Positions 1 through 64,000 of a stretch of DNA of 64,000 bases are shown one piece after another. Within the stretch, counting starts at the first letter, position 1, and the number at the start of each line of letters is the position of its first letter. A program made the position numbers and the translations under genes. The stretch comes from Takakia lepidozioides. Its lineage: Eukaryota; Plantae; Bryophyta. Under the pieces are notes generated by a model. That model was not told where the DNA came from. It was given only the letters and a program-made list of their open reading frames with translations, and did no database searches. The DNA is taken from NCBI GenBank assembly GCA_030704615.1, contig CM060731.1, positions 15,624,001 to 15,688,000 on the forward strand. Reading direction: 5' to 3'.

Positions 1-1787
1 TGGATGCAAGCACTGTGGCGGCCTCGCTCCCCACACTCTCGCTAGAACGGATTGCAAAATGCAAGCGAGCTGGCTCGCCCTCAGTCTTCTCTCCACCACC
101 GAGGCCTCGTCTCATATTGCTACCAAAGAAAACCCCCCCCCCCCCCATTATCCCCCAACAGTATTTGACTTCTGCCCTTTTCTCTGACACAGAAGATGAG
201 AGACTGATCAACTTTGGCAACTAGGTGCATGGATCTCCGATCCTTTGCAAATTTGAAGCTTTGTGAATGGACTCTAGAGAACGATGTGAGGTGTAGCCTT
301 GCTGTGATCAAGGTCATTCCAATAATCTATGGCATGTTAGCTAGACCTAACCTCCCCCCCTCCATTATGCTGACTAATGGCTCGGAGGGCTTGGCAGGAT
401 CTTGGGTTACTAAGCACCATGCTACATACTACCCGGAAAAACTCTGTCTTAAGCTAGTGGGCAACCTCTTCGCTGAGATGCCCTTCTAGTTCCATCTTTC
501 CAGCAAAACCACGGTTCATTTCGGGGCTTTCTGGGACAACACCACGGATTTTGACTCGGCCTCAACGGTTCATGTGCTGATGGCTTTCAAATGGGATCAA
601 GATATCATGAGCGAAAAGCCAAGCTCGACCTCCTTTTCTTAGGCCACAAAGCAGTCATTGTCAGACGGATCCTCAGATGGCGCCCCATCCTCGGGCAACT
701 TCCCATCCTCTGGAGGCTTTGCAAGGAGCATCGAGGCTCTCAAGGCAGGCTTCACCTTGGCAGACGCCATCCTCGGTTTCATTGCTGCTCCAGTTCCATC
801 GCCAGCTCCGTCCCCAAATATTCACAAGGACTCAGAGGTGGGTTCCAGCCTTAACGCAGGCTCATCCATGAAGGCCACACTATCTCGCCATCCGCCCCTT
901 CTCCATCCACTGTTGGGGGCTCATCGTCCTTGCTGCAGCCAGGTGCATCGACAGGAGGTGTAATCAATTATTCTCGGACTTCGACCTCTCCTGGGCAAAA
1001 ACCGGCATCCTCTACACCAGGATCTCGGACTCGTGAATCACTTGGCATGATGCCATCCCCTAGGAATGGCAAATCCCCTGCTGAGTCGGAGGACCTGATG
1101 TCAACTGGAAACATCTCAATCTGTGTGCGGCTAAGTCGAAGCTCCAACTGAACTTTGGTGGCTAGTCATCTTCGCTGGTTTTGTGATAGAATCCCATCAC
1201 TATCCCCCCCCTCCCCCCGCAGCTGCTTAAGAGCCATATACTTCGGCTGATTTTTATTTGGGGTGGCCTTACTCGTGGTTAGGCCTCGTGGCAATTCCCC
1301 CTCTCCCCCCAACCAAGGTTTTGGTTAGTAGTATTGTACACCCCCCCCCCCCTACTCCCTATCAGTGCTGGGTGATTCCCCATATGTCATGCCTTTATGG
1401 CCCCTAAGGAGGTTATTTTTTCTTCCTCTCTGTTCTCATTTTGACGCTCCAATAAAGTTTTTTGCAGGGCCTCAATCCCTTTCTTAAAAAAAAAAAAAAA
1501 AAATTCCTGATCAGTGGGGACCGGAGTGATGATACATTCATCTCCAAACAAGAGAGACGAGAGACTCCAGACTCCAGACCGCCAGATCTGGAGGTTTTTC
1601 TAACTCTGGTGAGGCCAAGCGAACCATGGTTACTTGGCCACGGGTAGGGCAAAGCCTTGGGGCCTTCTCTACCTGTCATTGCTATATACTTCCTCCTGCC
1701 TTGTCCTTCAAGCCATCGTCGGTGACAGGGTCTGAAGATTTGGGTAGTTCTCATTGAGGGGAGGTAGCTTTGATAGGCCTTACAAAG

Positions 1788-4725
1788 ATGGCAGGAGATG
1801 AGGAAAAGGATGTGCGAGAAGTGGCAGAAGTAGCAACTCCATCAGCAGCTGTGGAAGAAACAGAGGAGGTCAGCAAAGGGGTCGACGAGGAGGATACAGG
1901 GGCTCAGGTGGCTCCTATTGTAAAGCTGGAGGAAGTTGTCATTAGCACCGGGGAAGAGAACGAAGATGTTCTTCTTGATATGTGAGGCTGGATCTTGCTG
2001 CATCTTTCGGAATCCTTGGTGTGTGTGTCCGATCTGCTGTCTGTTCCAACCCTAAAATCCGTCCATAAGCCGCAAGTATGAATTGGGGGTTTGGAGATTT
2101 TTTTCCCCTCCTTTCACATATTACCCTGCACTGGAGGAGAGACCCGATATGATGCATCTCTTACCTGGACCGATTAGCCGGGAGATTTGAGTGGATGTTG
2201 TGTCATCCCATGATAAAGTAGGACCTTGGAGGATGGTCGGCAGGGGATTTGAATGGAAGCATTTCGTTCCGCCGAATACGCTGCTACTTGGTCATTTCCG
2301 TTCTTAACAGTTCTTTCCTTGAAAGTACAGTTATAATCTGACGCCCCGAATGTGAGTGGCGTGTGTGCAGCAAGGCCAAACTCTATCGATTCGACAAGGA
2401 CGGCACGCAGTGGAAAGAGCGGGGTGTCGGGCAAGTGAAGCTGCTAGAACACAAGCAGTCAAAGAAGATTCGCTTACTTATGCGACAAAGCAGGACCCTC
2501 AAGATCTGTGCCAACCATTTGGGTGTGTGGATCGATTCTTACAGGAAAAATGACTTGATTTGTTCTTTGGGATATAGACGATGCCCTGTCATTGTCTGGT
2601 AGAAGGATCATTGTCGCGTGCATGAAGAATGTTTAAAGCTTCGAAATAAGATCTCACAACAGACTTTTAACTGACTGACTGAATGTGGAAGCCCTAAGGT
2701 TAGGGTTTGTCGGTGTCTGTATGGATTGGGGTAGGCCCTAAAGACAAAGTGGCACTCTAAAGTGTCAGCAATACACTTTGAAAGTGGGATTGTTAAAATG
2801 TTTGTTTTGTCAATTTGCGAAAGCTTTTCCTCTCAACTTTTAAGTTCAATGCCCTCACCCGCACCCTCCTGTCAATACCTGATGCACAACCTCAGGCAAT
2901 CCCTTACATCATGGTAGTAGAAGTTAGGAGCAGTTCATTTTGCAGTGATCGAATGAGACCAGGTGTGTTTTGTGTGGCAGTGATACCATCCACCTCGTTG
3001 CAAGAGCATGCTGGAAGTGACAAGTCATGGGTTTGGCATGCCCCTGATTATTCTGATGGTGAACTTAAGGAGGAACTCTTTTGCATGCGGTTTGGCAGCA
3101 TCGAAAGTAAGTCAATTCTTTTGTATATTTGTATGCTGCGCTATTGTTGGTTCTGGGAAGGTGGAAGGGATTAGAATGGATGAATGTGCCTTGCTTCCGA
3201 CTGTGATATACGATGGCCGGGAAGCAAGGATCTTTAGAAGATCAAGGGTCTTGTAGGTTGTGTTATTGTTGGTTCCAGGAAGGTGTAAGGGATTAGAATT
3301 GATGATTATGCCTTGCTTCCAACTGTGATAAGATGGCCTGCAAGCAAGAAGCTTGAAGATCAATGACCTTGGGCATGGCTACTTTTTGTCTGTCTTGTGC
3401 CTGGTGGGATGACAACTCTGGCCAGTTTCCGTGCGGAGATTGTCTTGTCCACTAGCTCATGGCTAAAAATCGTTGAGTGCATGTGAATCTTATTTTTCTT
3501 ACCATTCACTCGCTCCAGTATGAGGTCGGGTTAGAGATATTAGCCCATAATTCTGTAGAAGGCTAGTCTCAAGCCGGCTTGAAGTTCACACTGGTGTTTG
3601 TTTAGGAGGCAACCGAGCATGGTATGTTGTTTTAGTCAGGTGATGGGTTCAGTTCTACTCCCTTGTGCATATTGATTTTTTTCATGAGAAATATGCAGAT
3701 AAGTCTCCGGAAGGTTTGTTGGTTTGGATGCACGTGTTTGCTGCTGATGAAAGGTGTGCATTAGGACCTTTATGGGAATGGGTAAGCATGCTAATGTTTG
3801 CAACGGTATGTAGACAAAGATTATTTGTTGTGAGTGTTGTAAGGTAAAAAGTGGCCATGATTTTTCTAGGTTACCTTCTGCACGGCCGGCTACTGGTTTC
3901 TTGGTGTAAAAGTGTCGGAAGATTGTGTTGGGTTTAACTGTTGAGAGTGGTGGACAAGATTGTGTCCCATCTGAAAATTAGATGCCGTTTTTACCTGCAA
4001 TCATGGTTTTTACATGAAATTTGTCAATAGGGTGTGTCCACAATGCATTCAAGGGAACTATGAACTCTTACTGGACATCGATAAAAAATCTCCCATACCT
4101 GGCTAGGCCATGTCCAGTCACTGGACACAAAATTCCTTCAACCTATTCATCACATGAACTGTGTGTACGGACTTGTTCGTCGACTTAAGTCTTATGTCGA
4201 ATGTAGACAAGGTAACAGATGCTAATCCCACTGTTTGGCGAGATTTAGTCATCTATGTGGGAGGTCTGTGTAGCTTAGGATGAATATTGTACAACTGTGA
4301 TATCCATTTGACACACCTGTGCTTAATTTTTGTCACGTGTTGTCTGCAGCTGTTGCAACAAGTGTGTGAGCCTTTCAGGCCATTTTTCTCTGCACCTGAA
4401 TTTAACACCTCCCTTTTCAGTATCTTGTAGCTCAACTGCCTCCCTGCTTTGCTACAAGTAAAACTATATGTGCAGTAATTGTCCCCTCTAATTTTTGTCC
4501 TCAACATCAGGTGCACAGAAATTCAAGACTGCGTTTGAGGAGGCCCAGGAAAAGGTGTCTGAGAAGTCGGAGGAGCATGATGAGGCTGCAGACTCAGCTG
4601 CGAAGCTCCTCAAAAACTTGAAGGTGGAGGATAAAGCAAAGAAAGAGGAGGCTGCTAATGTCACTGATCAGAAATCTAATGAGCTCACAAGTTCTAATGG
4701 GCATGAAGGCAAAAGCTTAGAGTAG
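1788..4725 (+). CDS. RANBP1: Ran-binding protein 1 (RanBD domain), 4 exons: 1788-1981, 2371-2522, 2981-3106, 4511-4725
   Basis: Spliced translation gives ...[29 protein letters not shown]|[48 protein letters not shown]|[35 protein letters not shown]|[12 protein letters not shown]. These are classic RanBP1 motifs; all introns are GT-AG with matching phases. Confidence 0.95.
3142..3371. repeat. Degenerate tandem duplication (~110-120 bp x2) in RanBP1 intron 3
   Basis: tattgttggttc..ggaaggtg.aagggattagaat..gccttgcttcc.actgtgata..gatggcc..aagcaag..gaagatcaa occurs at ~3142-3253 and ~3264-3371. Confidence 0.75.
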
Positions 4726-5588
4726 AGTTGGGATTAACTTGTGTGTGATAAGGAAGAACAAGATAAATGTATCACACGCTTGATAGCGCATGATGCACAT
4801 AGTCCATATTGCCCCCGTTGTGTAGGTTTGTTTGGAGGTTCTCTTTTTCTTGTACTACAGTCATATTCTGACATGTTAAGAAATCTATGTAGTAGTCCTG
4901 GCCTATGTGGGATCTGTTGCTCATTTCCTAAGGATGCATCTTTCCAGGTGTATTGGTTGGTGGTGCAAGGCTTTCTTTGAGCTGGTCAGTGACGGTTTGG
5001 ATGCACGTTCTTGGGAGTAGTAAAACTACTGTTCTTAGATGACACGGTTTTGTATGACTGCCTTAAACAAACTCTAACTGCCACAACTCAAAATAACATA
5101 TCTAATGGAGGAACATATCTAATGGAGGAGGTGTACACTGTAGAAGCAAGCATTTCTGCGACAATAAGCAGCTCTTTTGATCAAAACTGTCCTTGATAAC
5201 GACCAACCAAAGTTATCTGTGGTCCAGCAAGGGAGTGCATGTTGAAGTGTCCAGGAACATCATGAGCAGTTTGTCGAAATATCTCGTCACCAGCCCCAAG
5301 AAAATCTCTCCACGAGTGTTTCACAAAAGGACAGCAGGGAGGTGTGGAAGTCCGACAAATGAAAACCCAGAGGGAGCACTGAGACAGAAAGATGTGCGAG
5401 AACATACACAAGAAACAGAACAAACCCTAATAGTTGCCAAAATCACTGTAGTTGATGCTGAGCCCTAAGAATCACGACTTTAAAGAGACCTACAGGGTGT
5501 AGGGTTTTGAACTTCCGGTAGGTGCGAGATTAGGTGGTGAGGAGGGCTTTGGATTCCTGCTTCGTCGCCTCCTCTCTTTGAAATTTGA

Positions 5589-6077
<489 letters not shown>

Positions 6078-6100
6078 GGGACATTGCTCGGAATCTTTCT

Positions 6101-6125
6101 CAAAATGGTGTTATTGAACACCACC
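6101..6125 (+). other. Histone-type 3' UTR stem-loop candidate
   Basis: caaaat-GGTGTT-attg-AACACC-acc, 29 nt after the H4 stop: 6-bp stem, 4-nt loop, A-rich 5' flank, ACC 3' flank. Confidence 0.55.
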
Positions 6126-7974
6126 TTTCGTGAGCTTGTATCAACTCTGTCGACGTGTTTGAGGTGTTAGATTCTGACGGTCATACAACATTTTAAGGTG
6201 GATTTTAGTGAGAGTCTCTGACTTGGTTCACATTGATCTACGGTTTGTGGCGTTCTGTGCTTGCTTCAGTTTTGGATGTTGCCCGCGGGAGGTGTTGTTT
6301 TTGTTGATATACATTATTGCATTGATAGTAATAGATAAACCTTGTCAGTAAGAGTGCCCACAAAACAGTAAAGTAGTTGTGGACTCTGTTTCAGGCCATC
6401 TTGGCAGTGATGATATGACTGTTGATGTAAGGTCGCAGTGTAGGGTTTTGCAGATATGAGATCAGAATCCTCTGAAGCTCCCTGCTGGTAGTTTATTTAA
6501 TTGGCCTGTTAATTTGTTTCCTCAGTGCTAGATGGGGTTGCTGATTTCTCTGGGCATACTAAACATACTGTGCCTGTTAGTTTGAGATGGCTGTGACATT
6601 CGGCACTATTGGTGTTGTGGCTGTGAAGGGCAGGATTCAGGGACTTGACTATTTAGCCTCTGTCCATGTAGTACTTTGGTGCGCAGCATACTATCTGTAT
6701 TGCAATATGAAACTGGTGATCTGGATAGTGAAGGTGTTTCCACAACAGTGTCCAATCCCTTCATTTCAGTGATAAGGTGGGGGATCTATAAGCAACTGTT
6801 GACCCATTCCCCTAGGTGTCATCCATTAGAGTCATGGGCCCAACAGATCACACATGTAGTTTCTGCTTCTATAATTCATCCCTGTAGAATATGTATCTTC
6901 CCCTCTGGGCAGAATCTTTGAAAATTTATAAGAAATTTAGAAATGTGATTGGATTTGGGTTGGCACTAAAAGCTCTAGGAAAGGAAAATCTAACGTGCAA
7001 TTGTCCTTTGAAACCTCAAAGTGGCAAAGGGGTAGTTTCTAGTCCTTCTCCTTCTCTTCTGTTCTTGAGCTTCTGGCAGACTGACTATACTTTTGGTCAT
7101 TGGGTAGTGCCTCATTTCTCATCCTTCATAGTTGTATCAGGAGGTTATTTTTTCCTTGCCTTCATCCAATAATTTCTGGCCCTTCCATTGGCCATCCTCA
7201 AAAATAAAATAAAAATAGCCACCAACAATGGAAATTTCTGATACCTACGGTACATTTTGTGGAACATTGTTCTGCTGGACCGTCCGTTGTGAGCATACAT
7301 GAAGGCACCCTAAATCTGGCATATTTGATACCCTTCTGGCTCAACCATAAATATAGGTCTAGCCCATGTTAGCCAAGGGAACGAAAGGAAAGAGATGTTG
7401 GGGAGTACCTACTAAAAGCGTCCATCCATGTGGGAGGAGCCAGGCCCGCTAAAAAAGGAGTTGGTAGGGTGCTAAGAAAAAAAATGGTTGGATTTCACTC
7501 AAGCATTTCCAATGTCATGTGGAGCTTGGTGGCGGAGTAATGGTTTTGGACTTTAGCATGACATGGTAGAGGGCTGCGCTACAAACATGGTACGCAATCG
7601 CAAGAAGTCCTTCTGCCTCTCTTTCTTCCTTCACTTTATATGTCGCGGCCTTCACAGCATAATTTGCTCGTCTCATCCCGGTTATAGCTTACTCTTTGAA
7701 AAAAATGGATGGTTGGGGCAGGGTATACCAATAGGTTTGAAAACCATCTCGGATACAGGGTCTCATTAAATACATGAATTTTGTTTTGTCCGGTCCTCAA
7801 TCTTCTGGTTATGCTATCTTAAAAAATGCCAATTCCATGGTACCCAGTTATGGGATTCATCCATTTTTATTCTAGCGAGGACCGAAGATCGGAAGCTAGT
7901 TTAGCGTAGAGCAGGAATAGGGTGCTATAGTGCCATGTCATCGTCGTCGTCGATTTCTTTGAAACCTGCCCGAA

Positions 7975-10796
7975 ATGCCCAATAAGCAACGCGGGGAAGG
8001 GATGCCCCCGCGTGCTCGAGCTTCTGAAAGAGGATCAAGAGAGGGAGTCCACAATGCCTCTTCTAGTACTTCTGCGCATGTGAAGATGCTTTGTGAGGCA
8101 GACAAACTGACAGAGGCTCTACAGACTTTAAACCAAGGAGGCATTCAGATACCTATGTCTGTCTCTTGCTTAAGTGCATCAAGATGAAAGGTCTGGAAGC
8201 TGGAAAGCAGGTGCACACACACATTATCCAAAATGGATTCACGCCAAATGTTTTTCTACTCAATACCCTTGTCAACATGTACGTTAAGGGCGGGAGCATC
8301 ATGGATGCTCACCAAGCATTCAACAGAATGCCTCAACGATCTTGATCACGTGGAATATAATGTTGGCAGGATTTACCAAGCATGGGTGTGATAGGAATGA
8401 TTTTGAGACCTATGAGCAGATTATGCGCAAAGGGGTGAAACCCAACCACATCCGATTTGTTTGTGTTTGCAATGTGTGTGCAAGCCTGGAAAAGGGGAAA
8501 GAGGTCCATGGTGACATTGTCAAAGCTGGAATTGTACCATATGTCATTCATATGTCACTCACGATGGTGGGACAACTGCAATCGCAAGGTGTGGCTTTTT
8601 CTTAATGTACGATGTGAAGAAGTTTGTCCATCCTGCACATGTGGGCTCTTGGCTCCTGTTAGTACCATGATTTGATATTCTTCCTGATTATGTTTACAAG
8701 GTTCTTGGGAGAGTCAGCTCGGTCTTAGCAGGCTGTGTTTCAATCTATGCCTACTCAGCTGCACCGTGTTGGTTCTCACAGACCAATCCGACATCACCTG
8801 ACACAAGCAACACACATAAGGGGTCCTTTTGGGTTGATGGTCAAATCCTCCATGGATCATGCCACAAGGTCAAGGACATTGTGGTGAGGGATTCAATGTG
8901 GTGAGGGCACCTTCTTCGGCCTATTTCAGCCTGTTTTGCCCTCTCATGAAACCACATCTTGTTCAAGCATATTGTTAAAGACTCGACATGCATCCACCAG
9001 ACTCCCACACTTGACATACATGCTGAGAAGGGTGTTTCCCACACGGACATCTGACTCAAAGCCAGCTTCAATGATATGGGCATGGACCATCACACCTTCT
9101 AGTTGCATTTGCCGAAAGAGCTGAAATGCCTCTTCTGTGAGCATTCCATGAAATCACATCTCGCTTAGACATTTTTCAAACATCTTTCGCGCATCCACCA
9201 AACTCCCACACTTGGCATACATATGGACAAGGCTAGTTCATACATAAACATCTGATTCAAATCCAGCTCTGACAATGTGGGCATGACTGCCCTAGAGCTG
9301 CTGGGCTGGCACACCTTTTGAGGATGCAAATGAGAGTGACCTTTACGGGCTCTACACCTTCTTGTGGCATTTGCCCAAAGAGTTCAAATGCCTCTTCACC
9401 ATGCCCTTGCTCAGTACATTGCAGTCCAAGAGACCATGTCTCATTTCGGCATTTTGGCATCAAATGCCAAAATCCATGCCTTTGCACAAATCATACATTC
9501 ATCTTTTCCCTTGCTGCTAGCAACTGACAATGACAACCTAAGAAACACCCAATCACACTAGTTCCTATGCTGAATTGCGTCTACTGCTCTCTGTTATCTA
9601 ACAGGGATTCAACTTTTTGCCTCCGTTGTCCCACCATTGACTGGGTCCAACAAAGTATTCATTCCACACCTTCGCTCTGTTACCTGTTTTCGGATACTTT
9701 GCTGTTATTACATTGGCAGTATCATGTCAAAGTCACTCCAAACCATATTCACTCAACCAGCTAACTTTCAGAATTCAACATGAAAATTTAGGGCCGACTC
9801 TAACAAGAGGGAAAAACAGGGTGAAATGTGTTGAACAAGGTGCCTGAACATTAGCAGTGTCTTGTTCTATCATTTGTGCCGCTGTCGCTACTGTTTCCAG
9901 TTTACCATCTACCTAACGACCTAACTTGCATAATTCAATATGCATCTCAGGTCCGAGTCAATGTGATGATCGCAGGATATGCCCAACATAGTTGTCATAG
10001 GGAGGTCCTGCAATTATTTGAAGGAATGCAAAAGAAAGGCTTGAAGCCGGACAGTATCACCTTTATATGTGTTTTCTCTGCCTGCAGCCACACTGACCTA
10101 CTGAATGAAGGAAGATGCTACTTCGATTCCCAGAGTGAAGATCATGATATCAATCTGACAGTAAAGCACTTTGGCTGCATGGTGGACCTTCTTGGACGTG
10201 CGGGACAACTGGATGAGGCAGTGGACCTGATTAATAAAATGCCAATCAATCCAAATGTTGTGGTGTGGAAGACCTTGCTTGGTGCCTGCAGAATCCATGG
10301 CAATGTGGAGATGGCTGAATGTGTGAAAATCTATCCTCAAGTGGGATGAACATGATGCCACGACTTATGTGGTGCTATATCAAACATCCATGCTGCAGCT
10401 GGCAGGTGGGATGATACTGCAAATGTGAGAAGAATGATGAAGGTCAGAGGGGTTAGAAAGGAGCAGATGACAAGTTGCATCCAAGAATTAAGGAAATCCA
10501 TGCTGGGCTTAGAAGATTGTCTGGGCAGATGAAGGAGGCGGGGTATGTGCCTGACACACGTTTTTTATTGAATGATGTGGAGGAAAGGAATTTTCTCTTA
10601 GCCACCACAGTGAGAAGCTGGCCATTGGTTTTGGGCTGATCAGCACGACTCATCAAGAATCTTCGAGTGTGTGGAGACTGCCACACCTCCACCAAATTCA
10701 TCTCAAAGATTGTTGGCCGAGCAATTGTTGTATGGGACGCTAACTACTTTCCACCACTTTGAAGATGGGATTTGTTCTTGTGGTGATTACTGGTGA
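7975..10796 (+). pseudogene. PLS-class PPR-E-DYW RNA-editing-factor pseudogene (frameshifted; middle segment inverted)
   Basis: PPR motifs on + at ~8170-8550 and ~9950-10350 (MIAGYAQH, KPDSITFICVFSACSH, HFGCMVDLLGRAG, VWKTLLGACRIHGN). DYW motifs [22 protein letters not shown] and GICSCGDYW-stop end at 10796. Many frameshifts and stops. Confidence 0.88.
8935..9500 (-). pseudogene. Degenerate PLS PPR motifs on the opposite strand
   Basis: EEAFQLFRQMQLEG, HAHIIEAGFESDVRVGNTLLSMYVKCGSLVDACRVFNNM, GHGEEAFELFGQMPQEGVEP. Confidence 0.8.
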
Positions 10797-12613
10797 AAGG
10801 ATGTTTTCTTGGAAAGATGCTAGTGTCTTGCTTCATTCATTGATCTGTGTAGCTACTCAGACCATCCACCATTTCCTGATAGTGGGGTCTACCCGGCATA
10901 GGTAGGAAGTCAGCCCACAATTGCACTTGACTGAAGGGGTGATTTTTGACTAATTCTGGTGACAATGGATGGAAATCAGAGTGCTGTCCTACTTCTGGGT
11001 TTGGGTGGTGGAGCTTCTCCAAAGCTTGAAGATGGAAGTGAATATGAATTTTAATGAGCTTGATGAGAGGGGCAGCCCTGTGCACAAGTTTGTTCAGCAT
11101 CTTAAATTTGGACATGTTTGTTTGTTTCTCGTGGTGTGGCTTTGGATGGAGCCCTTGAGGAACTTACATGAATATTGTCAAAAGCTAGCGTTAACCCACC
11201 AAGATCCAATCCCACGGTGGATGCTTGAAAGTTCATATAGTGAATGTAAGGGTATTTGGGTATGTTGATATTGATTGATGCGGCTTGTGAAAATTGAACA
11301 TTGAAATACAGATCCGCCATTTTTCTTCCAGAAAAAAACAAAACACGGGATCTCTGCATGTAACACAGTGGGGATGACCCACCATTTTTTTGTGAAAAAT
11401 TGAACGCAGTTCTCAGAATTCGTCACTAATGGTGTGGAGCAACGCGAAGCCCTAGTTTATTTTATTTTTTCTAGCATTTTCGTGTATTTGAAACTACACA
11501 AGAGTGCTTGTGGCTTGGTGGTAAGCCACTCATGTATTGGCCTGTGGGGCTGGGGTTCAAACGTTCACCCTATCATCTATCTCTCTGCCTTCCAGGCTGA
11601 GCCCCTATCATATACACTAAGTTTACAACTATTGTTTTAGCCAAATGCCCACTTAATTAATTAATTTCCTATTATATTGGACATTCTTAATGTTGTGCAC
11701 CTAATCTCCCCAACCATTGTAAACGTGTTGTTACTAATAAGACATAGCATTCCACTCAGGATCTGTCCATCTGTTATGTTCTTAACTACCATCACCATCA
11801 CCAACCCCTACCCCTATATTATCTAGAACCGTCTCTACGCCATCCACGTTCGCTCCGGATCTTCCTCGGATATAACACCCTTACAATCACGATGCCCGGT
11901 TCTCTAGCCGGTTAGGAAGCTGGATGGCTTTTGTCGGTTCCCTTCCATAGCCGGTTCCTACGGGTCTACACTTTCCAGTTATGCATATGTGCATAACCGG
12001 CAAATAACCGCCGGATATGCATGTCCAGATGCCATACCCGGCCAACATTGGTCTGGAGGAGACAATTGGCTTTTAGAGGTGTGAACTTGCTTTGAGGTTG
12101 TAGGCCAACTTGTCTTGCTTGCAAAGGTGGTGGGTGTCTCCTCAGCTACTTCATCCGGACAGTAGGTTCTTTTGGACCCACTGGCCAAACAACTGTTGCG
12201 TTGCTTCACAGCCGGTACTCCAGACAAGCATCATTTCAATCATACCCAGGCCACACATGGCATATGCGTTGCTTCAACGGAGTTCCCATAATATGGGCCA
12301 TTGGCACTCAGCAGTGTCAGGCCCTTCTAACACTGGCGGGCCGTCCGCTCAACCTAGTTTTCTAACGCAAGAGAAATTACATTGTGGAGATGGAAGTGCA
12401 TTCCGTTTCATGAATGCGGCAGCCTGGATTAGGGCACGAGAATGGGAAGGCGTCACAAGAGCAGGAAAAGGAGGAAAACACCTAATAAATTATGTACGCC
12501 AACAGGCGAATCCAACAGCCGCCTCACAGCATTGCCACAAGAGCAGGAAAAAGAGGAAAACACCTAACAAATTACGTATGCCAGCATGCGAATCCAACAG
12601 CCGCCTCACAATG

Positions 12614-13385
12614 AAGGGGGTTGATATCATATGAGCAGAGTGTGAGCACGCTCACGTGAGCACAACGTTAGCACAACCCATGCTAATGGGGGTTTTATGT
12701 TTTTAAACCGCGGTCACAAAAGTTATATGTTTTCAAAACGGAGTAAAACCATTGGTGGATGTAGAGACACAGTGCATTTATAGGGCATTTATAGGGTACA
12801 GCTGCACCAAAACGATAAACTATGTGGTCTATCATTTATGAACATTCAATACATTCTAAATCATTAAAATTTCCAGGGCAAGAGCCCATGTTCATTAATA
12901 AAATAAAATAAAAAATCATTACAAAACATATTATATAGTAAGAGAATCATTTTAATATTAAACTATTATGTGTGGTTCACCTCCAAACGAAAAACTAAAA
13001 ACATATAAAACTAATTCAACCATAATTTTGCAAAACAAACCCTAACCTAAAACCGTAAAAATATAGCATTGAGAAACCTTTAGTGATATAGCCACAAGAA
13101 TGAGAGGCGGCAGATTTCGCATTGAGAAATAACATAGCTTGAATCCAAGCATTGTGTGAATATAGCTTGAAGAGATCCCACACCTATAGGGTAACATATT
13201 TATCATGTATAGGGGTTACTTGTTTTTAAGTATTGTTGTTAGTGCCTACTCGAGCAATTGAAAATAGTTTCACAGTTATTTTAGTTTCTCAAATTTTCGT
13301 TCCTCTGTGGAATATTCTCGAGGTATCTTGGGAATATTTGGAATATGCCCTTGTGCTCACATATGCTCATGCGCTACCCAACCTG
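12614..13385 (+). mobile_element. Non-autonomous TIR element (MITE), inverted sister of 15030-15756
   Basis: 12660-12780 is the reverse complement of ~15612-15720, and 13290-13385 of ~15030-15125. GTGAGCACAA subterminal motifs at both ends. Confidence 0.65.
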
Positions 13386-14347
13386 AGAGGTTTACTGCAG
13401 ATCTTCTTTAGCCACCATGAAAAGACGAAAAGCATTCTTCGCAGCAAAACCTAACTTATTGCACTTGCTGGTTAAACTTGTTTCTAAATCTGTCGCCTTG
13501 GACTGGTGTGTCAATTTAGTCTTAGCAGGGGTATAGCATTGACAAGATTTATTGATAACCGGGTCCCTTTTTAAAGCCATGGCTGGTTACCAAAAAATCA
13601 AAAACCAAACTTGCTTGCCGGTTCTTGAAGCCCGCTGGTTATCTCAACCCCTAGCCTCTGCCGGATCCAATTATATCCGGTTATATATAACCGGTCTAAT
13701 AACTGACGGTTATAACCGGCCAAAGTTGATAACCACCCAACACTGGAAATAACTAGTGCGGTTATTTGATTTTTTATATCAGCCGTTTACGGATGTTTAG
13801 CTTTAACTTTGTGTTCACATCCTTCGGTTGCGGGGTTTTGGAGCTTTCCCGTTTCTGATATCTTTCCAATTTGCAACAAACACAAAACTTAACCCTGTGC
13901 GGTTATGGACAAATGGAGTTTATGTCAGGATGGCCTTCGGCGGTTCATTATCCGGTTATCAAACAAAATCCAAGTTTATTTTAATAATCTAAAATAACCC
14001 AAACTTAAAAATCTAAGTATTAAAAATATTAAAAAAAGTAGTTACAATTTTTGGGATAAAACATAGAAGAGTGCTCTTAGGAGGTTTTTATTTATGTTTT
14101 ATTTATTTTTTGGGTGTTGGAAACACCGGTTTTCTATTGTAGATAATAATGCAGAAAATGCAAGTGTTCATTCAAATATCAGAAATTGGGAATGCATCAT
14201 AAAATATACGAGGCGGCTCATACTCATGAGCTGGCCCTGTCTTCATTTGAAGGAGTACACATATTTATAACTTCATATTTCGAGTGAACGCAACAATCGG
14301 CTATTATCCAGATTATAACCTCCAATTTTAAATGCAGAATATAGCAA

Positions 14348-15880
14348 CTCATTAACAATTAATTGGTCTCTAAGGCGCTGTGGGCCCCGGCTAGTATGGG
14401 CCGCTAGGCGGTTTGGGGTGGCCCCCTCGCGACCCATCACCGGTCCGGCTCCAATGAGGTAGGGTGTTGTATTTGTTTTTCATTTTCTTTTTGGCTTGTC
14501 AACATAGTGCGGATATATGTACGTGGCCTGACCCGGGTCCATTGAGGTAGGGTCCACTGGATCCCATTGCGAAGGTGGGTCCACCCTCCTATGCCCCGGT
14601 GGGGCTGACTCTAGGCTGTTATCTAGGATAATGGATCATAAAAAATTGTTGGTATTGTAGCAAATAGCTTGTAGTGTGGTGGTTGGGTGCGTTGAATGGT
14701 ATTAGCAAGGTTGTGGGTTCACCCTTGGTTGGGGTGTTGCATGTGCATTAATGATGTTTTTTTTCTTAATGAGCGAGTTTTCCTAAAAATATTCGAAGTC
14801 CCCCAGGGCGAGGTAGGCTGGGGTGGCGAGTGGATCCTACAATTGGACCTCACGAGGCGGGCTGCGGTGCGGCGAATAGACCCTACAATTGGACCCGAGT
14901 AGACCTAGACCCGCGAGTGGACCCTACCTGGACCCGCCGGGTGGTCGCGAGGTGCCCTACAATTGGACCCCACGAGGTGGGCTACGGTGCGGCGAGTGGA
15001 CCCGGACCCGCGACTAGACCCTACAATTGGAGGTTGGGTAGCGAGTGAGCATGCTCGAGTGAGCACAAGGGCATATTCTCCGAATTCCCGGAAAATTCCC
15101 AAGAAATTTCCACATCGAAATGAAATTGACGAAATTAACTATTATGCGAAACTAACACATAAAGAATAAGTAGCCCCTATACGTAATGAACATGTTACCC
15201 CATAGGTGTGGCTTTTTTTCCATAAGAGGCGGGAGAGTGTCCTTTCCCCTGCTTTAAAATAAAATAAAATAAAATAAAATCTCCCGTGGGTAATTTCGCA
15301 TTGCGAAATTCAGCCTTAGAAGCAATCACATTGTGGCTAAAAGGGTGAATATGCCACTTTTCAAGCCCCCACCCATTCCTTTTTGATGTAGGATTTTTGG
15401 ATGATGGATTTCTCAATGCAAAACCCATCGTTTGCTTAGTTTGTGCCCATATCACCAAGTATTGCTCAGTGCGAAATTCACAGCTACTTAGTTTGTGCTC
15501 ATATCACCAACTATTTCTGAATGCGAAATTCACTACCGCCACTACAGGTTTAGGGTTTTTGGCTACACTATGAAGGTTCCGCCTCGCTGAATTGACGCAA
15601 ATGTACTGTACAAATGCAGTTGTCATCTATACCCGCTTATGGTTTTATTCCGTTCTGAAAACATATAACTCCTATGACCGAGGTTTAAAAACATAAAACT
15701 CCCATGACCGTGGGTTGTGAGCATGCACACGTTGTGCTTACAAGATACCAACCCTCTACAATTGGACCCGAGTAGACCCGGGTGGTCGCAGGGCACCCCA
15801 CGGCCTTGCACGTGACCCCCAACCCCGTAGTAGTAGCGGGGCCCACCAGCGCATTAAAGACCCAATTAATCTAAAATGAG
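14348..15880. mobile_element. TIR element (~55-bp imperfect TIRs) with an internal ccctacaattggaccc tandem array and a nested MITE
   Basis: ctcattaacaattaattggtctctaaggcgctgtgggccccggctag (14348) is the inverse of ...gcggggcccaccagcgcattaaagacccaattaatctaaaatgag (15880). The array at 14830-15030 resumes at 15757. Confidence 0.65.
15030..15756 (-). mobile_element. MITE (Mutator- or hAT-like) with 8-9 bp TSD tacaattg(g)
   Basis: Ends are gaggttgggta...taccaaccctc; tacaattg(g) flanks both sides; the element interrupts the tandem array. Confidence 0.65.
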
Positions 15881-16095
15881 AGGCCAAGATATATGGGTTC
15901 ATAATGCTTCTCTTCGACCACTAGTTCCGGTTCAAATCAAATGAAAAAAACTAACAAAACCACCGGTTCTTAACCGGATCCGGCTATCTGATTATAATAG
16001 TAACCGTCGATGTTATATCCTCTTTACCGCTGCAAATCCATATATATAGAGTTCAGTATCATACAGACATAACGGGTAATGACATAGGAGACCAA

Positions 16096-16900
16096 TTGGC
16101 TCAACGTCGTGCCATTCAACCAATCACGAACCCCTCAACCAACCATATCCATCGGTCGCACACATACCCGTTTTGGCTCATATCAACCAGGGCTAGATTC
16201 CCGATCATAACACCTATACGAAATCTGCATACGTACATTCAAGATGAAACCAAACAATTCATACATGCCTCCCGCACCTACACAAATTCCTACATATCTA
16301 AATGGGTCTCGTCCCCGCATCTACTACATAGTATGTCCAATCATTTTTGGACATCCCCTACGGTTACAGATGCACAAATCAAACAAACACTGAAATTTCG
16401 ATACAATCAACGCCGTAACTTGTTCTGGCCACTATTGTACCCTAACAAACACTGCACGTTATGCTGCAATCAAAATCCCCAAATAGACATATGGCCACAC
16501 TTACTTCTCCACTGCAACCACCCCATAATTCATGGACTTCGGGTAACTATCCAAGGGGTCCGACAACTCCTCAAGATTCTCATTTCACATCCAAAATCCA
16601 TATGGTTTAACCTCATCAATGCAGGAACGTGCCAAGGTCGACCACCATACCATACTATACCCCGCGGCTTCTAGCGTGTGTATGCCCCAAAGGGAGCCCG
16701 TGCCTCTGCCCATATATTCTGCTTGTTTATGGACTTCTTGTTTGGGCAACACCGCCGACAGGACCTAACCCATCCCTCACAATACGTTCTTCCATGATCC
16801 ATATGCAGATCAACCGATTCTGTATAAACACGAAAAATATGACCTCAATAGGGGTGGTGCACGTACCCACAATATCCATAGTTTGAAATAGAACCTCAAC
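16096..16900 (+). mobile_element. Degenerate non-LTR retrotransposon ORF2 C-terminal relic (zinc-knuckle region)
   Basis: HCTLCCNQNPQIDIWPHLLLHCNHP resembles the CxxC..H..C motif at the LINE ORF2 C-terminus; broken frames; partial copy at 56963-57170. Confidence 0.45.
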
Positions 16901-17196
16901 CTACCACTCATGTACACTACGCCTCTCCTGCGAGCCTTGTACTTCAAAGCAATTTCATCACTCACATCCCTAATCTGTAGCCAGCCAGCCACTATGTGAC
17001 AGGTTCAGTGTTGATAGAGCCCATCCTTGAAAAGGGGCAGTACCGGCAAGGGATGGGCACATGGAGAATTGGAATGATGTGCAACTTGAAATCCAATAAA
17101 AAAAACTATTACAGTATGAATTTTGAGAATTATCTTAAAGGTTCAGAAACCTCAAAGCTGTAGCAAGTTTTGGGCAACATCACATAAACTTTGACC

Positions 17197-17518
17197 ACCA
17201 CCAATGGGTAGCTTCAATGGTTAGAGCTCTAAGTGCCACCAGGTTCAAATCCTGCTACGTTGTATCTTCTCCCCATTCCCTTGGGGGTGTCCCATGAGCA
17301 ATGCCATCAGCGCCTCATGGCATGGTTACTATGAAAGAGGTTACCATAATTTACACTTCCTTCCTAGAGGCGTCATTGCTTTCTTTTTTGAAAGAAGTTC
17401 TGGCTTGGAAAGAGAATCTGGCTCTGCCCAATGTTTATTCTTATAGCATGGTTATTCTTATAGCATTTCGGGGCCTCCGACCCTTGTTAAAAAAAAAAAA
17501 AGAGGGAAAAACAAAACA
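17197..17518 (+). mobile_element. tRNA-derived SINE
   Basis: A-box-like tagcttcaatgg (17209-17220), B-box ggttcaaatcc (17242-17252), poly(A) at ~17489-17501, imperfect TSD aaactt(t/c)gacc on both sides. Confidence 0.6.
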
Positions 17519-19718
17519 AAACTTCGACCTCAATGTTGCTATATAGGAATCCCATTGGAGTAAATCTTTGTGTCATTGCGTTCAATGCAAGAAGGGCTCA
17601 AGTGAATTGGCCCCCAAATGAGCACATGCTGCCAAAATTTGAGCATCACAACGGTTGGGATTCGCCGAGATATGCGAATACAAATCTGTGGAACTGGGTC
17701 CAATGTTACTAAGTAGTGTCCCCACGATATGAAATCCTGCACTGCCCTAAGACCACCTGCTCGTCCGTGTTCGAGGGCGTCAAAAGATCAGGAAGTTGTA
17801 AACTCTCAGTTGTGGGGAACGACATTTTGCTTCTTTACATACTTCCACAGCACACGTGCAGTGCGAAGACGTTCGGAAGAGACGCGTTAGAGAAGCTTCG
17901 GCCCCTCCCTTTCTCCACAACAGATATCCTACCTACACAAGTTCCACAGTCCACTATAAGTACATGTACTTGGACAGCACAGTTATGAGGGGTCGATTGG
18001 GTCAAGACTCGTGCAAGATATGTAGGTAGCTTGCTGGAGTCGCCGGCCTTTGAGAAGCTTGATTCACCGAGGAGTCTGTCAGGCGCAGACTCGCAGTGTT
18101 TTGTTTTTAGTTTAAAAAACTTGCCCGTTAGGCTGCAGCTAGCAGCCGCGCCATGGTGCTCTATTTGGTAATTTTGGAATGAAGCAGGTTGCTAAAGGGC
18201 AGTTCCTATGTTGTTCGGTAGAGCCTGCCAAACACCTAGGGACAAATATACACTAGGAGAAAGCGGCCTTGACAAAACCGTTCTCAGCCGTGTGGGGGCC
18301 ACATGCAGTCGCTATATGTTCAGGACTTTGTACACGTCTACTGCGGCTTGGTTGATTGGTGAAGACTTCGGTGTAACCTCTTAGTACTACTCACTTCTGT
18401 CTGTTTCTCTGGCGGTGAGGCATCTCTACGCCTCTACTGGCGCGTCTCCACCTCAGAATCGGGCTCTATATATCTGATACTGTGGATGCGGGAAGCTTAT
18501 GGGTTGAAAGTGAAGCTCTGAATTGATGTATCATTGACCCTCAACAGCAGCACGGCTCCTGATGCTCCCTAGAGCTTGTACTCTGAAAGAGGGTTGGTTC
18601 AGGTTTCTCCTTGTCGCAGTTGCAAGATACTTAACATGCTACATCGAAATCGCGAGATTCCTCCAACTCTGCTATCAATCTTGCACCTAAATTTTTTGAG
18701 GTTAGTTTCTCTTGGTCATGATCTGAGGCATACTGGGACTTGCAGAGTAAAGGGTGGTGGGAGGGTATATGTTGTACTCGAGATCTTCATCCTTGAGATT
18801 CATAAGCGACTGAAGGTCTTGCTAGGCCCGGGGGTCCAGGATGAGAGAAGAACTTCCGGTTTCTTTCTATGGCTTTGTATTTTAGATGGACTAGGCTCGA
18901 GGCGAGGAGAGGGATGACGACCGCGGGAGCAGCCAGTCATCCTCAAGCTAGGTTGCTCATGAATCAGAATTGACGGATATGTAGGAACACTTCACTTCAT
19001 GGAAAGAAAAATGGTGATCAGAGATTCGATAGAGGGCCTGGTCGAGACTCGACTTGAATGAGCGGGTGGGACTAGAGGGGTGCTTTTTAGGAGCTTAGGT
19101 AGAGAGGTGCCAGTTACCCACGTTCATTCTTACTCATGAATAATCTGCCACAAATATCTCAACAAAGATTGGATTTTGGTGAAGAGAAATATACAGTTTG
19201 AATTTCAATTATTCTCAAGCAGTCACAGTAGATGTCATTCTAACTCCTGAGCGATCTTCCTAGAGTTGCAACTCCGTGAACTCTTAGAGATGGGTGCAAA
19301 ATGTTTTCAAAGTCTCGGATTCGGTGTGGAGGATGAACCCACATGCGATGATGTGTGCAGAACTTATAATGGGATCATGACATACTCGAATGGTGTCACC
19401 GAATCTGAATCAAGCTAGCGAAAGTCTCATCCTCAAGACTACTGCACAACTGGGGATTTGGACCCTGACATGTATCCAGATTTCGGACGTCAGATGCGCC
19501 TACGTGAATCAAAATTTGCAGGCAGAATTAGACGAGAATTAGACGTGCGATACGGCATGCTTGTGCAGAATTCTGATTCTCGGTAGCTGGAGCTGCATCA
19601 CAAAGTGTCGGCCGGCAAATTGGTCTACAGAATGCACATATGTAGGCATTCTACTGCATAGCCAATGTACGCACGGACTTTTGAAGTCAGTAGACGCTCC
19701 TCGTCGGGGGCATTACCA

Positions 19719-22329
19719 ATGGGAAGACGTCGGCAGATTGATTTGCTCGCGGTGCTCTTACTGGCGACATGCCTGGTGTTCCCCGTACCTTGTCAGTCGT
19801 CGCCAAGCAAGATGACGTTGATCTCCACACTACAGGCAAGCTTGAATGCGACTTTGTTGTCACCTGGTGGAGTATTTGAGCTGGGATTTTACGCTGGGAT
19901 GCGGTCAAAGTCAGCCTCCACCGTTTACACGCTTGCAATCTGGTACGCCCAGACATCTCCTGTAAAGACAGTGGTGTGGATGGCAGACAGATCTATGAAC
20001 CTGAGCAGCAACGCCACTCTAACATTGTCTGAACAAGGAGAGCTTCAGGTGTACGATGGCAACTTGGCTCCGCAACTCATGTGGACTTCCAATACAACAA
20101 AAGTAAGCCGAGGATGATCCAGTTCGTATTTCGTGCCATTTGCCTGTAACCAAATGTCTGTCTGGGTTGTCTGGGGCGATTGCAAAACTAATACTGCTCA
20201 AAAAGTTTCTAGTCCCGACTGATTCTCTTAGACTATGGGTTGTGCAGTTGAATGTGAGCCAGGCCGTCATGTTGGATACGGGGAACCTTGTCCTCCTCAA
20301 CAGAAGCAACAGTATCGTGTGGCAGAGCTTTGACAGCCCCACAGACACTCTCTTGCCAGGCCAGCCGTTTGTCGCAGCCGCCAACATAACCATGTTCGCA
20401 TGGCAGAAACGCGGAGACTGGACCAAAAGTTTATACTCGTTGAACTGGACCAGTGACTACAATCTCAATGCCTCCTGGCAATCTCCTTATCCCGGCTGGT
20501 CTAACTCAGTTGGTCCCAGCTATTGGAGCTTTTCGACACCTTCCTTGTCCGCCGATTTGACATCCGAGGGTGTTTTCCAGGCAACCAATGCGACAGGAAA
20601 TGTGACTGTGATAGGAACGAGCAGCGACGTGGGGTTGAAGAGTCGTCTACGACGGGTCACATTCGATTATGATGGCAACCTGCGCATGTACAGCTGGTTT
20701 GTTGGGAACTCCACAGAGTGGAGTATTGTGTGGGAAGCGATGACCGACATCTGCACCGTGTATGGAGAATGCGGTCCTTTCGCGATCTGCATAGCCGGAG
20801 GACAGTGTGAATGTCCTACAGGGTTTCAGTTTGTTGATGCCAATGACACCACCCAAGGGTGCACACGGATCAAAGGCATTTCTCTTTGCAGCGCCGTCGA
20901 CCAGACTATGACTCTTGTGGAGTCTGTCGACTATCCCAATGGTGGTGATTACAACTACTATGGGAATGTGGACTTAAGTACCTGCATAGATCTATGCTTA
21001 AGCTCATGCTTCTGTCAAGCTTGTACAGTGACGACACCAAATTCAAATGGGAATTATAGTTGTTGGCACAAGAAGGACTTCCTCCTCGACGGTCAATACA
21101 ATGACGCACGCACCACCTACATACGAATCGCTCAGACACATCACGGCCTCTCGTCTTCGCAGAAACTTGCAATACTGGGCGCAACACTAGGTGCAACGAT
21201 CGTCTTTCTCGGAGTCTCGTTATGCATAGTTGGGTCTTTCATTGTCCGCCGAGAGATTAGAACTCGTCGTATCAGAAAGTTGGAAGAAAAATGGAAAGAG
21301 TCGCGAGGCACCATCGTAAAATTTACCTACGAAGAGATTCGACTCGCGACCAGGAACTTTGCTGAGGAAATTGGGAAAGGGGGTTCTGGATCCGTGTTCA
21401 AGGGAGAGATTGGAGACCAGGTGGTTGTTGCCGTGAAACGATTGGACAAACTGAGCCCCGAGGAAACGGAATTCGTGAATGAGGTCGACACCATAGGACG
21501 CATTCACCACGGCAATCTGGTGGACCTCCACGGCTACTGTGCTGCGGGCGACCACAGGCTGCTGGTTTACGAGTACATGGAGCGAGGCTCTCTTGACAGG
21601 GCCCTTTTCCGAGCTAATAAAAACAACGTACCCATTCTTGAATGGAGGTCTCGCTTCAAGATCGCTGTCGAGACAGCGAAGGGCCTCGCATATCTGCATG
21701 AGGACGTTAGAGGCCAACGCATTATCCACTGCGACGTCAAGCCTGAGAACATTTTGCTGGATTCCATGTTGTCCGCCAAGGTAGCAGATTTTGGGTTGGC
21801 CCGGATCATGAACAAGGACCAGACTCGCACCATGACGATGCACATCCGAGGCACTTGTGGCTACTTGGCACCGGAGTGGACTTCTGATCACATGTCCATC
21901 ACCACCAAAACCGATGTCTACAGCTATGGAATGGTGCTGCTGGAGATCATCAGCGGCAGGAAGAACTTGAAATTCAACCTCGACATTGATGCCAATGCCG
22001 CCCCCGACTGGTACTATCCGCTTTGGGCATTTTCGAAAGTTGAAAAGGGAGCCTTCCTTGAGGTTGTCGATCCATTGCTGTGCGGAATTGTCAACGCTAA
22101 GGAGGTCGAAAGAGCTGTGCTGGTGGCGTTCTGGTGTATCAACGACAAGCCTCATCTGCGGCCTTCCATGGCCAAGGTTGTGCAATTTTTGGAAGGCCAT
22201 ATCCCTGTAGAGCTTCCAGTTCCACGACCCGATTTTCTAGACGATATGGTCGTTGCTACTGAGAACTTAGACTCCACCTCATTGAAGCTCTCATCGTCCT
22301 CTTCCGAGGCCTCAGTTGCGTTTTTCTGA
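19719..22329 (+). CDS. G-type (bulb) lectin S-domain receptor-like kinase, copy 1; exons 19719-20102 and 20248-22329
   Basis: Signal peptide, B-lectin (FELGFY, LAIWY, VVWMADR, LDTGNLVL, WQSFDSPTDTLLPGQ), EGF/PAN cysteines, TM helix, kinase (VAVKRL, HCDVKPENILL, DFGLAR, APEW). Phase-0 GT-AG intron; alternative upstream ATG at 19665. Confidence 0.93.
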
Positions 22330-22967
22330 AGGCCATCCCACTCCCCGCTGACTTCTCCAAATTGGCAGATTTCGACCTGGAAAATGAGTCAGCTACTTGT
22401 ACAAAGGAATTACGGGGGTAAAGTCCAAAAATTTCGCCAAAAAGCACCAGTAGTTGAGATTTAGGAGCCTAATTTTGCAGACGTGAACCAGTTAAAACGT
22501 GCCACTTGGAATATAGCTACTTCTTCTAGCCCTGCCACCTCGTTATTCTCGCCACATGGGCACTGGATAGGATTCACATGTGGCCCGCCAGCCATTCTGT
22601 AAAAATTGGTGACTGAGAGGTTATTTTCTCCTCTCTCTATCAAGGGGCCTGATTTGTGAGCTGTCGCTCCCAGGTGTTTCCCTTTTTTATTAATTTAAAA
22701 AAAGAAAAAAAGAAGAAAAACAAACAAGAGAAAACAAACAAATTATGGTGTCTGTTGATTCCCTGCTGGCATCCGTCGAGAAGGTGGACCCCTTGTGACA
22801 CCAATTGGTGGATTGAACCCAAAACCACTGGGCTTTAGTTCCACCCAATCGGGGTGCGAGTCTATGGCCACAAGGCTATGGCAAACAATGTCTTATGAGT
22901 ACATTCTGATTTCGACTAATAATAATATACGACGCTTTCCGAAGGAAGCGTGATCATGGTGTCTTCT

Positions 22968-23690
22968 TTATAGGAGAAGGGTCTCAAGAACCATGATATT
23001 TTTATGTACATTCTCAATCTCAGAAAGCACTTTGAGATTTTTCTCTTTGTTATTATCCGCTCCCTCTAGAGCATATTGGCGTGCTTGGCTAGGGCGGTGT
23101 AATCCACGCCGGTGGAATGCCCTGGTACGGGAGGGCGGTGCAATCCACTGCCATACCTTTTTTTTTGTTGCACCGGCTTTATGCAGGGGAAGGCCCCTCG
23201 TGTCGGGCATTCCTCGATATTCGGGCATTCCCTAGGGCTCCCGGCCGGTGCCCTTATATTGAGGAATGCCCTCCACTCCGGGCCTTCCCTTATAGGTAAG
23301 GTATTTTGCCAGCATGGCAAAGACCTTAAGGGCCCGGAAGGTACAGTGCAATCTACTAACTCTAAGGGACCTAAAAATGAACTAAGAAAAATATCATGGT
23401 TCTTTACGCATCTGGTAGGGACTCCACTAGCTATGTTTTTATAGTGTAATGCCCTGAGTGGAGGGCATTCCCGGATTTTCGCATTCCCGGATTTTCGGGC
23501 ATTCCCTCGGCCGTCCAGTTGGAAAGAAACGCTGAAAGAAAAAACTCATGGTCACGGGCTTTACGCAGCGGGAGTCCCCACCCCTCGGGTATACCTTGGT
23601 ATTCGGGTCGTACGCCCTCGGGTTACGAACCCTCACAGTGCGGAACACCCTCGTGGCGGGGACTCCCCCTATATATTAACGCTGGGTTAT
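22968..23690. repeat. Repetitive element rich in GGGCATTCC/GGAATGCCC motifs; shorter version of the element at ~61520-64000
   Basis: Motif repeated in both orientations. ctggtaggg|actccactagcta here, whereas ~1.9 kb of extra sequence lies between those words in the duplicated copy. Confidence 0.55.
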
Positions 23691-24474
23691 TGGTTGTTTA
23701 CAGCTTCGAACTTGTAGTGCGAGGGCATCTCCATATAAACACATCCATATACATGTACAATTCATCCAACATTATGGATGCAATTCATCTATACTTGTCA
23801 GCACCTAATTAGATACAAAAAGTACGCGGCATTTTCCACGTTTCGGAGTGATATTGGGCTGCATCTCAATCAGCGCCGTCACGTCTCGCGAGGTTCCGTC
23901 GATCACTGTGAGTGTGGATGCAGACACGAAAGAGAGAGAGGGGGGGGAGATGCGGTCGTGCACATCGTGTGTGCTTGTGGATGGGGACTGTTCTGTTGTC
24001 GCATCACTCTAACTTGACTGCTTCACGAGTACGGGGTTGCGATGTCGTGTGGCAATGTATAGCATGTCAGTGAGTGAGTAGTGGATTGCTTAGGTCATGG
24101 TGTCCGCAGTCTTAGTGAAAGTGAGGAGAGCCGAGAGAAACCTTTCTTTCTTTCGCTGACATGATAGACCACACCAAGTTTGAACTGGTTTGGATTCGAC
24201 TGGTAATTTCACACACTGAATAGAAGCTCATGTAGACAAAGTATATGTAGGTTCAGAAGAGATTTCGAAGGGTTTATTTATAGTTTGGCTTCCTGCATGC
24301 CATGGCACACTTGAAATTCACTAGTAGACGTATGTGGTAATTACCCTAGCATTTACGATGATATTAACTTAGGGCCTCGGATCATGTTGTCCTTTACTAA
24401 TTATTCAAGAGTGGAGGATCTTATTTAGGCGTTCCTAATCTTGGTTCTAGTGGCTTGGGTGGAGGGAGGTCGAG

Positions 24475-27333
24475 ATGGAAAAGGGGAGCGCCTCCACACC
24501 GAGTACATCAAAGATATCTGTTTGGTGGGACATAGAGAATTGTCCTGTGCCTACAGAGGTTGACCCCAATGTCATAGCCCGCAACGTAAGCTTATCGCTG
24601 GCTGAGGCCAATTTGAAAGGGCATGTCTCGAATTCTGCATATGGTGACATACAGTCGCTGCCAGAAGTCATTCAAACAACACTGTCAAGCACAAGCATCG
24701 ACTTGCACCACGTCCCGACCGGTTTGTCTTTCGACTGTGTCCTCTTACATGTGTTGCCAAACATGGAACATAATTTGCTTATTGATCAGAGATGACTAAA
24801 GTTGTAATCAATTAGTCAAATGAACGTCCTATAGGGATATCCTTATGGATTCATGAACCTTAAATTCCGTATTCCTGCTCTGGTAATAAGAAAATAAAAT
24901 GGTCCAAAACCAGCAAGAGGTAAAGTATACTTGACAAGTGTCTCCTTTACTTAGCTTGAGGTCGGACTCCTGTGATAGTTCAGATTAATGAACCAGTGTC
25001 TGCTTCACTCATGAGGATGTGACCCCATAACCTCCAATGTGGTTTTGCCTGGTTTTCTATGACACCTACTGAGTGGTCCGGTACCCTAGAACGATTGGGC
25101 TGTCTGTTGGAATTATCAGTCAACATAAGGACAACACCCACAATACAGGGCATTCCACGAGTGATCCACCTGGTCGAGATGAGTCCAGGAATTGGCAGTA
25201 CTTGCATCAGACCACCTGGCCAAGGATAGGGGCTTGGAAGGTTGGCAGGATGTTGCGGCTTGTAACTTGTCCAAACAATGTTGCAGGTGGAACTTCGTAT
25301 TTTGAATCACCAATTGTGTGATCCTTATACAGGACGGACTGTGGGTGGTGCCCAGGAAAGGAGGCAGGTGGTAAGACTATGTTGGTGGACATGATACTTT
25401 GGGCACTTGACAACCCCCCTCCAGCATGTTTTCTACTCATATCAGGGGACCTGGACTTTGCAAATGCACTGCATCGGCTGCGAATGAGAACCTACAATAT
25501 TCTTCTAGCACTACCTTCTGGTAATGTGGACGTACCACCATACCTGCTTGGTATAGCATCAAGTGTGTGGTTTTGGGGTAGCCTAGCCAGTGGCAAAGTC
25601 CTCAATGCTAAGTTGTCAGCTCCATCAGATCCAAATAGTAGGGTCTCGACACCTGAAGACTCTGGTAGTACAGTCGAGTATGGGAGTTATCATTTGTAGC
25701 CTATGTACACAACTTGCAATGTAACAGGTCCTACACCCAAAGTTTGGAAGAAGAAGGCTCCCAAACCTACAGATGCAATCACAGGAAATCATTTGTCAGT
25801 AGATCAGCCAAGCTCTGAAGGCTTGCCCTTGAGCAACCTAAAGGCAACTGAAGCAAGGAAAATAGTAGCAAGCTTGCCAGTTTCTCACAAGCAACAGGTG
25901 GGGGACCAGCCCAAGAGTACACCTGAAATAGCATGAAGACTGCAACATGGTGTGCAGAGTCTAGTAAGCTTGTTCATTTGAAAGGGTCACAGAAGAATGT
26001 GAAGGAGGTCTCAGAAGATGTTGCAGTGTTTGAGCCGGTGTTTGGAGGTCCCGTTCAGCCCATTGGACATGATGAACAAGCTTAGGGCCTTGCTTCTTTA
26101 TGTCATAGAAAAAGTGCCCGGTGGGTACGACATAACACTTGTGCCGAAAGACTTCTGGCAGGCATGTGGAGCTCGTCTAGACCATAAATACCTTGGCTTC
26201 AACAATCTCCCTGACCTCATCAAACACTTCTGACACTGTACGGCTGAAGTACTCCCGGAACAGGGGTGTGATCTATCCAGCCGGGAAAAAAAGACGAGTC
26301 TTCTCCTCCTTTGATGTGTGGAGACAATCTGTTGTTGGCCAAGGCATTTGCAGGGAAATTGATGTTAGATTGCAGACTATTGTTATACATTGAGCTAACT
26401 TGCCCCGATTATAAGGATGGTTACCAACAAGCATGGCTGAAAGGGATGTTCTCTAGTCGATTCCAGTATACCTTGGACTACAAAATGGCAGGGTTTGCAA
26501 GCCTCGGGAAAATGGTGGCGGCCATGTCACATCTTGTCAGGGCTGAAGTGGCGTCCGGCGGTCATATTCTGCTAACTTACATGCTCATCTATTACCTTTG
26601 AGGAGTTTGGGTGAAGCTCTTCCTGAGGCCAGACCTTCCATCAGGACTTCAGATGGTCTTCCACCACTTGATCCAGTAGGCAGACAATCAGTTGCTGATG
26701 GGGTGCGCCTCCACTATGCAGTTGGCTGTCCAGGGGAACCAGATCCGATTGCTCACAATGCTTAAGCAAGTAATTCACCACGGAAGAGAACTAAGAAGTC
26801 TGCCTTTTCTTGGAAAACCTTGGCAGCAAACTCCAAGTCAGATGAATACTCTGAAACTGTTGAAGAGGGGCCACCATCAGAAAGCTACTTAAAAACCAAT
26901 ACCGAAGGTGTTGTGGAAGACAATTTCAAAATCTCTCCGGTAGGGGATTCGAATAATGATTTACAAGCTCAGATCGGTGGCATTTTTCAGGAAGCAGGTT
27001 CATGTGAGAATATGCGAGCCTGCAGGGTCCCTAGTAATGCTCGAGCATCAGATTTGGATAGTGACTTTCCAAACCAGGACCCTCAGCTGTGTTCCTGAAG
27101 CAGTATCACAGATTCTTGGTACTCTGGAAGCTATTTCAGATACTGGCTCAGATTCTGGGATTCCTGTTAAGCAGAGAAAGGATTTTAAGAGTGATGTGGA
27201 AGCTGTGGTCCTTGGTGTTGGTCTCCAAGCAGATTCAAAAGCCTACTTGCGAAGTAGGGTTCTTGGAGGTATCATTATCGTCAGCATCTGTACAGTGGCA
27301 TCATGGAGGAAATTCAGGAGGCAAACTGGGTAA
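24475..27333 (+). pseudogene. NYN-domain / LOTUS (OST-HTH) MARF1/limkain-like endoribonuclease, disrupted
   Basis: ISVWWDIENCPVP, SAYGD, IDLHHVP|GKEAGGKTMLVDMILWALDNPPPACFLLISGDLDFANALHRLR (NYN). Two LOTUS-like segments (KDFWQACGARLDHKYLGFNNLPDLI; FSSRFQYTLDYKMAGFASLGKMV). In-frame stops (25697, 25934) and frameshifts. Confidence 0.78.
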
Positions 27334-30249
27334 CTCATTGGGTGATGACACTATGCAAAGAAGGTTGGGGAGCTTTCCGAACTGCAAAAGCTTCTATTTT
27401 CGAGAAACCAAAACCAGTTTGGGTTAATTTGTGTTGATGTTCAGGGGTCACTGGCATTTTGGAAGGGAACACAACGGAACTTATTCAATGCAGACGCCAA
27501 ATCCATTCCCCCAATTCTTCGTCCCTTAGGCCTCCCATGGACATGATTAACTTCCATCCATTTTCTTTCTCTAGAGCTCACTCTATCTACTGCACAATTC
27601 TCAATACAGAAGCTTTCATTTTTTGTGCTTCCACTTTTTGTGCTTCCCTCATTCATTGAAGACTCTTCGTGAGGCCCCTGCCTCTGATGTGCCTAGATTC
27701 CACAGAATTATACCTTTCCTTGATGTTTGATCTTGTATGATACCTTGCTTGGTGAAGGATGAAGGTTTACAGAATGAGTGTCAGACATTCACAAGGGAAC
27801 AGAATGTTTGTGACTTGTTGGTCTGCAAACATACCACCTCTAACAGATATTTTAAACATAAAATGTAGTATATGTTGACTGCTCCTCAGAGTCATTCACT
27901 ATTTCCTTGGGAATCTACCATCTATTGCTTGTGATACTAGTCATGTATGGACAAGTAGAAATAAGGCCCCTTATTAACCAGCTTCAACTTGACCAATTTC
28001 TGCTCAAATTGCCTTGGGCAACTTCACATTCAATGAAGACCTGTAGACCAGAAGCCTGGGAGTCATAAAAAGAAGAATTCAGACATAACTAGCACATATC
28101 TCTTAACATCTAGTCTCCAAGAGGAAAGCCCATGTTTGATGCATCTCAGCCTGTCTAATCTAGTAGAAACTAGTCTGTCAACACACATGAAAGTCAAATC
28201 AACTCGAGTGCACCAAATCCAAGATGTGACATCATTAATGCACACATACAGTGTATTGCACAGCAAGAACCCCTTCACTGGTTTGAATGTAGCCATCAGA
28301 ATAGGGACCACTCAAACAGGAGCCAAGCTTGGATTTCAAGCCTAAACACATGTAGAATAGTGGTATCTGCGCAATAATTTTTCCTTGTGATATTCAGACC
28401 TCAGTTCCTTCTAAAGATGAACCATGGAGCATGCATCAGAGTCATGGAAGTTGCAATATATAGAGCCTTCTCCTATGGAATGGACACCGTTCTCTGTGAT
28501 CATTGAATGCCCTCGAAACCGAACTGTCACTATTGTCCTAGCCAAGCGCAAACTAAATTGAAGACAGATTGAAGGATAACATCTTGTGATGTGATTGCTC
28601 AATTCGTCAAAGATGACAATACAAATATAAAATCCCTGCACGAGATGGATTCAAGGCATGCATCAGAGTCATGGAAGTTGGAACACATAGAACCTTCTCT
28701 TGTGAGATGGGTACGGTTATCAGAAATGTGAGTCATCACTGCATGCCTGAACTCCTAAGGTTCTTCCAAGGTTAGGATTGAGTTGTGGGGGCCGCGCGGA
28801 CGCGAGCCCCCTCTGCCACATATTACGACGTGCATACCCTCCGTAGAGAGACACTAGCATCACCCCCACCGATGTGCAATGAAGCGAGCTTTGCTAGATC
28901 AACGACCTTGCTGATCACCGATAGACCCCGCCCAGGTAAGTATACCAGTAATTGCACCGAGCGGCTTTATATGTGCGGCTACATACCCACTTCGTGCCAA
29001 ACGATATGGGATAATTTGGTAGAAAAATAATACCCAAGTTGGACCCTTGGGCTTGGTATAATTGGGGTACTTCCTTCGAAGAGGTTATAAAGTACCATTT
29101 CATTTCCATTACCGCGAGAGGCGTTCCACTCCCTTGATCAAACGAAACGTCATTTCGGGCTGCTTGTGCAGGGTCCCACTGCCTTTGTTGTTGGCTTCCT
29201 TTGTAGCTCTTTGATCTGAGATCTCTCATCTTTTTTTCCCTCTTTCATGTTCTACTTTCCTCTGTCCCCAAGCTGTTTGAGCTACCAATGCAGGTCAACA
29301 AATGCTTTCTTTGTCGTTCTATCTTCTGCTCTCACAGAAATGGTTAGCCACAATGTAGGCGTGTAGTCGTTTCTGCATTTGGGCTGTGTAGCCATTCAGA
29401 ACTAATCTATTGTAAGTACAATAAGTGGAAGCCTTATGACTTCGAAATCACTTGGGCTGAGTTTATGGAGCCTCACTAACCAAAATGAAGAGACAGACCA
29501 TTAGAAGCCTTCAGAAGGCGCATACAGCGACTTCCACAATTTAACACTACTGATGGAGAACTGCCCCTGCAAGGGCAAAGTTTGTTAGACAAACGATGAA
29601 CCATGACAAAATTTTACACATTAAGATCCAAGTGGTAAGGATCTATGATAACTAGGTCAAGGAGGTGTCAGATTTAAGACTCAACATTCTTTTGATCTGT
29701 CAACTGCAAAACTATCTGAACCACCAACATGTATAACTGCAGAACAGAGCTTATGATAGAATGTACTCAAAAGACGTTGTTTGCCATAGCCTTGTGGCCG
29801 TTGAACAGAGCTTCTGATAGAATAAGAAACACAATTCATTCTCTCAGTTTCAAAAAGACGTGATCAGAAAGTATGGTTGAGCCTAACATCTTGATGCTTT
29901 GAAGGAATTAAGTGATGTTTGTAAAAACAGAAGACTTCCACATACCATGGCATCTCTCAGCAACCGCCACAAGTGGTACGAGTATTAGCTGTATGGGAAA
30001 TTAGGGATCAGTTGAGACATATCAGGCAGTGCAGGTACAAGTGCAGGTGATTGTTCTAGGCAGAGAAGTAATGGAATCTTTTGGGGTGAGGGTATAGTTG
30101 AATCCATTGGTGTGGCCCTGCTTCAAGGTGGTGTTTGACATGCATCTCAGTAGTCTGCGACGGCGCTCACACCATGTGACACATATGATCTACTCATTCA
30201 TGTCTCATTCATGTGCGGAAATGGTGAGAACAAAGCTAGAGATACATGG

Positions 30250-30840
30250 GTAGATAATAACCTCTTCAGTGGCTTCATCTACACGCCCTTCCAAGAGCGC
30301 GCTACCTTCATTTGTCATGGAAACACCGCTCGGCATGCTCCAGTATATGGGGACCATCACCTGGCCACCATTTGTGGCATCATAGCCTCTGACGAAAAGA
30401 GTAATGAAATTGCCTACAGTAGAATAGGAGGCAAATTGTTGGAGCTGGACCCAAGTGGCGCCGTGCTTTCTTTTGACAAGATGATGAAATGAAATGCAAT
30501 GAAATGGTACTTTATAACCTCCGCGGAAAGCTCAAAGAGCTTGAGAAAGAAAATCACCATGCCCGCAAACCGCATGTACGATGGGGCAAATGGAAACTTG
30601 TTTGATATTTACGCGGCTGTTGCACAGCGATGGGGGGTCTTACACAGACATTATGAGCATCTCGTATCTTACCGGAACGTTGAGCAATTGACTGGTCTGT
30701 CGGGAGAGGCCCAAAAAGCTCGGGACTTCGTTTGTAGGCTGCCAGCCCGCATTCGCAAGCTGGCCGAACTTTTATTAACAAAAATCTCGGGGTCAAGCTT
30801 GGATGCAACCTTTTTCGTCGGGGAGGTCACGCTCATGTAG
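30250..30840 (+). pseudogene. SAD: Stearoyl-ACP desaturase C-terminal fragment, disrupted
   Basis: GFIYTPFQERATFICHGNTARHA..GD..LATICGIIASDEK..EIAY..KLLELDP, KKITMPA..MYDG...NLF, LTGLSGEAQKARDFVCRLPARIRKLAE match plant acyl-ACP desaturases. DEKRH ligand motif is degraded; internal insertion carries a stop. Confidence 0.88.
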
Positions 30841-31694
30841 GCACGTTTCGGGCACACATCTGCGCCTTCGGGACGATTCTTGCTAATAACTGTATTTAAA
30901 CTCTCTGATCTCGACAGTCTGTTGTCCTCGTGGAAAACAAAATTGCATGAATCCGTGCATTTGGTTCCTTGCTTACAATACATTAGGTTATAGTAAGGGG
31001 GTCGATGAGTGTCTTAAAGCTGTGCTTTTAGATCCACACAAATGAACATTCGTACTTTGCACCCATTTGTCGTACTTCTTTACACAGAGCGCCGAGAGAT
31101 CTGTAGCATCAAAAATGTACATGGACCTTCTGCAGACCTAATTTCAAGTTTCAATCTCCTTCAAATAACTCCTAGACATTTTCCTAGCCAGTAAGCTCCA
31201 AGGATTTTATCATTTCAAACATCGCTCTCGAATTCTGTGATTTTGGGAGACGCCCTTTAGTGGTGATCATTTGTGGAGATCAGTAACAGTGAAGGGACAT
31301 ACAGTACATCTCATTTACCTGTAGTCAGTTTTTTTTCCTAGTTTTGCATCACCACTCCATTCTGAAGGAACGTCTTGCATCCTAACTTCTATCCTCAGCG
31401 GACCATGCCAGGCACCTAGAAACCTTCAGTACTGCAAAGGGAGGGGTGCAGCACCATTGAAGCTAAGTATGAAACTAGGGATGGCCTGGCTACGTCCACA
31501 AGAGCTGACCAACCATGCTCGAACCTGTCATGCTATGGCCGCCGCTGTCATGAGCCTCACGTCGCGTGGAAGAGGAAGATAATAGAAATGATGTTAAGAA
31601 CTTAATGCACACGTTCAACCTCTGACAGGATAGTACGCCGGTTTTGGGCATGTCAAATCTTCCCCACCCTCTCTTGAGAGTGACATGGAACTGA

Positions 31695-31995
31695 AGGAGT
31701 GTAAACTCCAGTCGGGGTTACGCTGGGTTACACAATGGGGAGGGAAACTCCACTTGGGGTTACACTGGGCTACAGGATGGGGAGTGTAACTCCCCTTGGG
31801 GTTACACAGAATGGAGTGTAATAACACTCGGGGTTACACTGGGTTACACGACGGTGTGTGTACTCCACTGGGGGGTTACACAGAATGGAGTATAACTCCA
31901 CTCGTGTAACTCACACTTGGTCTCGAAATTTGATTAAGTATAAAATGGACTAAGAAGAGTTACATGAGAGACCAGGGTTACAGAGGGTTACACCA
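31695..31995. repeat. Degenerate array of ggggttacac / gtaactcc motifs
   Basis: About ten gggttacac-like units interleaved with complementary gtgtaactcc words. Confidence 0.7.
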
Positions 31996-32922
31996 ATTGG
32001 GATACCGGTACCCAAATTACACTACAATAGCCTCTCATCACAAATCGAGCCCAAAAACCTCGCCGCCTGCATTGCAATCACCTTACTAACACACTACCCA
32101 CCACAACGTGAAATCCTCTAGGATTCTTGAGTATTTAATAGTGAAACCAAGGTAAGAGAGGGTGGGGAGGATTTGATAGGGTCCCCCGCCAAAGCAGCCT
32201 AGGCTGTCAAAATCCGACAGTCAGATGGCACGAATGCATTAAGTTCTTACCTCATTCCTATTATCGTCTTGTAGAAGACGCCGCATAGGGATTAGAACAC
32301 TAGCATCTCCAATCAACACTTGAACCTTGGCACAAGCGTGTGAAACTTGTATTCAGCAGTTTGCACTTGATATAGCATCTTCAAAAATAATTAAAATTGC
32401 CCCAAACGCCCAAGCGTCTAGCACCTTAGCTGAACGAGGGTGGCTAGTTGCATGCAGCTCCACCCGGCTATTACATATGGGGTCCACATGCTGCACTCCA
32501 TGCGCCGATACTTGGCTAGTATGGCTGGCAAAGGTTCTAGATGGAGTGAAGGCTCTAGAATGGAAGGAGGCGAGTGAAATGGAGGTATGATCAGGGAGTG
32601 CCTCGTTTGTTGAGTTCACCGTACTTGAGCGATTCTAACTTTGCAGTGAGGACTAGAGGAAAAAATAAGGTATAAGAGGACGTGAGGTCGACAACAATGA
32701 CCATCAGAAGGAGGGAGGTGGCGGTGCTTGAGGGAGGCTAAAGGTTGAATATACAATTTATCTTTATGTCCCTGGGTGACAGTGGTTGGGCATCACCAGG
32801 AGGGTAGAGGGTGTGAAACTTTGTGTTATACCTACAAAGGATTTTATTGGGAGTGGCGAATTATATGTCAGCATATATTTTTATTATGTAATTGCAGGAT
32901 GTGTATGTGACTATGATTTTTT

Positions 32923-33080
32923 TGTAGCAAATTGTACACATTGAGATCCTAGATCCTTTATAACAACAATTACATACTTTATTGATCATATAGAAAGTCT
33001 CTCATATATATATGTCTCTGTGTGTTCTTTTGTGAGAGACACAACTCTATTTTATAGATACAACTGAGTAGGTAGTCCAG
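32923..33080. repeat. ~160-bp dispersed direct repeat (second copy ~35306-35491)
   Basis: tgtagcaaattgtacacattg..cctagatcctttataacaacaattacata...cacaactgagtaggtagtccagt appears twice. Confidence 0.8.
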
Positions 33081-33674
33081 TGGTTACACAACCGATTTAT
33101 GTGATTTGTCAGATCGCACACTAAGAGTTGTGTCTATTAGAATGTTGAAGCTGCAACTTTGTAACGGCAACTTTCCAACACTTCCCCCTGCAGCGAAACA
33201 TTTAAGAATTTTGAAGTCTGTCTTGTAAATTTGAATCTACTTGAAATTCTTCTAATTTCATGGTCCGAGTCTCAAGGAAGTCGATATCGCAAGGTCCTTC
33301 TTGTGGTATATATTTCTTGTACCTTCACGAGGTCCAAACTTCATATCTTTATTCCTTGGCTCCTTCAAAACATTCTTAATTTCAATTCGTAGTCTTTAAT
33401 GTAACGCATGACTCGTTTCTTCCCCTTTTGGTTTCCAACAGTCTCGAGCAAAGTGTCATTTTTCCCCACAATTATGACATGTAACATCCTTCTTTTTCTT
33501 GAATTTTGTACGTATATTTAATAAGGTATTTTAACTTTGTACACGTCTACTGCTGCTTGGTTGATTGGCGGGTGAAGACTTCGGTGTAACCTCTTAGTAC
33601 TACTCACTTCTGTCTATTTCTCTGGCGGTGAGGCATCTTTACACCTCTTCTGGCGTGTCTCCGCCTCAGAATAC

Positions 33675-34292
33675 CAGTGTTGGACTGCTATATCGATAAG
33701 AAATTGGTATCAATACTAGTATGTATACTGGTATGAAATACCAAACCAGTCTGGTATTGCCTCATGCCACTACCTAGCATATACCCGTATTGGCCTGGTA
33801 TGTGCTCTGTGGACGATACCCTACCAATCTGGTAGGTGGTTGAAAATTTGGTACTTGATACCAGTACCAGGTCCATTTTTGTCAGGAAAACCTAGGTATC
33901 AATATCGACGACGCAATATGCAAGTCTATGCACGATATGGATGCAGCTTTCAATAAGCAAAATAAAAATTAGGCCGGAAGATGAAATATGTGAAGCTGGA
34001 TACTTTGAGGAATAATATGAATGAGAAGCATGCTTGTACTCATTTATATGAGAAGTGGGAGTTTTTTTTTTATACCATACCAGTATTGATATTACCCTGG
34101 TATCGATTTCTAAAAACTCTTGCTATTGATACCCGTAAAACACCACATTAATCATGTATTATTGATACCACCATGGTATCAAAATCTTAGACTTTTGCCA
34201 ATACAAGTACCTCCCTGGTATTACAATTGGCCGGAGGCCTATATACCAGTTACAGTCTGGTGTGTTCAAAATACGATACCAGTCCAACACTC
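33675..34292. mobile_element. hAT-family MITE, older copy (same family as 37541-38189)
   Basis: cagtgttggactg...ccagtccaacact ends; many tggtat/atacca subterminal words; no intact TSD. Confidence 0.7.
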
Positions 34293-37200
34293 ACCACCCT
34301 ATTTCAAGTGAGGTTTGCAACATTCTATAGTGTTCGGTCATTTTTTAGATTACATAGTCTAGATGTGAAAATCTTAGAAAATAAAAGGATCCGTATATAT
34401 TTTGGGCATGTGGAGAAACCTTGTATCAAATCAAACACTCATCATTTTGGTTATAAGCTTGACTTGGAAGGAGCGGAAAAAAAATATATATATATTGTTC
34501 TTTTCAATGCGACCTGGTGTCACATCCCAAAAGGCCGAATTATTGGCTGGCCCAGCCTTATCGTCATCGTTATCAAAGCATTGCGCGCCGGATCTACCAG
34601 GATTCAGTTCAAAAAATGTACCGTCCCTCTATAACTCTCTGGTAGAGTAGTTAATAAAACTATAGCTGCATCTTCTTCTTGTAAGACAATCTATAGCTGC
34701 TAACTTAGCTCTAAACCTACGAAAGTTATTGACATGTTGCCCCATGCTACTCTACTGAATTTTTTTCTTCCGTTCTTAATGTATAAAATTATGTATACTT
34801 TGGACATTAAATCCTTTGACTGACATTGGTAAGTTGTTCCCATGCTTCTTGAGCTGTTATCACTCCCTCAAGATGATGTAAGTGGTTATTATCCGCATTC
34901 ATCATTATACTATTTCTTGCTTTTCTATCTCCCACATTCATGTATGCATTTATTTATATATGATGGTGGTGCATTCAAAGGTATGCTTCCATCCACTATG
35001 CCCCATAACTCCCTTTCTTCTAAAATATGTTTGCATCTAATGCTCCACTCTTCATAGTTAAAACCATTGAATCTATCATTTTCCCTCAAGTCAGGAGTAT
35101 AGTGTGACTATATGTATTGGCTTGGACATTTAAACCACCACTAGTAGCACCAGAAGCACTACATGTACCATCAGGGCCACTAAGGCCACTACTACTTGTG
35201 CTAGCTATTGACATTATGTCGACTCTTTATCTAAATTTCTATTTATTCTTAGTCGACTCTCATGTGTCTCAATGTGACAACCTTGTCATCGTAGCTTTGA
35301 TACCATGTAGCAAATTGTACACATTGCAAACCTAGATCCTTTATAACAACAATTACATATTTTATTAATCATATAGAAAGTCTCTCATATTTTATATATA
35401 TATATATATCCATCTCTCTCTGTCTCTGTGTGTTCTTTTGTGAGATACACAACTCTCTTTTATAGTTACACAACTGAGTAGGTAGTCCAGTAATGCCGAA
35501 ATTGCCCCGAGAAGTACAATACCTTCATTTTCTTTCTCTTTCTCTTTCTCACTTCTTCTTTTCCTGTCTCTTTACTATGAGATCCGTGGGAGACTCAACT
35601 GTCCTCACATAAGTGTTCCAGTATGAGGATCAGAAATTTCAATGAGAGCATTCAATGTTGTCTACTCTCAAGCCTCTGTTCTGGGTTATTGCAGCTTACA
35701 ATGTCCATTTTTTGCTGTCACAACATTATTTTTTCCAAACATAGAATAGTGGTAAATTGTTATATTCATACATGACAATGCTATCAATAAAAATATAGAG
35801 GCTCATCTACATATACTTTCAAACTTTTAAATCTCATTATCAAAAAACAGAATCTCTAGATGCTATGGACTTTTTAAAAGTCCATAAGGAACTGTCACAG
35901 TCCATAAAAAAAGACATTGTGGACTTTTTTAATATAGGACTTAAAACAAAGTCAAGAAAAGGGAACTCTCAAACTTGCTTTGAAGAGTGAGGAATCTGGA
36001 ATGAAAACTATCATTCAAAAAATATGAAGTTAAGAAAATATTATGTACTATTTTGAGCCTAAAAATAGCTATTTTCATAAAGTCTTTTATGAATAAATAT
36101 TTTTGAAATAACAAATTCTTTTTCATTAGACACATTCATTCACCATAAATGCACTGTTGAGTAAGATCGAATTTAAAAAAAAAATTGTGAATTGAAACTA
36201 TTGTAATTTGAAAATCTTGGTTTTAACCGTCATGGACGGTCAAGATTGTTAGTTGAAGTAAATCCGATGGTTGAGGATTCGCCACATCCTCATTTATGTA
36301 CTCTTTATTACTCATGATCTGCCACTTTTGGCCACTCTAGCTTGCAATCACCCCTACACAACAAAAATCGATAACAACCCAGCTCAAGAAAATCCGTCAG
36401 AAGAGATCTCAGAACTGCAACATCCGAGCGAGCATGTGTGAGATTTGGTGCGAAGAATTGGAAAATTTGGGTGAGCCTATGTTTTAATGTAGAGCAAGAA
36501 TAGGGTGCCATAGTGCCACGTCATCCTTATCAATTTTTGGCGGACAGAAGTGGAAAAACAAAATCTCTTTGTGTAGCCTATGGGTCAGTACTTCACCTTG
36601 AAAGGCTACTGCTTCATTCCGACGATGCTTGAATCAAGCAAAAGCTTCCTAAACAACATTCATAATTTAAAATTGCTTGATGACTGCAAACCAAACCAAA
36701 CACAATTTATCTTTTCATTTAAATTGAATATACCACATCAACAAAGTAACAATCCATCGCATGCTGTATTTTTTTTAACGTTGTTGTCCAAAGTTGTCAC
36801 TAGTAGTGCGGAGCAACGCGTAGCCCTAGTCACTTAGGACAAACTTTTAGTATGTATTGGCAATCAAGTTGTAGCCAAGTGGTAATGGGCACATATCACC
36901 TCAAAAAGTGGGAAGGAGTCCTACATGCTGCCCAAGTCGAGAGTGGCGAGTAGTCAAGGCTTGTCCACAAGTGACCGAGGATGAAAGGAGGAATGTTTTG
37001 AAGAATGCAAGGCCAGGAATGTGAGGATCAGCGACCACCCACAGCCGCAGAGACCAAAGGGGGAGGCAAGAATGATCCATTGAATTGTATAGATGCTAGT
37101 GAGCAAAGGCTTGAATGTTCCTAGTGCGCCCATCAAGAAGGGCAAATGCAAGAATGACTGGACCAAAAACGGCAGATGTTGCATTCTATGGAACTCCATG

Positions 37201-37540
37201 ACCAAATCTAAAGTTGATGATATTTCCCCAAATAATTCAAATGATGATAGACAATGGTATATTCAACATTTGTAATAAAGGGTCTTACCCCAAATATCAA
37301 AGATAATTTTTACTATAAATTTTAGTCTTTAATTTGAATAAGATTTGATATATCAAAAATTAAAATTTACATCGATTTGTCTATATACAACCAAGCCATT
37401 GTAGATTATATTTTTGTATTTTTTATAGTAAAATATGTCACCTCAAAATCAAAATCAGGGTACACCATGGACTTGGCAGAATAAATCATTTTTTTGGGAC
37501 ATATATTAGTCCATAGGAGCCAAATGGAGAGGGATTTTAC

Positions 37541-38189
37541 CAGTGTTGGACTGGTATGTCCATTTTTTAATACGAGACTTGTCCTGGTATGAAGGGTCCC
37601 ACCCTTTTTTCATACCACGCTGGTATAGGTATCTATACATATATGAGCAACTTGGGTATGAATATGGTATGTGTAGTTGTGCTTTGGGCTGTATATGAGT
37701 ATGGTACTGGTATTGCCCTTTCTCTGTAGTGATACTGGGGGGTATGAGCACTGGTATGGTATTTCTACAGCTCACCATACATAGAAATAAATGTCATTTA
37801 GCACATAGCTAATTTTAATCCAAGTCGTGAAACACTAGGCAAAGGTAACCCAAAGTAGCACGAAACAACAAATGAAGTCTAAATTGCAACATGGAGCCTT
37901 GAATTAACCAAATTGTAGTACAGGGTATAACTAGCTGCACTAATATATACTCATACCTACCTCCATTCACCATGAACTCACCGCAATACTGGTATCGGGA
38001 CCATGCTATTCCTCCATATACCCAGACTGGTATGGTATGTGTGCGGGGAATCCTAAAGCCATACTCCCCCAGTACGTATATCACATGGGTACACTGGTTC
38101 TTTCATACTCGACTGGTATGTTCTTCAATATATATATTCATACATGTATTCCTTACCTAGGTTAAACCAGGTATACCAGTCCAACACTG
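37541..38189. mobile_element. hAT-family MITE with perfect 8-bp TSD
   Basis: gattttac|CAGTGTTGGACTGGTAT ... ATACCAGTCCAACACTG|gattttac: 17-bp perfect TIR and 8-bp TSD (37533-37540, 38190-38197). Confidence 0.92.
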
Positions 38190-38536
38190 GATTTTACCAC
38201 TTCAAATCCATATATATGATGTGGACCAAAATGACCACCTTATATCCAAATTTCAATGGAATTGACCAATGGCACATAGGACTTGTTGAGTCCATTGTAA
38301 TTCCATTCAATGCGGAAACAAGTCCACTGTATCGTCTTCAAAAGTCCATAACTTTGTCATTTCTTATCGGATTCATGATTGGAGAGTTGCTATGGGTGCG
38401 TGTTGAAGCTAGGAATCCAATGACATAGATATTTGCTGGTTTTAATTAGTTAACTAAGAAAAACTGATGACACCATCAATTGCAGTCATCTAAAACTGTG
38501 CCGGTAACGTCCATTTTGATCTAGTCATTCCTGCAT

Positions 38537-39010
38537 TCACCCAGAGAACAAGACAACTAGTTGCTTGGAATCAAAATTGAAGTTCCCAAAGACTGGCTGG
38601 AGGATTGTTTCAACGTAACTGTAGGGCAAGTGCTGAGATAGGAATGGTCGAAGTTGATTCCAAACAGCCACATAGAGGTCCATGCAAGGGAGACAGAGGG
38701 AACTCTTCTCCCATTGCCCTAAGCAATCTAGCGTAGAGAAAGGCTTCAAAGAGAGGAGCTCGTTGGTGTTGCCTTCAGAAAGTAGGCGAGACAAGTAAGC
38801 CCACACCAGCGACTCAAGTAAGCCCACACTAGCGACTGTTGGGGTGCATAAGCAACCTTGGGATCCATTTAGTAAGGAGTGCCAAAATTTGAGTCTCAGG
38901 GTCCAAGAGACCAAGCCCATCTTGGCGAGTTAGCTGTTTACAGGAGATGAGCACCATTTTCATGGGGGAAGAAGGAGTGGCTCCCCAAAGAAAGATGTTA
39001 GTAAGACTAG
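38537..39010 (-). mobile_element. L1-type LINE ORF2 relic (post-RT region)
   Basis: NIFLWG...KMVLISCKQL..QDGLGLLDPETQILALLTKWIPRLL fits the plant L1 FLW..W..GGLG..ALL.KW motif. Confidence 0.7.
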
Positions 39011-39039
39011 GGTAGCCTGTGTCGTTGGTCCATGTGTCC

Positions 39040-41030
39040 ACTGTCATCTAAGTCCAAGTGCAATCCCCTATGTATCCACGTGCATCTCTTATGTCGGGCG
39101 TAAGCACAAAGACATATTCCAAATATTCTAAAAGATTCTGGAGGATATGCGTTTGCGAAACCAAATTGCGCTCACACGATAAGAAATACGAAATTATCTG
39201 AAAATCGTGCTCACAAAAAAAAAAAAAAAAAAAAAATCGTCCAAAGCTTAATTTGCGTGAGCACAAAGACCCACAAATATATCTGCTAGAACTCAAAGAG
39301 CAGCGCACGTAAACAATGTGCATTTGTTAACATTGTGTGTAGAACATCCCCAAGAACCACCCAAAAAATGGGTTTCGCCAACGAAACGCAAACGTTTTTT
39401 TGCTGCCGAAACTTGGTTTCGTGGGCGAAATTGGGGTTTAGTTTTAATTTTAGTTATTTTTAAGGTTCCTCCCTTTTAAGCTCCTTCTGTATGTTTAAGA
39501 TTATATTTAGACACCATGGAGACGCTATAAACGCAGAAAGACCCTATGTCCGTCTACTATATATATTTCCGCTGACATACATATCACCCCTATAACCGCG
39601 GATCCTCCTCATGCGGCGATTTTTTTGTGCTCACGCCATACCAATCCCCCTATGTCGAGACCCATATGTAAAGAATTGAATCAAAGACCAAATGCAATTT
39701 CCTATGACATATCCAAGTGCGTCTCCTACGTCAACCCTTAAGGCCCATCTAAGCCCAAGCGCAATCTCCTATGTATCCATGTGCGGCTCCCATATTGTAG
39801 AGGCCCAAGTGCGACCTCCAGTGTCCAATGTCACCTAAGAGCATCTCCACCGGGGTACACCAAACTACACTGCAACAGTAAAGGACTGCGGCCTCGAACA
39901 CTCCCCTCCCCCACAGGCAACCCCATCAAACTACCTGCACATGTCATTTTTGCTTTTGCACGTGAGGGACCACTTGGACAGACGCCGCCTTACCCTCACG
40001 CCATAAATGCACGCAGCCGTGCTTTTTAGTCTCTCCAGCAGATACCGACCGGGCCTAGAGGGCATGTATCCTGCACCAAAGTACGGGCCCTGGGGGTGCG
40101 GATACCAGGGCCGGGGGCTCATTTACCGTTGCCGTGGCATTTAGGGTCCCCCGGTGGAGATGCTCTAAGTCCAAGTGCAATCCCAAAGCCCACTTTGCTT
40201 TTTGCAATCCCCTTGTCGATGCTTCCTATATTGATATATCCATTTTGCTATTTTTTGCAAATTTCCAGTGACCAAAAGCACTTGAAATTCCAACTCTCCC
40301 ACGTGAAGGGCCAATCACTGCTCCAGGAAAGCCCACTTTGCTATTTCGCGTATTTCTAGCCACCAAAAGTACTCAAAATTCCATATCTCCCACACCGCAG
40401 GTCCAAAAATTATGAGTCCAATCCGCCCCTCCTCATCAAGGGCTTTCGAACGACACTAAGCACCAGGGCTGGGGCCGTGGTTTGGGAGATCTCAGTGACG
40501 CTACAAAACAAAACAAACAAACTAGCTTGCTTCATATATTGACTGGGGTAGCTTGTGCCGTTGGCCCAAGTGCAATCTCCTATGTATCCAAGTACGTCTC
40601 CCACGTCCAGGCCCAAGTGTGACCTCTAGGGTAGCCTTTGCCATTGGCCCATATGCGAAAAAATTGAAATCTAAGACCAAGTTTAATTTCCTATGTCGAG
40701 GCCCATCCAAGCCCAAGTGCAATCTTCTATGTATCCAAGTGCATCTCTTATGTAGAGGCCCAAGTGTCCTCTGTCATCTAAGCCCTAGTGCGATATCCTA
40801 TGTATCCAAGGGCGTCTCCCATGTGCGTCTCCTATGTCAAGGCCCATCTAAGCCCAATGTGCAATCTCCTATGTATCCAAGTACGTCTCCCATGTCAAGG
40901 CCCCATTTTTTTTTTTCATGAACTTATTGAGTAGTAATATCCACTCATTATTGATATGTCTCCCGTCTCTAGGGTAGCTTGTGCCATTGGCCCAAGTATC
41001 CACTATCATCTAAGTCCAAATGCATTTTTT
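39040..41030. repeat. Degenerate repeat field (ggcccaagtgcaatctcctatgtatccaag units) with an embedded GGCGT(A/G)AGCACAAA-ended MITE at ~39097-39637
   Basis: Unit recurs more than ten times; inverted ends ggcgtaagcacaaa / tttgtgctcacgcc. Confidence 0.6.
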
Positions 41031-41794
41031 TTCCACATAGTCTACGACCAGATTTGAACCGGAGATCTTTCCCTTAACCCTTAAACGCCTAGTACTTATT
41101 TTTGACTTTTTCCAAAAACTTGACCCCTGGTGCTAAAAACAGGTGTAATTTTCGAAAAATTTGAAATTTGAAAATTTTGACCGCACACCAGAAGCGTACC
41201 TACCTGCTGCAGGTACATGCCAATTTTGAGGGAAATCAGATGAAAATCCAGAAAATGCCACCGTTGAGACTGGGGCCCTTTTTTGGGACCCACATACCAA
41301 AATTGTAAATTAGAATGAGTAATTTGCAGAAATGGGTGACGGGATGATTTCCAAATGAGTTGATTCTGCTCCCCATTCATCCTGGTGGGATCTCACATCC
41401 ATTGCAGAAAACAAAATGCAAGTTGGACAAAAAATGGGCTGCTGACATTTGTTCAAAGCAGAGTGGGTCAAAATTGAGGATCCAGTGTTCTTTGGAAAAA
41501 TGCCAGTGCTACCTGTACCCTGGAGTGTTTGCTGCAGCAAGCACTTTGCAAAGCAAGATATCCCACCATCCCACTCCTACCCTCCTCACACCAAGGAACG
41601 ATGTGTGAGTAGGGTTTGAACCCACTAAGCTGCCCCAACTGGCAGCTCACACATGAACACAAGGGGGAGGATCCCCCCCTTGTGTGCACCCCCACTTGGC
41701 AAGGGGACTAACCACTAAAGCAATCTACCACCTCTTTGCAGCCATGAACTCACATTGCCATGAATTCTAGCCATGAATTCCAACTGACATTGTC

Positions 41795-43241
41795 TCAAAC
41801 CAGGCTGTGACGTTTCACAAAACAGGTCCCCAAACAGATGCTAACATCTCCACACAAGGCACAAAAAAACCTTTGTCGGGCACCACACTCGACACACTTC
41901 CTTCTCCTAGCACTTTTTTGAGAGAAGTGAAGTGCTCCCGGGTCTGGAACAGAAGCCCCTTCCAAGACAGTTCTCATGGGAGCAACCCACCCGACAATCA
42001 ACCCATTGGCCACTTGAATGTTGAAGAGCATATGAGACCGCGGCTTCCTGTCCTTCTCTTTCATCCAAGCCAGATACAACAAATAAGAATTCACCAGCGA
42101 TGTGTCAATGCTATGAAAGAACAAGCGGTGCGACCACTTGTGATCACGCGTTTGCACGCTGTAGTAGCCCCTCAATTGATCCTGCACATCAACCCCCCTC
42201 ATGTGTTCTTGATAGTGCTTCACAATGGGGGAAGTGGGGACCATGCGGCGAGCACCGTTGTGCCACCGCTCAATGAAGCAATGTGCCCCCACAGGGCTGC
42301 AAGCAGTGCTCAACAATATGACTGGCTTGTTGTCAAACCAAGACAGTGCCACCAATTTGTTAGATCTATGCATGCGGTACTGCATAGTGCCTCTCTCTCC
42401 TCTCTTTCCAAAATCAAGACATGAAGGGAATCCCACCCGAGTTGTCTTCACAGTACCAGTAGCATAGATATTTTGGACAGCCAAGTCATAGAAAAGAATA
42501 GGACTAGTAAAGAAATTATCCATGGTCACTATGTGCCCTTTCCCCTCAAAACCAGCCAGCAATCTGGTTACAACAGAATATCCCTGCCCGTGTGTCAAAT
42601 CAATTGCATCATCACGGCCAAGGTACACCTCCATCTTGTGAACATATCGGCTTTTGGCACCAGCCAAGCACCACCACTTTATACCCCATTTCACTGGTTT
42701 TTTTGCTCATATACTGCTGCAGGTTAGAGTACTTACCTTTGTACTTCACCATCATCTCATCCACACACAGGTTTTGATCGGGTTGCCAGTAGCGAGCATA
42801 CAAGTCATTTTGCTGGTCTAACAACCAACGGGTCTTTGCGATTTTATCATAAGCAGGGGCTGATTTATCCACCTCCACTAACCGGTTGTCCACTAGGTGC
42901 AAACACCTCAAAATTGCTTCCCATCTATTGCGACTCATGATGCGCATAATGGAAGGACACTTGAAGAACTCATTGTTACCTTTCCAGTAACATCTTGTGT
43001 TGGGCAATCTCTTGATTCCCATGAGAATATGAACTCCCAACCACGCCTTCAATTCCACAACACTCACAGGATACCACCACTCTCCCCCCTTCATTTGTCC
43101 CCTTCTATATAAGGTCTGGACATACAGGTTTGTCATTCTGCAGATTTTCCGCATCACAGGTGCCGGCCAGAACAAATTGAAAAAATCTACAGGGAGAGCA
43201 CTATCATCCAAAGGCACCTTATGACCCGTCTCCCCCCCCAC
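41795..43241 (-). pseudogene. piggyBac DDD transposase (PGBD-like), one-base frameshift in the A7 run at 42698-42704
   Basis: FFNLFW, ELKAWLG, IMSRNRWEAILRCLHL, LCVDEMMVKYKG (D1), K(P)VKWGIK, VTMDNFFTSP (D2), MRGVDVQDQL (D3), C-terminal Cys-rich CVEC..CALC..CLGTCF..H. Confidence 0.9.
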
Positions 43242-43679
43242 TCCACGTTACCTGAGGCAGCTCTGTGCACTGTGAATTCCACATGTCATCTGCCAATTTA
43301 TCTTTCGGTGGCCATTCATGCCAAGATTCAGCCAATCATAAAGCCTGAGCTCATGGGCCGCATTTCCAGTGTCCACACAGTAATCCCACAAAGTCTGGAT
43401 CCTGACCAGCATCTGGATTACCTCTCTCTTCCTCTACCGGATCATAGTCAGAGTCCGAGTCACATTCTGTCTCAGATTCAGACCCTACCGTGTTCTCAAC
43501 AACATCATCCAAACCAAGCATGGCACTTACTGTAACTGGCATAGGCTCGTCAAGGTCCACAGGAAGGCAAACATGAGAGGGCACGGTATGCACCCCAAGC
43601 CCAGCAAAGAAGGAGACAACATATGTATCAGACGCACTCACAATATCCCACGACTTGTCCACGACAGTACCATAACCAA

Positions 43680-43851
43680 TGTCGTGCGCATACATATCGC
43701 TACACAACTACATCGCTGTCCAAAACCACACAACACATGTGCACACCACACACTAGTATACCACTAGTCTACCACTAGTCCAGCCACTAGGCTACAACTA
43801 GTCAGTCACTAGGCTGCCACTACGCTGCCCACTATGGCAGTCACTAGTCCA
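43680..43851. repeat. Terminal repeat B2 (direct copy of B1)
   Basis: tgtcgtgcgcatacatatcgc...gtcactagtcca; matches 44185-44368 except for one 12-bp ccactagtccaa unit. Confidence 0.95.
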
Positions 43852-43855
43852 TTAA

Positions 43856-44182
43856 TGATAAAGAAGAAGAATACAAGCACAAGCTCATGCGAGCTCACAA
43901 AGCTGAAGCATAAACTCATGCATATATAACCTCATCACTCAAATACAAGTCAAGCCAAGTGCACCCCACGCCATGGGGAATCCACACTACGGCGCCATAG
44001 CTAGGCGCGGTGAGGCTCAACTCGAGAAAGATGAGCCTCCCGCGCTTGCCGTGAAGATAACCACTCCAGGGCCTAAATCTGCCTTGACCCCTGGATTGAC
44101 ACTTGGGCCAATCCCAAATGTCAATATGTAAAAGCTAGCTATTTCCTAGCTAGTTTCACACTAGTGGTAAAATAACTTGACA
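43856..44182. repeat. Terminal repeat A2 (327 bp)
   Basis: tgataaagaagaag...aataacttgaca; identical by eye to 54936-55262. Confidence 0.95.
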
Positions 44183-44184
44183 GC

Positions 44185-44368
44185 TGTCGTGCGCATACAT
44201 ATCGCTACACAACTACATCGCTGTCCAAAACCACACAACACATGTGCACACCACACACTAGTATACCACTAGTCTACCACTAGTCCAGCCACTAGTCCAA
44301 CCACTAGGCTACAACTAGTCAGTCACTAGGCTGCCACTACGCTGCCCACTATGGCAGTCACTAGTCCA
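44185..44368. repeat. Terminal repeat B1
   Basis: Direct copy of 43680-43851; separated from A2 only by the dinucleotide gc (44183-44184). Confidence 0.95.
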
Positions 44369-44372
44369 CACA

Positions 44373-44384
44373 ATCGCCCCCCTA
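44373..44384 (-). other. Polypurine-tract candidate
   Basis: Element strand reads TAGGGGGGCGAT immediately before TGTG-TGGACTAG, the start of B1. Confidence 0.6.
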
Positions 44385-44632
44385 GCTGGTGCTTAGGTCC
44401 CTCTAAGTCCAGGTAGCCACAAGATGTGATAGTGACCATAGCCTCACTAAGTCCTCCACCACTATCCCTACTACACTCAAACTCGATAGATCAAGAGGCC
44501 GGGTGCAAGAGTTGCCCCATCGTTAGTCGCCGTCTTGCAACCTGTGAACTTGAGCTTGGGATCTCATGTATTGACTCCTATGAGCTTGGCCTCCCATGTC
44601 TTGTTAGCTGCCTCCAGTCATGTCCACTGCCA

Positions 44633-47600
44633 CTATCCCAAGCAGTGTGGACACAACCAATCTCCGTCAGGAACCTTCTCAAGAGGTGGTGTCAAGCATC
44701 CCATATGCCAACCCCTTGAGCATCGATCACACACCAGCATGGTGGCTGCCCCTTTGGCAGACCCACAGAGCATGCACCTCAAACCTGCAGGTACCACTGC
44801 CAAGTTTGGGTCAACTCTGCCATCGACATTGGGAAGGTGACATGGCGCACAATTACGCACATGGTCCTTCCAAGTCATGCCATCCCGACCCTCCAAGATC
44901 AGGACCCCTGAGGGCAACACCTCTCGAACCCTCAGAATAACACGCCCTGCAGTAACATCCAGAGTCGTAGGAGCAGTCTGCTGCAAATAAACATAGTCAC
45001 CAGGGCTAAACCTCCGAACCCCAGGACGATATCCTCCACCACGTATAGTGGCATACCTCAACGTATCACGGTGCTGTGCAATGGCAAGGTTCTCAAAAGC
45101 CATGGGCATGACTTTCTTGAACAACTCTGCACGCTGATCACATGCACGTACCCACACGTCCGGATCGTCAAGGTTAAGGACTTGAGCAGTGTCCCTACGA
45201 ATGGCTGCAGGCAAATCCGGCTCTCGGCCAAAGAGAAGGAAATATGGTGAGAAGGAGGCAAGTGATGCTTGTTTGCTGAACCTGTAGCCCATGGCTAACC
45301 AAGGAACCTGAAGATCCCAATCTCCTAGGTGTCCCTTCTGCAAGCCATACTTGCGCAAACCCCTCTTCACCGTCTGAACAACTCTCTCTGCTAAGCCATC
45401 GGCCTCAGGATGATCCCGAGAAGTGGTGCGGTGGTCTATCAAGGCTTTATCACACAAAGCCTGAAACTCCCCCAAGAACTCTCTCCCTTGGTCCGTGAGT
45501 ACCTCAGCTGGAGCACCAAATCGGCTAAGCACACGATCCAAGAATGCATACGCAGCCCCCTCACTAGCCTTGTCAGGCAATGGAACCAACTCAATCCACT
45601 TGGAGAAGTGCTCCACCATCACCAACACATATCTGTGGTGGCGCATAGTCAGTGGCAACGGTCCTGCGAAGTCAAGACTCCACCTGTAGCCCAATCCCAT
45701 GATAGGTAAAGGATGCAACTGTGGTGTAGGGGCGTTGAATGAAGCACGCACCCTGTCACACACCATGCACCTAGCCACAAACTGTTGCACCTCTGTATGC
45801 ATACCACGCCACCAATACTGCCCCTGCAGTAAACTGTGAGTGCGTCGCACTCCAAAATGCCCCAACTCCTCATGGGCATGCCGCACTAACCGTGCACGCT
45901 GTGTGGGGTGAGGCACAATCCTCACCCGACCATCCTCCCACACTCGAAGTAGGTGTATCCCCTCCCACTTGAACCTCTTGGCTCGTTGCAGGATCCGATC
46001 CCTCTCCCTGGCAGTCACAATGGCTGCCGTGTCTCCCGTGCGGAGGTAGTCCAACACAGCCGAATCCTCATGTATATCTCTGGCACCACCTAGCTCATCA
46101 CTAGCCTCAGGGTCCTCAGACACTCCGTCTACAGTCATCCCTGTTGTAGGTCCAATCTGACCTCCCGATGCCAAGATACACAAAAATGCAGATGCGTGCC
46201 ATCCCGGCACCATCTCCTCGTCCGTCTCACCATGCCACCGAGCTCCAGTGTCATCCTGCTGGCTCATGCATGGATTGCGACTCAATCCATCCGCATCCCG
46301 ATTGACCAAACCCGGTCGATGCACAACCTGAAAGTCATACTCCTGGAGTATAAGTGCCCACCGTGCAAGCTTCCCCGTAAGCTTGTCTGACTCCATCAAC
46401 CACTTGAGTGGCTGGTGATCCGTGACAAGGGTGAAAAGATTGCCGTATAGATAGCACCTGAAGTGTGCCACGGCCCACACTGCAGCTAAGCACTCTCCCT
46501 CATATGAGCTGTACTTAGCCTCTGCAGCGTTGTTCGAGCGGCTAGCGTAAGCCACTACGAACTCTCTTCCCTCATCATCCACCTGTGTGAGCACCGCTCC
46601 AAGCCCCAGCATGCTCCAATCCGTATGCAGCTGAAAGGGACGCCCCCTGATAGGTCGTCTCAAGATAGGCGCCGAGGTCAACCTCGCCTTGAGCTCTTGA
46701 AAAGCTCGTTCCTGCTCATCTTCCCACTGCCACTCCTGGTCCACCTTGGTCAGCTTGGTTAGAGCCTTTGCAATGGTACTAAATCCCTTGACAAACCGTC
46801 TATAATAGTTTGCCAACCCCATGAAAGCTCGAACTCGGCTCACATCCGTGGGGCGTGGAATTTGTGCAATGGCCTCTACCTTAGTCTGCTGTACCCCCAA
46901 TCCTCCAGGATATATCATGTGACCCAGATACTCAATCTGGTTGTGGAAAAACTTGCACTTCCCCGGATGCAACTTCAATCCGTGCGCTCTCAAGCGCTCC
47001 AATACCACCTGAAGGTGTCTCTCATGCTCCTCCATCGTAACACTAAAGATGATGATGTCATCTATGTAGCACCGAGCAAAGTCCACCCCTGCTAGAATCC
47101 TATCCATGACTCTCTGAAACTCTGCAGGAGCATTCTTAAGCCCAAATGGTAAGAACCGCCACTGATATAGGCAATCCTTGCCGTGCTCATTGATCCCCCA
47201 GAATGCCGTCTTCTGCTTGTCCGCCTCCTTGATTGGCAACTGGTGATATCCGGATCGTAAATCCAAAGTGCTAAAGGCCTTAGCATGCCCGATGGCATCA
47301 AAGATCTCCTCTGGTGTTGGCATGGCATACTTATCGGACTTGGTCTGACGATTTACAGGCCGGTAATCACCGCACATACGTCTCTCCGTCCAATTGCCAT
47401 AGACATCCTTCTTGGCTGGCATCACTGTGGCTGAAGCATACTCTCCACCAGAGAGCTCCACCAAACCTGCCTCCCAGAGATCTTGAGTCCTCATCTGAAT
47501 CAAAGACCTCTCCATGTCACTGTATCTATAGGGTCTCCGAAAGATTGGCGTGTCAGTGGCCAACTCAATACGGATCTCTTGACCCTTCAGTGCTCCCAAG

Positions 47601-47767
47601 TCCTTCAAACTGAAGGCAAAGCAATTCCTGTAAGCCCTCAGGAACCGCCGTATACGTCGTCTCTCTCCTCCGGTGACAATGGGTCCAATGTCAGGCTCCC
47701 AATTGTCCTCCGTAACTACAACCTTAAGTCCAGTGGGCTTAGAGGTAGAGGACGCGTCCCGTGGTTG
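44633..47767 (-). CDS. Pol: reverse transcriptase, RNase H, DDE integrase, C-terminal PHD finger; in frame with upstream ORF behind one TAG
   Basis: RMCGDYRPVN, LDLRSGYHQ, LPFGLKNAP, YIDDII (RT); LHTDWS, YSSYEGE, VTDHQPL (RH); H..GH..CMVC, WSLDFAGP, LTDQGREF, GLAER (INT); CMLC..CDRC..HMGC..CPHC (PHD, 44642-44779). Confidence 0.95.
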   Translation of the reverse strand, partial: QPRDASSTSKPTGLKVVVTEDNWEPDIGPIVTGGERRRIRRFLRAYRNCFAFSLKDLGALKGQEIRIELATDTPIFRRPYRYSDMERSLIQMRTQDLWEAGLVELSGGEYASATVMPAKKDVYGNWTERRMCGDYRPVNRQTKSDKYAMPTPEEIFDAIGHAKAFSTLDLRSGYHQLPIKEADKQKTAFWGINEHGKDCLYQWRFLPFGLKNAPAEFQRVMDRILAGVDFARCYIDDIIIFSVTMEEHERHLQVVLERLRAHGLKLHPGKCKFFHNQIEYLGHMIYPGGLGVQQTKVEAIAQIPRPTDVSRVRAFMGLANYYRRFVKGFSTIAKALTKLTKVDQEWQWEDEQERAFQELKARLTSAPILRRPIRGRPFQLHTDWSMLGLGAVLTQVDDEGREFVVAYASRSNNAAEAKYSSYEGECLAAVWAVAHFRCYLYGNLFTLVTDHQPLKWLMESDKLTGKLARWALILQEYDFQVVHRPGLVNRDADGLSRNPCMSQQDDTGARWHGETDEEMVPGWHASAFLCILASGGQIGPTTGMTVDGVSEDPEASDELGGARDIHEDSAVLDYLRTGDTAAIVTARERDRILQRAKRFKWEGIHLLRVWEDGRVRIVPHPTQRARLVRHAHEELGHFGVRRTHSLLQGQYWWRGMHTEVQQFVARCMVCDRVRASFNAPTPQLHPLPIMGLGYRWSLDFAGPLPLTMRHHRYVLVMVEHFSKWIELVPLPDKASEGAAYAFLDRVLSRFGAPAEVLTDQGREFLGEFQALCDKALIDHRTTSRDHPEADGLAERVVQTVKRGLRKYGLQKGHLGDWDLQVPWLAMGYRFSKQASLASFSPYFLLFGREPDLPAAIRRDTAQVLNLDDPDVWVRACDQRAELFKKVMPMAFENLAIAQHRDTLRYATIRGGGYRPGVRRFSPGDYVYLQQTAPTTLDVTAGRVILRVREVLPSGVLILEGRDGMTWKDHVRNCAPCHLPNVDGRVDPNLAVVPAGLRCMLCGSAKGAATMLVCDRCSRGWHMGCLTPPLEKVPDGDWLCPHCLG

Positions 47768-50700
47768 CTATGCTGCAACCTCTTGAGCAGTACTCCCTAC
47801 CTGCTCAGTCAATGACAAGGCATCATCCTGCCCCATCATCTCATCCTTGAGGACCTCCTCAACTCGAGAAGAATCCCCAACCTCATCCATCACAGCCGCC
47901 TTGGCTGCCAACTCCCTCTGAACCTCGAGCACCTCCCACGTGTGCCATGGATGCATGCACCCCGTGGTCCTCATATGCTCGCCCCCACTCACTGCCTGTA
48001 CCGTCTCGGTAGGCAGAGAGACCATTGAGGGAAGTGTATTCCGCACTCTGCGTTGCTCAGCTAGAGCCAAGCTGATAATCCAGGTCAAGCAATTGAGATC
48101 CATTGCTTGCCCCAACACTTGACGACGTGATGCCTCAGAAAGAGACGACACCGCCGTGGTACCAGTGGTAAAACCCATTGCCCGCTCACGCTCGTCAGCA
48201 TTAGGCTCCACTAACTGCTGCAACTGAGCATCCCACAGGAGGCCAGGTCCACTATCCCGGAAAGCATGCGATCCTGGGAAGCTGAGCAGTGTAGGTAATG
48301 CTGCTCGTGGTTGACCCACCTTGTTGACCACTGCCAAAGGCGAACGGTCATCGTGTCTCACACGTTGAGACTGCCTCCCTGTGTCCAGAATGTTATCCAC
48401 TGTGAGATGTGCTGGCCGCTGCACCCCATCAAATGCACGCTTGAGCAGTGCGGGTGGCATCATGTTAGTCCACCATAGCCGTGGACGATGAGCCCGTGAC
48501 CCCACTGTAGCTGCATCTAGCAACACTGCTGACCCAAGCCACGACCGGACTTGATGCACACTGGCCATCACCCTGGCCCGAGAATCGCCCATCAGTGGCA
48601 CATTCTCCAAGATGTATGCTGGAGATACAGCTTGATGAAGCTGCAAGTGGCGCAAAACCCGCACCATCTCCCAAAACAGACCCGACCTCGAGTCTCGCAA
48701 TCCATTGCCATGCCCGGCTGATGAATGCCCTTGGCAGGGCCAACCTGCCACTACCAGATCAATGGAGCCAACCCGCTCCAAATCCTGCGCCCCCAGCAAC
48801 GAAATGTCTGCTGGCAAGGCCTGCTGATATCCACGAATTGCAGACACCGACAACAACTCAGGGTACCGCTGCACCAACTGAGCAACATGGCGAAGTGAAA
48901 CGCGTCGTGCAGTCTCATCCCTCTCCACATACAGGTAACGCCGAACTCGTACACCTGCCTGTAACACAGCAGCCAATCCGGTGCTGATCCCGCCAAACAA
49001 GTCCAGAAGACAAATGCCTTCATCCGGAGACTGCCACACAATAGGTGTGGTGTCCAATGGAGACAATTGAGGTGGTCCTGGTGCAATCCCCACACTCTCC
49101 TCCTCTCCTGACGGTACAAAAGCCTCCACCCAGGCTTGTTGCACCCGTCGATCAGCATCCCGCTGCAAATCCTTGCTCGTGCCCCACAATGGAGTCTGAG
49201 CAACCATGGTAGGCAACTCCGCCATACCATACATGTCATCCTGCTCTCCCGGAGGTGGTACATCCTCTGAATGAGCATTGCCCTCAAGCAACTCTCTAGG
49301 CCAACTCACTGCCGCTGTGAATGCTGCTAGTGTCGGCATCTTGCCTCGCTGGGCAACCGCAACTCCTCCTATGAACGTCACAGGGAGCTGCACACGCCGG
49401 CCCTCCCCTGACTGCCATGCAGGCCTATAGGAAGCTGACTCCTCCCAAAAATCCAGGGTGAAGCCCATGGGGTACAACACTGCCCCACCAACCAGGACAT
49501 CGTATGAGACTGCGTCTGTCACAATGGCCTTGGCTCGCATCACTGAGCCATCTGTAGGGTGATCCGGCCGTAGTCTGATAGCCAACTCATGCCGTGTCAT
49601 GCCCCGAGCCTGCTCCGATCCTCCCAGAGACGTCTGTATCTGGAAAGGACAAGGCTCCATATCCGCCTCCGTGAGGCCCAAGCCTGCAATAGCAGCTCTG
49701 CCCAGCATCAGTGGCTGAGCTCCCGAGTCCAACAAGACTCGCAGTGGCCGGTACCTCTTGCCTGCCGGTCCACTCAAACAGAAAATGCCATCCTGGTTGT
49801 CTAACATGACAACTCCAGGTGTCACCATGGCGCGCTCAATGGCTGGCCTAGCTGGCAGCTCCATCAACCTGGCAGCTGCAGCTTGCCATGGCGCCGCCGT
49901 GGCAGTCTTGACCCTCAAATCCGAGGATCCCTCCGGCACTACACCTCCCACTATCTCCGCAGAAGATGAAGTAACCTCCCCACTCTCACAGAGTGTAGCT
50001 GCCAGCCTGAACACCTCAGCTGGTCTTACCCCCGGCGTCGCAATCATGGTAGCCGAGAACAATGGAGCCTGGCACACAGATGTGGCCGCTCCTAGCAGCA
50101 CACTAGCTGCCGTAGCCTTGGCAACACTAGGTAGTGGTGCTACCCGTGTAGCTCTCCCCAATGGCATAGTAACCTCCGCCTCGGTAACAGTCGGGCGAGA
50201 ACTAGGTGCCATGGATGGCGTCGACACTGTCTCCGCCAATGTGAATGACTGAGGAAGCCTAGCCTGACGGCTTGCCTCCCCACGCTGTGGATCCAACTCC
50301 ACCTCTGCACCTCGTGGCTCAGGAACTCGTGCTGCTCCTCGAGTCACGGCTGCAGCAGACTCCACCTGCACTAGTGGTAGTGCTGCTCCACACATGAATC
50401 CCATGCCTCCCATATCTCCTCCCTCAGGAGCAGGAGGTGGACCATCCGGCCTTAGAGCCGGTACCACCTGAGCTGTAGCCATGGCAGCGAGCCTCTGCTC
50501 TAGCTGCTGAAGCCGGTTGGCCATGCCTTGGTCAACACCCTGACCTCCGCGTCCTTGGCCACGTTGAGCTTGCCCTTGGCCTGCACCTCGTGGCTGGCCA
50601 CCTCGTCCCCTCTGGGCTGCTCCACCTCGCCCCCGGCCACCATTGTTCCCTTGGAACTGGCCTGGGCGCAACTCAGGATGCAAACCATAACACTGGCCTC

Positions 50701-51937
50701 TCCATGCCCGTGTTGCCACAATGCCCACACTGTAACTGTGCAGGCTGTGCATGTGCCGGCCCTTTGCCTCCCTCTGGAAATCCTTCTTGACATGGGGTCC
50801 TCCACATGTCCAGCACACCACATCCGCCCGTTGTTGGCCAGCAAATGAAGGGAGAGACCCCTGCATCTGAGGTCCTCTCTGCCCTTCCCTGAGCTTCACC
50901 TGAGCCCCCTTGTTGCCTTGAGCACGTTGAGGTAGTGGTTGGCTAGGAGCACCACTACCCCGTGGTGTCTCCTTAGCAAATCCCACCATGACCACTCGTT
51001 CCTCCACCATGTTGAGCTCTATCCGCTCTGCCAGCAAAAACACATTTGCTAAGGTGGGTTGGGCCGCTTGTAGGAGAGTTGCATCCCGCACCCTTCTCCT
51101 CAGCTCCTTGTCCAATATCCCATACCAGAATTGGACTGCCTGAGCTTCCGTAACCCCTTGGGTTACATTTATCAAGCGCCTCATGCGAGTGAAAGCCTCC
51201 CTCAAGCTCTCGGTCGGCTTCCGTTGGAACTCTTGCAAGCTCCGCAACTTCTCTGTCCTCACCCCTTGGTAGTTCCCTCTCAACTCTTCGAAGAACTCCA
51301 CAACAGGGTTGAAGGCAGGCACGGGTGCTAGTGCTGGTGCGGTAGTGGCTTGGGTGGACGTCGTAGCTACTGTACCACCAGTCCCACTGCTGCTTGCTGA
51401 AGCTGCCGGTGCAGCGGCAGGTGTAGCCACTGCCCTCGTGGCTCTAGTGCCCCTAGTGATGGAGACATAGTCGGGTGACCAGTACATCCTCCACTCCTCG
51501 ATCTCAACCTCATGCCCCCGCCTGAACTCATGGTAATCATCCATAGGCGGCCCCTCAAGGTGCTGAAACAGCCCTTTCCATGCCATGAACGGCGTAAATA
51601 GTTGTGGATTGCGCATTTGCTGCAAATCACACCAACTATCAAACTCTTGGATAAAATCATCCAACTCAATGGTGCCCACCGCCCCAGAGTACCTTCGTGG
51701 CCCCTTGGTAGCTCCATACATCTCCTCCATTGTGTCCCACAACAATGGCAAAGAAACAACTTGCACCGCCGGTATGAGCCCTCCTGATTCACAATCCGAA
51801 TCAGAACCTTCCGTGGAAGACACAGGAGGTGAAGGTGGCCTAAACCGCACACCTCGTCTCGTGTACCCACTAGTATCGCTAGTGCTCGAACCGGCACTGT
51901 CCCCAGCAACTAGTGGCACCTCCGTGTTGACACTCAA
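47768..51937 (-). CDS. Gag - aspartic protease - cytosine-5 DNA methyltransferase polyprotein (first ATG at 51730)
   Basis: Gag-like FQRKPTESLREAFTRMRRL and CWTCGGPH knuckle; protease VLLDSGA (~49715-49744); C5-MTase motifs I-X at ~48060-49020. Confidence 0.92.
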   Translation of the reverse strand: MSVNTEVPLVAGDSAGSSTSDTSGYTRRGVRFRPPSPPVSSTEGSDSDCESGGLIPAVQVVSLPLLWDTMEEMYGATKGPRRYSGAVGTIELDDFIQEFDSWCDLQQMRNPQLFTPFMAWKGLFQHLEGPPMDDYHEFRRGHEVEIEEWRMYWSPDYVSITRGTRATRAVATPAAAPAASASSSGTGGTVATTSTQATTAPALAPVPAFNPVVEFFEELRGNYQGVRTEKLRSLQEFQRKPTESLREAFTRMRRLINVTQGVTEAQAVQFWYGILDKELRRRVRDATLLQAAQPTLANVFLLAERIELNMVEERVVMVGFAKETPRGSGAPSQPLPQRAQGNKGAQVKLREGQRGPQMQGSLPSFAGQQRADVVCWTCGGPHVKKDFQREAKGRHMHSLHSYSVGIVATRAWRGQCYGLHPELRPGQFQGNNGGRGRGGAAQRGRGGQPRGAGQGQAQRGQGRGGQGVDQGMANRLQQLEQRLAAMATAQVVPALRPDGPPPAPEGGDMGGMGFMCGAALPLVQVESAAAVTRGAARVPEPRGAEVELDPQRGEASRQARLPQSFTLAETVSTPSMAPSSRPTVTEAEVTMPLGRATRVAPLPSVAKATAASVLLGAATSVCQAPLFSATMIATPGVRPAEVFRLAATLCESGEVTSSSAEIVGGVVPEGSSDLRVKTATAAPWQAAAARLMELPARPAIERAMVTPGVVMLDNQDGIFCLSGPAGKRYRPLRVLLDSGAQPLMLGRAAIAGLGLTEADMEPCPFQIQTSLGGSEQARGMTRHELAIRLRPDHPTDGSVMRAKAIVTDAVSYDVLVGGAVLYPMGFTLDFWEESASYRPAWQSGEGRRVQLPVTFIGGVAVAQRGKMPTLAAFTAAVSWPRELLEGNAHSEDVPPPGEQDDMYGMAELPTMVAQTPLWGTSKDLQRDADRRVQQAWVEAFVPSGEEESVGIAPGPPQLSPLDTTPIVWQSPDEGICLLDLFGGISTGLAAVLQAGVRVRRYLYVERDETARRVSLRHVAQLVQRYPELLSVSAIRGYQQALPADISLLGAQDLERVGSIDLVVAGWPCQGHSSAGHGNGLRDSRSGLFWEMVRVLRHLQLHQAVSPAYILENVPLMGDSRARVMASVHQVRSWLGSAVLLDAATVGSRAHRPRLWWTNMMPPALLKRAFDGVQRPAHLTVDNILDTGRQSQRVRHDDRSPLAVVNKVGQPRAALPTLLSFPGSHAFRDSGPGLLWDAQLQQLVEPNADERERAMGFTTGTTAVSSLSEASRRQVLGQAMDLNCLTWIISLALAEQRRVRNTLPSMVSLPTETVQAVSGGEHMRTTGCMHPWHTWEVLEVQRELAAKAAVMDEVGDSSRVEEVLKDEMMGQDDALSLTEQVGSTAQEVAA
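48060..49020 (-). other. C5-cytosine methyltransferase catalytic domain inside the retroelement polyprotein
   Basis: LDLFGGI (I), YVERD (II), ADI (III), DLVVAGWPCQ (IV), DSRSGLF (V), ILENV (VI), AHRPRLWWTN (VIII), ERERAMGF (IX), LGQAM (X), in unpermuted order. Confidence 0.93.
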
Positions 51938-52659
51938 CCGGTCATGAACATGTCCCTAACCCCCTCTTCACAAGGTAACCGGGTAGAGAACCTGTTGCGG
52001 CTTATGGTTTGGAATACTAAGTTCCTAACATAGCCTACACCTGTACCTGCATCCACCGCAAGCACTCCTATGGTTGGCTGGTCATCACCTCCAACCTCAC
52101 CACAGGAGAAACAATGATGGTCTGGCTGGTCATCACCCCAGCCTCACCATCGACAGCATGCTCTAGGACTGGCCGGTGATCAAATCCGGACCAATCACCT
52201 ATAAAAACAAGCGCCCACACAAAACTAGCATGGCGCACAGTCAAGCATGCAGGTATGGAGGGGATCCAAACACAAGAAATCAGATCGACAACTCCCCCAC
52301 ACCAAAAACAACTCCACGGTGTTGCTCCTGCAAGGACACCCCAGCCCAAACCCGGACTGACTCTTGCCTCCACCTACGGAAAGGTCTTGGCCTAATGAGA
52401 GGGTGGAAACTACGAGGAAGAGAAGCTAAAGCAATGCCTAACCCCAGCATGCTCTCATCCCAACACTCTGCCTCTCCTCTCTACCCTCACTTGCATGACC
52501 ATGGGAATATCATGAAGATACTCCTCAAACCGCCCTCCACGAGCTTCAAAATTTGGCCTTCCAGACCACATGCCAGTCCTTAGGCAGTCCACCAGTGCCT
52601 CCATGAGTCAGCACAGGTCAACACGGTCCACCACAGACCAGCACAGGCCTACACAGCTC

Positions 52660-54045
52660 ACTGGTCACAGCCGTCACAGTCCCACAGGCCACTGGGCACA
52701 GCCTGTCGCAGCCCCTCACAGCCTGTCACAGCCTCAAAGGCCTCAGGCACGGCCTGTCACAGCCCGTCACAGCCCGTCACAGCCCCAAAGGCCATGGGCA
52801 CGGCCTGTCACAGCCCCTCACAGCCCGTCACAGCCCCAAAGGCCTCAGGCACGGCCTGTCACAGCCCGTCACAGCCCCAAAGGCCTCAGGCATGGCCTGT
52901 CACAGCCCCTCACAGCCCCTCACAGCCTCAAAGGCCTCAGGCACGGCCTGTCACAGCCCCTCACAGCCCGTCACAGCCCCAAAGGCCATGGGCACGGCCT
53001 GTCACAGCCCCTCACAGCCCGTCACAGCCTCACAGGGCACAGGGCACAGCCTGTCACAGCCCATCACAGCCTGTCACAGCCTGTCACAGCTTGCCACAGC
53101 CCGTCACAGCCCGTCACAGCCTCAAAGGCCTCAGGCACGGCCTGTCACAGCCCCTCACAGCCCGTCACAGCCTCAAAGGCCTCAGGCACGGCCTGTCACA
53201 GCCCCTCACAGCCCCTCACAGCCTCAAAGGCCTCAGGAACGGCCTGTCACAGCCCCTCACAGCCCGTCACAGCCCAAAGGCCATGGGCACGGCCTGTCAC
53301 AGCCCCTCACAGCCCGTCACAGCCCCAAAGGCCTCAGGCACGGCCTGTCACAGCCCCTCACAGCCCCAAAGGCCATGGGCACAGCCTGTCACAGCCCGTC
53401 ACAGCCCCACAGGCCTCAGGGCACAGCCTGTCACAGCCCCGCACAGCCCGTCACAGCCCCAAAGGCCACTGGGCACAGCCTGTCACAGCCTGACACAGCC
53501 CGTCACAGCCCATCACAGCTTGCCACAACCTGTCACAGCCCGTCACAGCCCCACAGGCCAGAGGGCACAGCCTGTCACAGCCCATCACAGCCCATCACAG
53601 CTCCACAGGGCACAGGCACAGCCCATCACAGCCTGTCACAGCTTGCCACAGCCTGTCACAGCCCGTCACAGCCCCACAGGCCAGAGGGCACAGCCTGTCA
53701 CAGCCCATCACAGCCCATCACAGCTCCACAGGGCACAGGGCACAGCCTGTCACAGCCCATCACAGCCCATCACAGCCTGTCACAGCTTGCCACAGCCCAT
53801 CACAGCCCGTCACAGCCCCACAGGCCACTGGGCACAGCCCGTCACAGCCCGTCACAGCCCCACAGGGCACAGGGCACAGCCTGTCACAGCCCCTCACAGC
53901 CCGTCACAGCCCCAAAGGCCTCAGGCACGGCCTGTCACAGCCCCTCACAGCCCGTCACAGCCCCAAAGGCCTCAGGCATGGCCTGTCACACCCCTCACAG
54001 CCCGTCACAGCCTCAAAGGCCTCAGGCACGGCCTGTCACAGCCCC
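52660..54045. repeat. ~1.4-kb minisatellite of 10-bp tcacagcc-core units with higher-order repeats, in the retroelement 5' leader
   Basis: Around a hundred gtcacagccc/ctcacagccc/atcacagccc units punctuated by aaaggcctcaggcacggcct or aaaggccatgggcac. Confidence 0.97.
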
Positions 54046-54919
54046 TCCCTTCCTTCCTTGCACTCCCACACCTGAAAGTGCAAGCCTTCACCAGGCTGAT
54101 AGCATGCTCCACACATGCATTGCCCTCACATAAGGGAAGTCAGCCCTTCCCTCTTCCTTGCTTGCCCTCCAAGCTTGAAGATGGAAGCTTCAAGGAGCTG
54201 AATACATGCTCCACACATGCAACCTCTTCACACAAGAGATATCAGCCCCCTATCTTGGCTCCTTGGCTCCTTGATGCTCTCTAAGACAAGACTAAGCACT
54301 CCATAGCCTTTGCCAAGCTCCTGAAACCCTAAGGCTTACATTTCCAGCCACAAGACACTTCTCTTGTGGTGCAAGAGCTCTTCTTCCAAGCTCTGTAACC
54401 CTAGGTGTACATTCCATGGCCTTGCCGCACCTCTTAGCTCCTGTTCCAGCCCTGCTCTCGCCATGACAAGAGCCCTCTCAATGCTGAAGCTCGAGATTGA
54501 AACCCAATCTCACCATACTCCACAAAGTGCACTGATTTGCCCCAAGCCAAATCAGCCCTTTCGCTTGGTCTTGCAATCCTTCACACAATGACAGCTCGCA
54601 TTCCCAAGTCCAGTTCTCAGCTTTGCCACCAAAGCCACTATAACCTGCTCTTGACTGGTCCTCTTCCCAATCGTGCTTGCTCATGCATGTACACAATCTG
54701 AAACCATCAAGGTGCTCTGGAATTACCTACAGTATGGTGCTTTCATCTCTGAAGCTGAAGATCGAATGCCAAGGTTTACCACCTCGTAACCCACATCGCC
54801 TCCGCTTCTAACAACCAAGAGCTCCACGGTGCTCCTTGCATAACAACTTGGTTTCTCTCAATCTCAAGCAAAAACCACAAGTGCTACAACTAACTCGTAT
54901 CTAGCACTCATAGATACGA

Positions 54920-54936
54920 GCTCATCTTTCTCGAGT
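54920..54936 (-). other. Self-priming primer-binding-site candidate
   Basis: gctcatctttctcgagt abuts repeat A1 and is the perfect 17-nt reverse complement of actcgagaaagatgagc inside A (55100-55116; also 44020-44036). Confidence 0.7.
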
Positions 54937-55262
54937 GATAAAGAAGAAGAATACAAGCACAAGCTCATGCGAGCTCACAAAGCTGAAGCATAAACTCATG
55001 CATATATAACCTCATCACTCAAATACAAGTCAAGCCAAGTGCACCCCACGCCATGGGGAATCCACACTACGGCGCCATAGCTAGGCGCGGTGAGGCTCAA
55101 CTCGAGAAAGATGAGCCTCCCGCGCTTGCCGTGAAGATAACCACTCCAGGGCCTAAATCTGCCTTGACCCCTGGATTGACACTTGGGCCAATCCCAAATG
55201 TCAATATGTAAAAGCTAGCTATTTCCTAGCTAGTTTCACACTAGTGGTAAAATAACTTGACA
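54936..55262. repeat. Terminal repeat A1 (5' end of the retroelement)
   Basis: Identical by eye to 43856-44182; not followed by B. Confidence 0.95.
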
Positions 55263-58200
55263 CCAAATTCTTGGACGTTGGAAGAAGAAGCCATGTTAGG
55301 CAGGTACAAATGGTTCATTGCAACCTTTACAGTGGATCCCAGCACCCCTAGATCTTCCCAAGATTGGCTATGACCTGCAACATCTCTAGCAACTTGAGAA
55401 CTACGCAGAGAATATGCAAGACCCGAATCAAAACCAGAAATTGAACTCGCAATGTCATCAAGTCTCACATGCCCATAAATCGTTCTTACCTCTGGACCTT
55501 GCTACTGCCTTCAGTCTCATCGTTGGTGGCAGATGAGGATCCATCAAAATCAGGCCACACAGATAGCCTCAAACACTCATTTACCTCGGGAGAAAAGCCA
55601 TGTGGATCACCTTCCTCTTTACGATCAACCCACCCGAGAATCTCCGCAGCCTGACGACGATATAGGTACCGAAAATTGGCTGGTTTTGGAAATGCGGGCC
55701 ACTTCATCCGCTTGGCCCTCTTCAAGCACATAAGATAATCCTCATTCAAACACCCAATCAATTGGGCGACTTGCTCTAGAGAGGCGCCCAAAGCGCGAGC
55801 CCAATTGCCAATAACAAGAGACTCTTCTAGCAAATGCGCAGGAGCTGCTGGAGGCATGTCTGCAGAACCCATGTTGCCTCTCCTATATAGTCACCAGTAA
55901 CGGGCGTAACTAAGAGCCACTTCGCCTCGCGGCTACTGCCCCCTCTTGGGGATGGGCCCTATCTAAGCTGCCTAGGATAATAACTTAGCACCCAACAACA
56001 GTTCCCAGGAAATATTGCCAAATGTGAAAGGAATCCATACCAAATCGTAACAAACTATAAGATTAATCAGATAAGCCTTGAAATCAGCGGCCCAAGATAA
56101 CCAGCATTCCAAATTGTAATGAGCTATGAAATCACATAAGCCTCAAAATCAGCAGCCCCGGACAACAACATACCAAATTGTGACGAACTATGATTATTCC
56201 CAAGTATAAGCCTCAAAATCAGAGTCCCCCAATAACCAGCATACCAAATTGTTGTGAACTACCTATGTATGATTCCTAAGCCTAGAAATGTCCGATCTGG
56301 AGTACAAAATGCAGATAAACCAGAACCCACTGAGGGGGGAGGAGATGAAAAAAAAAGGGTTAAGTGTTAAGTACCTGGATTATATAAGGAAATACACAAC
56401 TCCACAATTCAACTGAGTCTTGTTCATTCCACACAAACAAAGGAAACAAGACTTGTTCAGTCCACAAAACAAAGGAAACAAGACCACACAAACAAAGAAA
56501 ACAAGACTTGTTCATTCATTCAACACAAAGAAAACCAGGGGCAGATGGAGATGGAGAGGGAGAGGGCCCACCTGGGCTTGGGCTGGCATGGCACTCATAA
56601 AGAGGGAGGGCGCTCGTGGAAGAAGACGGGTCAGGTAGCAAAGCGTGTCCGTGCAGCGGCGGCGTTGAATCCGGCGCACCGGGGTTATTATGCCCCACAG
56701 CGATCCACTACCTACCGACCTGCTTGTCAGATGCAAAAGTCTTCCTGCTCTGCAAGATGCCATCGGTGGCATGGACGAACGACTGAGGACGGAGCAGTGA
56801 TCTCGTGCTGCAACCGACCTCCGACTTCTCCTTGAGTTACGGCAAACTTTGAGGAGCTGCCATGGCTTGGTGGGGGTTGTAGCAAGTATTGAAGGAGGAG
56901 CTCTTGCATAATTTCACCTCTCGTGATGGAAGTCCACTGTTGGACGCAAATGTGCGAGTAGGAAACAAACACTGAAATTTCGATACAATCAACAACGTAA
57001 CTTGTTCTGACCACTATTGTACCCTAACAAACACTGCACGTTATGCTGCAATCAAAATCCCCAAATAGACATATGGCCACACTTACTTCTCCACTGCAAC
57101 CACAACTCCTCAAGTTTCTCATTTCACATCAGATGGTTTAACCTCATTGATCATCAATGCAGGCACGTGCACCACCGTTCTCAGCCGTGTGGGGGCCACA
57201 TGCAGTCGCTATATGTTCAGAACCTTGTACATGTCTACTGCGGCTTGGTTGATTGGTGAAGACTTCGGTGTAACCTCTTAGTACTACTCACTTCTGTCTG
57301 TTTCTCTGGCGGTGAGGCATCTCTACGCCTCTTCTGGCGCGTCTCCACCTCAGTATCGGGCTCTACATATCTGATACTGTGGATGCGAGAAGCTTATGGG
57401 TTGAAAGTGAAGCTCTGAATTGATGTATCATTGACCCTCAACAGCAGCATTGCTCCTGATGCTCCTTAGAGCTTGTACTCTGAAAGAGGGTTGGTTCAGG
57501 TTTCTCCTTGTCGCAGTTGCAAGATACTTAACATGCTACATCGAAATCGCGAGATTCCTCCAACTCTGCTATCAATCTTGCACCTAAATTTGTTGAGGTT
57601 AGTTTCTCTTGGTCATGATCTGAGGCATACTGGGACTTGCAGAGTAAAGGGTGGTGGGAGGGTATATGTTGTACTCGAGATCTTCATCCTTGAGATTCAT
57701 AAGCGACTGAAGGTCTTGCTAGGCCCGGGGTCCAGGATGAGAGAAGAACTTCCGGTTTCTCTTTCTATGGCTTTGTATTTTAGATGGACTAGGCTCGAGC
57801 GAGGAGAGGGATGACGACCGCGGGAGCAGCCAGTCATCCTCAAGCTAGGTTGCTCATGAATCAGAATTGACGGATATGTAGGAACACTTCGCTTCATGGA
57901 AAGAAAAATCCTGAGCGATCTTCCGAGAGTTGCAACTCCGTGAACTCTTAGAGATGGGTGCAAAATGTTTTCAAAGTCTCGGGTTCGGTGTGGAGGATGA
58001 ACCCACATGCGATGATGTGTGCAGAACTTATAATGGGATCATGACATACTCGAATGGTGTCACCGAATCTGAATCAAGCTAGCGAAAGTCTCATCCTCAA
58101 GACTACTGCACAACTGGGGATTTGGACCCTGACATGTATCCAGATTTCGGACGTCAGATGCGCCTACGGGAATCAAAATTTGCAGGCAGAATTAGACGAG

Positions 58201-58382
58201 AATTAGACGTGCGATACGGCATGCTTGTGCAGAATTCTGATACTCGGTAGCTGGAGCTGCATTACAAAGTGTCGGCCGGCAAATTGGTCTACAGAATGCA
58301 CATATGTAGGCATTCTACTGCATAGCCAATGTACGCACGGACTTTTGAAGTCGGTAGACGCTCCTCGTCGGGGGCATTACCA

Positions 58383-61026
58383 ATGGGAAGACGTCGGCAG
58401 ATTGATTTGCTCGCGGTGCTCTTACTGGCGACATGCCTGGTGTTCCCCGTACCTTGTCAGTCGTCGCCAAGCAACATGCCGTTGAACTCCACACTACAGG
58501 CAAGCTTGAATGCGACTTTGTTGTCACCTGGTGGAGTATTTGAGCTGGGATTTTACGCTGGGATGCGGTCAAAGTCAGCCTCCACCGTTTACACGCTTGC
58601 AATCTGGTACGCCCAGACATCTCCTGTGAAGACAGTGGTGTGGATGGCAGACAGATCTATGAACCTGAGCAACAACGCCACTCTAACATTGTCTGAACAA
58701 GGAGAGCTTCAGGTGTACGATGGCAACTTGGCTCCGCAACTCATGTGGACTTCCAATACAACAAATGTAAGCCGAGGATGATCCAGTTCGTATTTCGTGC
58801 CATTTTCCTGCAACCAAATGTCTGTCTGGGTTGTCTGGGGCGATTGCAAAACTAATACTGCTCAAAAAGTTTCTAGTCCCGACTGATTCTCTTAGACTGT
58901 GGGTTGTGCAGTTGAATGTGAGCCAGGCCGTCATGTTGGATACGGGGAACCTTGTCCTCCTCAACATAAGCAACAGTATCGCGTGGCAGAGCTTCGACAG
59001 CCCCACAGACACTCTCTTGCCAGGCCAGCCGTTTGTCGCAGCCGCCAACATAACCATGTTCGCATGGCAGAAACGCGGAGACTGGACCAAAAGTTTATAC
59101 TCGTTGAACTGGACCAGTGACTACAATCTCGATGCCTCCTGGCAATCTCCTTATCCCGGCTGGTCTAACTCAGTTGGTCCCAGCTATTGGAGCTTTTCGA
59201 CACCTTCCTTGTCCGCCGATTTGACATCCGAGGGTGTTTTCCAGGCAACCAATGCGACAGGAAATGTGACTGTGATAGGAACGAGCAGCGACGTGGGGTT
59301 GAAGAGTCGTCTACGACGGGTCACATTCGATTATGATGGCAACCTGCGCATGTACAGCTGGTTTGTTGGGAACTCCACAGAGTGGAGTATTGTGTGGGAA
59401 GCGATTACCGACATCTGCACCGTGTATGGAGAATGCGGTCCTTTCGCGATCTGCATAGCCGGAGGACAGTGTGAATGTCCTTCCGGGTTTCAGTTTGTTG
59501 ATGCCAATGACACCACCCAAGGGTGCACGCGGATCAAAAGCATTTCTCTTTGCAGCGCCGTCGACCAGGCTATGACTCTTGTGGAGTCTGTCGACTATCC
59601 CAATGGTGGTGATTACAACTACTATGGGAATGTGGACTTAAGTACCTGCATAGATCTATGCTTAAGCTCATGCTTCTGTCAAGCTTGTACAGTGACGACA
59701 CCAAATTCAAATGGGAATTATAGTTGTTGGCACAAGAAGGACTTCCTCCTCGACGGTCAATACAATAACGCACGCACCACCTACATACGAATGGCTCAGA
59801 CACATCACGGCCTCCCGTCTTCGCAGAAACTTGCAATACTGGGCGCAACACTAGGTGCAACGATCGTCTTTCTCGGAGTCTCGTTATGCATAGTTGGGTC
59901 TTTCATTGTCCGCCGAGAGATTAGAACTCGTCGTATCAGAAAGTTGGAAGAAAAATGGAAAGAGTCGCGAGGCACCATCGTAAAATTTACCTACGAAGAG
60001 ATTCGACTCGCGACCAGGAACTTTGCTGAGGAAATTGGGAAAGGGGGTTCTGGATCCGTGTTCAAGGGAGAGATTGGAGACCAGGTGGTTGTTGCCGTGA
60101 AACGATTGGACAAACTGAGCCCCGAGGAAACGGAATTCGTGAATGAGGTCGACACCATAGGACGCATTCACCACGGCAATCTGGTGGACCTCCACGGCTA
60201 CTGTGCTGCGGGCGACCACAGGCTGCTGGTTTACGAGTACATGGAGCGAGGCTCTCTTGACAGGGCCCTTTTCCGAGCTAATGAAAACAACGTACCCATT
60301 CTTGAATGGAGGTCTCGCTTCAAGATCGCTGTCGAGACAGCGAAGGGCCTCGCATATCTGCATGAGGACGTTAGAGGCCAACGCATTATCCACTGCGACG
60401 TCAAGCCTGAGAACATTTTGCTGGATTCCATGTTGTCCGCCAAGGTAGCAGATTTTGGGTTGGCCCGGATCATGAACAAGGACCAGACTCGCACCATGAC
60501 GATAAATATCCGAGGCACTCGTGGCTACGTGGCACCGGAGTGGACTACTGATCACTCCATCACCACCAAAACCGATGTCTACAGCTATGGAATGGTGCTG
60601 CTGGAGATCATCAGCGGCAGGAAGAACTTGAAATTCAACCTCGACAATGCCAATGCCGATGCCGATGCCGCCCCCGACTGGTACTATCCGCTTTGGGCAT
60701 TTTCGAAAGTTGAAATGGGAGCCTTCCTTGAGGTTGTCGATCCATTGCTGTGCGGAATTGTCAACGCTGAGGAGGTCGAAAGAGCTGTGCTGGTGGCGTT
60801 CTGGTGTATCAACGACAAGCCTCATCTGCGGCCTTCCATGGCCAAGGTTGTGCAATTTTTGGAAGGCCATATCCCTGTAGAGCTTCCAGTTCCACGACCC
60901 GTTTTACTAGACGATATGGTCGTTGCTACTGAGAACTTAGACTCCACCTCATTGAAGCTCTCATCGTCCTCTTCCGAGGCCTCACAACAGTTGCGTTTTT
61001 CTGAAGGCCATCCCACTCCCCGCTGA
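58383..61026 (+). CDS. G-type lectin S-domain receptor-like kinase, copy 2; exons 58383-58766 and 58912-61026
   Basis: Same architecture and intron as copy 1; intact ORF; longer C-terminus because of a 5-nt indel. Confidence 0.93.
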
Positions 61027-62479
61027 CTTCTCCAAATTGGCAGATTTCGACCTGGAAAATGAGTCAGCTACTTGTACAAAGGAATTACGGGGGTAAAGTC
61101 CAAAAATTTCGCCAAAAAGCACCAGTAGTTGAGATTTAGGAGGCTAATTTTGCAGACGTGGACCAGTTACAGCGTGCCACTTGGAATAAAGCCACTTTTT
61201 CTAGCCCTGCCACCTCGTTATTCTCGCCACATGGGCACTGGATAGGATTCACATGTGGCCCGCCAGCGATTTTGTAAAAATGAGAAAACAAACAAATTAT
61301 GTTGTCTGTTGATTCCCTGCTGGCATCCGTCGAGAAGGTGGACCCCTTGTGACACCAATTGGTGGATTGAACCCAAAACCACTGGGCTTTAGTTCCACCC
61401 AATCGGGGTGCGAGTCTATGGCCACAAGGCTATGGCAAACAATGTCTTATGAGTACATTCTGATTTCGACTAATAATAATATACGACGCTTTCCGAAGGA
61501 AGCGTGATCCTGGTGTCTTCTTTATAGGAGAAGGGTCTCAAGAACTATGATATTTTTCGGTACGTTCTCAATCTCAGAAAGCACTTTGAGATTTTTCTCT
61601 TTGTTATTATCCGCTCCCTCTAGAGCATATTGGCGTGCTTGGCTAAGGCAATGTAATCCACGCCCAGGGAATACCCTGGTACGGAGGGCGGTGCAATCCA
61701 CTTTGGTGGAATGCACTGCCATACCTTTTTTTTGTTGCACCGGCTTTTTGTAGGGCATTCCTCGATATTCGGGCATTCCCTAGGGCTCCCGCCAGTGCCC
61801 TTATATCGAGGAATGCCCTCCACTCTGGGCCTTTCCTTATAGGTAAGGTATTTTGCCAGCGTGGCAAAGACCTTAAGGGGCCGGAAGGTACAGTGCAATC
61901 TACTAACTCTAAGGGACCTAAAAATGAACTAAGAAAAATATCATGGTTCTTTACGCATCTGGTAGGGCTATTACTGTCTTCTGGTAGGAAGTCGGACAGT
62001 GGACACTTTTGTGACACCAGTCACTGAATTGAACCCACTACCGGCGCTTCTTTTTTAGGCGAAATGGAGCCTAAAAGCGATAAAAAAACAAAGGGCTACC
62101 ACAGCCCTATGTAAAATCCTAGGAAAAAAAACAAAAAATGCGCCCAAAAAAAGGGGTGTGCGCAAGGGCTGGTGCTAGAAAGCTCCAGGGGAACATGCAA
62201 ATTGCGCCAGAAATACACGTTCCTCACAACCCTACATCTAGTGGCTGTCGTCCCATCGCGCGATCAACGGTAGAGATCTCGCCATGTAGCACGACCTGGA
62301 CCGTTGGATCGCCAGGGTTTTGGCCGCCTCCAGGCCAGGCCGTCGCCACTGCGCACAGCCCTACGGAGCTTCACCATCGCCATCTCTCCTCGCAGCTTGC
62401 TTTCAAAATTTTGCCTAAGATCTTTATACTGTAGTTTTTTTTAGTGCCATATTACTCTTTCGCATCGGGCTCTGGTACC

Positions 62480-63060
62480 TTGCTATTTGAAATTGAGGTC
62501 GTGATGTTTGCTGGCCCATTGTAGGACTTCTTTGATTAATTAGTTTCAGATTTCAGAGTGTGGGTGGGCTGTCCTGCCTCACTTGGTATCAATTTGTTCC
62601 ACCATCCTCAACAGTGCCACCTTGCTACTTGCTATGGTTTTTGCTGGCCATCTTTGGACTTCTTTGATTAATTATTTTAGATTTGAGATTGTGAGTGGGC
62701 TGCCATGCCTACATGGGTACGAGTTTGCTCCTTCAAATTGCACTATGGTGTCACTTTGTTATTTGATATTGAGGCGATGCTTACTGCCCATTAACACTTG
62801 ACCAATTTTTCATACTTCAAATTTTAAATAGAGTTGATTAATTATTTTAGATTTCATATTGTGAGTGGGCTGCCATGCCTACCATTGGTACGAGTTTGCT
62901 CCTTCAAATTAGACTATGGTGTCACTTTGTTATTTGATATTGAGGCCATGATGTTTGCTGGCCCAGTTTAAGACTTGATCAGTAAATTTCAGATTTCAGA
63001 TTTTAAATAGACTGGTATGCATTAGGCAATGGTGACACTTTGCTACTTGAGATTAGGCTC
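62480..63060. repeat. Degenerate ~150-180 bp tandem repeat (about 3 units)
   Basis: ttgattaatta..tt.agattt...gtg.gtgggctg.c.tgcct recurs at ~62532, 62664, 62834. Confidence 0.7.
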
Positions 63061-63376
63061 TAGTGCCAGCAAATGCACTTCGACTATGGCATTGTAGCCA
63101 CATTGCAACAATATGTGGCCCCTTGTAGCCACTTCTTTATGCCTCAATTTTTATTTGTATTGCCTATCCAATGCATACACAAAATACTCAAATTGCTATA
63201 TTGCATGCAAATTAAATAGCTCGTAGCCAGTTGATTTTTAGCTAAGCATCTATGTCATCGCCACCTTTGCACTTAGCCTTCAAATTTTGTAGTCATTTAT
63301 ACTTCTAAGCCAAAATGACAAAAAAAAGCCATGCCCACGACCACTTCCGAGGTGGTATGTATTAGATTAAAGTCTG

Positions 63377-63917
63377 GCAACGAGGGCTTTACGCAATTCA
63401 AGACTCCATAGCCCCGAGCGCGGTAGCCCCCAGAGGCGTCGGAATCTTGATTCGTGTAAGCCTGAGTTATAGGACTTTAAATCACATAAAAACTGCATTG
63501 TAGACCAAGTGAAAAGAAAACTACCTGCCTATATGCCTCAGATTACGGGCCCAGCCTATGGGCTCCACGGCGTAGCAGAACAAGCGAGATTTTATGCTAT
63601 TTAAAGCCCACCAAAACTACACTAGCTAGGTTTTTACATATTAGGCGGAGTCTTGCGACGAGGGCTTTATGCGATTCAAGATTCCATAGCCCCGAGGCGG
63701 TAGCCAGAGGGCATGGGAATCTCGATTCTCGTATAGCCCAAGTTACAGGACTTTAATTGATGTAAAAATTGCATTGTGGACAGTGTGAAAAGAAAACTAC
63801 CTGTCTATATGCCCCTAACCTCAGATTAGGGACAGCCCATGGGCTCCACGGCATAACAGGACAAGCAGGATTTTATGCTATTTAAAGCCCACCAAAACTC
63901 CACTAGCTAGGTTTTTA
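63377..63917. repeat. ~280-bp tandem duplication (2 units)
   Basis: gc.acgagggcttta.gc.attcaaga.tccatagccccgag ... aaagcccaccaaaact.cactagctaggttttta at 63377-63640 and 63656-63917. Confidence 0.85.
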
Positions 63918-64000
63918 TGTATAGTGTAATGCCCTGAGTGGAGGTCATTCCCGGATTTGAGGGCACTGGCAGAGGGCGGTAGCCCGAGGGAAGGCCCGAA

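Follow-up and report, generated by a model that had tools for sequence, protein, structure and literature searches.

Two integration ends joined in an internal palindrome: a candidate att site in a split-repeat gypsy-Dnmt3 retrotransposon of Takakia lepidozioides

The window analysed here, a stretch of 64,000 nucleotides of Takakia lepidozioides (Bryophyta; assembly GCA_030704615.1, contig CM060731.1, positions 15,624,001 to 15,688,000 of the forward strand), contains at 43680-55262 a Ty3/gypsy-type retrotransposon with a Dnmt3-like methylase, coding on the minus strand, and inside it a palindrome, GACA-GC-TGTC (GACAGCTGTC, 44179-44188, with the GC spacer at 44183-44184), in which the two ends of the element stand joined. 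Judging from its placement and from related elements, we think it probable, if well short of certain, that this palindrome represents the two integration ends still joined and uncut, a site which the DDE integrase would open in end-joined cDNA of the two-LTR-circle type. For a wider reading, that a whole clade of streptophyte gypsy-Dnmt3 elements integrates only via such end-joined, circle-type cDNA, opened at a conserved CGACA-GC-TGTCA within the LTR, we would put the chances at about even.

The structure of the element follows from two repeats, A and B, found by self-BLAST of the region 38-60 kb. Repeat A (43856-44182 and 54936-55262) is identical at 327 of 327 positions, while the two B copies (43680-43851 and 44185-44368) agree at 93%, with the first 111 nt identical and the gaps amounting to one 12-nt repeat unit. 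Repeat A supplies the left half of the palindrome with its terminus, its second copy ending at 55262 (...TTGACA), and repeat B supplies the right half, its second copy starting at 43680 (TGTCGT...). The first-pass annotation had proposed that the palindrome unites the exact two ends of the element around a 2-nt spacer that the genomic ends lack, and the repeat ends confirm it: the termini lie at 43680 (TGTC...) and 55262 (...GACA), GC is missing at both, and CCAA abuts TGTC and GACA directly. With borders written as slashes, the flanks read ...ccataaCCAA/TGTCGT and TTGACA/CCAAattc, which is a 4-bp target-site duplication (TSD). Read on the plus strand, the element runs as B2, 4 nt, A2, gc, B1, internal part and A1, so that in the sense direction the element reads A1-internal-B1-gc-A2-B2, with its repeats split. 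The features of the element are as follows.

43676-43679, no strand: left TSD, CCAA (the 4 nt abutting both termini are identical)
43680-43851, minus: B2, terminal B copy, forming the sense 3' end (...ACGACA), with the 93% match to 44185-44368
43852-43855, minus: A2/B2 joint, TTAA (B1 has TTGTG), from comparison with family contigs
43856-44182, minus: A2, internal A copy (TGTCAAG...TTTATCA in sense), 327/327 against 54936-55262
44179-44188, no strand: palindrome GACA-GC-TGTC (end of B1, spacer, start of A2), proposed att site
44185-44373, minus: B1, internal B copy, sense start TTGTGTGGACT, the extension to 44373 being taken from A/B joints of the family
44374-44387, minus: polypurine-like tract GCTAGGGGGGGCGA (sense), immediately 5' of B1, a motif that recurs in relatives
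44636-47767, minus: ORF2, with reverse transcriptase (RT), RNase H, integrase (H2C2 and rve, D-D-35-E) and C-terminal PHD finger
47768-47770, minus: in-frame TAG between methylase and RT, context TAG CAA CCA
47771-51955, minus: ORF1 (stop to stop), gag-like part, protease region and Dnmt3-like C5 methyltransferase
52656-54064, minus: tandem repeat array of ~51 nt in the leader
54920-54935, minus: primer-binding-like segment CTCGAGAAAGATGAGC (sense), adjoining A1, complement of A 147-162
54936-55262, minus: A1, terminal A copy, forming the sense 5' end, from self-BLAST and flank reading
55101-55116, minus: segment of A1 complementary to the primer-binding-like segment (A2 counterpart 44021-44036)
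55263-55266, no strand: right TSD, CCAA, from flank reading

The bare 10-mer is not significant in the 64-kb window (1 match with at most one mismatch, against 2.08 expected), and the weight of GACAGCTGTC in the window rests on its placement, not on its rarity.

The coding part has the domain order gag, protease, Dnmt3-like methylase, RT, RNase H, DDE integrase and PHD finger, laid out in one frame from 51955 to 44633 (minus strand; 2,440 codons) whose only stop is the TAG at 47768-47770. In ORF1, Pfam recognises a C5 DNA methylase (PF00145, 1.7e-12) and, weakly, a gag domain, and the best match of the methylase to a solved structure is DNMT3A (6.6e-11). In ORF2 the matches are, in order, RVT_1 (4.6e-33), RT_RNaseH (1.3e-35), Integrase_H2C2 (2.3e-16) and rve (1.7e-13), and the integrase triad D-D-35-E is readable in the translation; the integrase is of the DDE (rve) type. 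A Pfam search of 15 ORFs (the two main ones and 13 others of at least 120 aa) gave no tyrosine recombinase, and because the 13 further ORFs have no Pfam match of any kind, we conclude that the element has none.

Several details of this coding part may be recorded separately. The TAG at 47768-47770 may be a site of programmed read-through between gag-protease-methylase and RT-RNase H-integrase, or it may be a plain mutation; its context, TAG CAA CCA, resembles the leaky stop of plant viruses, and in some relatives the ORF is single and continuous, without this break. The PHD finger (1.8e-10; 44636-44770, minus strand) closes the integrase of ORF2, is common among relatives, and occupies the place at the integrase C-terminus where chromoviruses have a chromodomain; it may steer integration through the reading of histone tails. 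The leader tandem repeats, ~1.4 kb of G+C-rich units of ~51 nt, lie between the primer-binding-like site and gag.

Regarding the class of the element, the order of RT, RNase H and DDE integrase is that of gypsy, and the 4-bp TSDs, present in 4 of 4 elements with both ends, fall within the short range (4-6 bp) of that group. In place of two complete terminal LTRs with a primer-binding site (PBS) and a polypurine tract (PPT), the element starts with A at the 5' side and finishes with B at the 3' side, and the sole complete LTR as defined by these two sites (B-gc-A) is internal, on the 3' side. The split direct repeats, A1-internal-B1-A2-B2, are those of DIRS elements; the tyrosine recombinase and the absence of a TSD that go with DIRS are not found here. 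A Dnmt3-like methyltransferase in a gypsy polyprotein and a DIRS-like arrangement of repeats, the two marks of gypsy-Dnmt3 elements, are both present, and we file the element as a gypsy-Dnmt3 retrotransposon, not as a DIRS element; its predicted mode of action is that of an integrase-cut end junction.

Elements of the Ngaro/PAT type are the split-direct-repeat members of the DIRS order. Split-repeat DIRS elements are described as A1-internal-B1-A2-B2 without TSD (PMC8969392), and the present element resembles them both in repeat order and in that the internal B1-A2 joint equals the two termini joined; it differs in that they use a tyrosine recombinase and make no TSD, whereas the present one encodes a DDE integrase, is flanked by a 4-bp TSD and has PBS-like and PPT-like sites. 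The closest described counterpart is KnitGypsy-Dnmt3 of Klebsormidium nitens, to which the legend of Fig. 4c in de Mendoza 2018 (PMC5890265) ascribes a DIRS repeat structure with gypsy-typical domains. Both have the gypsy domain set, a Dnmt3-like methylase in the polyprotein and the A-coding-B-A-B layout; the two are likened by description, the sequence comparison covering Marchantia polymorpha (the nearest named, 53-68%), Sphagnum and Closterium. A 2026 preprint mentions "streptophytes (Gypsy-DNMT3)". In the literature searched, we found no description for gypsy-Dnmt3 elements of an att palindrome, of TSDs, of PBS or PPT placement, or of a mechanism. Within that literature, the split-repeat layout of a gypsy-Dnmt3 element has been noted once, in 2018, and the palindrome and the proposed mechanism appear to be new.

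The borders of the repeats carry the marks from which the LTR can be defined. The segment that follows A1, CTCGAGAAAGATGAGC, pairs perfectly over 16 nt with A positions 147-162, a match that 0 of 500 shuffles reached. Two relatives, L025 and L019, have another sequence in this place (CTCAAAGAACTATGTT), which pairs perfectly over 16 nt with A 164-179 (again 0 of 500 shuffles); that different sequences after A1 are each complementary to their own A amounts to covariation. Eight copies in all were tested in this way, and shorter exact complementarity, which speaks against the reading, was found in L003, L005, L016 and L026 (9-11 nt) and in L009 (7 nt, not significant). In four more distant loci, L035, L039, L051 and L056, a self-complementary PBS was sought and none convincing was seen. 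On the other side, the motif (A/G)CTAGGGGGGCGAG precedes B1 in L003, L011, L012, L015 and L025, and 8 of 11 other families have a run of at least six G at a distance of 69-330 nt upstream of the palindrome. Bounded by these two kinds of site, primer-binding-like behind A and polypurine-like in front of B, the LTR is B-gc-A and contains the palindrome, and by the same sites the integrated copy appears as a circular permutation of the PBS- and PPT-defined genome. LTR retrotransposons of the Tf1 type prime themselves, and the likeness to them, a segment after the 5' repeat that complements a segment in that repeat and covaries between families, may point to Tf1-type self-priming here as well.

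Retroviral-type integrases nick 3' of CA and typically discard 2 nt. The proposed cycle would begin with an RNA running from inside A1 to inside A2, on which reverse transcription would be started by self-priming of the Tf1 kind and would proceed in the ordinary way to a linear cDNA, (B-gc-A)-internal-(B-gc-A). The ends of this cDNA would be joined, which would create the A/B joint and the equivalent of a two-LTR circle. The integrase would then bind the symmetric site and cut GACA-GC-TGTC on each strand 3' of CA, so that both resulting ends would carry a recessed CA-OH and an overhang of 5'-GC, the shape of a processed retroviral end. GC would be lost and the TSD made as these ends are inserted at a stagger of 4 bp and repaired, and opening of the palindrome in the upstream LTR would yield exactly A-internal-B-gc-A-B. 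Such a cut after CA on both strands, as inferred in the first-pass annotation, fits every terminus that we have seen.

The first-pass annotation had named two observations that would speak against its proposal, a spacer that varies among copies and copies that end elsewhere, and relatives of the element bear on both. A search with the methylase region returned 38 proteins, of which the best named are hypothetical proteins of Marchantia polymorpha (53-68% identity), followed among named sequences by Sphagnum and Closterium, besides many unnamed metagenome proteins that combine methylase, RT, integrase and PHD finger. A scan of metagenome contigs with an 18-sequence alignment matched 235 stretches, of which 122 were confirmed as relatives and 80 loci kept; viral contigs scanned with ORF2 gave no match. 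In these 80 loci (603,378 nt), GACAGCTGTC occurs 14 times, in 14 loci, against 0.48 occurrences expected from base composition. The spacer is GC in 14 of 15 related loci with the site, the sole exception being L018 (GACAGTTGTC), where GT is a C>T change relative to the sister locus L023 (GC). The site stands in 12 sequence contexts, the window included, that are unalignable beyond ~14 nt, and the 10-mer with the A that follows it is invariant in all 12.

The ends of other copies are again TGTC and GACA. In L025, whose methylase is 66% identical, the whole design is present with the TSD AAGG: the 5' part reads AAGG/TGTC..A1..TTTTCA/ctcaaag..internal..GGGGGGCGAG/TTGTGG..B1, and the 3' part B1..CATGACA-GC-TGTCATG..A2..TTTTCA-A-TTGTGG..B2..ACGACA/AAGG. 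Ten loci of this family show a flank followed by TGTCATGACC, with 8 distinct flanks (L024 and L025 share a site, as do L026 and L027), which provides 8 independent insertions starting with TGTC, and the PBS-like ctcaaa follows A in 9 of the ten, L002 being deleted there. Each of the 4 elements with both ends in hand has a 4-bp duplication: CCAA (window), AAGG (L025), CACA (L016) and ATGT (L011). At a larger distance, L039 (methylase 38% identical) has its left end as flank/TGTCATGCACGC at 1975, which equals the right half of its own palindrome at 9188; B2 or A1 was sought in the distant families and found in L039 only. The proposal of an uncut joint of the integration ends is therefore supported by comparative sequence, from which the cleavage itself is predicted.

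There are also products other than the full form, as shown by three loci, L011, L012 and L015, which end as internal-PPT-B followed by other sequence, without gc-A-B. Such products would be expected from the cutting of a one-LTR circle or from cuts at both palindromes. In L011, the left end is an internal TGTCA 11 nt from the end of A and the right end is the normal B end, and the former looks like the use of a pseudo-site by the integrase. The ends of L011, at 6230-6260 and 11880-11900, are both flanked by ATGT.

It should be added that conservation is not general. Among 28 loci with at least 1 kb past the last integrase match, the site was found in 13 and was absent in 15, which counts against its universality in the methylase-gypsy clade; a search of the 15 loci without the 10-mer for other CA..TG palindromes gave nothing consistent. 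Some contigs are collapsed or circular, such as that of the distant relative L056, a closed circular assembly of 16,202 nt, so termini cannot show there. L056, together with L053 and L054, also has an extra ORF of >1,900 codons upstream of the methylase-RT-integrase ORF.

The window's own family was followed in Logan contigs from four runs, aligned to 43300-44800. Summed depth over the element is 40,000 to 1.5 million (X1, X3) against ~500-1,100 in the flank, depth not being a copy number. Three RNA read sets (X14-X16) gave 0 aligned reads and a further run (X12) gave 4 contigs, figures that say nothing of expression or of transcript ends. The sequence abutting 44182 is varied (17 contigs, agreement 0.41, X3), as is that abutting 44185 (13 contigs, agreement 0.43, X3), and 1 contig has varied sequence abutting 43680 (X10). 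Varied flanks at TGTC and at GACA mark both as integration ends of the window's family. At the other end of A (43856), the loose ends listed continue only into internal sequence (agreement 0.97-0.99) with no varied flank, and among them the PBS-side end of A gives no sign of being an integration end. None of the variant positions listed (40 of 50) falls in the palindrome. In X1, X3 and X5, flank contigs (1088, 262 and 382 nt) match exactly up to 43679 and no further; beyond it they continue for 641, 22 and 173 letters, respectively, that are not element sequence. These may represent an allele without the insertion, which would fit a very young copy (A1 and A2 being identical, 327/327); a paralogous empty site was sought within the window and not found.

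If the LTR is B-gc-A, the A2/B2 joint is the predicted right end of the cDNA joined to its predicted left end, and its variation is informative. Many contigs of the window's family have the joint ...CTTTATCA/TTGTGTGGACT (TTGTG), an exact join of the A end to the B start, others have TTGAG, and the window has TTAA, despite the identity of A1 and A2 (327/327) and the TTGTG at the start of B1, which makes three joint forms among the Logan contigs. Contigs that bridge the window-type joint have a depth of ~25,000, against ~400,000 or more beside the joint (X1). One additional A is present at the joint of L025, while that of L016/L017 has 16 extra nt, of which the first 9 equal the PBS-like segment; the L016 copy is rearranged, so we give its joint little weight, as it could have another origin. 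A variable joint beside an invariant palindrome fits a joint that is remade in every cycle and a site that is copied through RNA. We also considered CA-TTAA-TG (43850-43857) as a classic 4-nt junction of a two-LTR circle and rejected it, since most copies have TTGTG or TTGAG and TTAA is a variant.

One observation speaks against the circle. A two-LTR circle contains two identical palindromes, and random choice between them predicts an equal share of the permutation A-B-gc-A-internal-B, which was seen in none of 9 resolved 5' ends (8 independent ones of the L025 family and the window); this absence counts against the circle model, although short-read assembly, biased against such copies, may hide them. 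The first alternative is a reversed order of events, in which the integrase opens the palindrome of the left LTR in linear cDNA and inserts the two new CA ends, after which host end joining in the chromosome links the A end to the B start. This route would give the identical product and a variable A2/B2 joint, and the end of L011 at the TGTCA pseudo-site with the TSD ATGT suggests that internal cutting outside the palindrome is possible. It would, however, leave a chromosome break in need of repair at each insertion, and the choice between two palindromes is equally unexplained by it. Both routes use the same att site, with no free circle in the second, and the present data fit both; we regard cutting before joining as unlikely.

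It seems slightly less credible still that the element replicates in the DIRS manner with a borrowed integrase, such that a full-length transcript is copied into single-stranded cDNA, the ends of this cDNA are splinted on B1-gc-A2 and the DDE integrase opens the new joint. For split-repeat DIRS elements PMC8969392 indeed gives the repeat order found here, A1-internal-B1-A2-B2, and the repeats of KnitGypsy-Dnmt3 are called DIRS-like in the legend of Fig. 4c (PMC5890265). Nevertheless, no tyrosine recombinase was found among the 15 ORFs, 4-bp TSDs occur in 4 of 4 elements with both ends where DIRS elements have none (PMC8969392), and the borders of the repeats coincide with PBS-like and PPT-like sites. 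Moreover, the A2/B2 joint varies, once with PBS-like letters, which fits its remaking in each cycle and not its copying from RNA, and we grade DIRS-type replication as the less likely course.

The motif CAGCTG at the centre of the palindrome is a common protein-binding motif, and as a bare sequence the 10-mer is no rarity in 64 kb, but a one-off rearrangement of this copy (by tandem LTR, nested insertion or unequal crossing-over), or another role for the palindrome with an incidental match, is highly improbable, as independent insertions and distant families show the layout, the ends and the TSD length again and the palindrome halves equal the termini to the base.

With the opening of an internal palindrome in end-joined cDNA as the preferred reading, retroviruses offer the nearest comparison. 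Their LTR-LTR palindrome arises only on ligation of the cDNA ends and has a 4-nt centre. The integrase of PFV cuts the palindromic LTR-LTR junction of two-LTR circles (PMC1180852), and tetrameric HIV-1 integrase cuts the palindromic LTR-LTR junction in vitro (PMC1905944), which produces processed ends. Common to those junctions and the present one is a symmetric CA...TG site that equals two integration ends joined, an internal cut by the DDE enzyme being predicted here. In PFV and HIV-1, the palindrome is the ligation joint itself, whereas here it is encoded within the LTR and has a 2-nt centre. Unlike in retroviruses, the ligated cDNA ends (A/B) are non-palindromic here and are left uncut in the integrated copy, and the predicted use of the site would be obligatory, as opposed to a side route.

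Whether retroviruses use a joined-end substrate has been in dispute for decades, and the support there is for a side reaction only. If the integrase uses the internal palindrome, the element would be a natural case of a retroviral-type integrase with a joined-end site as its normal substrate, which would also explain a gypsy element with a DIRS layout; its circular DNA would then be a productive step on the way to integration, not a dead end. If the clade-wide reading is true, these elements would represent a working natural version of the circle-junction model that was abandoned for retroviruses, and the DIRS repeat layout would have been reached convergently, without a tyrosine recombinase. 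As A1 and A2 resemble LTRs, software for LTR finding will misplace the ends of such elements. The fixed site of 10-12 bp (substrate CGACAGCTGTCA) together with a known class of enzyme lends itself to a simple assay.

As for the surroundings in the window, two adjacent ORFs at 41795-43247 (minus strand) match a piggyBac-type transposase (PF13843; 1.7e-39 and 2.8e-36), and as the retrotransposon lies just upstream of this broken transposase, another transposon was probably its target. The retrotransposon also lies between two directly oriented copies of a block of several kb (16381-23420 and 56963-61967; 96-99% identity, ~38.6 kb apart), the second of which has an ORF (58771-61026) encoding B_lectin, S_locus_glycop, PAN and protein kinase domains. 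A 111-nt inverted repeat (12672-12782 and 15609-15719; 80% complementary, arms 2.8 kb apart) may represent the ends of a DNA transposon.

Follow-up and report, generated by a model that had tools for sequence, protein, structure and literature searches.

A conserved in-frame TAG in tobamovirus-type context, probably a leaky stop, behind the DNA methyltransferase domain of a Gypsy-type retrotransposon in Takakia lepidozioides

A 64,000-nt stretch of Takakia lepidozioides DNA (assembly GCA_030704615.1, contig CM060731.1, positions 15,624,001 to 15,688,000 of the forward strand; hereafter the window) carries a retrotransposon whose two long reading frames are separated by a single TAG, and the question raised by this locus is whether that codon is a lesion or a working part of the element. 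Comparison with relatives shows the TAG to be conserved in a clade of Gypsy-DNMT3 retrotransposons, where it is likely to act as a programmed leaky stop with the tobamovirus signal UAG-CAR-YYA. The features of the element are listed in Table 1.

Table 1. Features of the element in the window, listed from its 5′ to its 3′ end.
Feature	Position	Strand	Basis
Target-site duplication, left copy, 4 bp TTGG	55263..55266	-	
Terminal repeat A1 (TG...CA, 327 bp)	54936..55262	-	100% identical to A2 over 327 bp
Tandem-repeat array, 5′ leader of element	52609..54047	.	
ORF1, 1320 aa from first Met: Gag, two CCHC knuckles (damaged here), aspartic protease, DNMT3-like domain, acidic linker	47768..51730	-	
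Zinc-knuckle region, limits approximate	50690..50815	-	Knuckle residues scattered over frames
Protease motif LLDSGA	49718..49735	-	Aligned homologue P0031 carries PF13650
C5 cytosine methyltransferase domain	48041..49018	-	Pfam PF00145, E 1.7e-12
In-frame TAG ending ORF1, likely leaky stop	47768..47770	-	Sequence; kept in relatives
CAA CCA, match to CAR-YYA readthrough hexamer	47762..47767	-	Sequence; hexamer definition from PMC2754532; conservation
ORF2, 1044 aa: RT, RNase H, integrase, C-terminal PHD finger	44633..47767	-	Pfam, motifs
RT motif YIDD	47057-47068	-	Motif position
Repeat B1	44185..44368	-	93.5% to B2, no mismatch, one gap
Repeat A2	43856..44182	-	Identity to A1
Repeat B2; element end ...GACA	43680..43851	-	Repeat comparison
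Target-site duplication, right copy, 4 bp TTGG	43676..43679	-	

Read on the minus strand, the junction is GCA TAG CAA CCA CGG. Two open frames, 51955-47768 with 1395 codons between stops and 47767-44633 with 1044, adjoin without a frame change, and translation with TAG as X gave 2440 residues containing a single X. This bears out a preliminary description of the locus, which had noted two ORFs in the same frame with one TAG between them; the TAG CAA CCA context and the 53 open codons after the stop (QPRDASS...RNCFAFS) were also found as it gave them. Its ORF sizes of 1389 and 991 aa rested on bacterial TTG starts, and its full polyprotein of about 2430 aa has to be revised: the first Met of ORF1 is residue 76, where the Marchantia homologues start, and the readthrough product from that Met would be 2365 aa long. 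Of all TAG triplets in the window, counting both strands (1629), 2 were directly followed by CARYYA, and in five elements of this type in-frame CARYYA accounted for 0.2-0.4% of codon pairs. For a single copy alone, the pairing of stop and hexamer is only suggestive; its conservation across lineages makes chance untenable. Further copies of the window's exact family were seen only through contigs of sequencing runs. In run X1, which may derive from the source sample (depth approximately 18,000 at 47767), among the 40 of 51 variants listed, the T of the TAG had no variant of at least 2% and all changes of plus-strand A fell at other sites; in run X11, the C after the stop (47767) was altered in one divergent contig.

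The element is 11.6 kb long and a relative of the Gypsy-DNMT3 elements of the KnitGypsy-Dnmt3 kind, with split repeats in the order A1...B1-A2-B2, as also found in L032, L040, L048, and L054. By eye, A1 is followed by CTCGAG..., B1 precedes A2, and the element runs on into B2; a simple two-LTR plan with a tRNA primer site and a polypurine tract was not seen by eye in the window element. The window element, like 4 of the 5 loci checked, has ends of the LTR-retrotransposon type (TGTC...GACA) with a 4-bp target-site duplication. Its domains follow the Gypsy order protease-RT-RNase H-integrase. The identical A repeats and the 4-bp target duplication point to a recent insertion. A kinase encoded next to the element was placed in Streptophyta only. 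A Pfam scan of ORF1 and ORF2 detected an rve integrase and no tyrosine recombinase family, unlike DIRS/Ngaro elements, which have a tyrosine recombinase and lack a DDE integrase. The preliminary description had passed over both the kinship with KnitGypsy-Dnmt3 and the split direct repeats.

In ORF1, the zinc knuckles of the window copy are scrambled by small compensating indels, after which the frame is regained; they are undamaged in the Marchantia homologues. LLDSGA is the active-site motif of the aspartic protease. The methyltransferase domain contains, in this order, motifs I, IV (PCQ), VI (ENV), VIII, and X, and its best match among solved structures was human DNMT3A (E 1.4e-11), to which the top 16 of 45 matches all belonged. 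This DNMT3-like catalytic domain is intronless within the element. The domain order obtained from Pfam and motif positions agrees with the earlier placement of the stop after protease-DNMT.

Relatives were collected from several sources. From 307 confirmed metagenome loci the best 80 were taken, and 68 of these were informative at the junction, comprising 32 of a Sphagnum-type family (family S), 4 of a second lineage, L034, and 31 of family F, whose members have a single ORF; the remaining 12 either lacked the full junction or were left unaligned there. Prokaryote genomes yielded six loci, including one true relative (L081); the other five were weak bacterial methyltransferase matches and were dropped. 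In viral contigs, the DNMT alignment matched no relatives, and one distant RT match was left out.

Among the best 80 of 307 loci, 29 of 30 distinct copies of the Sphagnum-type family had a stop at the junction (21 TAG and 8 TAA), the remaining one had TAC, and none had CAG or CAA. In 30 of the 32 loci of this family the following six bases were CAACCC, of which the sixth is off consensus; in this family ATG comes next, as the third codon. The stop was present in all five loci of the second lineage. L022 and L023 read TAG CAG TTA; L029, L063, and L081 read TAG CAA TCA; and L034, a degenerate copy in which the stop was chosen because QPR follows, reads TAG CAA CCA. Thirty-five database proteins have a complete DNMT but match no RT, and their C-termini lie 69-138 residues past the DNMT; six members of the Marchantia cluster share the same last residue. 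ORF1 proteins of Marchantia, known here at the protein level, terminate where the TAG stands in the window element.

TAG-CA was invariant in 8 of 8 representatives, the next three positions were R-Y-Y in all eight, and the sixth was A in seven. The second codon after the stop encodes Pro, Leu, or Ser, so that the nucleotides rather than the residue are kept. Over the flanking 45 nt on each side, ungapped identity between lineages was 24-44%, and synonymous sites were saturated (pS 0.6-0.9). TAG-CAR-YY(A) is therefore a conservation island amid near-random flanks, beyond protein constraint. The preliminary description had proposed programmed UAG-CAR-YYA readthrough, to be checked by conservation of TAG-CARYYA in divergent copies and abandoned if most copies had a sense codon. 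The hexamer held in 7 of 8 representatives and CAR-YY in every one, and no CAG was found at the stop position among copies spanning the junction in the best 80 of 307 metagenome loci plus L081; stop and hexamer, kept over saturated lineages, thus support the proposal. As a null control, the most-hit CAG of family F had turned into a stop in only 6 of 31 loci (among the best 80 of 307).

Several other explanations for the stop are possible. The best survivor, although an unlikely one, is partial splicing as in Ogre, in which some transcripts would lose the stop with an intron, or use the AG of the TAG as acceptor, and so encode the full polyprotein. Ogre provides a precedent at the same position (PMC6317226), and five annotated gene models (4 from Marchantia and 1 from Sphagnum, known from annotation alone) join DNMT to RT and skip the junction. 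Furthermore, 42 frame-keeping GT-AG pairs bracket the window stop, 6 of them with better-fitting ends. Plant introns are U-rich, whereas T makes up 21-25% of these six candidate introns and 18-33% of the 40 nt preceding the stop (8 representatives). The join points differ between the gene models, CAR-YYA on the exon side would be left unexplained, and the TAA in 8 of 30 copies (among the best 80 of 307 loci) would destroy the acceptor. One 2173-nt contig from run X12, tentatively taken to be RNA, passes through the stop uninterrupted, without a joint. From three raw single-cell RNA runs, 0 reads fell on 44400-52300, with approximately 1% of each sampled, which is too little to test expression.

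Somewhat less probable still is separate production of ORF2, whether from a promoter inside the element or by ribosomes that reinitiate past the stop. A minor promoter has been described at the Tca2 junction (PMC2194720), and the Sphagnum-type family has its ATG only three codons after the stop. However, the start is not conserved: in seven representatives the first Met of ORF2 lies at codon 3, 5 (L023), 14 (L029), 85 (window), or 117 (L022, L063, and L081), and is therefore late (85-117) in 4 of 7. Codons 21-85 had pN/pS of 0.05-0.19 within the lineage of L022, L063, and L081, and such strong purifying selection on codons ahead of the first Met speaks against a Pol with its own initiation. 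Separate production also gives no account of the hexamer, or of the in-frame abutment of ORF2 on ORF1 in every lineage despite a DNMT-to-RT spacing of 261, 318, 321, 384, or 390 nt.

That ORF2 is dead in the clade, the elements being mobilised in trans by single-ORF relatives and the stop being an old fixed lesion, would fit the presence of such relatives (family F) in the same metagenome collection, but selection largely refutes it and we regard it as very improbable. ORF2 was intact in 4 of 7 elements checked (1044-1047 codons; 1047 codons behind the stop in L022, L029, and L081), the other 3 being decayed Sphagnum-type copies, and pN/pS over codons 86-290 was 0.06-0.13 among L022, L029, L063, and L081. 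These intact frames behind the stop, together with the identical A repeats and target duplication of the window copy, indicate that RT and integrase do get made. Lastly, a private C-to-T nonsense mutation or assembly error in the window copy, which frequent CAG-to-TAG change in these methylated families (CHG C>T approximately 23%), the 6 of 31 stops at the hottest family F codon, and the other damage in this copy (zinc knuckles) might favour, is refuted by the stops in 29 of 30 copies of another family and in five of five second-lineage loci and by the ends of the Marchantia proteins.

For the leaky stop, a structural stimulator was also considered. No conserved 3′ hairpin was detected, with 0 of 25 pairs showing compensatory change in 5 related sequences (a comparison of low power). 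The consensus fold of seven 3′ sequences reached only -6.5 kcal/mol, and folding z-scores over +1..100 ranged from -0.7 to -3.7 (window, -0.9). A 3′ structure of the MuLV type was thus not found, and the signal looks like the hexamer alone.

On the leaky-stop reading, termination at the TAG would be the usual outcome and yield Gag-protease-DNMT, whereas a smaller share of ribosomes would decode the TAG as an amino acid and go on into RT-RNase H-integrase-PHD, at a rate that, by analogy to TMV reporters, may be from a few to some tens of percent. The polyprotein would presumably be cleaved by the element's own protease, and the DNMT would be made at near Gag-level copy number, possibly ending up inside the particle. 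A wider scenario is possible, although we hold it only tentatively and think it rather less likely to be right than wrong: an old streptophyte clade of split-repeat Gypsy elements may have gained a tobamovirus-type leaky stop once, behind a captured DNMT3. Each Gag would then bring a methyltransferase along, the DNMT-loaded particle would methylate new cDNA or the insertion site, and the PHD finger of the scarce integrase would recognise host chromatin. If true, translational recoding would here serve to dose an epigenetic enzyme, and the clade would offer a conserved CAR-YYA system that is endogenous and testable in Marchantia.

The nearest described element is KnitGypsy-Dnmt3 of Klebsormidium nitens (de Mendoza et al. 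2018, PMC5890265), which likewise has an intronless DNMT3-like domain in a Gypsy-type element and A1...B1-A2-B2 repeats of DIRS type around Gypsy domains. There the DNMT lies in the same ORF as RT and RNase H, whereas in the window element the TAG splits them; the latter is thus a variant of this kind rather than a plain member. The passages on it in PMC5890265 contain no mention of land-plant copies (Marchantia), a PHD finger, or such a stop, and report that the retrotransposon DNMT of K. nitens was inactive in yeast, a result called inconclusive.

The Type I readthrough signal of TMV is UAG followed by CAR-YYA, as the preliminary description had held, and it still functions when the stop is UAA (PMC2754532), in keeping with the TAA copies of the Sphagnum-type family. 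As in TMV, enzyme domains lie downstream of the stop. Unlike TMV, the element is a nuclear retrotransposon; most lineages have a codon other than CAA on the 5′ side of the stop, CAA CCC follows it in one family, and the signal in the window is a candidate identified from sequence.

In-frame stops occur in other retrotransposons. In Tj1/Tosmo1-3/Tcry1 a conserved one sets the ratio of structural to enzyme proteins (bioRxiv 10.1101/2022.12.06.519325), and others are reported for Tca2 (PMC2194720), soybean SIRE1, and rice RIRE2 (cited in PMC2829016, PMC2194720, and PMC2754532); in these accounts none has a DNMT upstream of the stop, as the window element does. In Tj1, Tosmo, and Tca2 the codon is UGA and lies between Gag and protease, and in SIRE1 the stop lies between pol and env; in the window element it is TAG, after protease-DNMT and before RT. 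The stops of SIRE1 and RIRE2 are in CARYYA-like contexts. A similar-looking junction in Tca2 did not by itself direct readthrough (PMC2194720). Ogre (Neumann et al. 2019, PMC6317226) shares a switch after Gag-protease and before RT, bypassed there by splicing of a region of approximately 274 bp between two ORFs; in the window the ORFs adjoin at one codon.

A break after Gag-protease is therefore already known from Ogre, and readthrough from other retrotransposons; what is new is a conserved, putatively functional signal of tobamovirus type positioned after protease-DNMT. A full-text literature search, with most subscription papers outside it, found no description of such a stop or of such land-plant elements. 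According to PMC2754532, verified cases of plant readthrough were all viral as of 2009; SIRE1 is cited as an exception. The junction is thus a well-conserved endogenous candidate for stop-codon readthrough in plants, and the model liverwort Marchantia polymorpha has such elements, with full-length ORF1s that its annotation lists as hypothetical genes; ORF1 is found there at Mp4g09160, Mp5g06330, Mp5g06860, MpVg00370, and MpVg00540. That the clade keeps the DNMT with Gag upstream of the switch suggests a role at high copy number rather than a passenger domain. The range of Gypsy-DNMT3 elements with split repeats and target duplications is extended from Klebsormidium to land plants.

Long fused proteins more than 55% identical to ORF2 were absent from the 120 listed of 776 matches, a weak result in a list crowded by multi-RT models. 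Three K. nitens RTs, possibly of KnitGypsy-Dnmt3 copies, fell outside the stop clade among fused relatives; the DNMT tree was built from other species. The DNMT clade holding all stop-bearing rows had support of only 90/85. The RT clade, which is well supported, also includes P0073, a fused protein, and P0058, a protein from a Coleochaete scutata transcript that has no stop at the homologous position. The more distant relatives have a single ORF.

On the minus strand, the junction between ORF1 (Gag-protease-DNMT3-like) and ORF2 (RT-RNase H-integrase-PHD) reads GCA TAG CAA CCA CGG, with the TAG closing a 1395-codon frame and a 1044-codon frame starting directly after it. Translation with the TAG as X gave 2440 residues in one frame, in which X was the sole break, confirming the in-frame TAG CAA CCA between the DNMT and RT frames that was recorded in the preliminary description. 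The full polyprotein, put there at about 2430 aa, was shortened: since ORF1 has its first Met at residue 76, where the Marchantia homologues also begin, it is 1320 aa long and the readthrough product would have 2365 aa. CARYYA followed 2 of the 1629 TAG triplets in the window.

Features of the element and its surroundings (window positions)
Feature	Strand	Position	Remarks
Element unit		43676-55266, including target duplication	11,583 bp
ORF1	minus		weak Gag match (E 0.01), C5 methyltransferase domain
First Met of ORF1	minus	51730	residue 76
Junction TAG	minus	47770-47768	
ORF2	minus		RT, RNase H, integrase, PHD finger
Repeat A, two copies		55262-54936 and 44182-43856	327 bp, 100% identical
Leader array		52609-54047	1.4 kb, 10/41/51-nt units
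CCHC knuckles		about 50690-50815	
PHD finger		44642-44776	integrase C-terminus
Lectin receptor kinase ORFs		20107-22329, 58771-61026	G-type
Duplication with kinase ORFs		18277-23420 and 57174-61967	about 98% identity

A scan of metagenome contigs for relatives confirmed 307 loci, of which the best 80 were retained. Among these, 32 loci of one family, assigned to Sphagnum through the linker of S. fallax protein P0029, crossed the junction; collapsed to 30 distinct copies, some of which may be the same copy assembled twice, they carried TAG (21), TAA (8) or TAC (1). CAG, the sense codon that the preliminary description had set against its own reading, was found in 0 of the 30. In a second lineage, the sequence was TAG CAG TTA (loci L022 and L023) or TAG CAA TCA (L029, L063, and L081), and one decayed locus (L034) had TAG CAA CCA. 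Among stored homologous proteins, 35 with a complete DNMT and without an RT match (including 3 partial Marchantia models and 1 outlier of unclear type) ended 69–138 residues past the DNMT, and six Marchantia cluster members shared the same terminal residue. In sequencing run X1, which may be from the source sample, the T of the TAG was without a variant of at least 2% and neighbouring sites varied by 9–41%, among the variant rows listed (40 of 51), so that changes at the other two bases of the stop are only in part excluded. As a control, the frame was uninterrupted in the more distant single-ORF family F (31 loci, also from the best 80 of 307), where the CAG most prone to mutation had turned into a stop in 6 of the 31. 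A private mutation in the window copy is thus refuted by the stop in 29 of 30 Sphagnum-type copies, in the second lineage and at the Marchantia protein ends.

The second-lineage element L081:1-9218 fills a 9285-bp contig assigned to the metagenome-assembled genome of a cyanobacterium, where its ORF2 carries a bacterial protein annotation; this contig is likely to be eukaryotic contamination.

A stop-anchored alignment of eight representatives, which are related and amount at best to three or four independent lineages, showed TAG-CA in all, followed by R-Y-Y, and 7 of the 8 ended the hexamer in A; the residue encoded by the second codon past the stop was Pro, Leu or Ser. Within these elements, about 1% of in-frame codon pairs read CARYY. 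The DNMT-to-RT spacing ranged from 261 to 390 nt with the frame always kept. Because the stop and hexamer are conserved amid 45-nt flanks of 24–44% identity between lineages and saturated synonymous sites (pS 0.6–0.9), the TAG-CAR-YY island has, as judged from sequence, the pattern left by selection on a nucleotide signal. Conserved RNA structure downstream of the stop was looked for in the related sequences and was unsupported. With CAR-YYA 3′ of UAG, the signal defined for tobacco mosaic virus (TMV), readthrough in plant reporters was 32%; it was lower but retained with UAA and abolished when the first C of the hexamer was lost (PMC2754532).

The element needs ORF2, as shown by its unbroken frame in the window and in L022, L029, and L081, by purifying selection on it, and by the recent insertion of the window copy. 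Its translation from a separate start is unlikely, because the first Met varies in position (codon 3, 5, 14, 85 or 117) and, within the second lineage, the residues before a late first Met are strongly conserved (pN/pS 0.05–0.19). Ogre-like splicing, by which the stop would be removed, has a precedent at this position (PMC6317226), and the junction is left out of five gene models; however, the joints differ from model to model, the candidate introns are poor in U, and splicing would account for neither the hexamer nor the copies with TAA, making this route very improbable. One contig crosses the stop without a joint, its run (X12) being guessed to be RNA, and raw RNA runs gave 0 reads on the element ORFs at about 1% of each run. 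With a separate start unlikely and splicing leaving the hexamer and TAA copies unexplained, TMV-type readthrough, as proposed from the UAG-CAA-CCA context, is the best reading and very probably correct, being supported by the conserved stop and hexamer and the selected ORF2. Such a leaky TAG would yield Gag, protease, and DNMT in excess over RT and integrase.

The closest named relatives came from Marchantia, Calypogeia, and Sphagnum. The G-type lectin receptor kinases next to the element are suggestive of a land-plant host. In the midpoint-rooted DNMT tree, all rows stopping before RT formed one group of 22 (support 90/85) with fused proteins outside; in the RT tree, also midpoint-rooted, the stop-bearing rows fell inside a group of 19 (SH-aLRT 100) that also contained fused protein P0073 and Coleochaete scutata transcript protein P0058, open across the homologous site. 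In these two the stop may have been lost or shifted, and the simplest reading, with the order of events inferred, is one gain from a single-ORF ancestor and occasional loss. In a related group (P0035-P0037, P0039-P0041, P0044-P0049, and P0051), the DNMT follows RNase H and precedes integrase rather than lying ahead of RT; the green alga Hariotina reticulata is the source of one named member.

Retrotransposons already known to carry an in-frame stop are Tj1, Tosmo, and Tcry1 (bioRxiv 10.1101/2022.12.06.519325), Tca2 (PMC2194720) and, according to citing papers, SIRE1 (PMC2829016, PMC2194720, PMC2754532); rice RIRE2 has a candidate only (PMC2754532). Gypsy-DNMT3 elements are known from Klebsormidium (PMC5890265), and a 2026 preprint mentions them as streptophyte elements. 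KnitGypsy-Dnmt3 of Klebsormidium resembles the window element in its repeat layout, A1..B1-A2-B2, but has DNMT and RT in one ORF, whereas a TAG separates them here; the K. nitens DNMT domain had no activity in yeast, a result its authors call inconclusive (PMC5890265). A target duplication or priming route for the KnitGypsy-Dnmt3 layout was not found described in the available text of the literature searched. No published report of the present stop was found in the full-text literature searched, which excluded the main survey of such signals (Gao et al. 2003). Relative to these known kinds, the novelty lies in a tobamovirus-type stop that split-repeat Gypsy elements conserve where DNMT meets RT; it offers a well-conserved recoding candidate, directly testable in Marchantia, that combines a known signal with a known but little-studied element type.

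In ORF1, a protease-type LLDSGA motif precedes the DNMT, whose motifs stand in the usual order; the top solved-structure matches of the DNMT were human DNMT3A. The element ends depart from a plain LTR layout, with repeat B on both sides of the second repeat A copy (A1..B1-A2-B2 split direct repeats). The unit has TGTC...GACA ends inside a 4-bp target duplication, as do 4 of 5 related loci examined. By eye, neither a primer site nor a polypurine tract was obvious. DIRS/Ngaro-like split repeats together with a DDE integrase were seen in the window and loci L032, L040, L048, and L054, in stop-bearing and single-ORF families alike. In the window copy, small compensating indels, due either to mutation or to an assembly error, have scrambled both CCHC knuckles, and this copy may therefore be inactive itself. 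The PHD finger is common in relatives and is a candidate targeting module; chromoviruses carry a chromodomain at that position. The array of short units lies in the 5′ leader of the element, and elsewhere in the window the two kinase ORFs sit in a duplication.

What the first reader, a model, noticed from the sequence alone, without database searches (positions are those of the whole stretch)
48060..49020. Land-plant Ty3/gypsy retroelement encoding its own intact C5 DNA methyltransferase
Seen: a full set of C5-MTase motifs (SAM-binding DLFGG, catalytic PCQ, ENV, RxR, IX, X) lies in frame between protease and RT. Known: normal plant gypsy elements have nothing in this position. Motif VIII (AHRPRLWWTN) is DNMT3-like, but the motif order is unpermuted, unlike plant DRM. 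DNMT-carrying retrotransposons have been reported from dinoflagellates and the charophyte Klebsormidium; I do not know of a characterised active land-plant family. Inference: the enzyme is packaged with Gag and methylates the element's cDNA or target site, possibly as camouflage or self-regulation.
Basis: partly seen in the sequence, partly recalled or inferred. Interest (0 to 1): 0.9.

Follow-up and report, generated by a model that had tools for sequence, protein, structure and literature searches.

The report
Young land-plant retrotransposon encoding DNMT3 methylase
A jumping gene, likely inserted recently in a land-plant genome, encodes an intact DNMT3-type DNA-methylating domain in its capsid reading frame, ahead of a conserved and likely leaky stop codon, so the enzyme is likely made in bulk and likely methylates each new DNA copy; the papers found here describe such elements only from algae.

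Summary
Confirmed, and larger than reported. The domain (48071-49015, minus strand) is an unpermuted DNMT3-fold C5 methyltransferase with all catalytic residues. It lies in an 11,583-bp Ty3/gypsy element (43680-55262) with a 4-bp target duplication and an empty site elsewhere. Named relatives come from Marchantia, Sphagnum, Closterium and chlorophytes. The domain is under purifying selection (dN/dS about 0.07-0.2) and tracks the RT tree, so it is ancient, not a recent capture. This copy's nucleocapsid knuckles are garbled. Activity is untested. It is a land-plant variant of Klebsormidium KnitGypsy-Dnmt3 (de Mendoza 2018). This scan earlier noted dead copies and the permuted ends on other DNA.

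The parts
43680..55262 (-). Whole retrotransposon, 11,583 bp, ends TG...CA
   Evidence: Ends read from sequence; a contig of run X5 joins the two flanks without the element (tables 5 and 8)
55263..55266 (.). 4-bp target-site duplication (CCAA), 5' side of element
43676..43679 (.). 4-bp target-site duplication (CCAA), 3' side of element
54936..55262 (-). Repeat A1 (327 bp); likely holds promoter, R and U5
   Evidence: 327 of 327 identical to A2
55100..55116 (-). Likely transcript start and self-primer: 17 nt complementary to the primer-binding site
   Evidence: same arrangement with different sequence in L021, L023, L044, each with a TATA-like word about 26 nt upstream (clear in L021 and L023, not in the window)
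54920..54936 (-). Primer-binding site, self-priming type (no tRNA-type TGG start); overlaps the last base of A1
52665..54047 (.). Tandem array (10/51-bp units) in the 5' leader
47771..51730 (-). ORF1: Gag - protease - DNMT, 1320 aa from the first ATG
50690..50815 (-). Nucleocapsid zinc-knuckle region, garbled in this copy by three 1-nt gaps that keep the frame open
   Evidence: table 4; second knuckle lies in another frame, 7 of 9 relatives checked have two knuckles
49358..49792 (-). Aspartic protease (LLDSGA at 49735)
   Evidence: Pfam weak, E=0.073; conserved at this place in relatives; PF13650 5.6e-6 in relative P0030
48071..49015 (-). DNMT3-type C5 cytosine methyltransferase domain
47762..47770 (-). 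In-frame stop with readthrough-type context TAG CAA CCA (matches CAR-YYA)
   Evidence: motif per PMC2754532 and PMC2194720
44633..47767 (-). ORF2: RT (46913-47383), RNase H (46337-46726), integrase HHCC + D-D(35)-E (about 45188-45907), PHD finger (44642-44776)
44375..44383 (-). Polypurine tract directly before repeat B1
   Evidence: same tract before B in relatives
44185..44374 (-). Repeat B1
   Evidence: 0 mismatches and one 12-nt gap against B2
44181..44186 (.). Internal B|A junction CA-GC-TG (palindrome); likely integrase site
   Evidence: same or 1-3 letters changed in 10 related loci
43856..44182 (-). Repeat A2
43680..43855 (-). Repeat B2, the element's 3' terminus; the A2|B2 join is the likely fossil circle junction

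Best explanation
This is a young copy of an ancient green-plant Ty3/gypsy lineage whose DNMT3-type domain lies in the Gag-protease frame ahead of a conserved stop, so it is likely made at Gag level, likely cut free by the protease inside the particle, and likely methylates cytosines in the newly made cDNA before it integrates. SHOWN: intact catalytic motifs and DNMT3 fold; purifying selection; co-inheritance with RT; conserved stop plus CAR; split repeats with primer site after A and polypurine tract before B; TG...CA ends at an internal CAGCTG; 4-bp target duplications. INFERRED: (1) RT-RNaseH-IN-PHD is made by tobamovirus-type readthrough (about 0.8); (2) self-primed reverse transcription gives linear B-A-coding-B-A DNA (0.75); (3) the ends are joined and integrase reopens the circle at the B|A site in front of the coding region, giving A-coding-B-A-B, the only arrangement that keeps an R region at both ends of the next transcript (0.6); (4) the DNMT acts on this cDNA, so that insertions are born methylated (0.5). 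Its sequence context is not predictable from the alignments.
For: Catalytic Cys, ENV Glu and both motif VIII Arg are at least 90% conserved in a 36-sequence alignment; the Cys is kept in 72 of 75 mostly decayed loci. DNMT dN/dS is 0.12 for the unsaturated pair L021/L022, 0.10-0.12 against L035, 0.07-0.08 for window against L017/L019 (near saturation). The 22 elements with DNMT before RT form one clade in both DNMT (0.999) and RT (1.0) trees of 109 sequences. The stop followed by CAR is present in 42 of 42 in-frame cases, as CAACCA, CAGTTA, CAATCA and CAACCC, although the flanking peptides do not align between lineages; background in the window is 229 of 5531 stops for CAR and 7 of 5531 for CARYYA. 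CAR-YYA alone directs readthrough in plants (PMC2754532, PMC2194720). All 6 related loci with both ends have 4-bp duplications (5 distinct insertions). Self-complement of 16-17 nt occurs in three lineages. Most other copies in the host's runs have a clean A|B join. Foamy-virus integrase cuts a palindromic two-LTR junction (PMC1180852 abstract). Related SymbioDIRS-Dnmt3 domains methylate CG in yeast (PMC5890265).
Against: No activity data; the Klebsormidium domain gave no methylation in yeast, which the authors call inconclusive. CpG depletion in the element (o/e 0.51-0.61) is no stronger than in the neighbouring DNMT-less piggyBac (0.43-0.44), so there is no footprint of self-methylation. The largest related family has CAACCC (not full CAR-YYA) followed by an in-frame ATG. 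No conserved RNA structure after the stop (z -0.5 to -2.8 in 6 sequences). A circle has two equal sites, yet 0 of 20 5' ends show the mirror form A-B-A-coding-B while 7 of 18 complete 3' ends show B-A-B; the asymmetry is unexplained. This copy's nucleocapsid is garbled. Tree congruence is partial: 32 of 50 supported DNMT splits recur in the RT tree, and L041 is misplaced.
Confidence: 0.5

Rival explanations
1. The DNMT works in the nucleus on chromosomal DNA (the insertion site, older copies or host loci) rather than on cDNA in the particle, limiting the family's spread or shaping local chromatin.
For: The integrase carries a chromatin-reading PHD finger, nearest to CHD4 and KDM5B PHDs; the copy sits inside another, broken transposon; de Mendoza et al. 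list host-beneficial slowing as an option.
Against: The DNMT is on the Gag side, not fused to integrase except in readthrough product; a trans-acting benefit is shared by all copies and is harder to keep under per-lineage purifying selection (inference).
Confidence: 0.2
2. The methyltransferase is part of the integration mechanism: it marks the CG beside the internal CA-GC-TG site and so decides which of the two identical sites integrase opens.
For: A CG next to the B end (ACGACA) is kept in window, peat-type family, L021 and L035 although the coding region is CpG-poor; site choice is one-sided; DNMT and split repeats co-occur in Klebsormidium too.
Against: No direct evidence; the CG may be fixed by integrase recognition alone; a second element end in L067 has B-A-B with TG at that place, and permuted ends were noted by the scan in a bivalve element (e1-9077005, unchecked).
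Confidence: 0.1
3. The stop is bypassed by splicing or by re-initiation, not readthrough; Pol might then be made without the DNMT.
For: AG|GTT lies 9 nt before the stop in the window, L006 and the peat-type family, and the latter has an ATG two codons after it; some Marchantia and Sphagnum gene models join DNMT to RT; Ogre elements splice this region (recalled).
Against: No ATG follows the stop in the window (first Met at ORF2 residue 85), L006, L021, L022 or L035; the conserved letters are 3' of the stop; a contig of possibly-RNA run X12 spans the stop without a gap (weak). ORF1 would still end at the stop, so Gag-level DNMT holds unless the intron removes it.
Confidence: 0.15
4. The A-coding-B-A-B structure is copied as in PAT-type DIRS elements, using the internal B-A junction as a template, with no end-joined two-LTR circle.
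For: Same repeat order as SymbioDIRS and KnitGypsy; explains why the mirror form is absent; B-only copies are more diverged (nearest-neighbour 0.089 vs 0.062, p=0.05), so they may be later deletions.
Against: The A|B join falls at the primer-site end of A and the polypurine-tract start of B in two families, as LTR-type priming predicts; there is a DDE integrase and a 4-bp duplication, and no tyrosine recombinase.
Confidence: 0.2
5. The domain is a recent or neutral capture of a host DNMT3/DRM gene.
For: Decayed sister copies show dN/dS 0.6-0.9; host DNMT3 sequences could not be put in the tree.
Against: All close homologs are retroelement proteins across liverwort, moss, Closterium and chlorophytes; dN/dS 0.07-0.2 between lineages; DRM is permuted and scores far lower.
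Confidence: 0.02

Closest known systems
KnitGypsy-Dnmt3 of Klebsormidium nitens (de Mendoza et al. 2018, PMC5890265; read: abstract, introduction, results, discussion, legends, passages of the review file; figures and supplementary figures not seen)
   Same: Gypsy domains; unrearranged, intronless DNMT3-type domain; purifying selection; DIRS-like repeat order (A-coding-B-A-B)
   Different: Land-plant host; DNMT separated from RT by a conserved readthrough-type stop (in K. nitens it shares the ORF with RT); self-priming site, internal CAGCTG ends, 4-bp duplication and PHD finger are not mentioned in the text I read. Sequence identity to K. nitens elements untested: none was named among my hits
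SymbioDIRS-Dnmt3 (PMC5890265)
   Same: DNMT3-type domain in a retroelement with A-coding-B-A-B repeats; shown there to methylate CG de novo
   Different: Tyrosine recombinase, no DDE integrase; dinoflagellate host
Tf1/sushi and plant Tcn1 self-priming gypsy elements (PMC6317226, passages)
   Same: Primer site complementary to the element's own LTR instead of a tRNA
   Different: Ordinary LTRs; no methyltransferase or PHD in that survey (0 occurrences). Phylogenetic relation not tested
Tobamovirus-type CAR-YYA readthrough; rice RIRE2 as a candidate (PMC2754532, PMC2194720, passages)
   Same: Stop followed by CAR-YYA; a rice gypsy element is cited as a readthrough candidate
   Different: Here the stop lies after protease and DNMT, so an epigenetic enzyme falls in the abundant product
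Foamy-virus integrase cleavage of two-LTR circle junctions (PMC1180852, abstract)
   Same: Integrase opening a palindromic junction to give processed ends
   Different: There the site is the end-to-end junction; here it lies inside the RT-defined LTR
EpiLTRs of Cymbomonas and Euglena (bioRxiv 10.64898/2026.05.21.726589, passages)
   Same: LTR elements with a DNMT and a chromatin reader
   Different: DNMT4-related, plus DAM and chromodomain; the preprint treats streptophyte Gypsy-DNMT3 as distinct

Membership tests
Ty3/gypsy LTR retrotransposon | Order Gag-PR-RT-RH-IN, RT of Ty3 type | tested here: met
   best PDB hit Ty3 Gag-Pol 6.5e-96
Ty3/gypsy LTR retrotransposon | DDE integrase, TG...CA termini, 4-6 bp target duplication | tested here: met
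   D-D(35)-E; CCAA duplication and empty site; 6 of 6 related loci
Ty3/gypsy LTR retrotransposon | Two whole LTRs forming the element's termini | tested here: not met
   Repeats are split, A-coding-B-A-B; it works like an LTR element with permuted ends
C5-DNA methyltransferase, DNMT3 type | Motifs I-X in canonical order with catalytic Cys, Glu and Arg residues | tested here: met
C5-DNA methyltransferase, DNMT3 type | Nearest in sequence and fold to DNMT3 | tested here: met
C5-DNA methyltransferase, DNMT3 type | Placement in a tree with host DNMT3, DRM, CMT, MET1 and bacterial enzymes | not tested
   No host DNMT3 sequences were returned by my searches; trees hold retroelement domains only
C5-DNA methyltransferase, DNMT3 type | De novo methylation activity | not testable with these tools
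   Needs an assay
Plant DRM | Circularly permuted motif order | tested here: not met
   DRM aligns only to residues 28-153 of 357; Z 9.4 over 141 residues
KnitGypsy-Dnmt3 type | Gypsy element with unrearranged DNMT3-type domain under purifying selection | tested here: met
KnitGypsy-Dnmt3 type | DIRS-like repeat order A-coding-B-A-B | tested here: met
   against the legends
KnitGypsy-Dnmt3 type | DNMT in the same ORF as RT | tested here: not met
   Conserved in-frame stop; Closterium and unnamed relatives have one open frame
KnitGypsy-Dnmt3 type | Clusters with K. nitens element sequences | not tested
   No K. nitens protein was named
DIRS/PAT tyrosine-recombinase retrotransposon | Tyrosine recombinase instead of DDE integrase | tested here: not met
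   Pfam finds rve and H2C2, no recombinase, in the two ORFs
CAR-YYA readthrough site | Stop followed by CAR-YYA, conserved, same frame downstream | tested here: met
   Full match in window, L006, L021, L022, L035; CAR-YY-C in the peat-type family
CAR-YYA readthrough site | Measured readthrough product | not testable with these tools
   Needs reporter or proteomics

The most novel reading that the evidence does not exclude
Self-methylation and permuted-end integration are one machine: a capsid-level DNMT3 hemimethylates the new cDNA, and the mark at the conserved CG beside the internal CA-GC-TG site tells integrase which of two identical sites to open in a two-LTR circle. That would be a retroelement using its own DNA methylation as a strand signal for a circle-based DDE integration route, active recently in land plants.
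Probability: 0.1. Interest if true: 0.95.

Novelty: new variant of a known kind. Interest (0 to 1): 0.72.

Why it matters
Why retrotransposons keep cytosine methyltransferases has been open since 2018, and the known hosts are hard to work with; one opinion paper states that transposon-encoded methylases are absent from land plants such as tracheophytes (PMC6338049). A young family here, with close relatives in the model liverwort Marchantia, makes the question testable with genetics and methylomes. The stop position predicts that the enzyme is a bulk particle component, unlike the single-ORF algal versions. The end structure points to a DDE integrase that works from an internal site, probably through circles usually seen as dead ends. 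Such elements are likely missed by LTR finders that expect two terminal repeats, and their ORFs can inflate host DNMT counts (inference).

Tried and rejected
No host genome is held, so copy number, dN/dS among host copies and the host's own DNMT3 could not be examined. No RNA holder was listed; X12 is only guessed to be RNA, so expression is unknown. Summed contig depth on the element was about a hundred times the flank in X5, which the tool says is no copy number. CpG depletion as a self-methylation footprint: not diagnostic. RNA structure after the stop: no consistent fold. Among the 29 best-supported coding differences in host runs, 13 of 22 shared and 3 of 7 window-private ones were synonymous; this is a biased 40-of-940 listing and is not used as a selection test. 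A scan of viral contigs for the 14-nt junction gave 78 matches, none with any element domain: chance. The ESM Atlas did not answer. Gao et al. 2003 on recoding signals was not held under the id tried, so prior reports of this stop type in other gypsy families are only partly checked. Host lineage: not resolved. A complex prediction was not run: no binding claim is made. Rejected: assembly chimera (empty site, duplications and the same anatomy in dozens of loci); inactivating stop (same place across lineages with saturated dS); DRM, CMT or MET1 origin; ordinary 327-bp LTRs (no duplication at their outer ends).

Full report
1. Observation. The minus strand from 51955 to 44633 is one reading frame with a single stop. 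ORF1 (first ATG 51730) encodes Gag, a protease and a C5 methyltransferase; ORF2 encodes RT, RNase H, a DDE integrase and a PHD finger. The methyltransferase has motifs I, II, IV, VI, VIII, IX and X in canonical order. It is nearest to DNMT3 by sequence and by fold (pLDDT 94.4; Foldseek DNMT3A 1.4e-19; VIA-align DNMT3B Z 28.7, MET1 16.8, DRM2 9.4). The host is a land plant: the window holds two S-domain receptor kinases whose best near-full-length named hit is a lycophyte at 43%, with closer unnamed hits. The lineage is not resolved; a seed-free plant is likely.

2. Family. The domain's top named relatives are Marchantia polymorpha proteins (60-77% identity) and one from Sphagnum fallax; further out are Closterium, Monoraphidium and Hariotina. 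A search of 1.84 billion representatives gave 267 hits at E<=1e-30. Of 21 long hits scanned, 19 carried RT: in 16 the methyltransferase lies between RNase H and integrase, in 3 before RT. In trees of 109 elements, the 22 with DNMT before RT are one clade in both the DNMT (0.999) and RT (1.0) trees; the stop-bearing and Marchantia elements nest inside (0.987; 0.998 apart from L041, which is misplaced in the RT tree); 32 of 50 supported DNMT splits recur in the RT tree. dN/dS of the domain is 0.12 for the unsaturated pair L021/L022 and 0.07-0.20 for the other between-lineage pairs that could be computed (two were saturated); decayed sister copies give 0.6-0.9, as expected after insertion. The domain is old and selected. 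Host DNMT3s were not in the trees.

3. The stop. Of 80 related loci, 41 keep DNMT and RT in one frame, 17 are frameshifted in the linker and 22 lack one anchor. All 41, and the window, have TAG or TAA followed by CAR at the same place; several loci are near-duplicates. The linker peptides do not align between lineages, yet the six bases read CAACCA (window, L006), CAGTTA (L021, L022), CAATCA (L035) and mostly CAACCC (large peat-type family; 50 of 51 have a stop there). Background in the window is 7 CARYYA per 5531 stops. Many database proteins also end 56-149 residues after the domain. CAR-YYA is the plant-virus readthrough signal (PMC2754532, PMC2194720; passages), and retroelements generally need about 20:1 Gag to Pol. 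Inference: Gag-protease-DNMT is the major product and Pol the minor one. Splicing or re-initiation is not excluded. Closterium and several unnamed relatives have no stop, and in Klebsormidium the DNMT shares the RT ORF, so the stop looks derived.

4. The ends. The 327-bp repeat A is 100% identical at 54936-55262 and 43856-44182, but has no target duplication outside it. A second repeat B flanks the 3' copy of A, giving A-coding-B-A-B. The true ends are 43680 and 55262: TG...CA, flanked by CCAA, and a contig of an independent run joins the flanks without the element. Since the element lies in a broken piggyBac, that empty site may be an allele or a paralogue. In related loci, 7 of 18 complete 3' ends are B-A-B and 11 are B alone; 0 of 20 5' ends have B before A; all 6 loci with both ends have 4-bp duplications. 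A polypurine tract precedes B1, and a 16-17-nt primer site follows A1 and is complementary to the middle of A in three lineages with different sequences, as in self-priming Tf1/Tcn1 elements (PMC6317226, passages). So reverse transcription should define an LTR of B+A, while integration uses the internal junction CA-GC-TG, kept even in L021 and L035 (about 50% domain identity). Inference: linear B-A-coding-B-A DNA is end-joined and reopened at the B|A site before the coding region; a staggered cut gives the usual two-base overhangs, and foamy-virus integrase offers a precedent (abstract). The mirror product is missing, which this model does not explain except by selection, as only A-coding-B-A-B can be copied again. 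B-only copies are more diverged (p=0.05) and may be later deletions or a subfamily effect.

5. State of this copy. No substitution in 499 bp of repeats indicates a young insertion. Relative to most other copies, three single-base gaps between about 50690 and 50780 keep the frame but garble the zinc knuckles. This copy may be packaging-defective or locally mis-assembled; the DNMT, RT and integrase motifs are intact.

6. Function. Most likely the enzyme is released by the protease in the particle and methylates the cDNA (0.5). Support is positional and evolutionary only. Base composition gives no footprint, and the Klebsormidium domain was inactive in yeast, inconclusively, while SymbioDIRS domains were active. 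Rivals are given above.

7. Literature. Ten full-text searches listed no paper describing a DNMT-encoding gypsy element in a land plant, this stop, or a mechanism for the split repeats; subscription papers are largely not covered. De Mendoza 2018 (parts 1-4 of 7, passages, three supplement files searched; figures unseen) has no mention of Marchantia but notes the DIRS-like repeats. Morozov 2019 (main text read) says such methylases are absent from land plants such as tracheophytes. The 2026 preprint speaks of streptophyte Gypsy-DNMT3 without naming a land plant (passages); its supplements are closed. Sarre 2025 (passages; one supplement file without hits) may hold such sequences in trees I could not see. 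Passages of 10.1101/363937, PMC6453930, PMC8557442, PMC11982613, PMC11963269 and PMC9985172 added nothing on this element. Ogre splicing and the PAT mechanism are recalled. This scan's earlier notes report dead moss-like copies and the permuted ends; I reached both readings before seeing them (notes); none matched the readthrough query.

8. Verdict. A real, ancient, selected domain; a new land-plant variant of the Gypsy-DNMT3 kind, with two testable mechanistic twists. Interest 0.72.

Noticed in passing
window 41795-43679 (-) and right of 55266: The element is inserted in the 5' coding part of a broken piggyBac-type transposase (PF13843 in two frames; acidic N-terminal stretch up to the insertion); TTAA-CCCT end at 41074.
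   Followed up: partly
window 20107-22329 and 58771-61026 (+): Two single-ORF S-domain (G-type lectin) receptor kinase genes within a 96-99% identical duplicated block about 38.6 kb apart; best near-full-length named hit only 43%.
   Followed up: partly
window 52665-54047: 1.4-kb C-rich tandem array (10- and 51-bp units) in the element's 5' leader, rich in CHG/CG sites; could be a methylation-sensitive control region.
   Followed up: no
window 50690-50780: Three single-base gaps relative to most other copies keep ORF1 open but garble both zinc knuckles; mutation or assembly error.
   Followed up: partly
L067:13258-15250: 3' end of a second, different PHD-bearing gypsy family with its own B-A-B end and a CAGTTG junction; whether it encodes a DNMT is unknown.
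   Followed up: partly
proteins P0064, P0069, P0074, P0269, P0040 and others: A large set of elements (named ones from chlorophytes) carries the same DNMT family between RNase H and integrase, so the domain changed position once; chlorophyte Gypsy-DNMT3 is not described in the papers I read.
   Followed up: partly
window 39052-40895: Six dispersed 43-bp repeats and a 51-bp inverted-repeat pair (39835-40169), probably small transposon remnants.
   Followed up: no
window 31683-31872: Short GGGTTACAC-rich tandem repeat.
   Followed up: no
L041:8460-8900: Interstitial TTAGGG arrays beside a truncated copy of the element.
   Followed up: no
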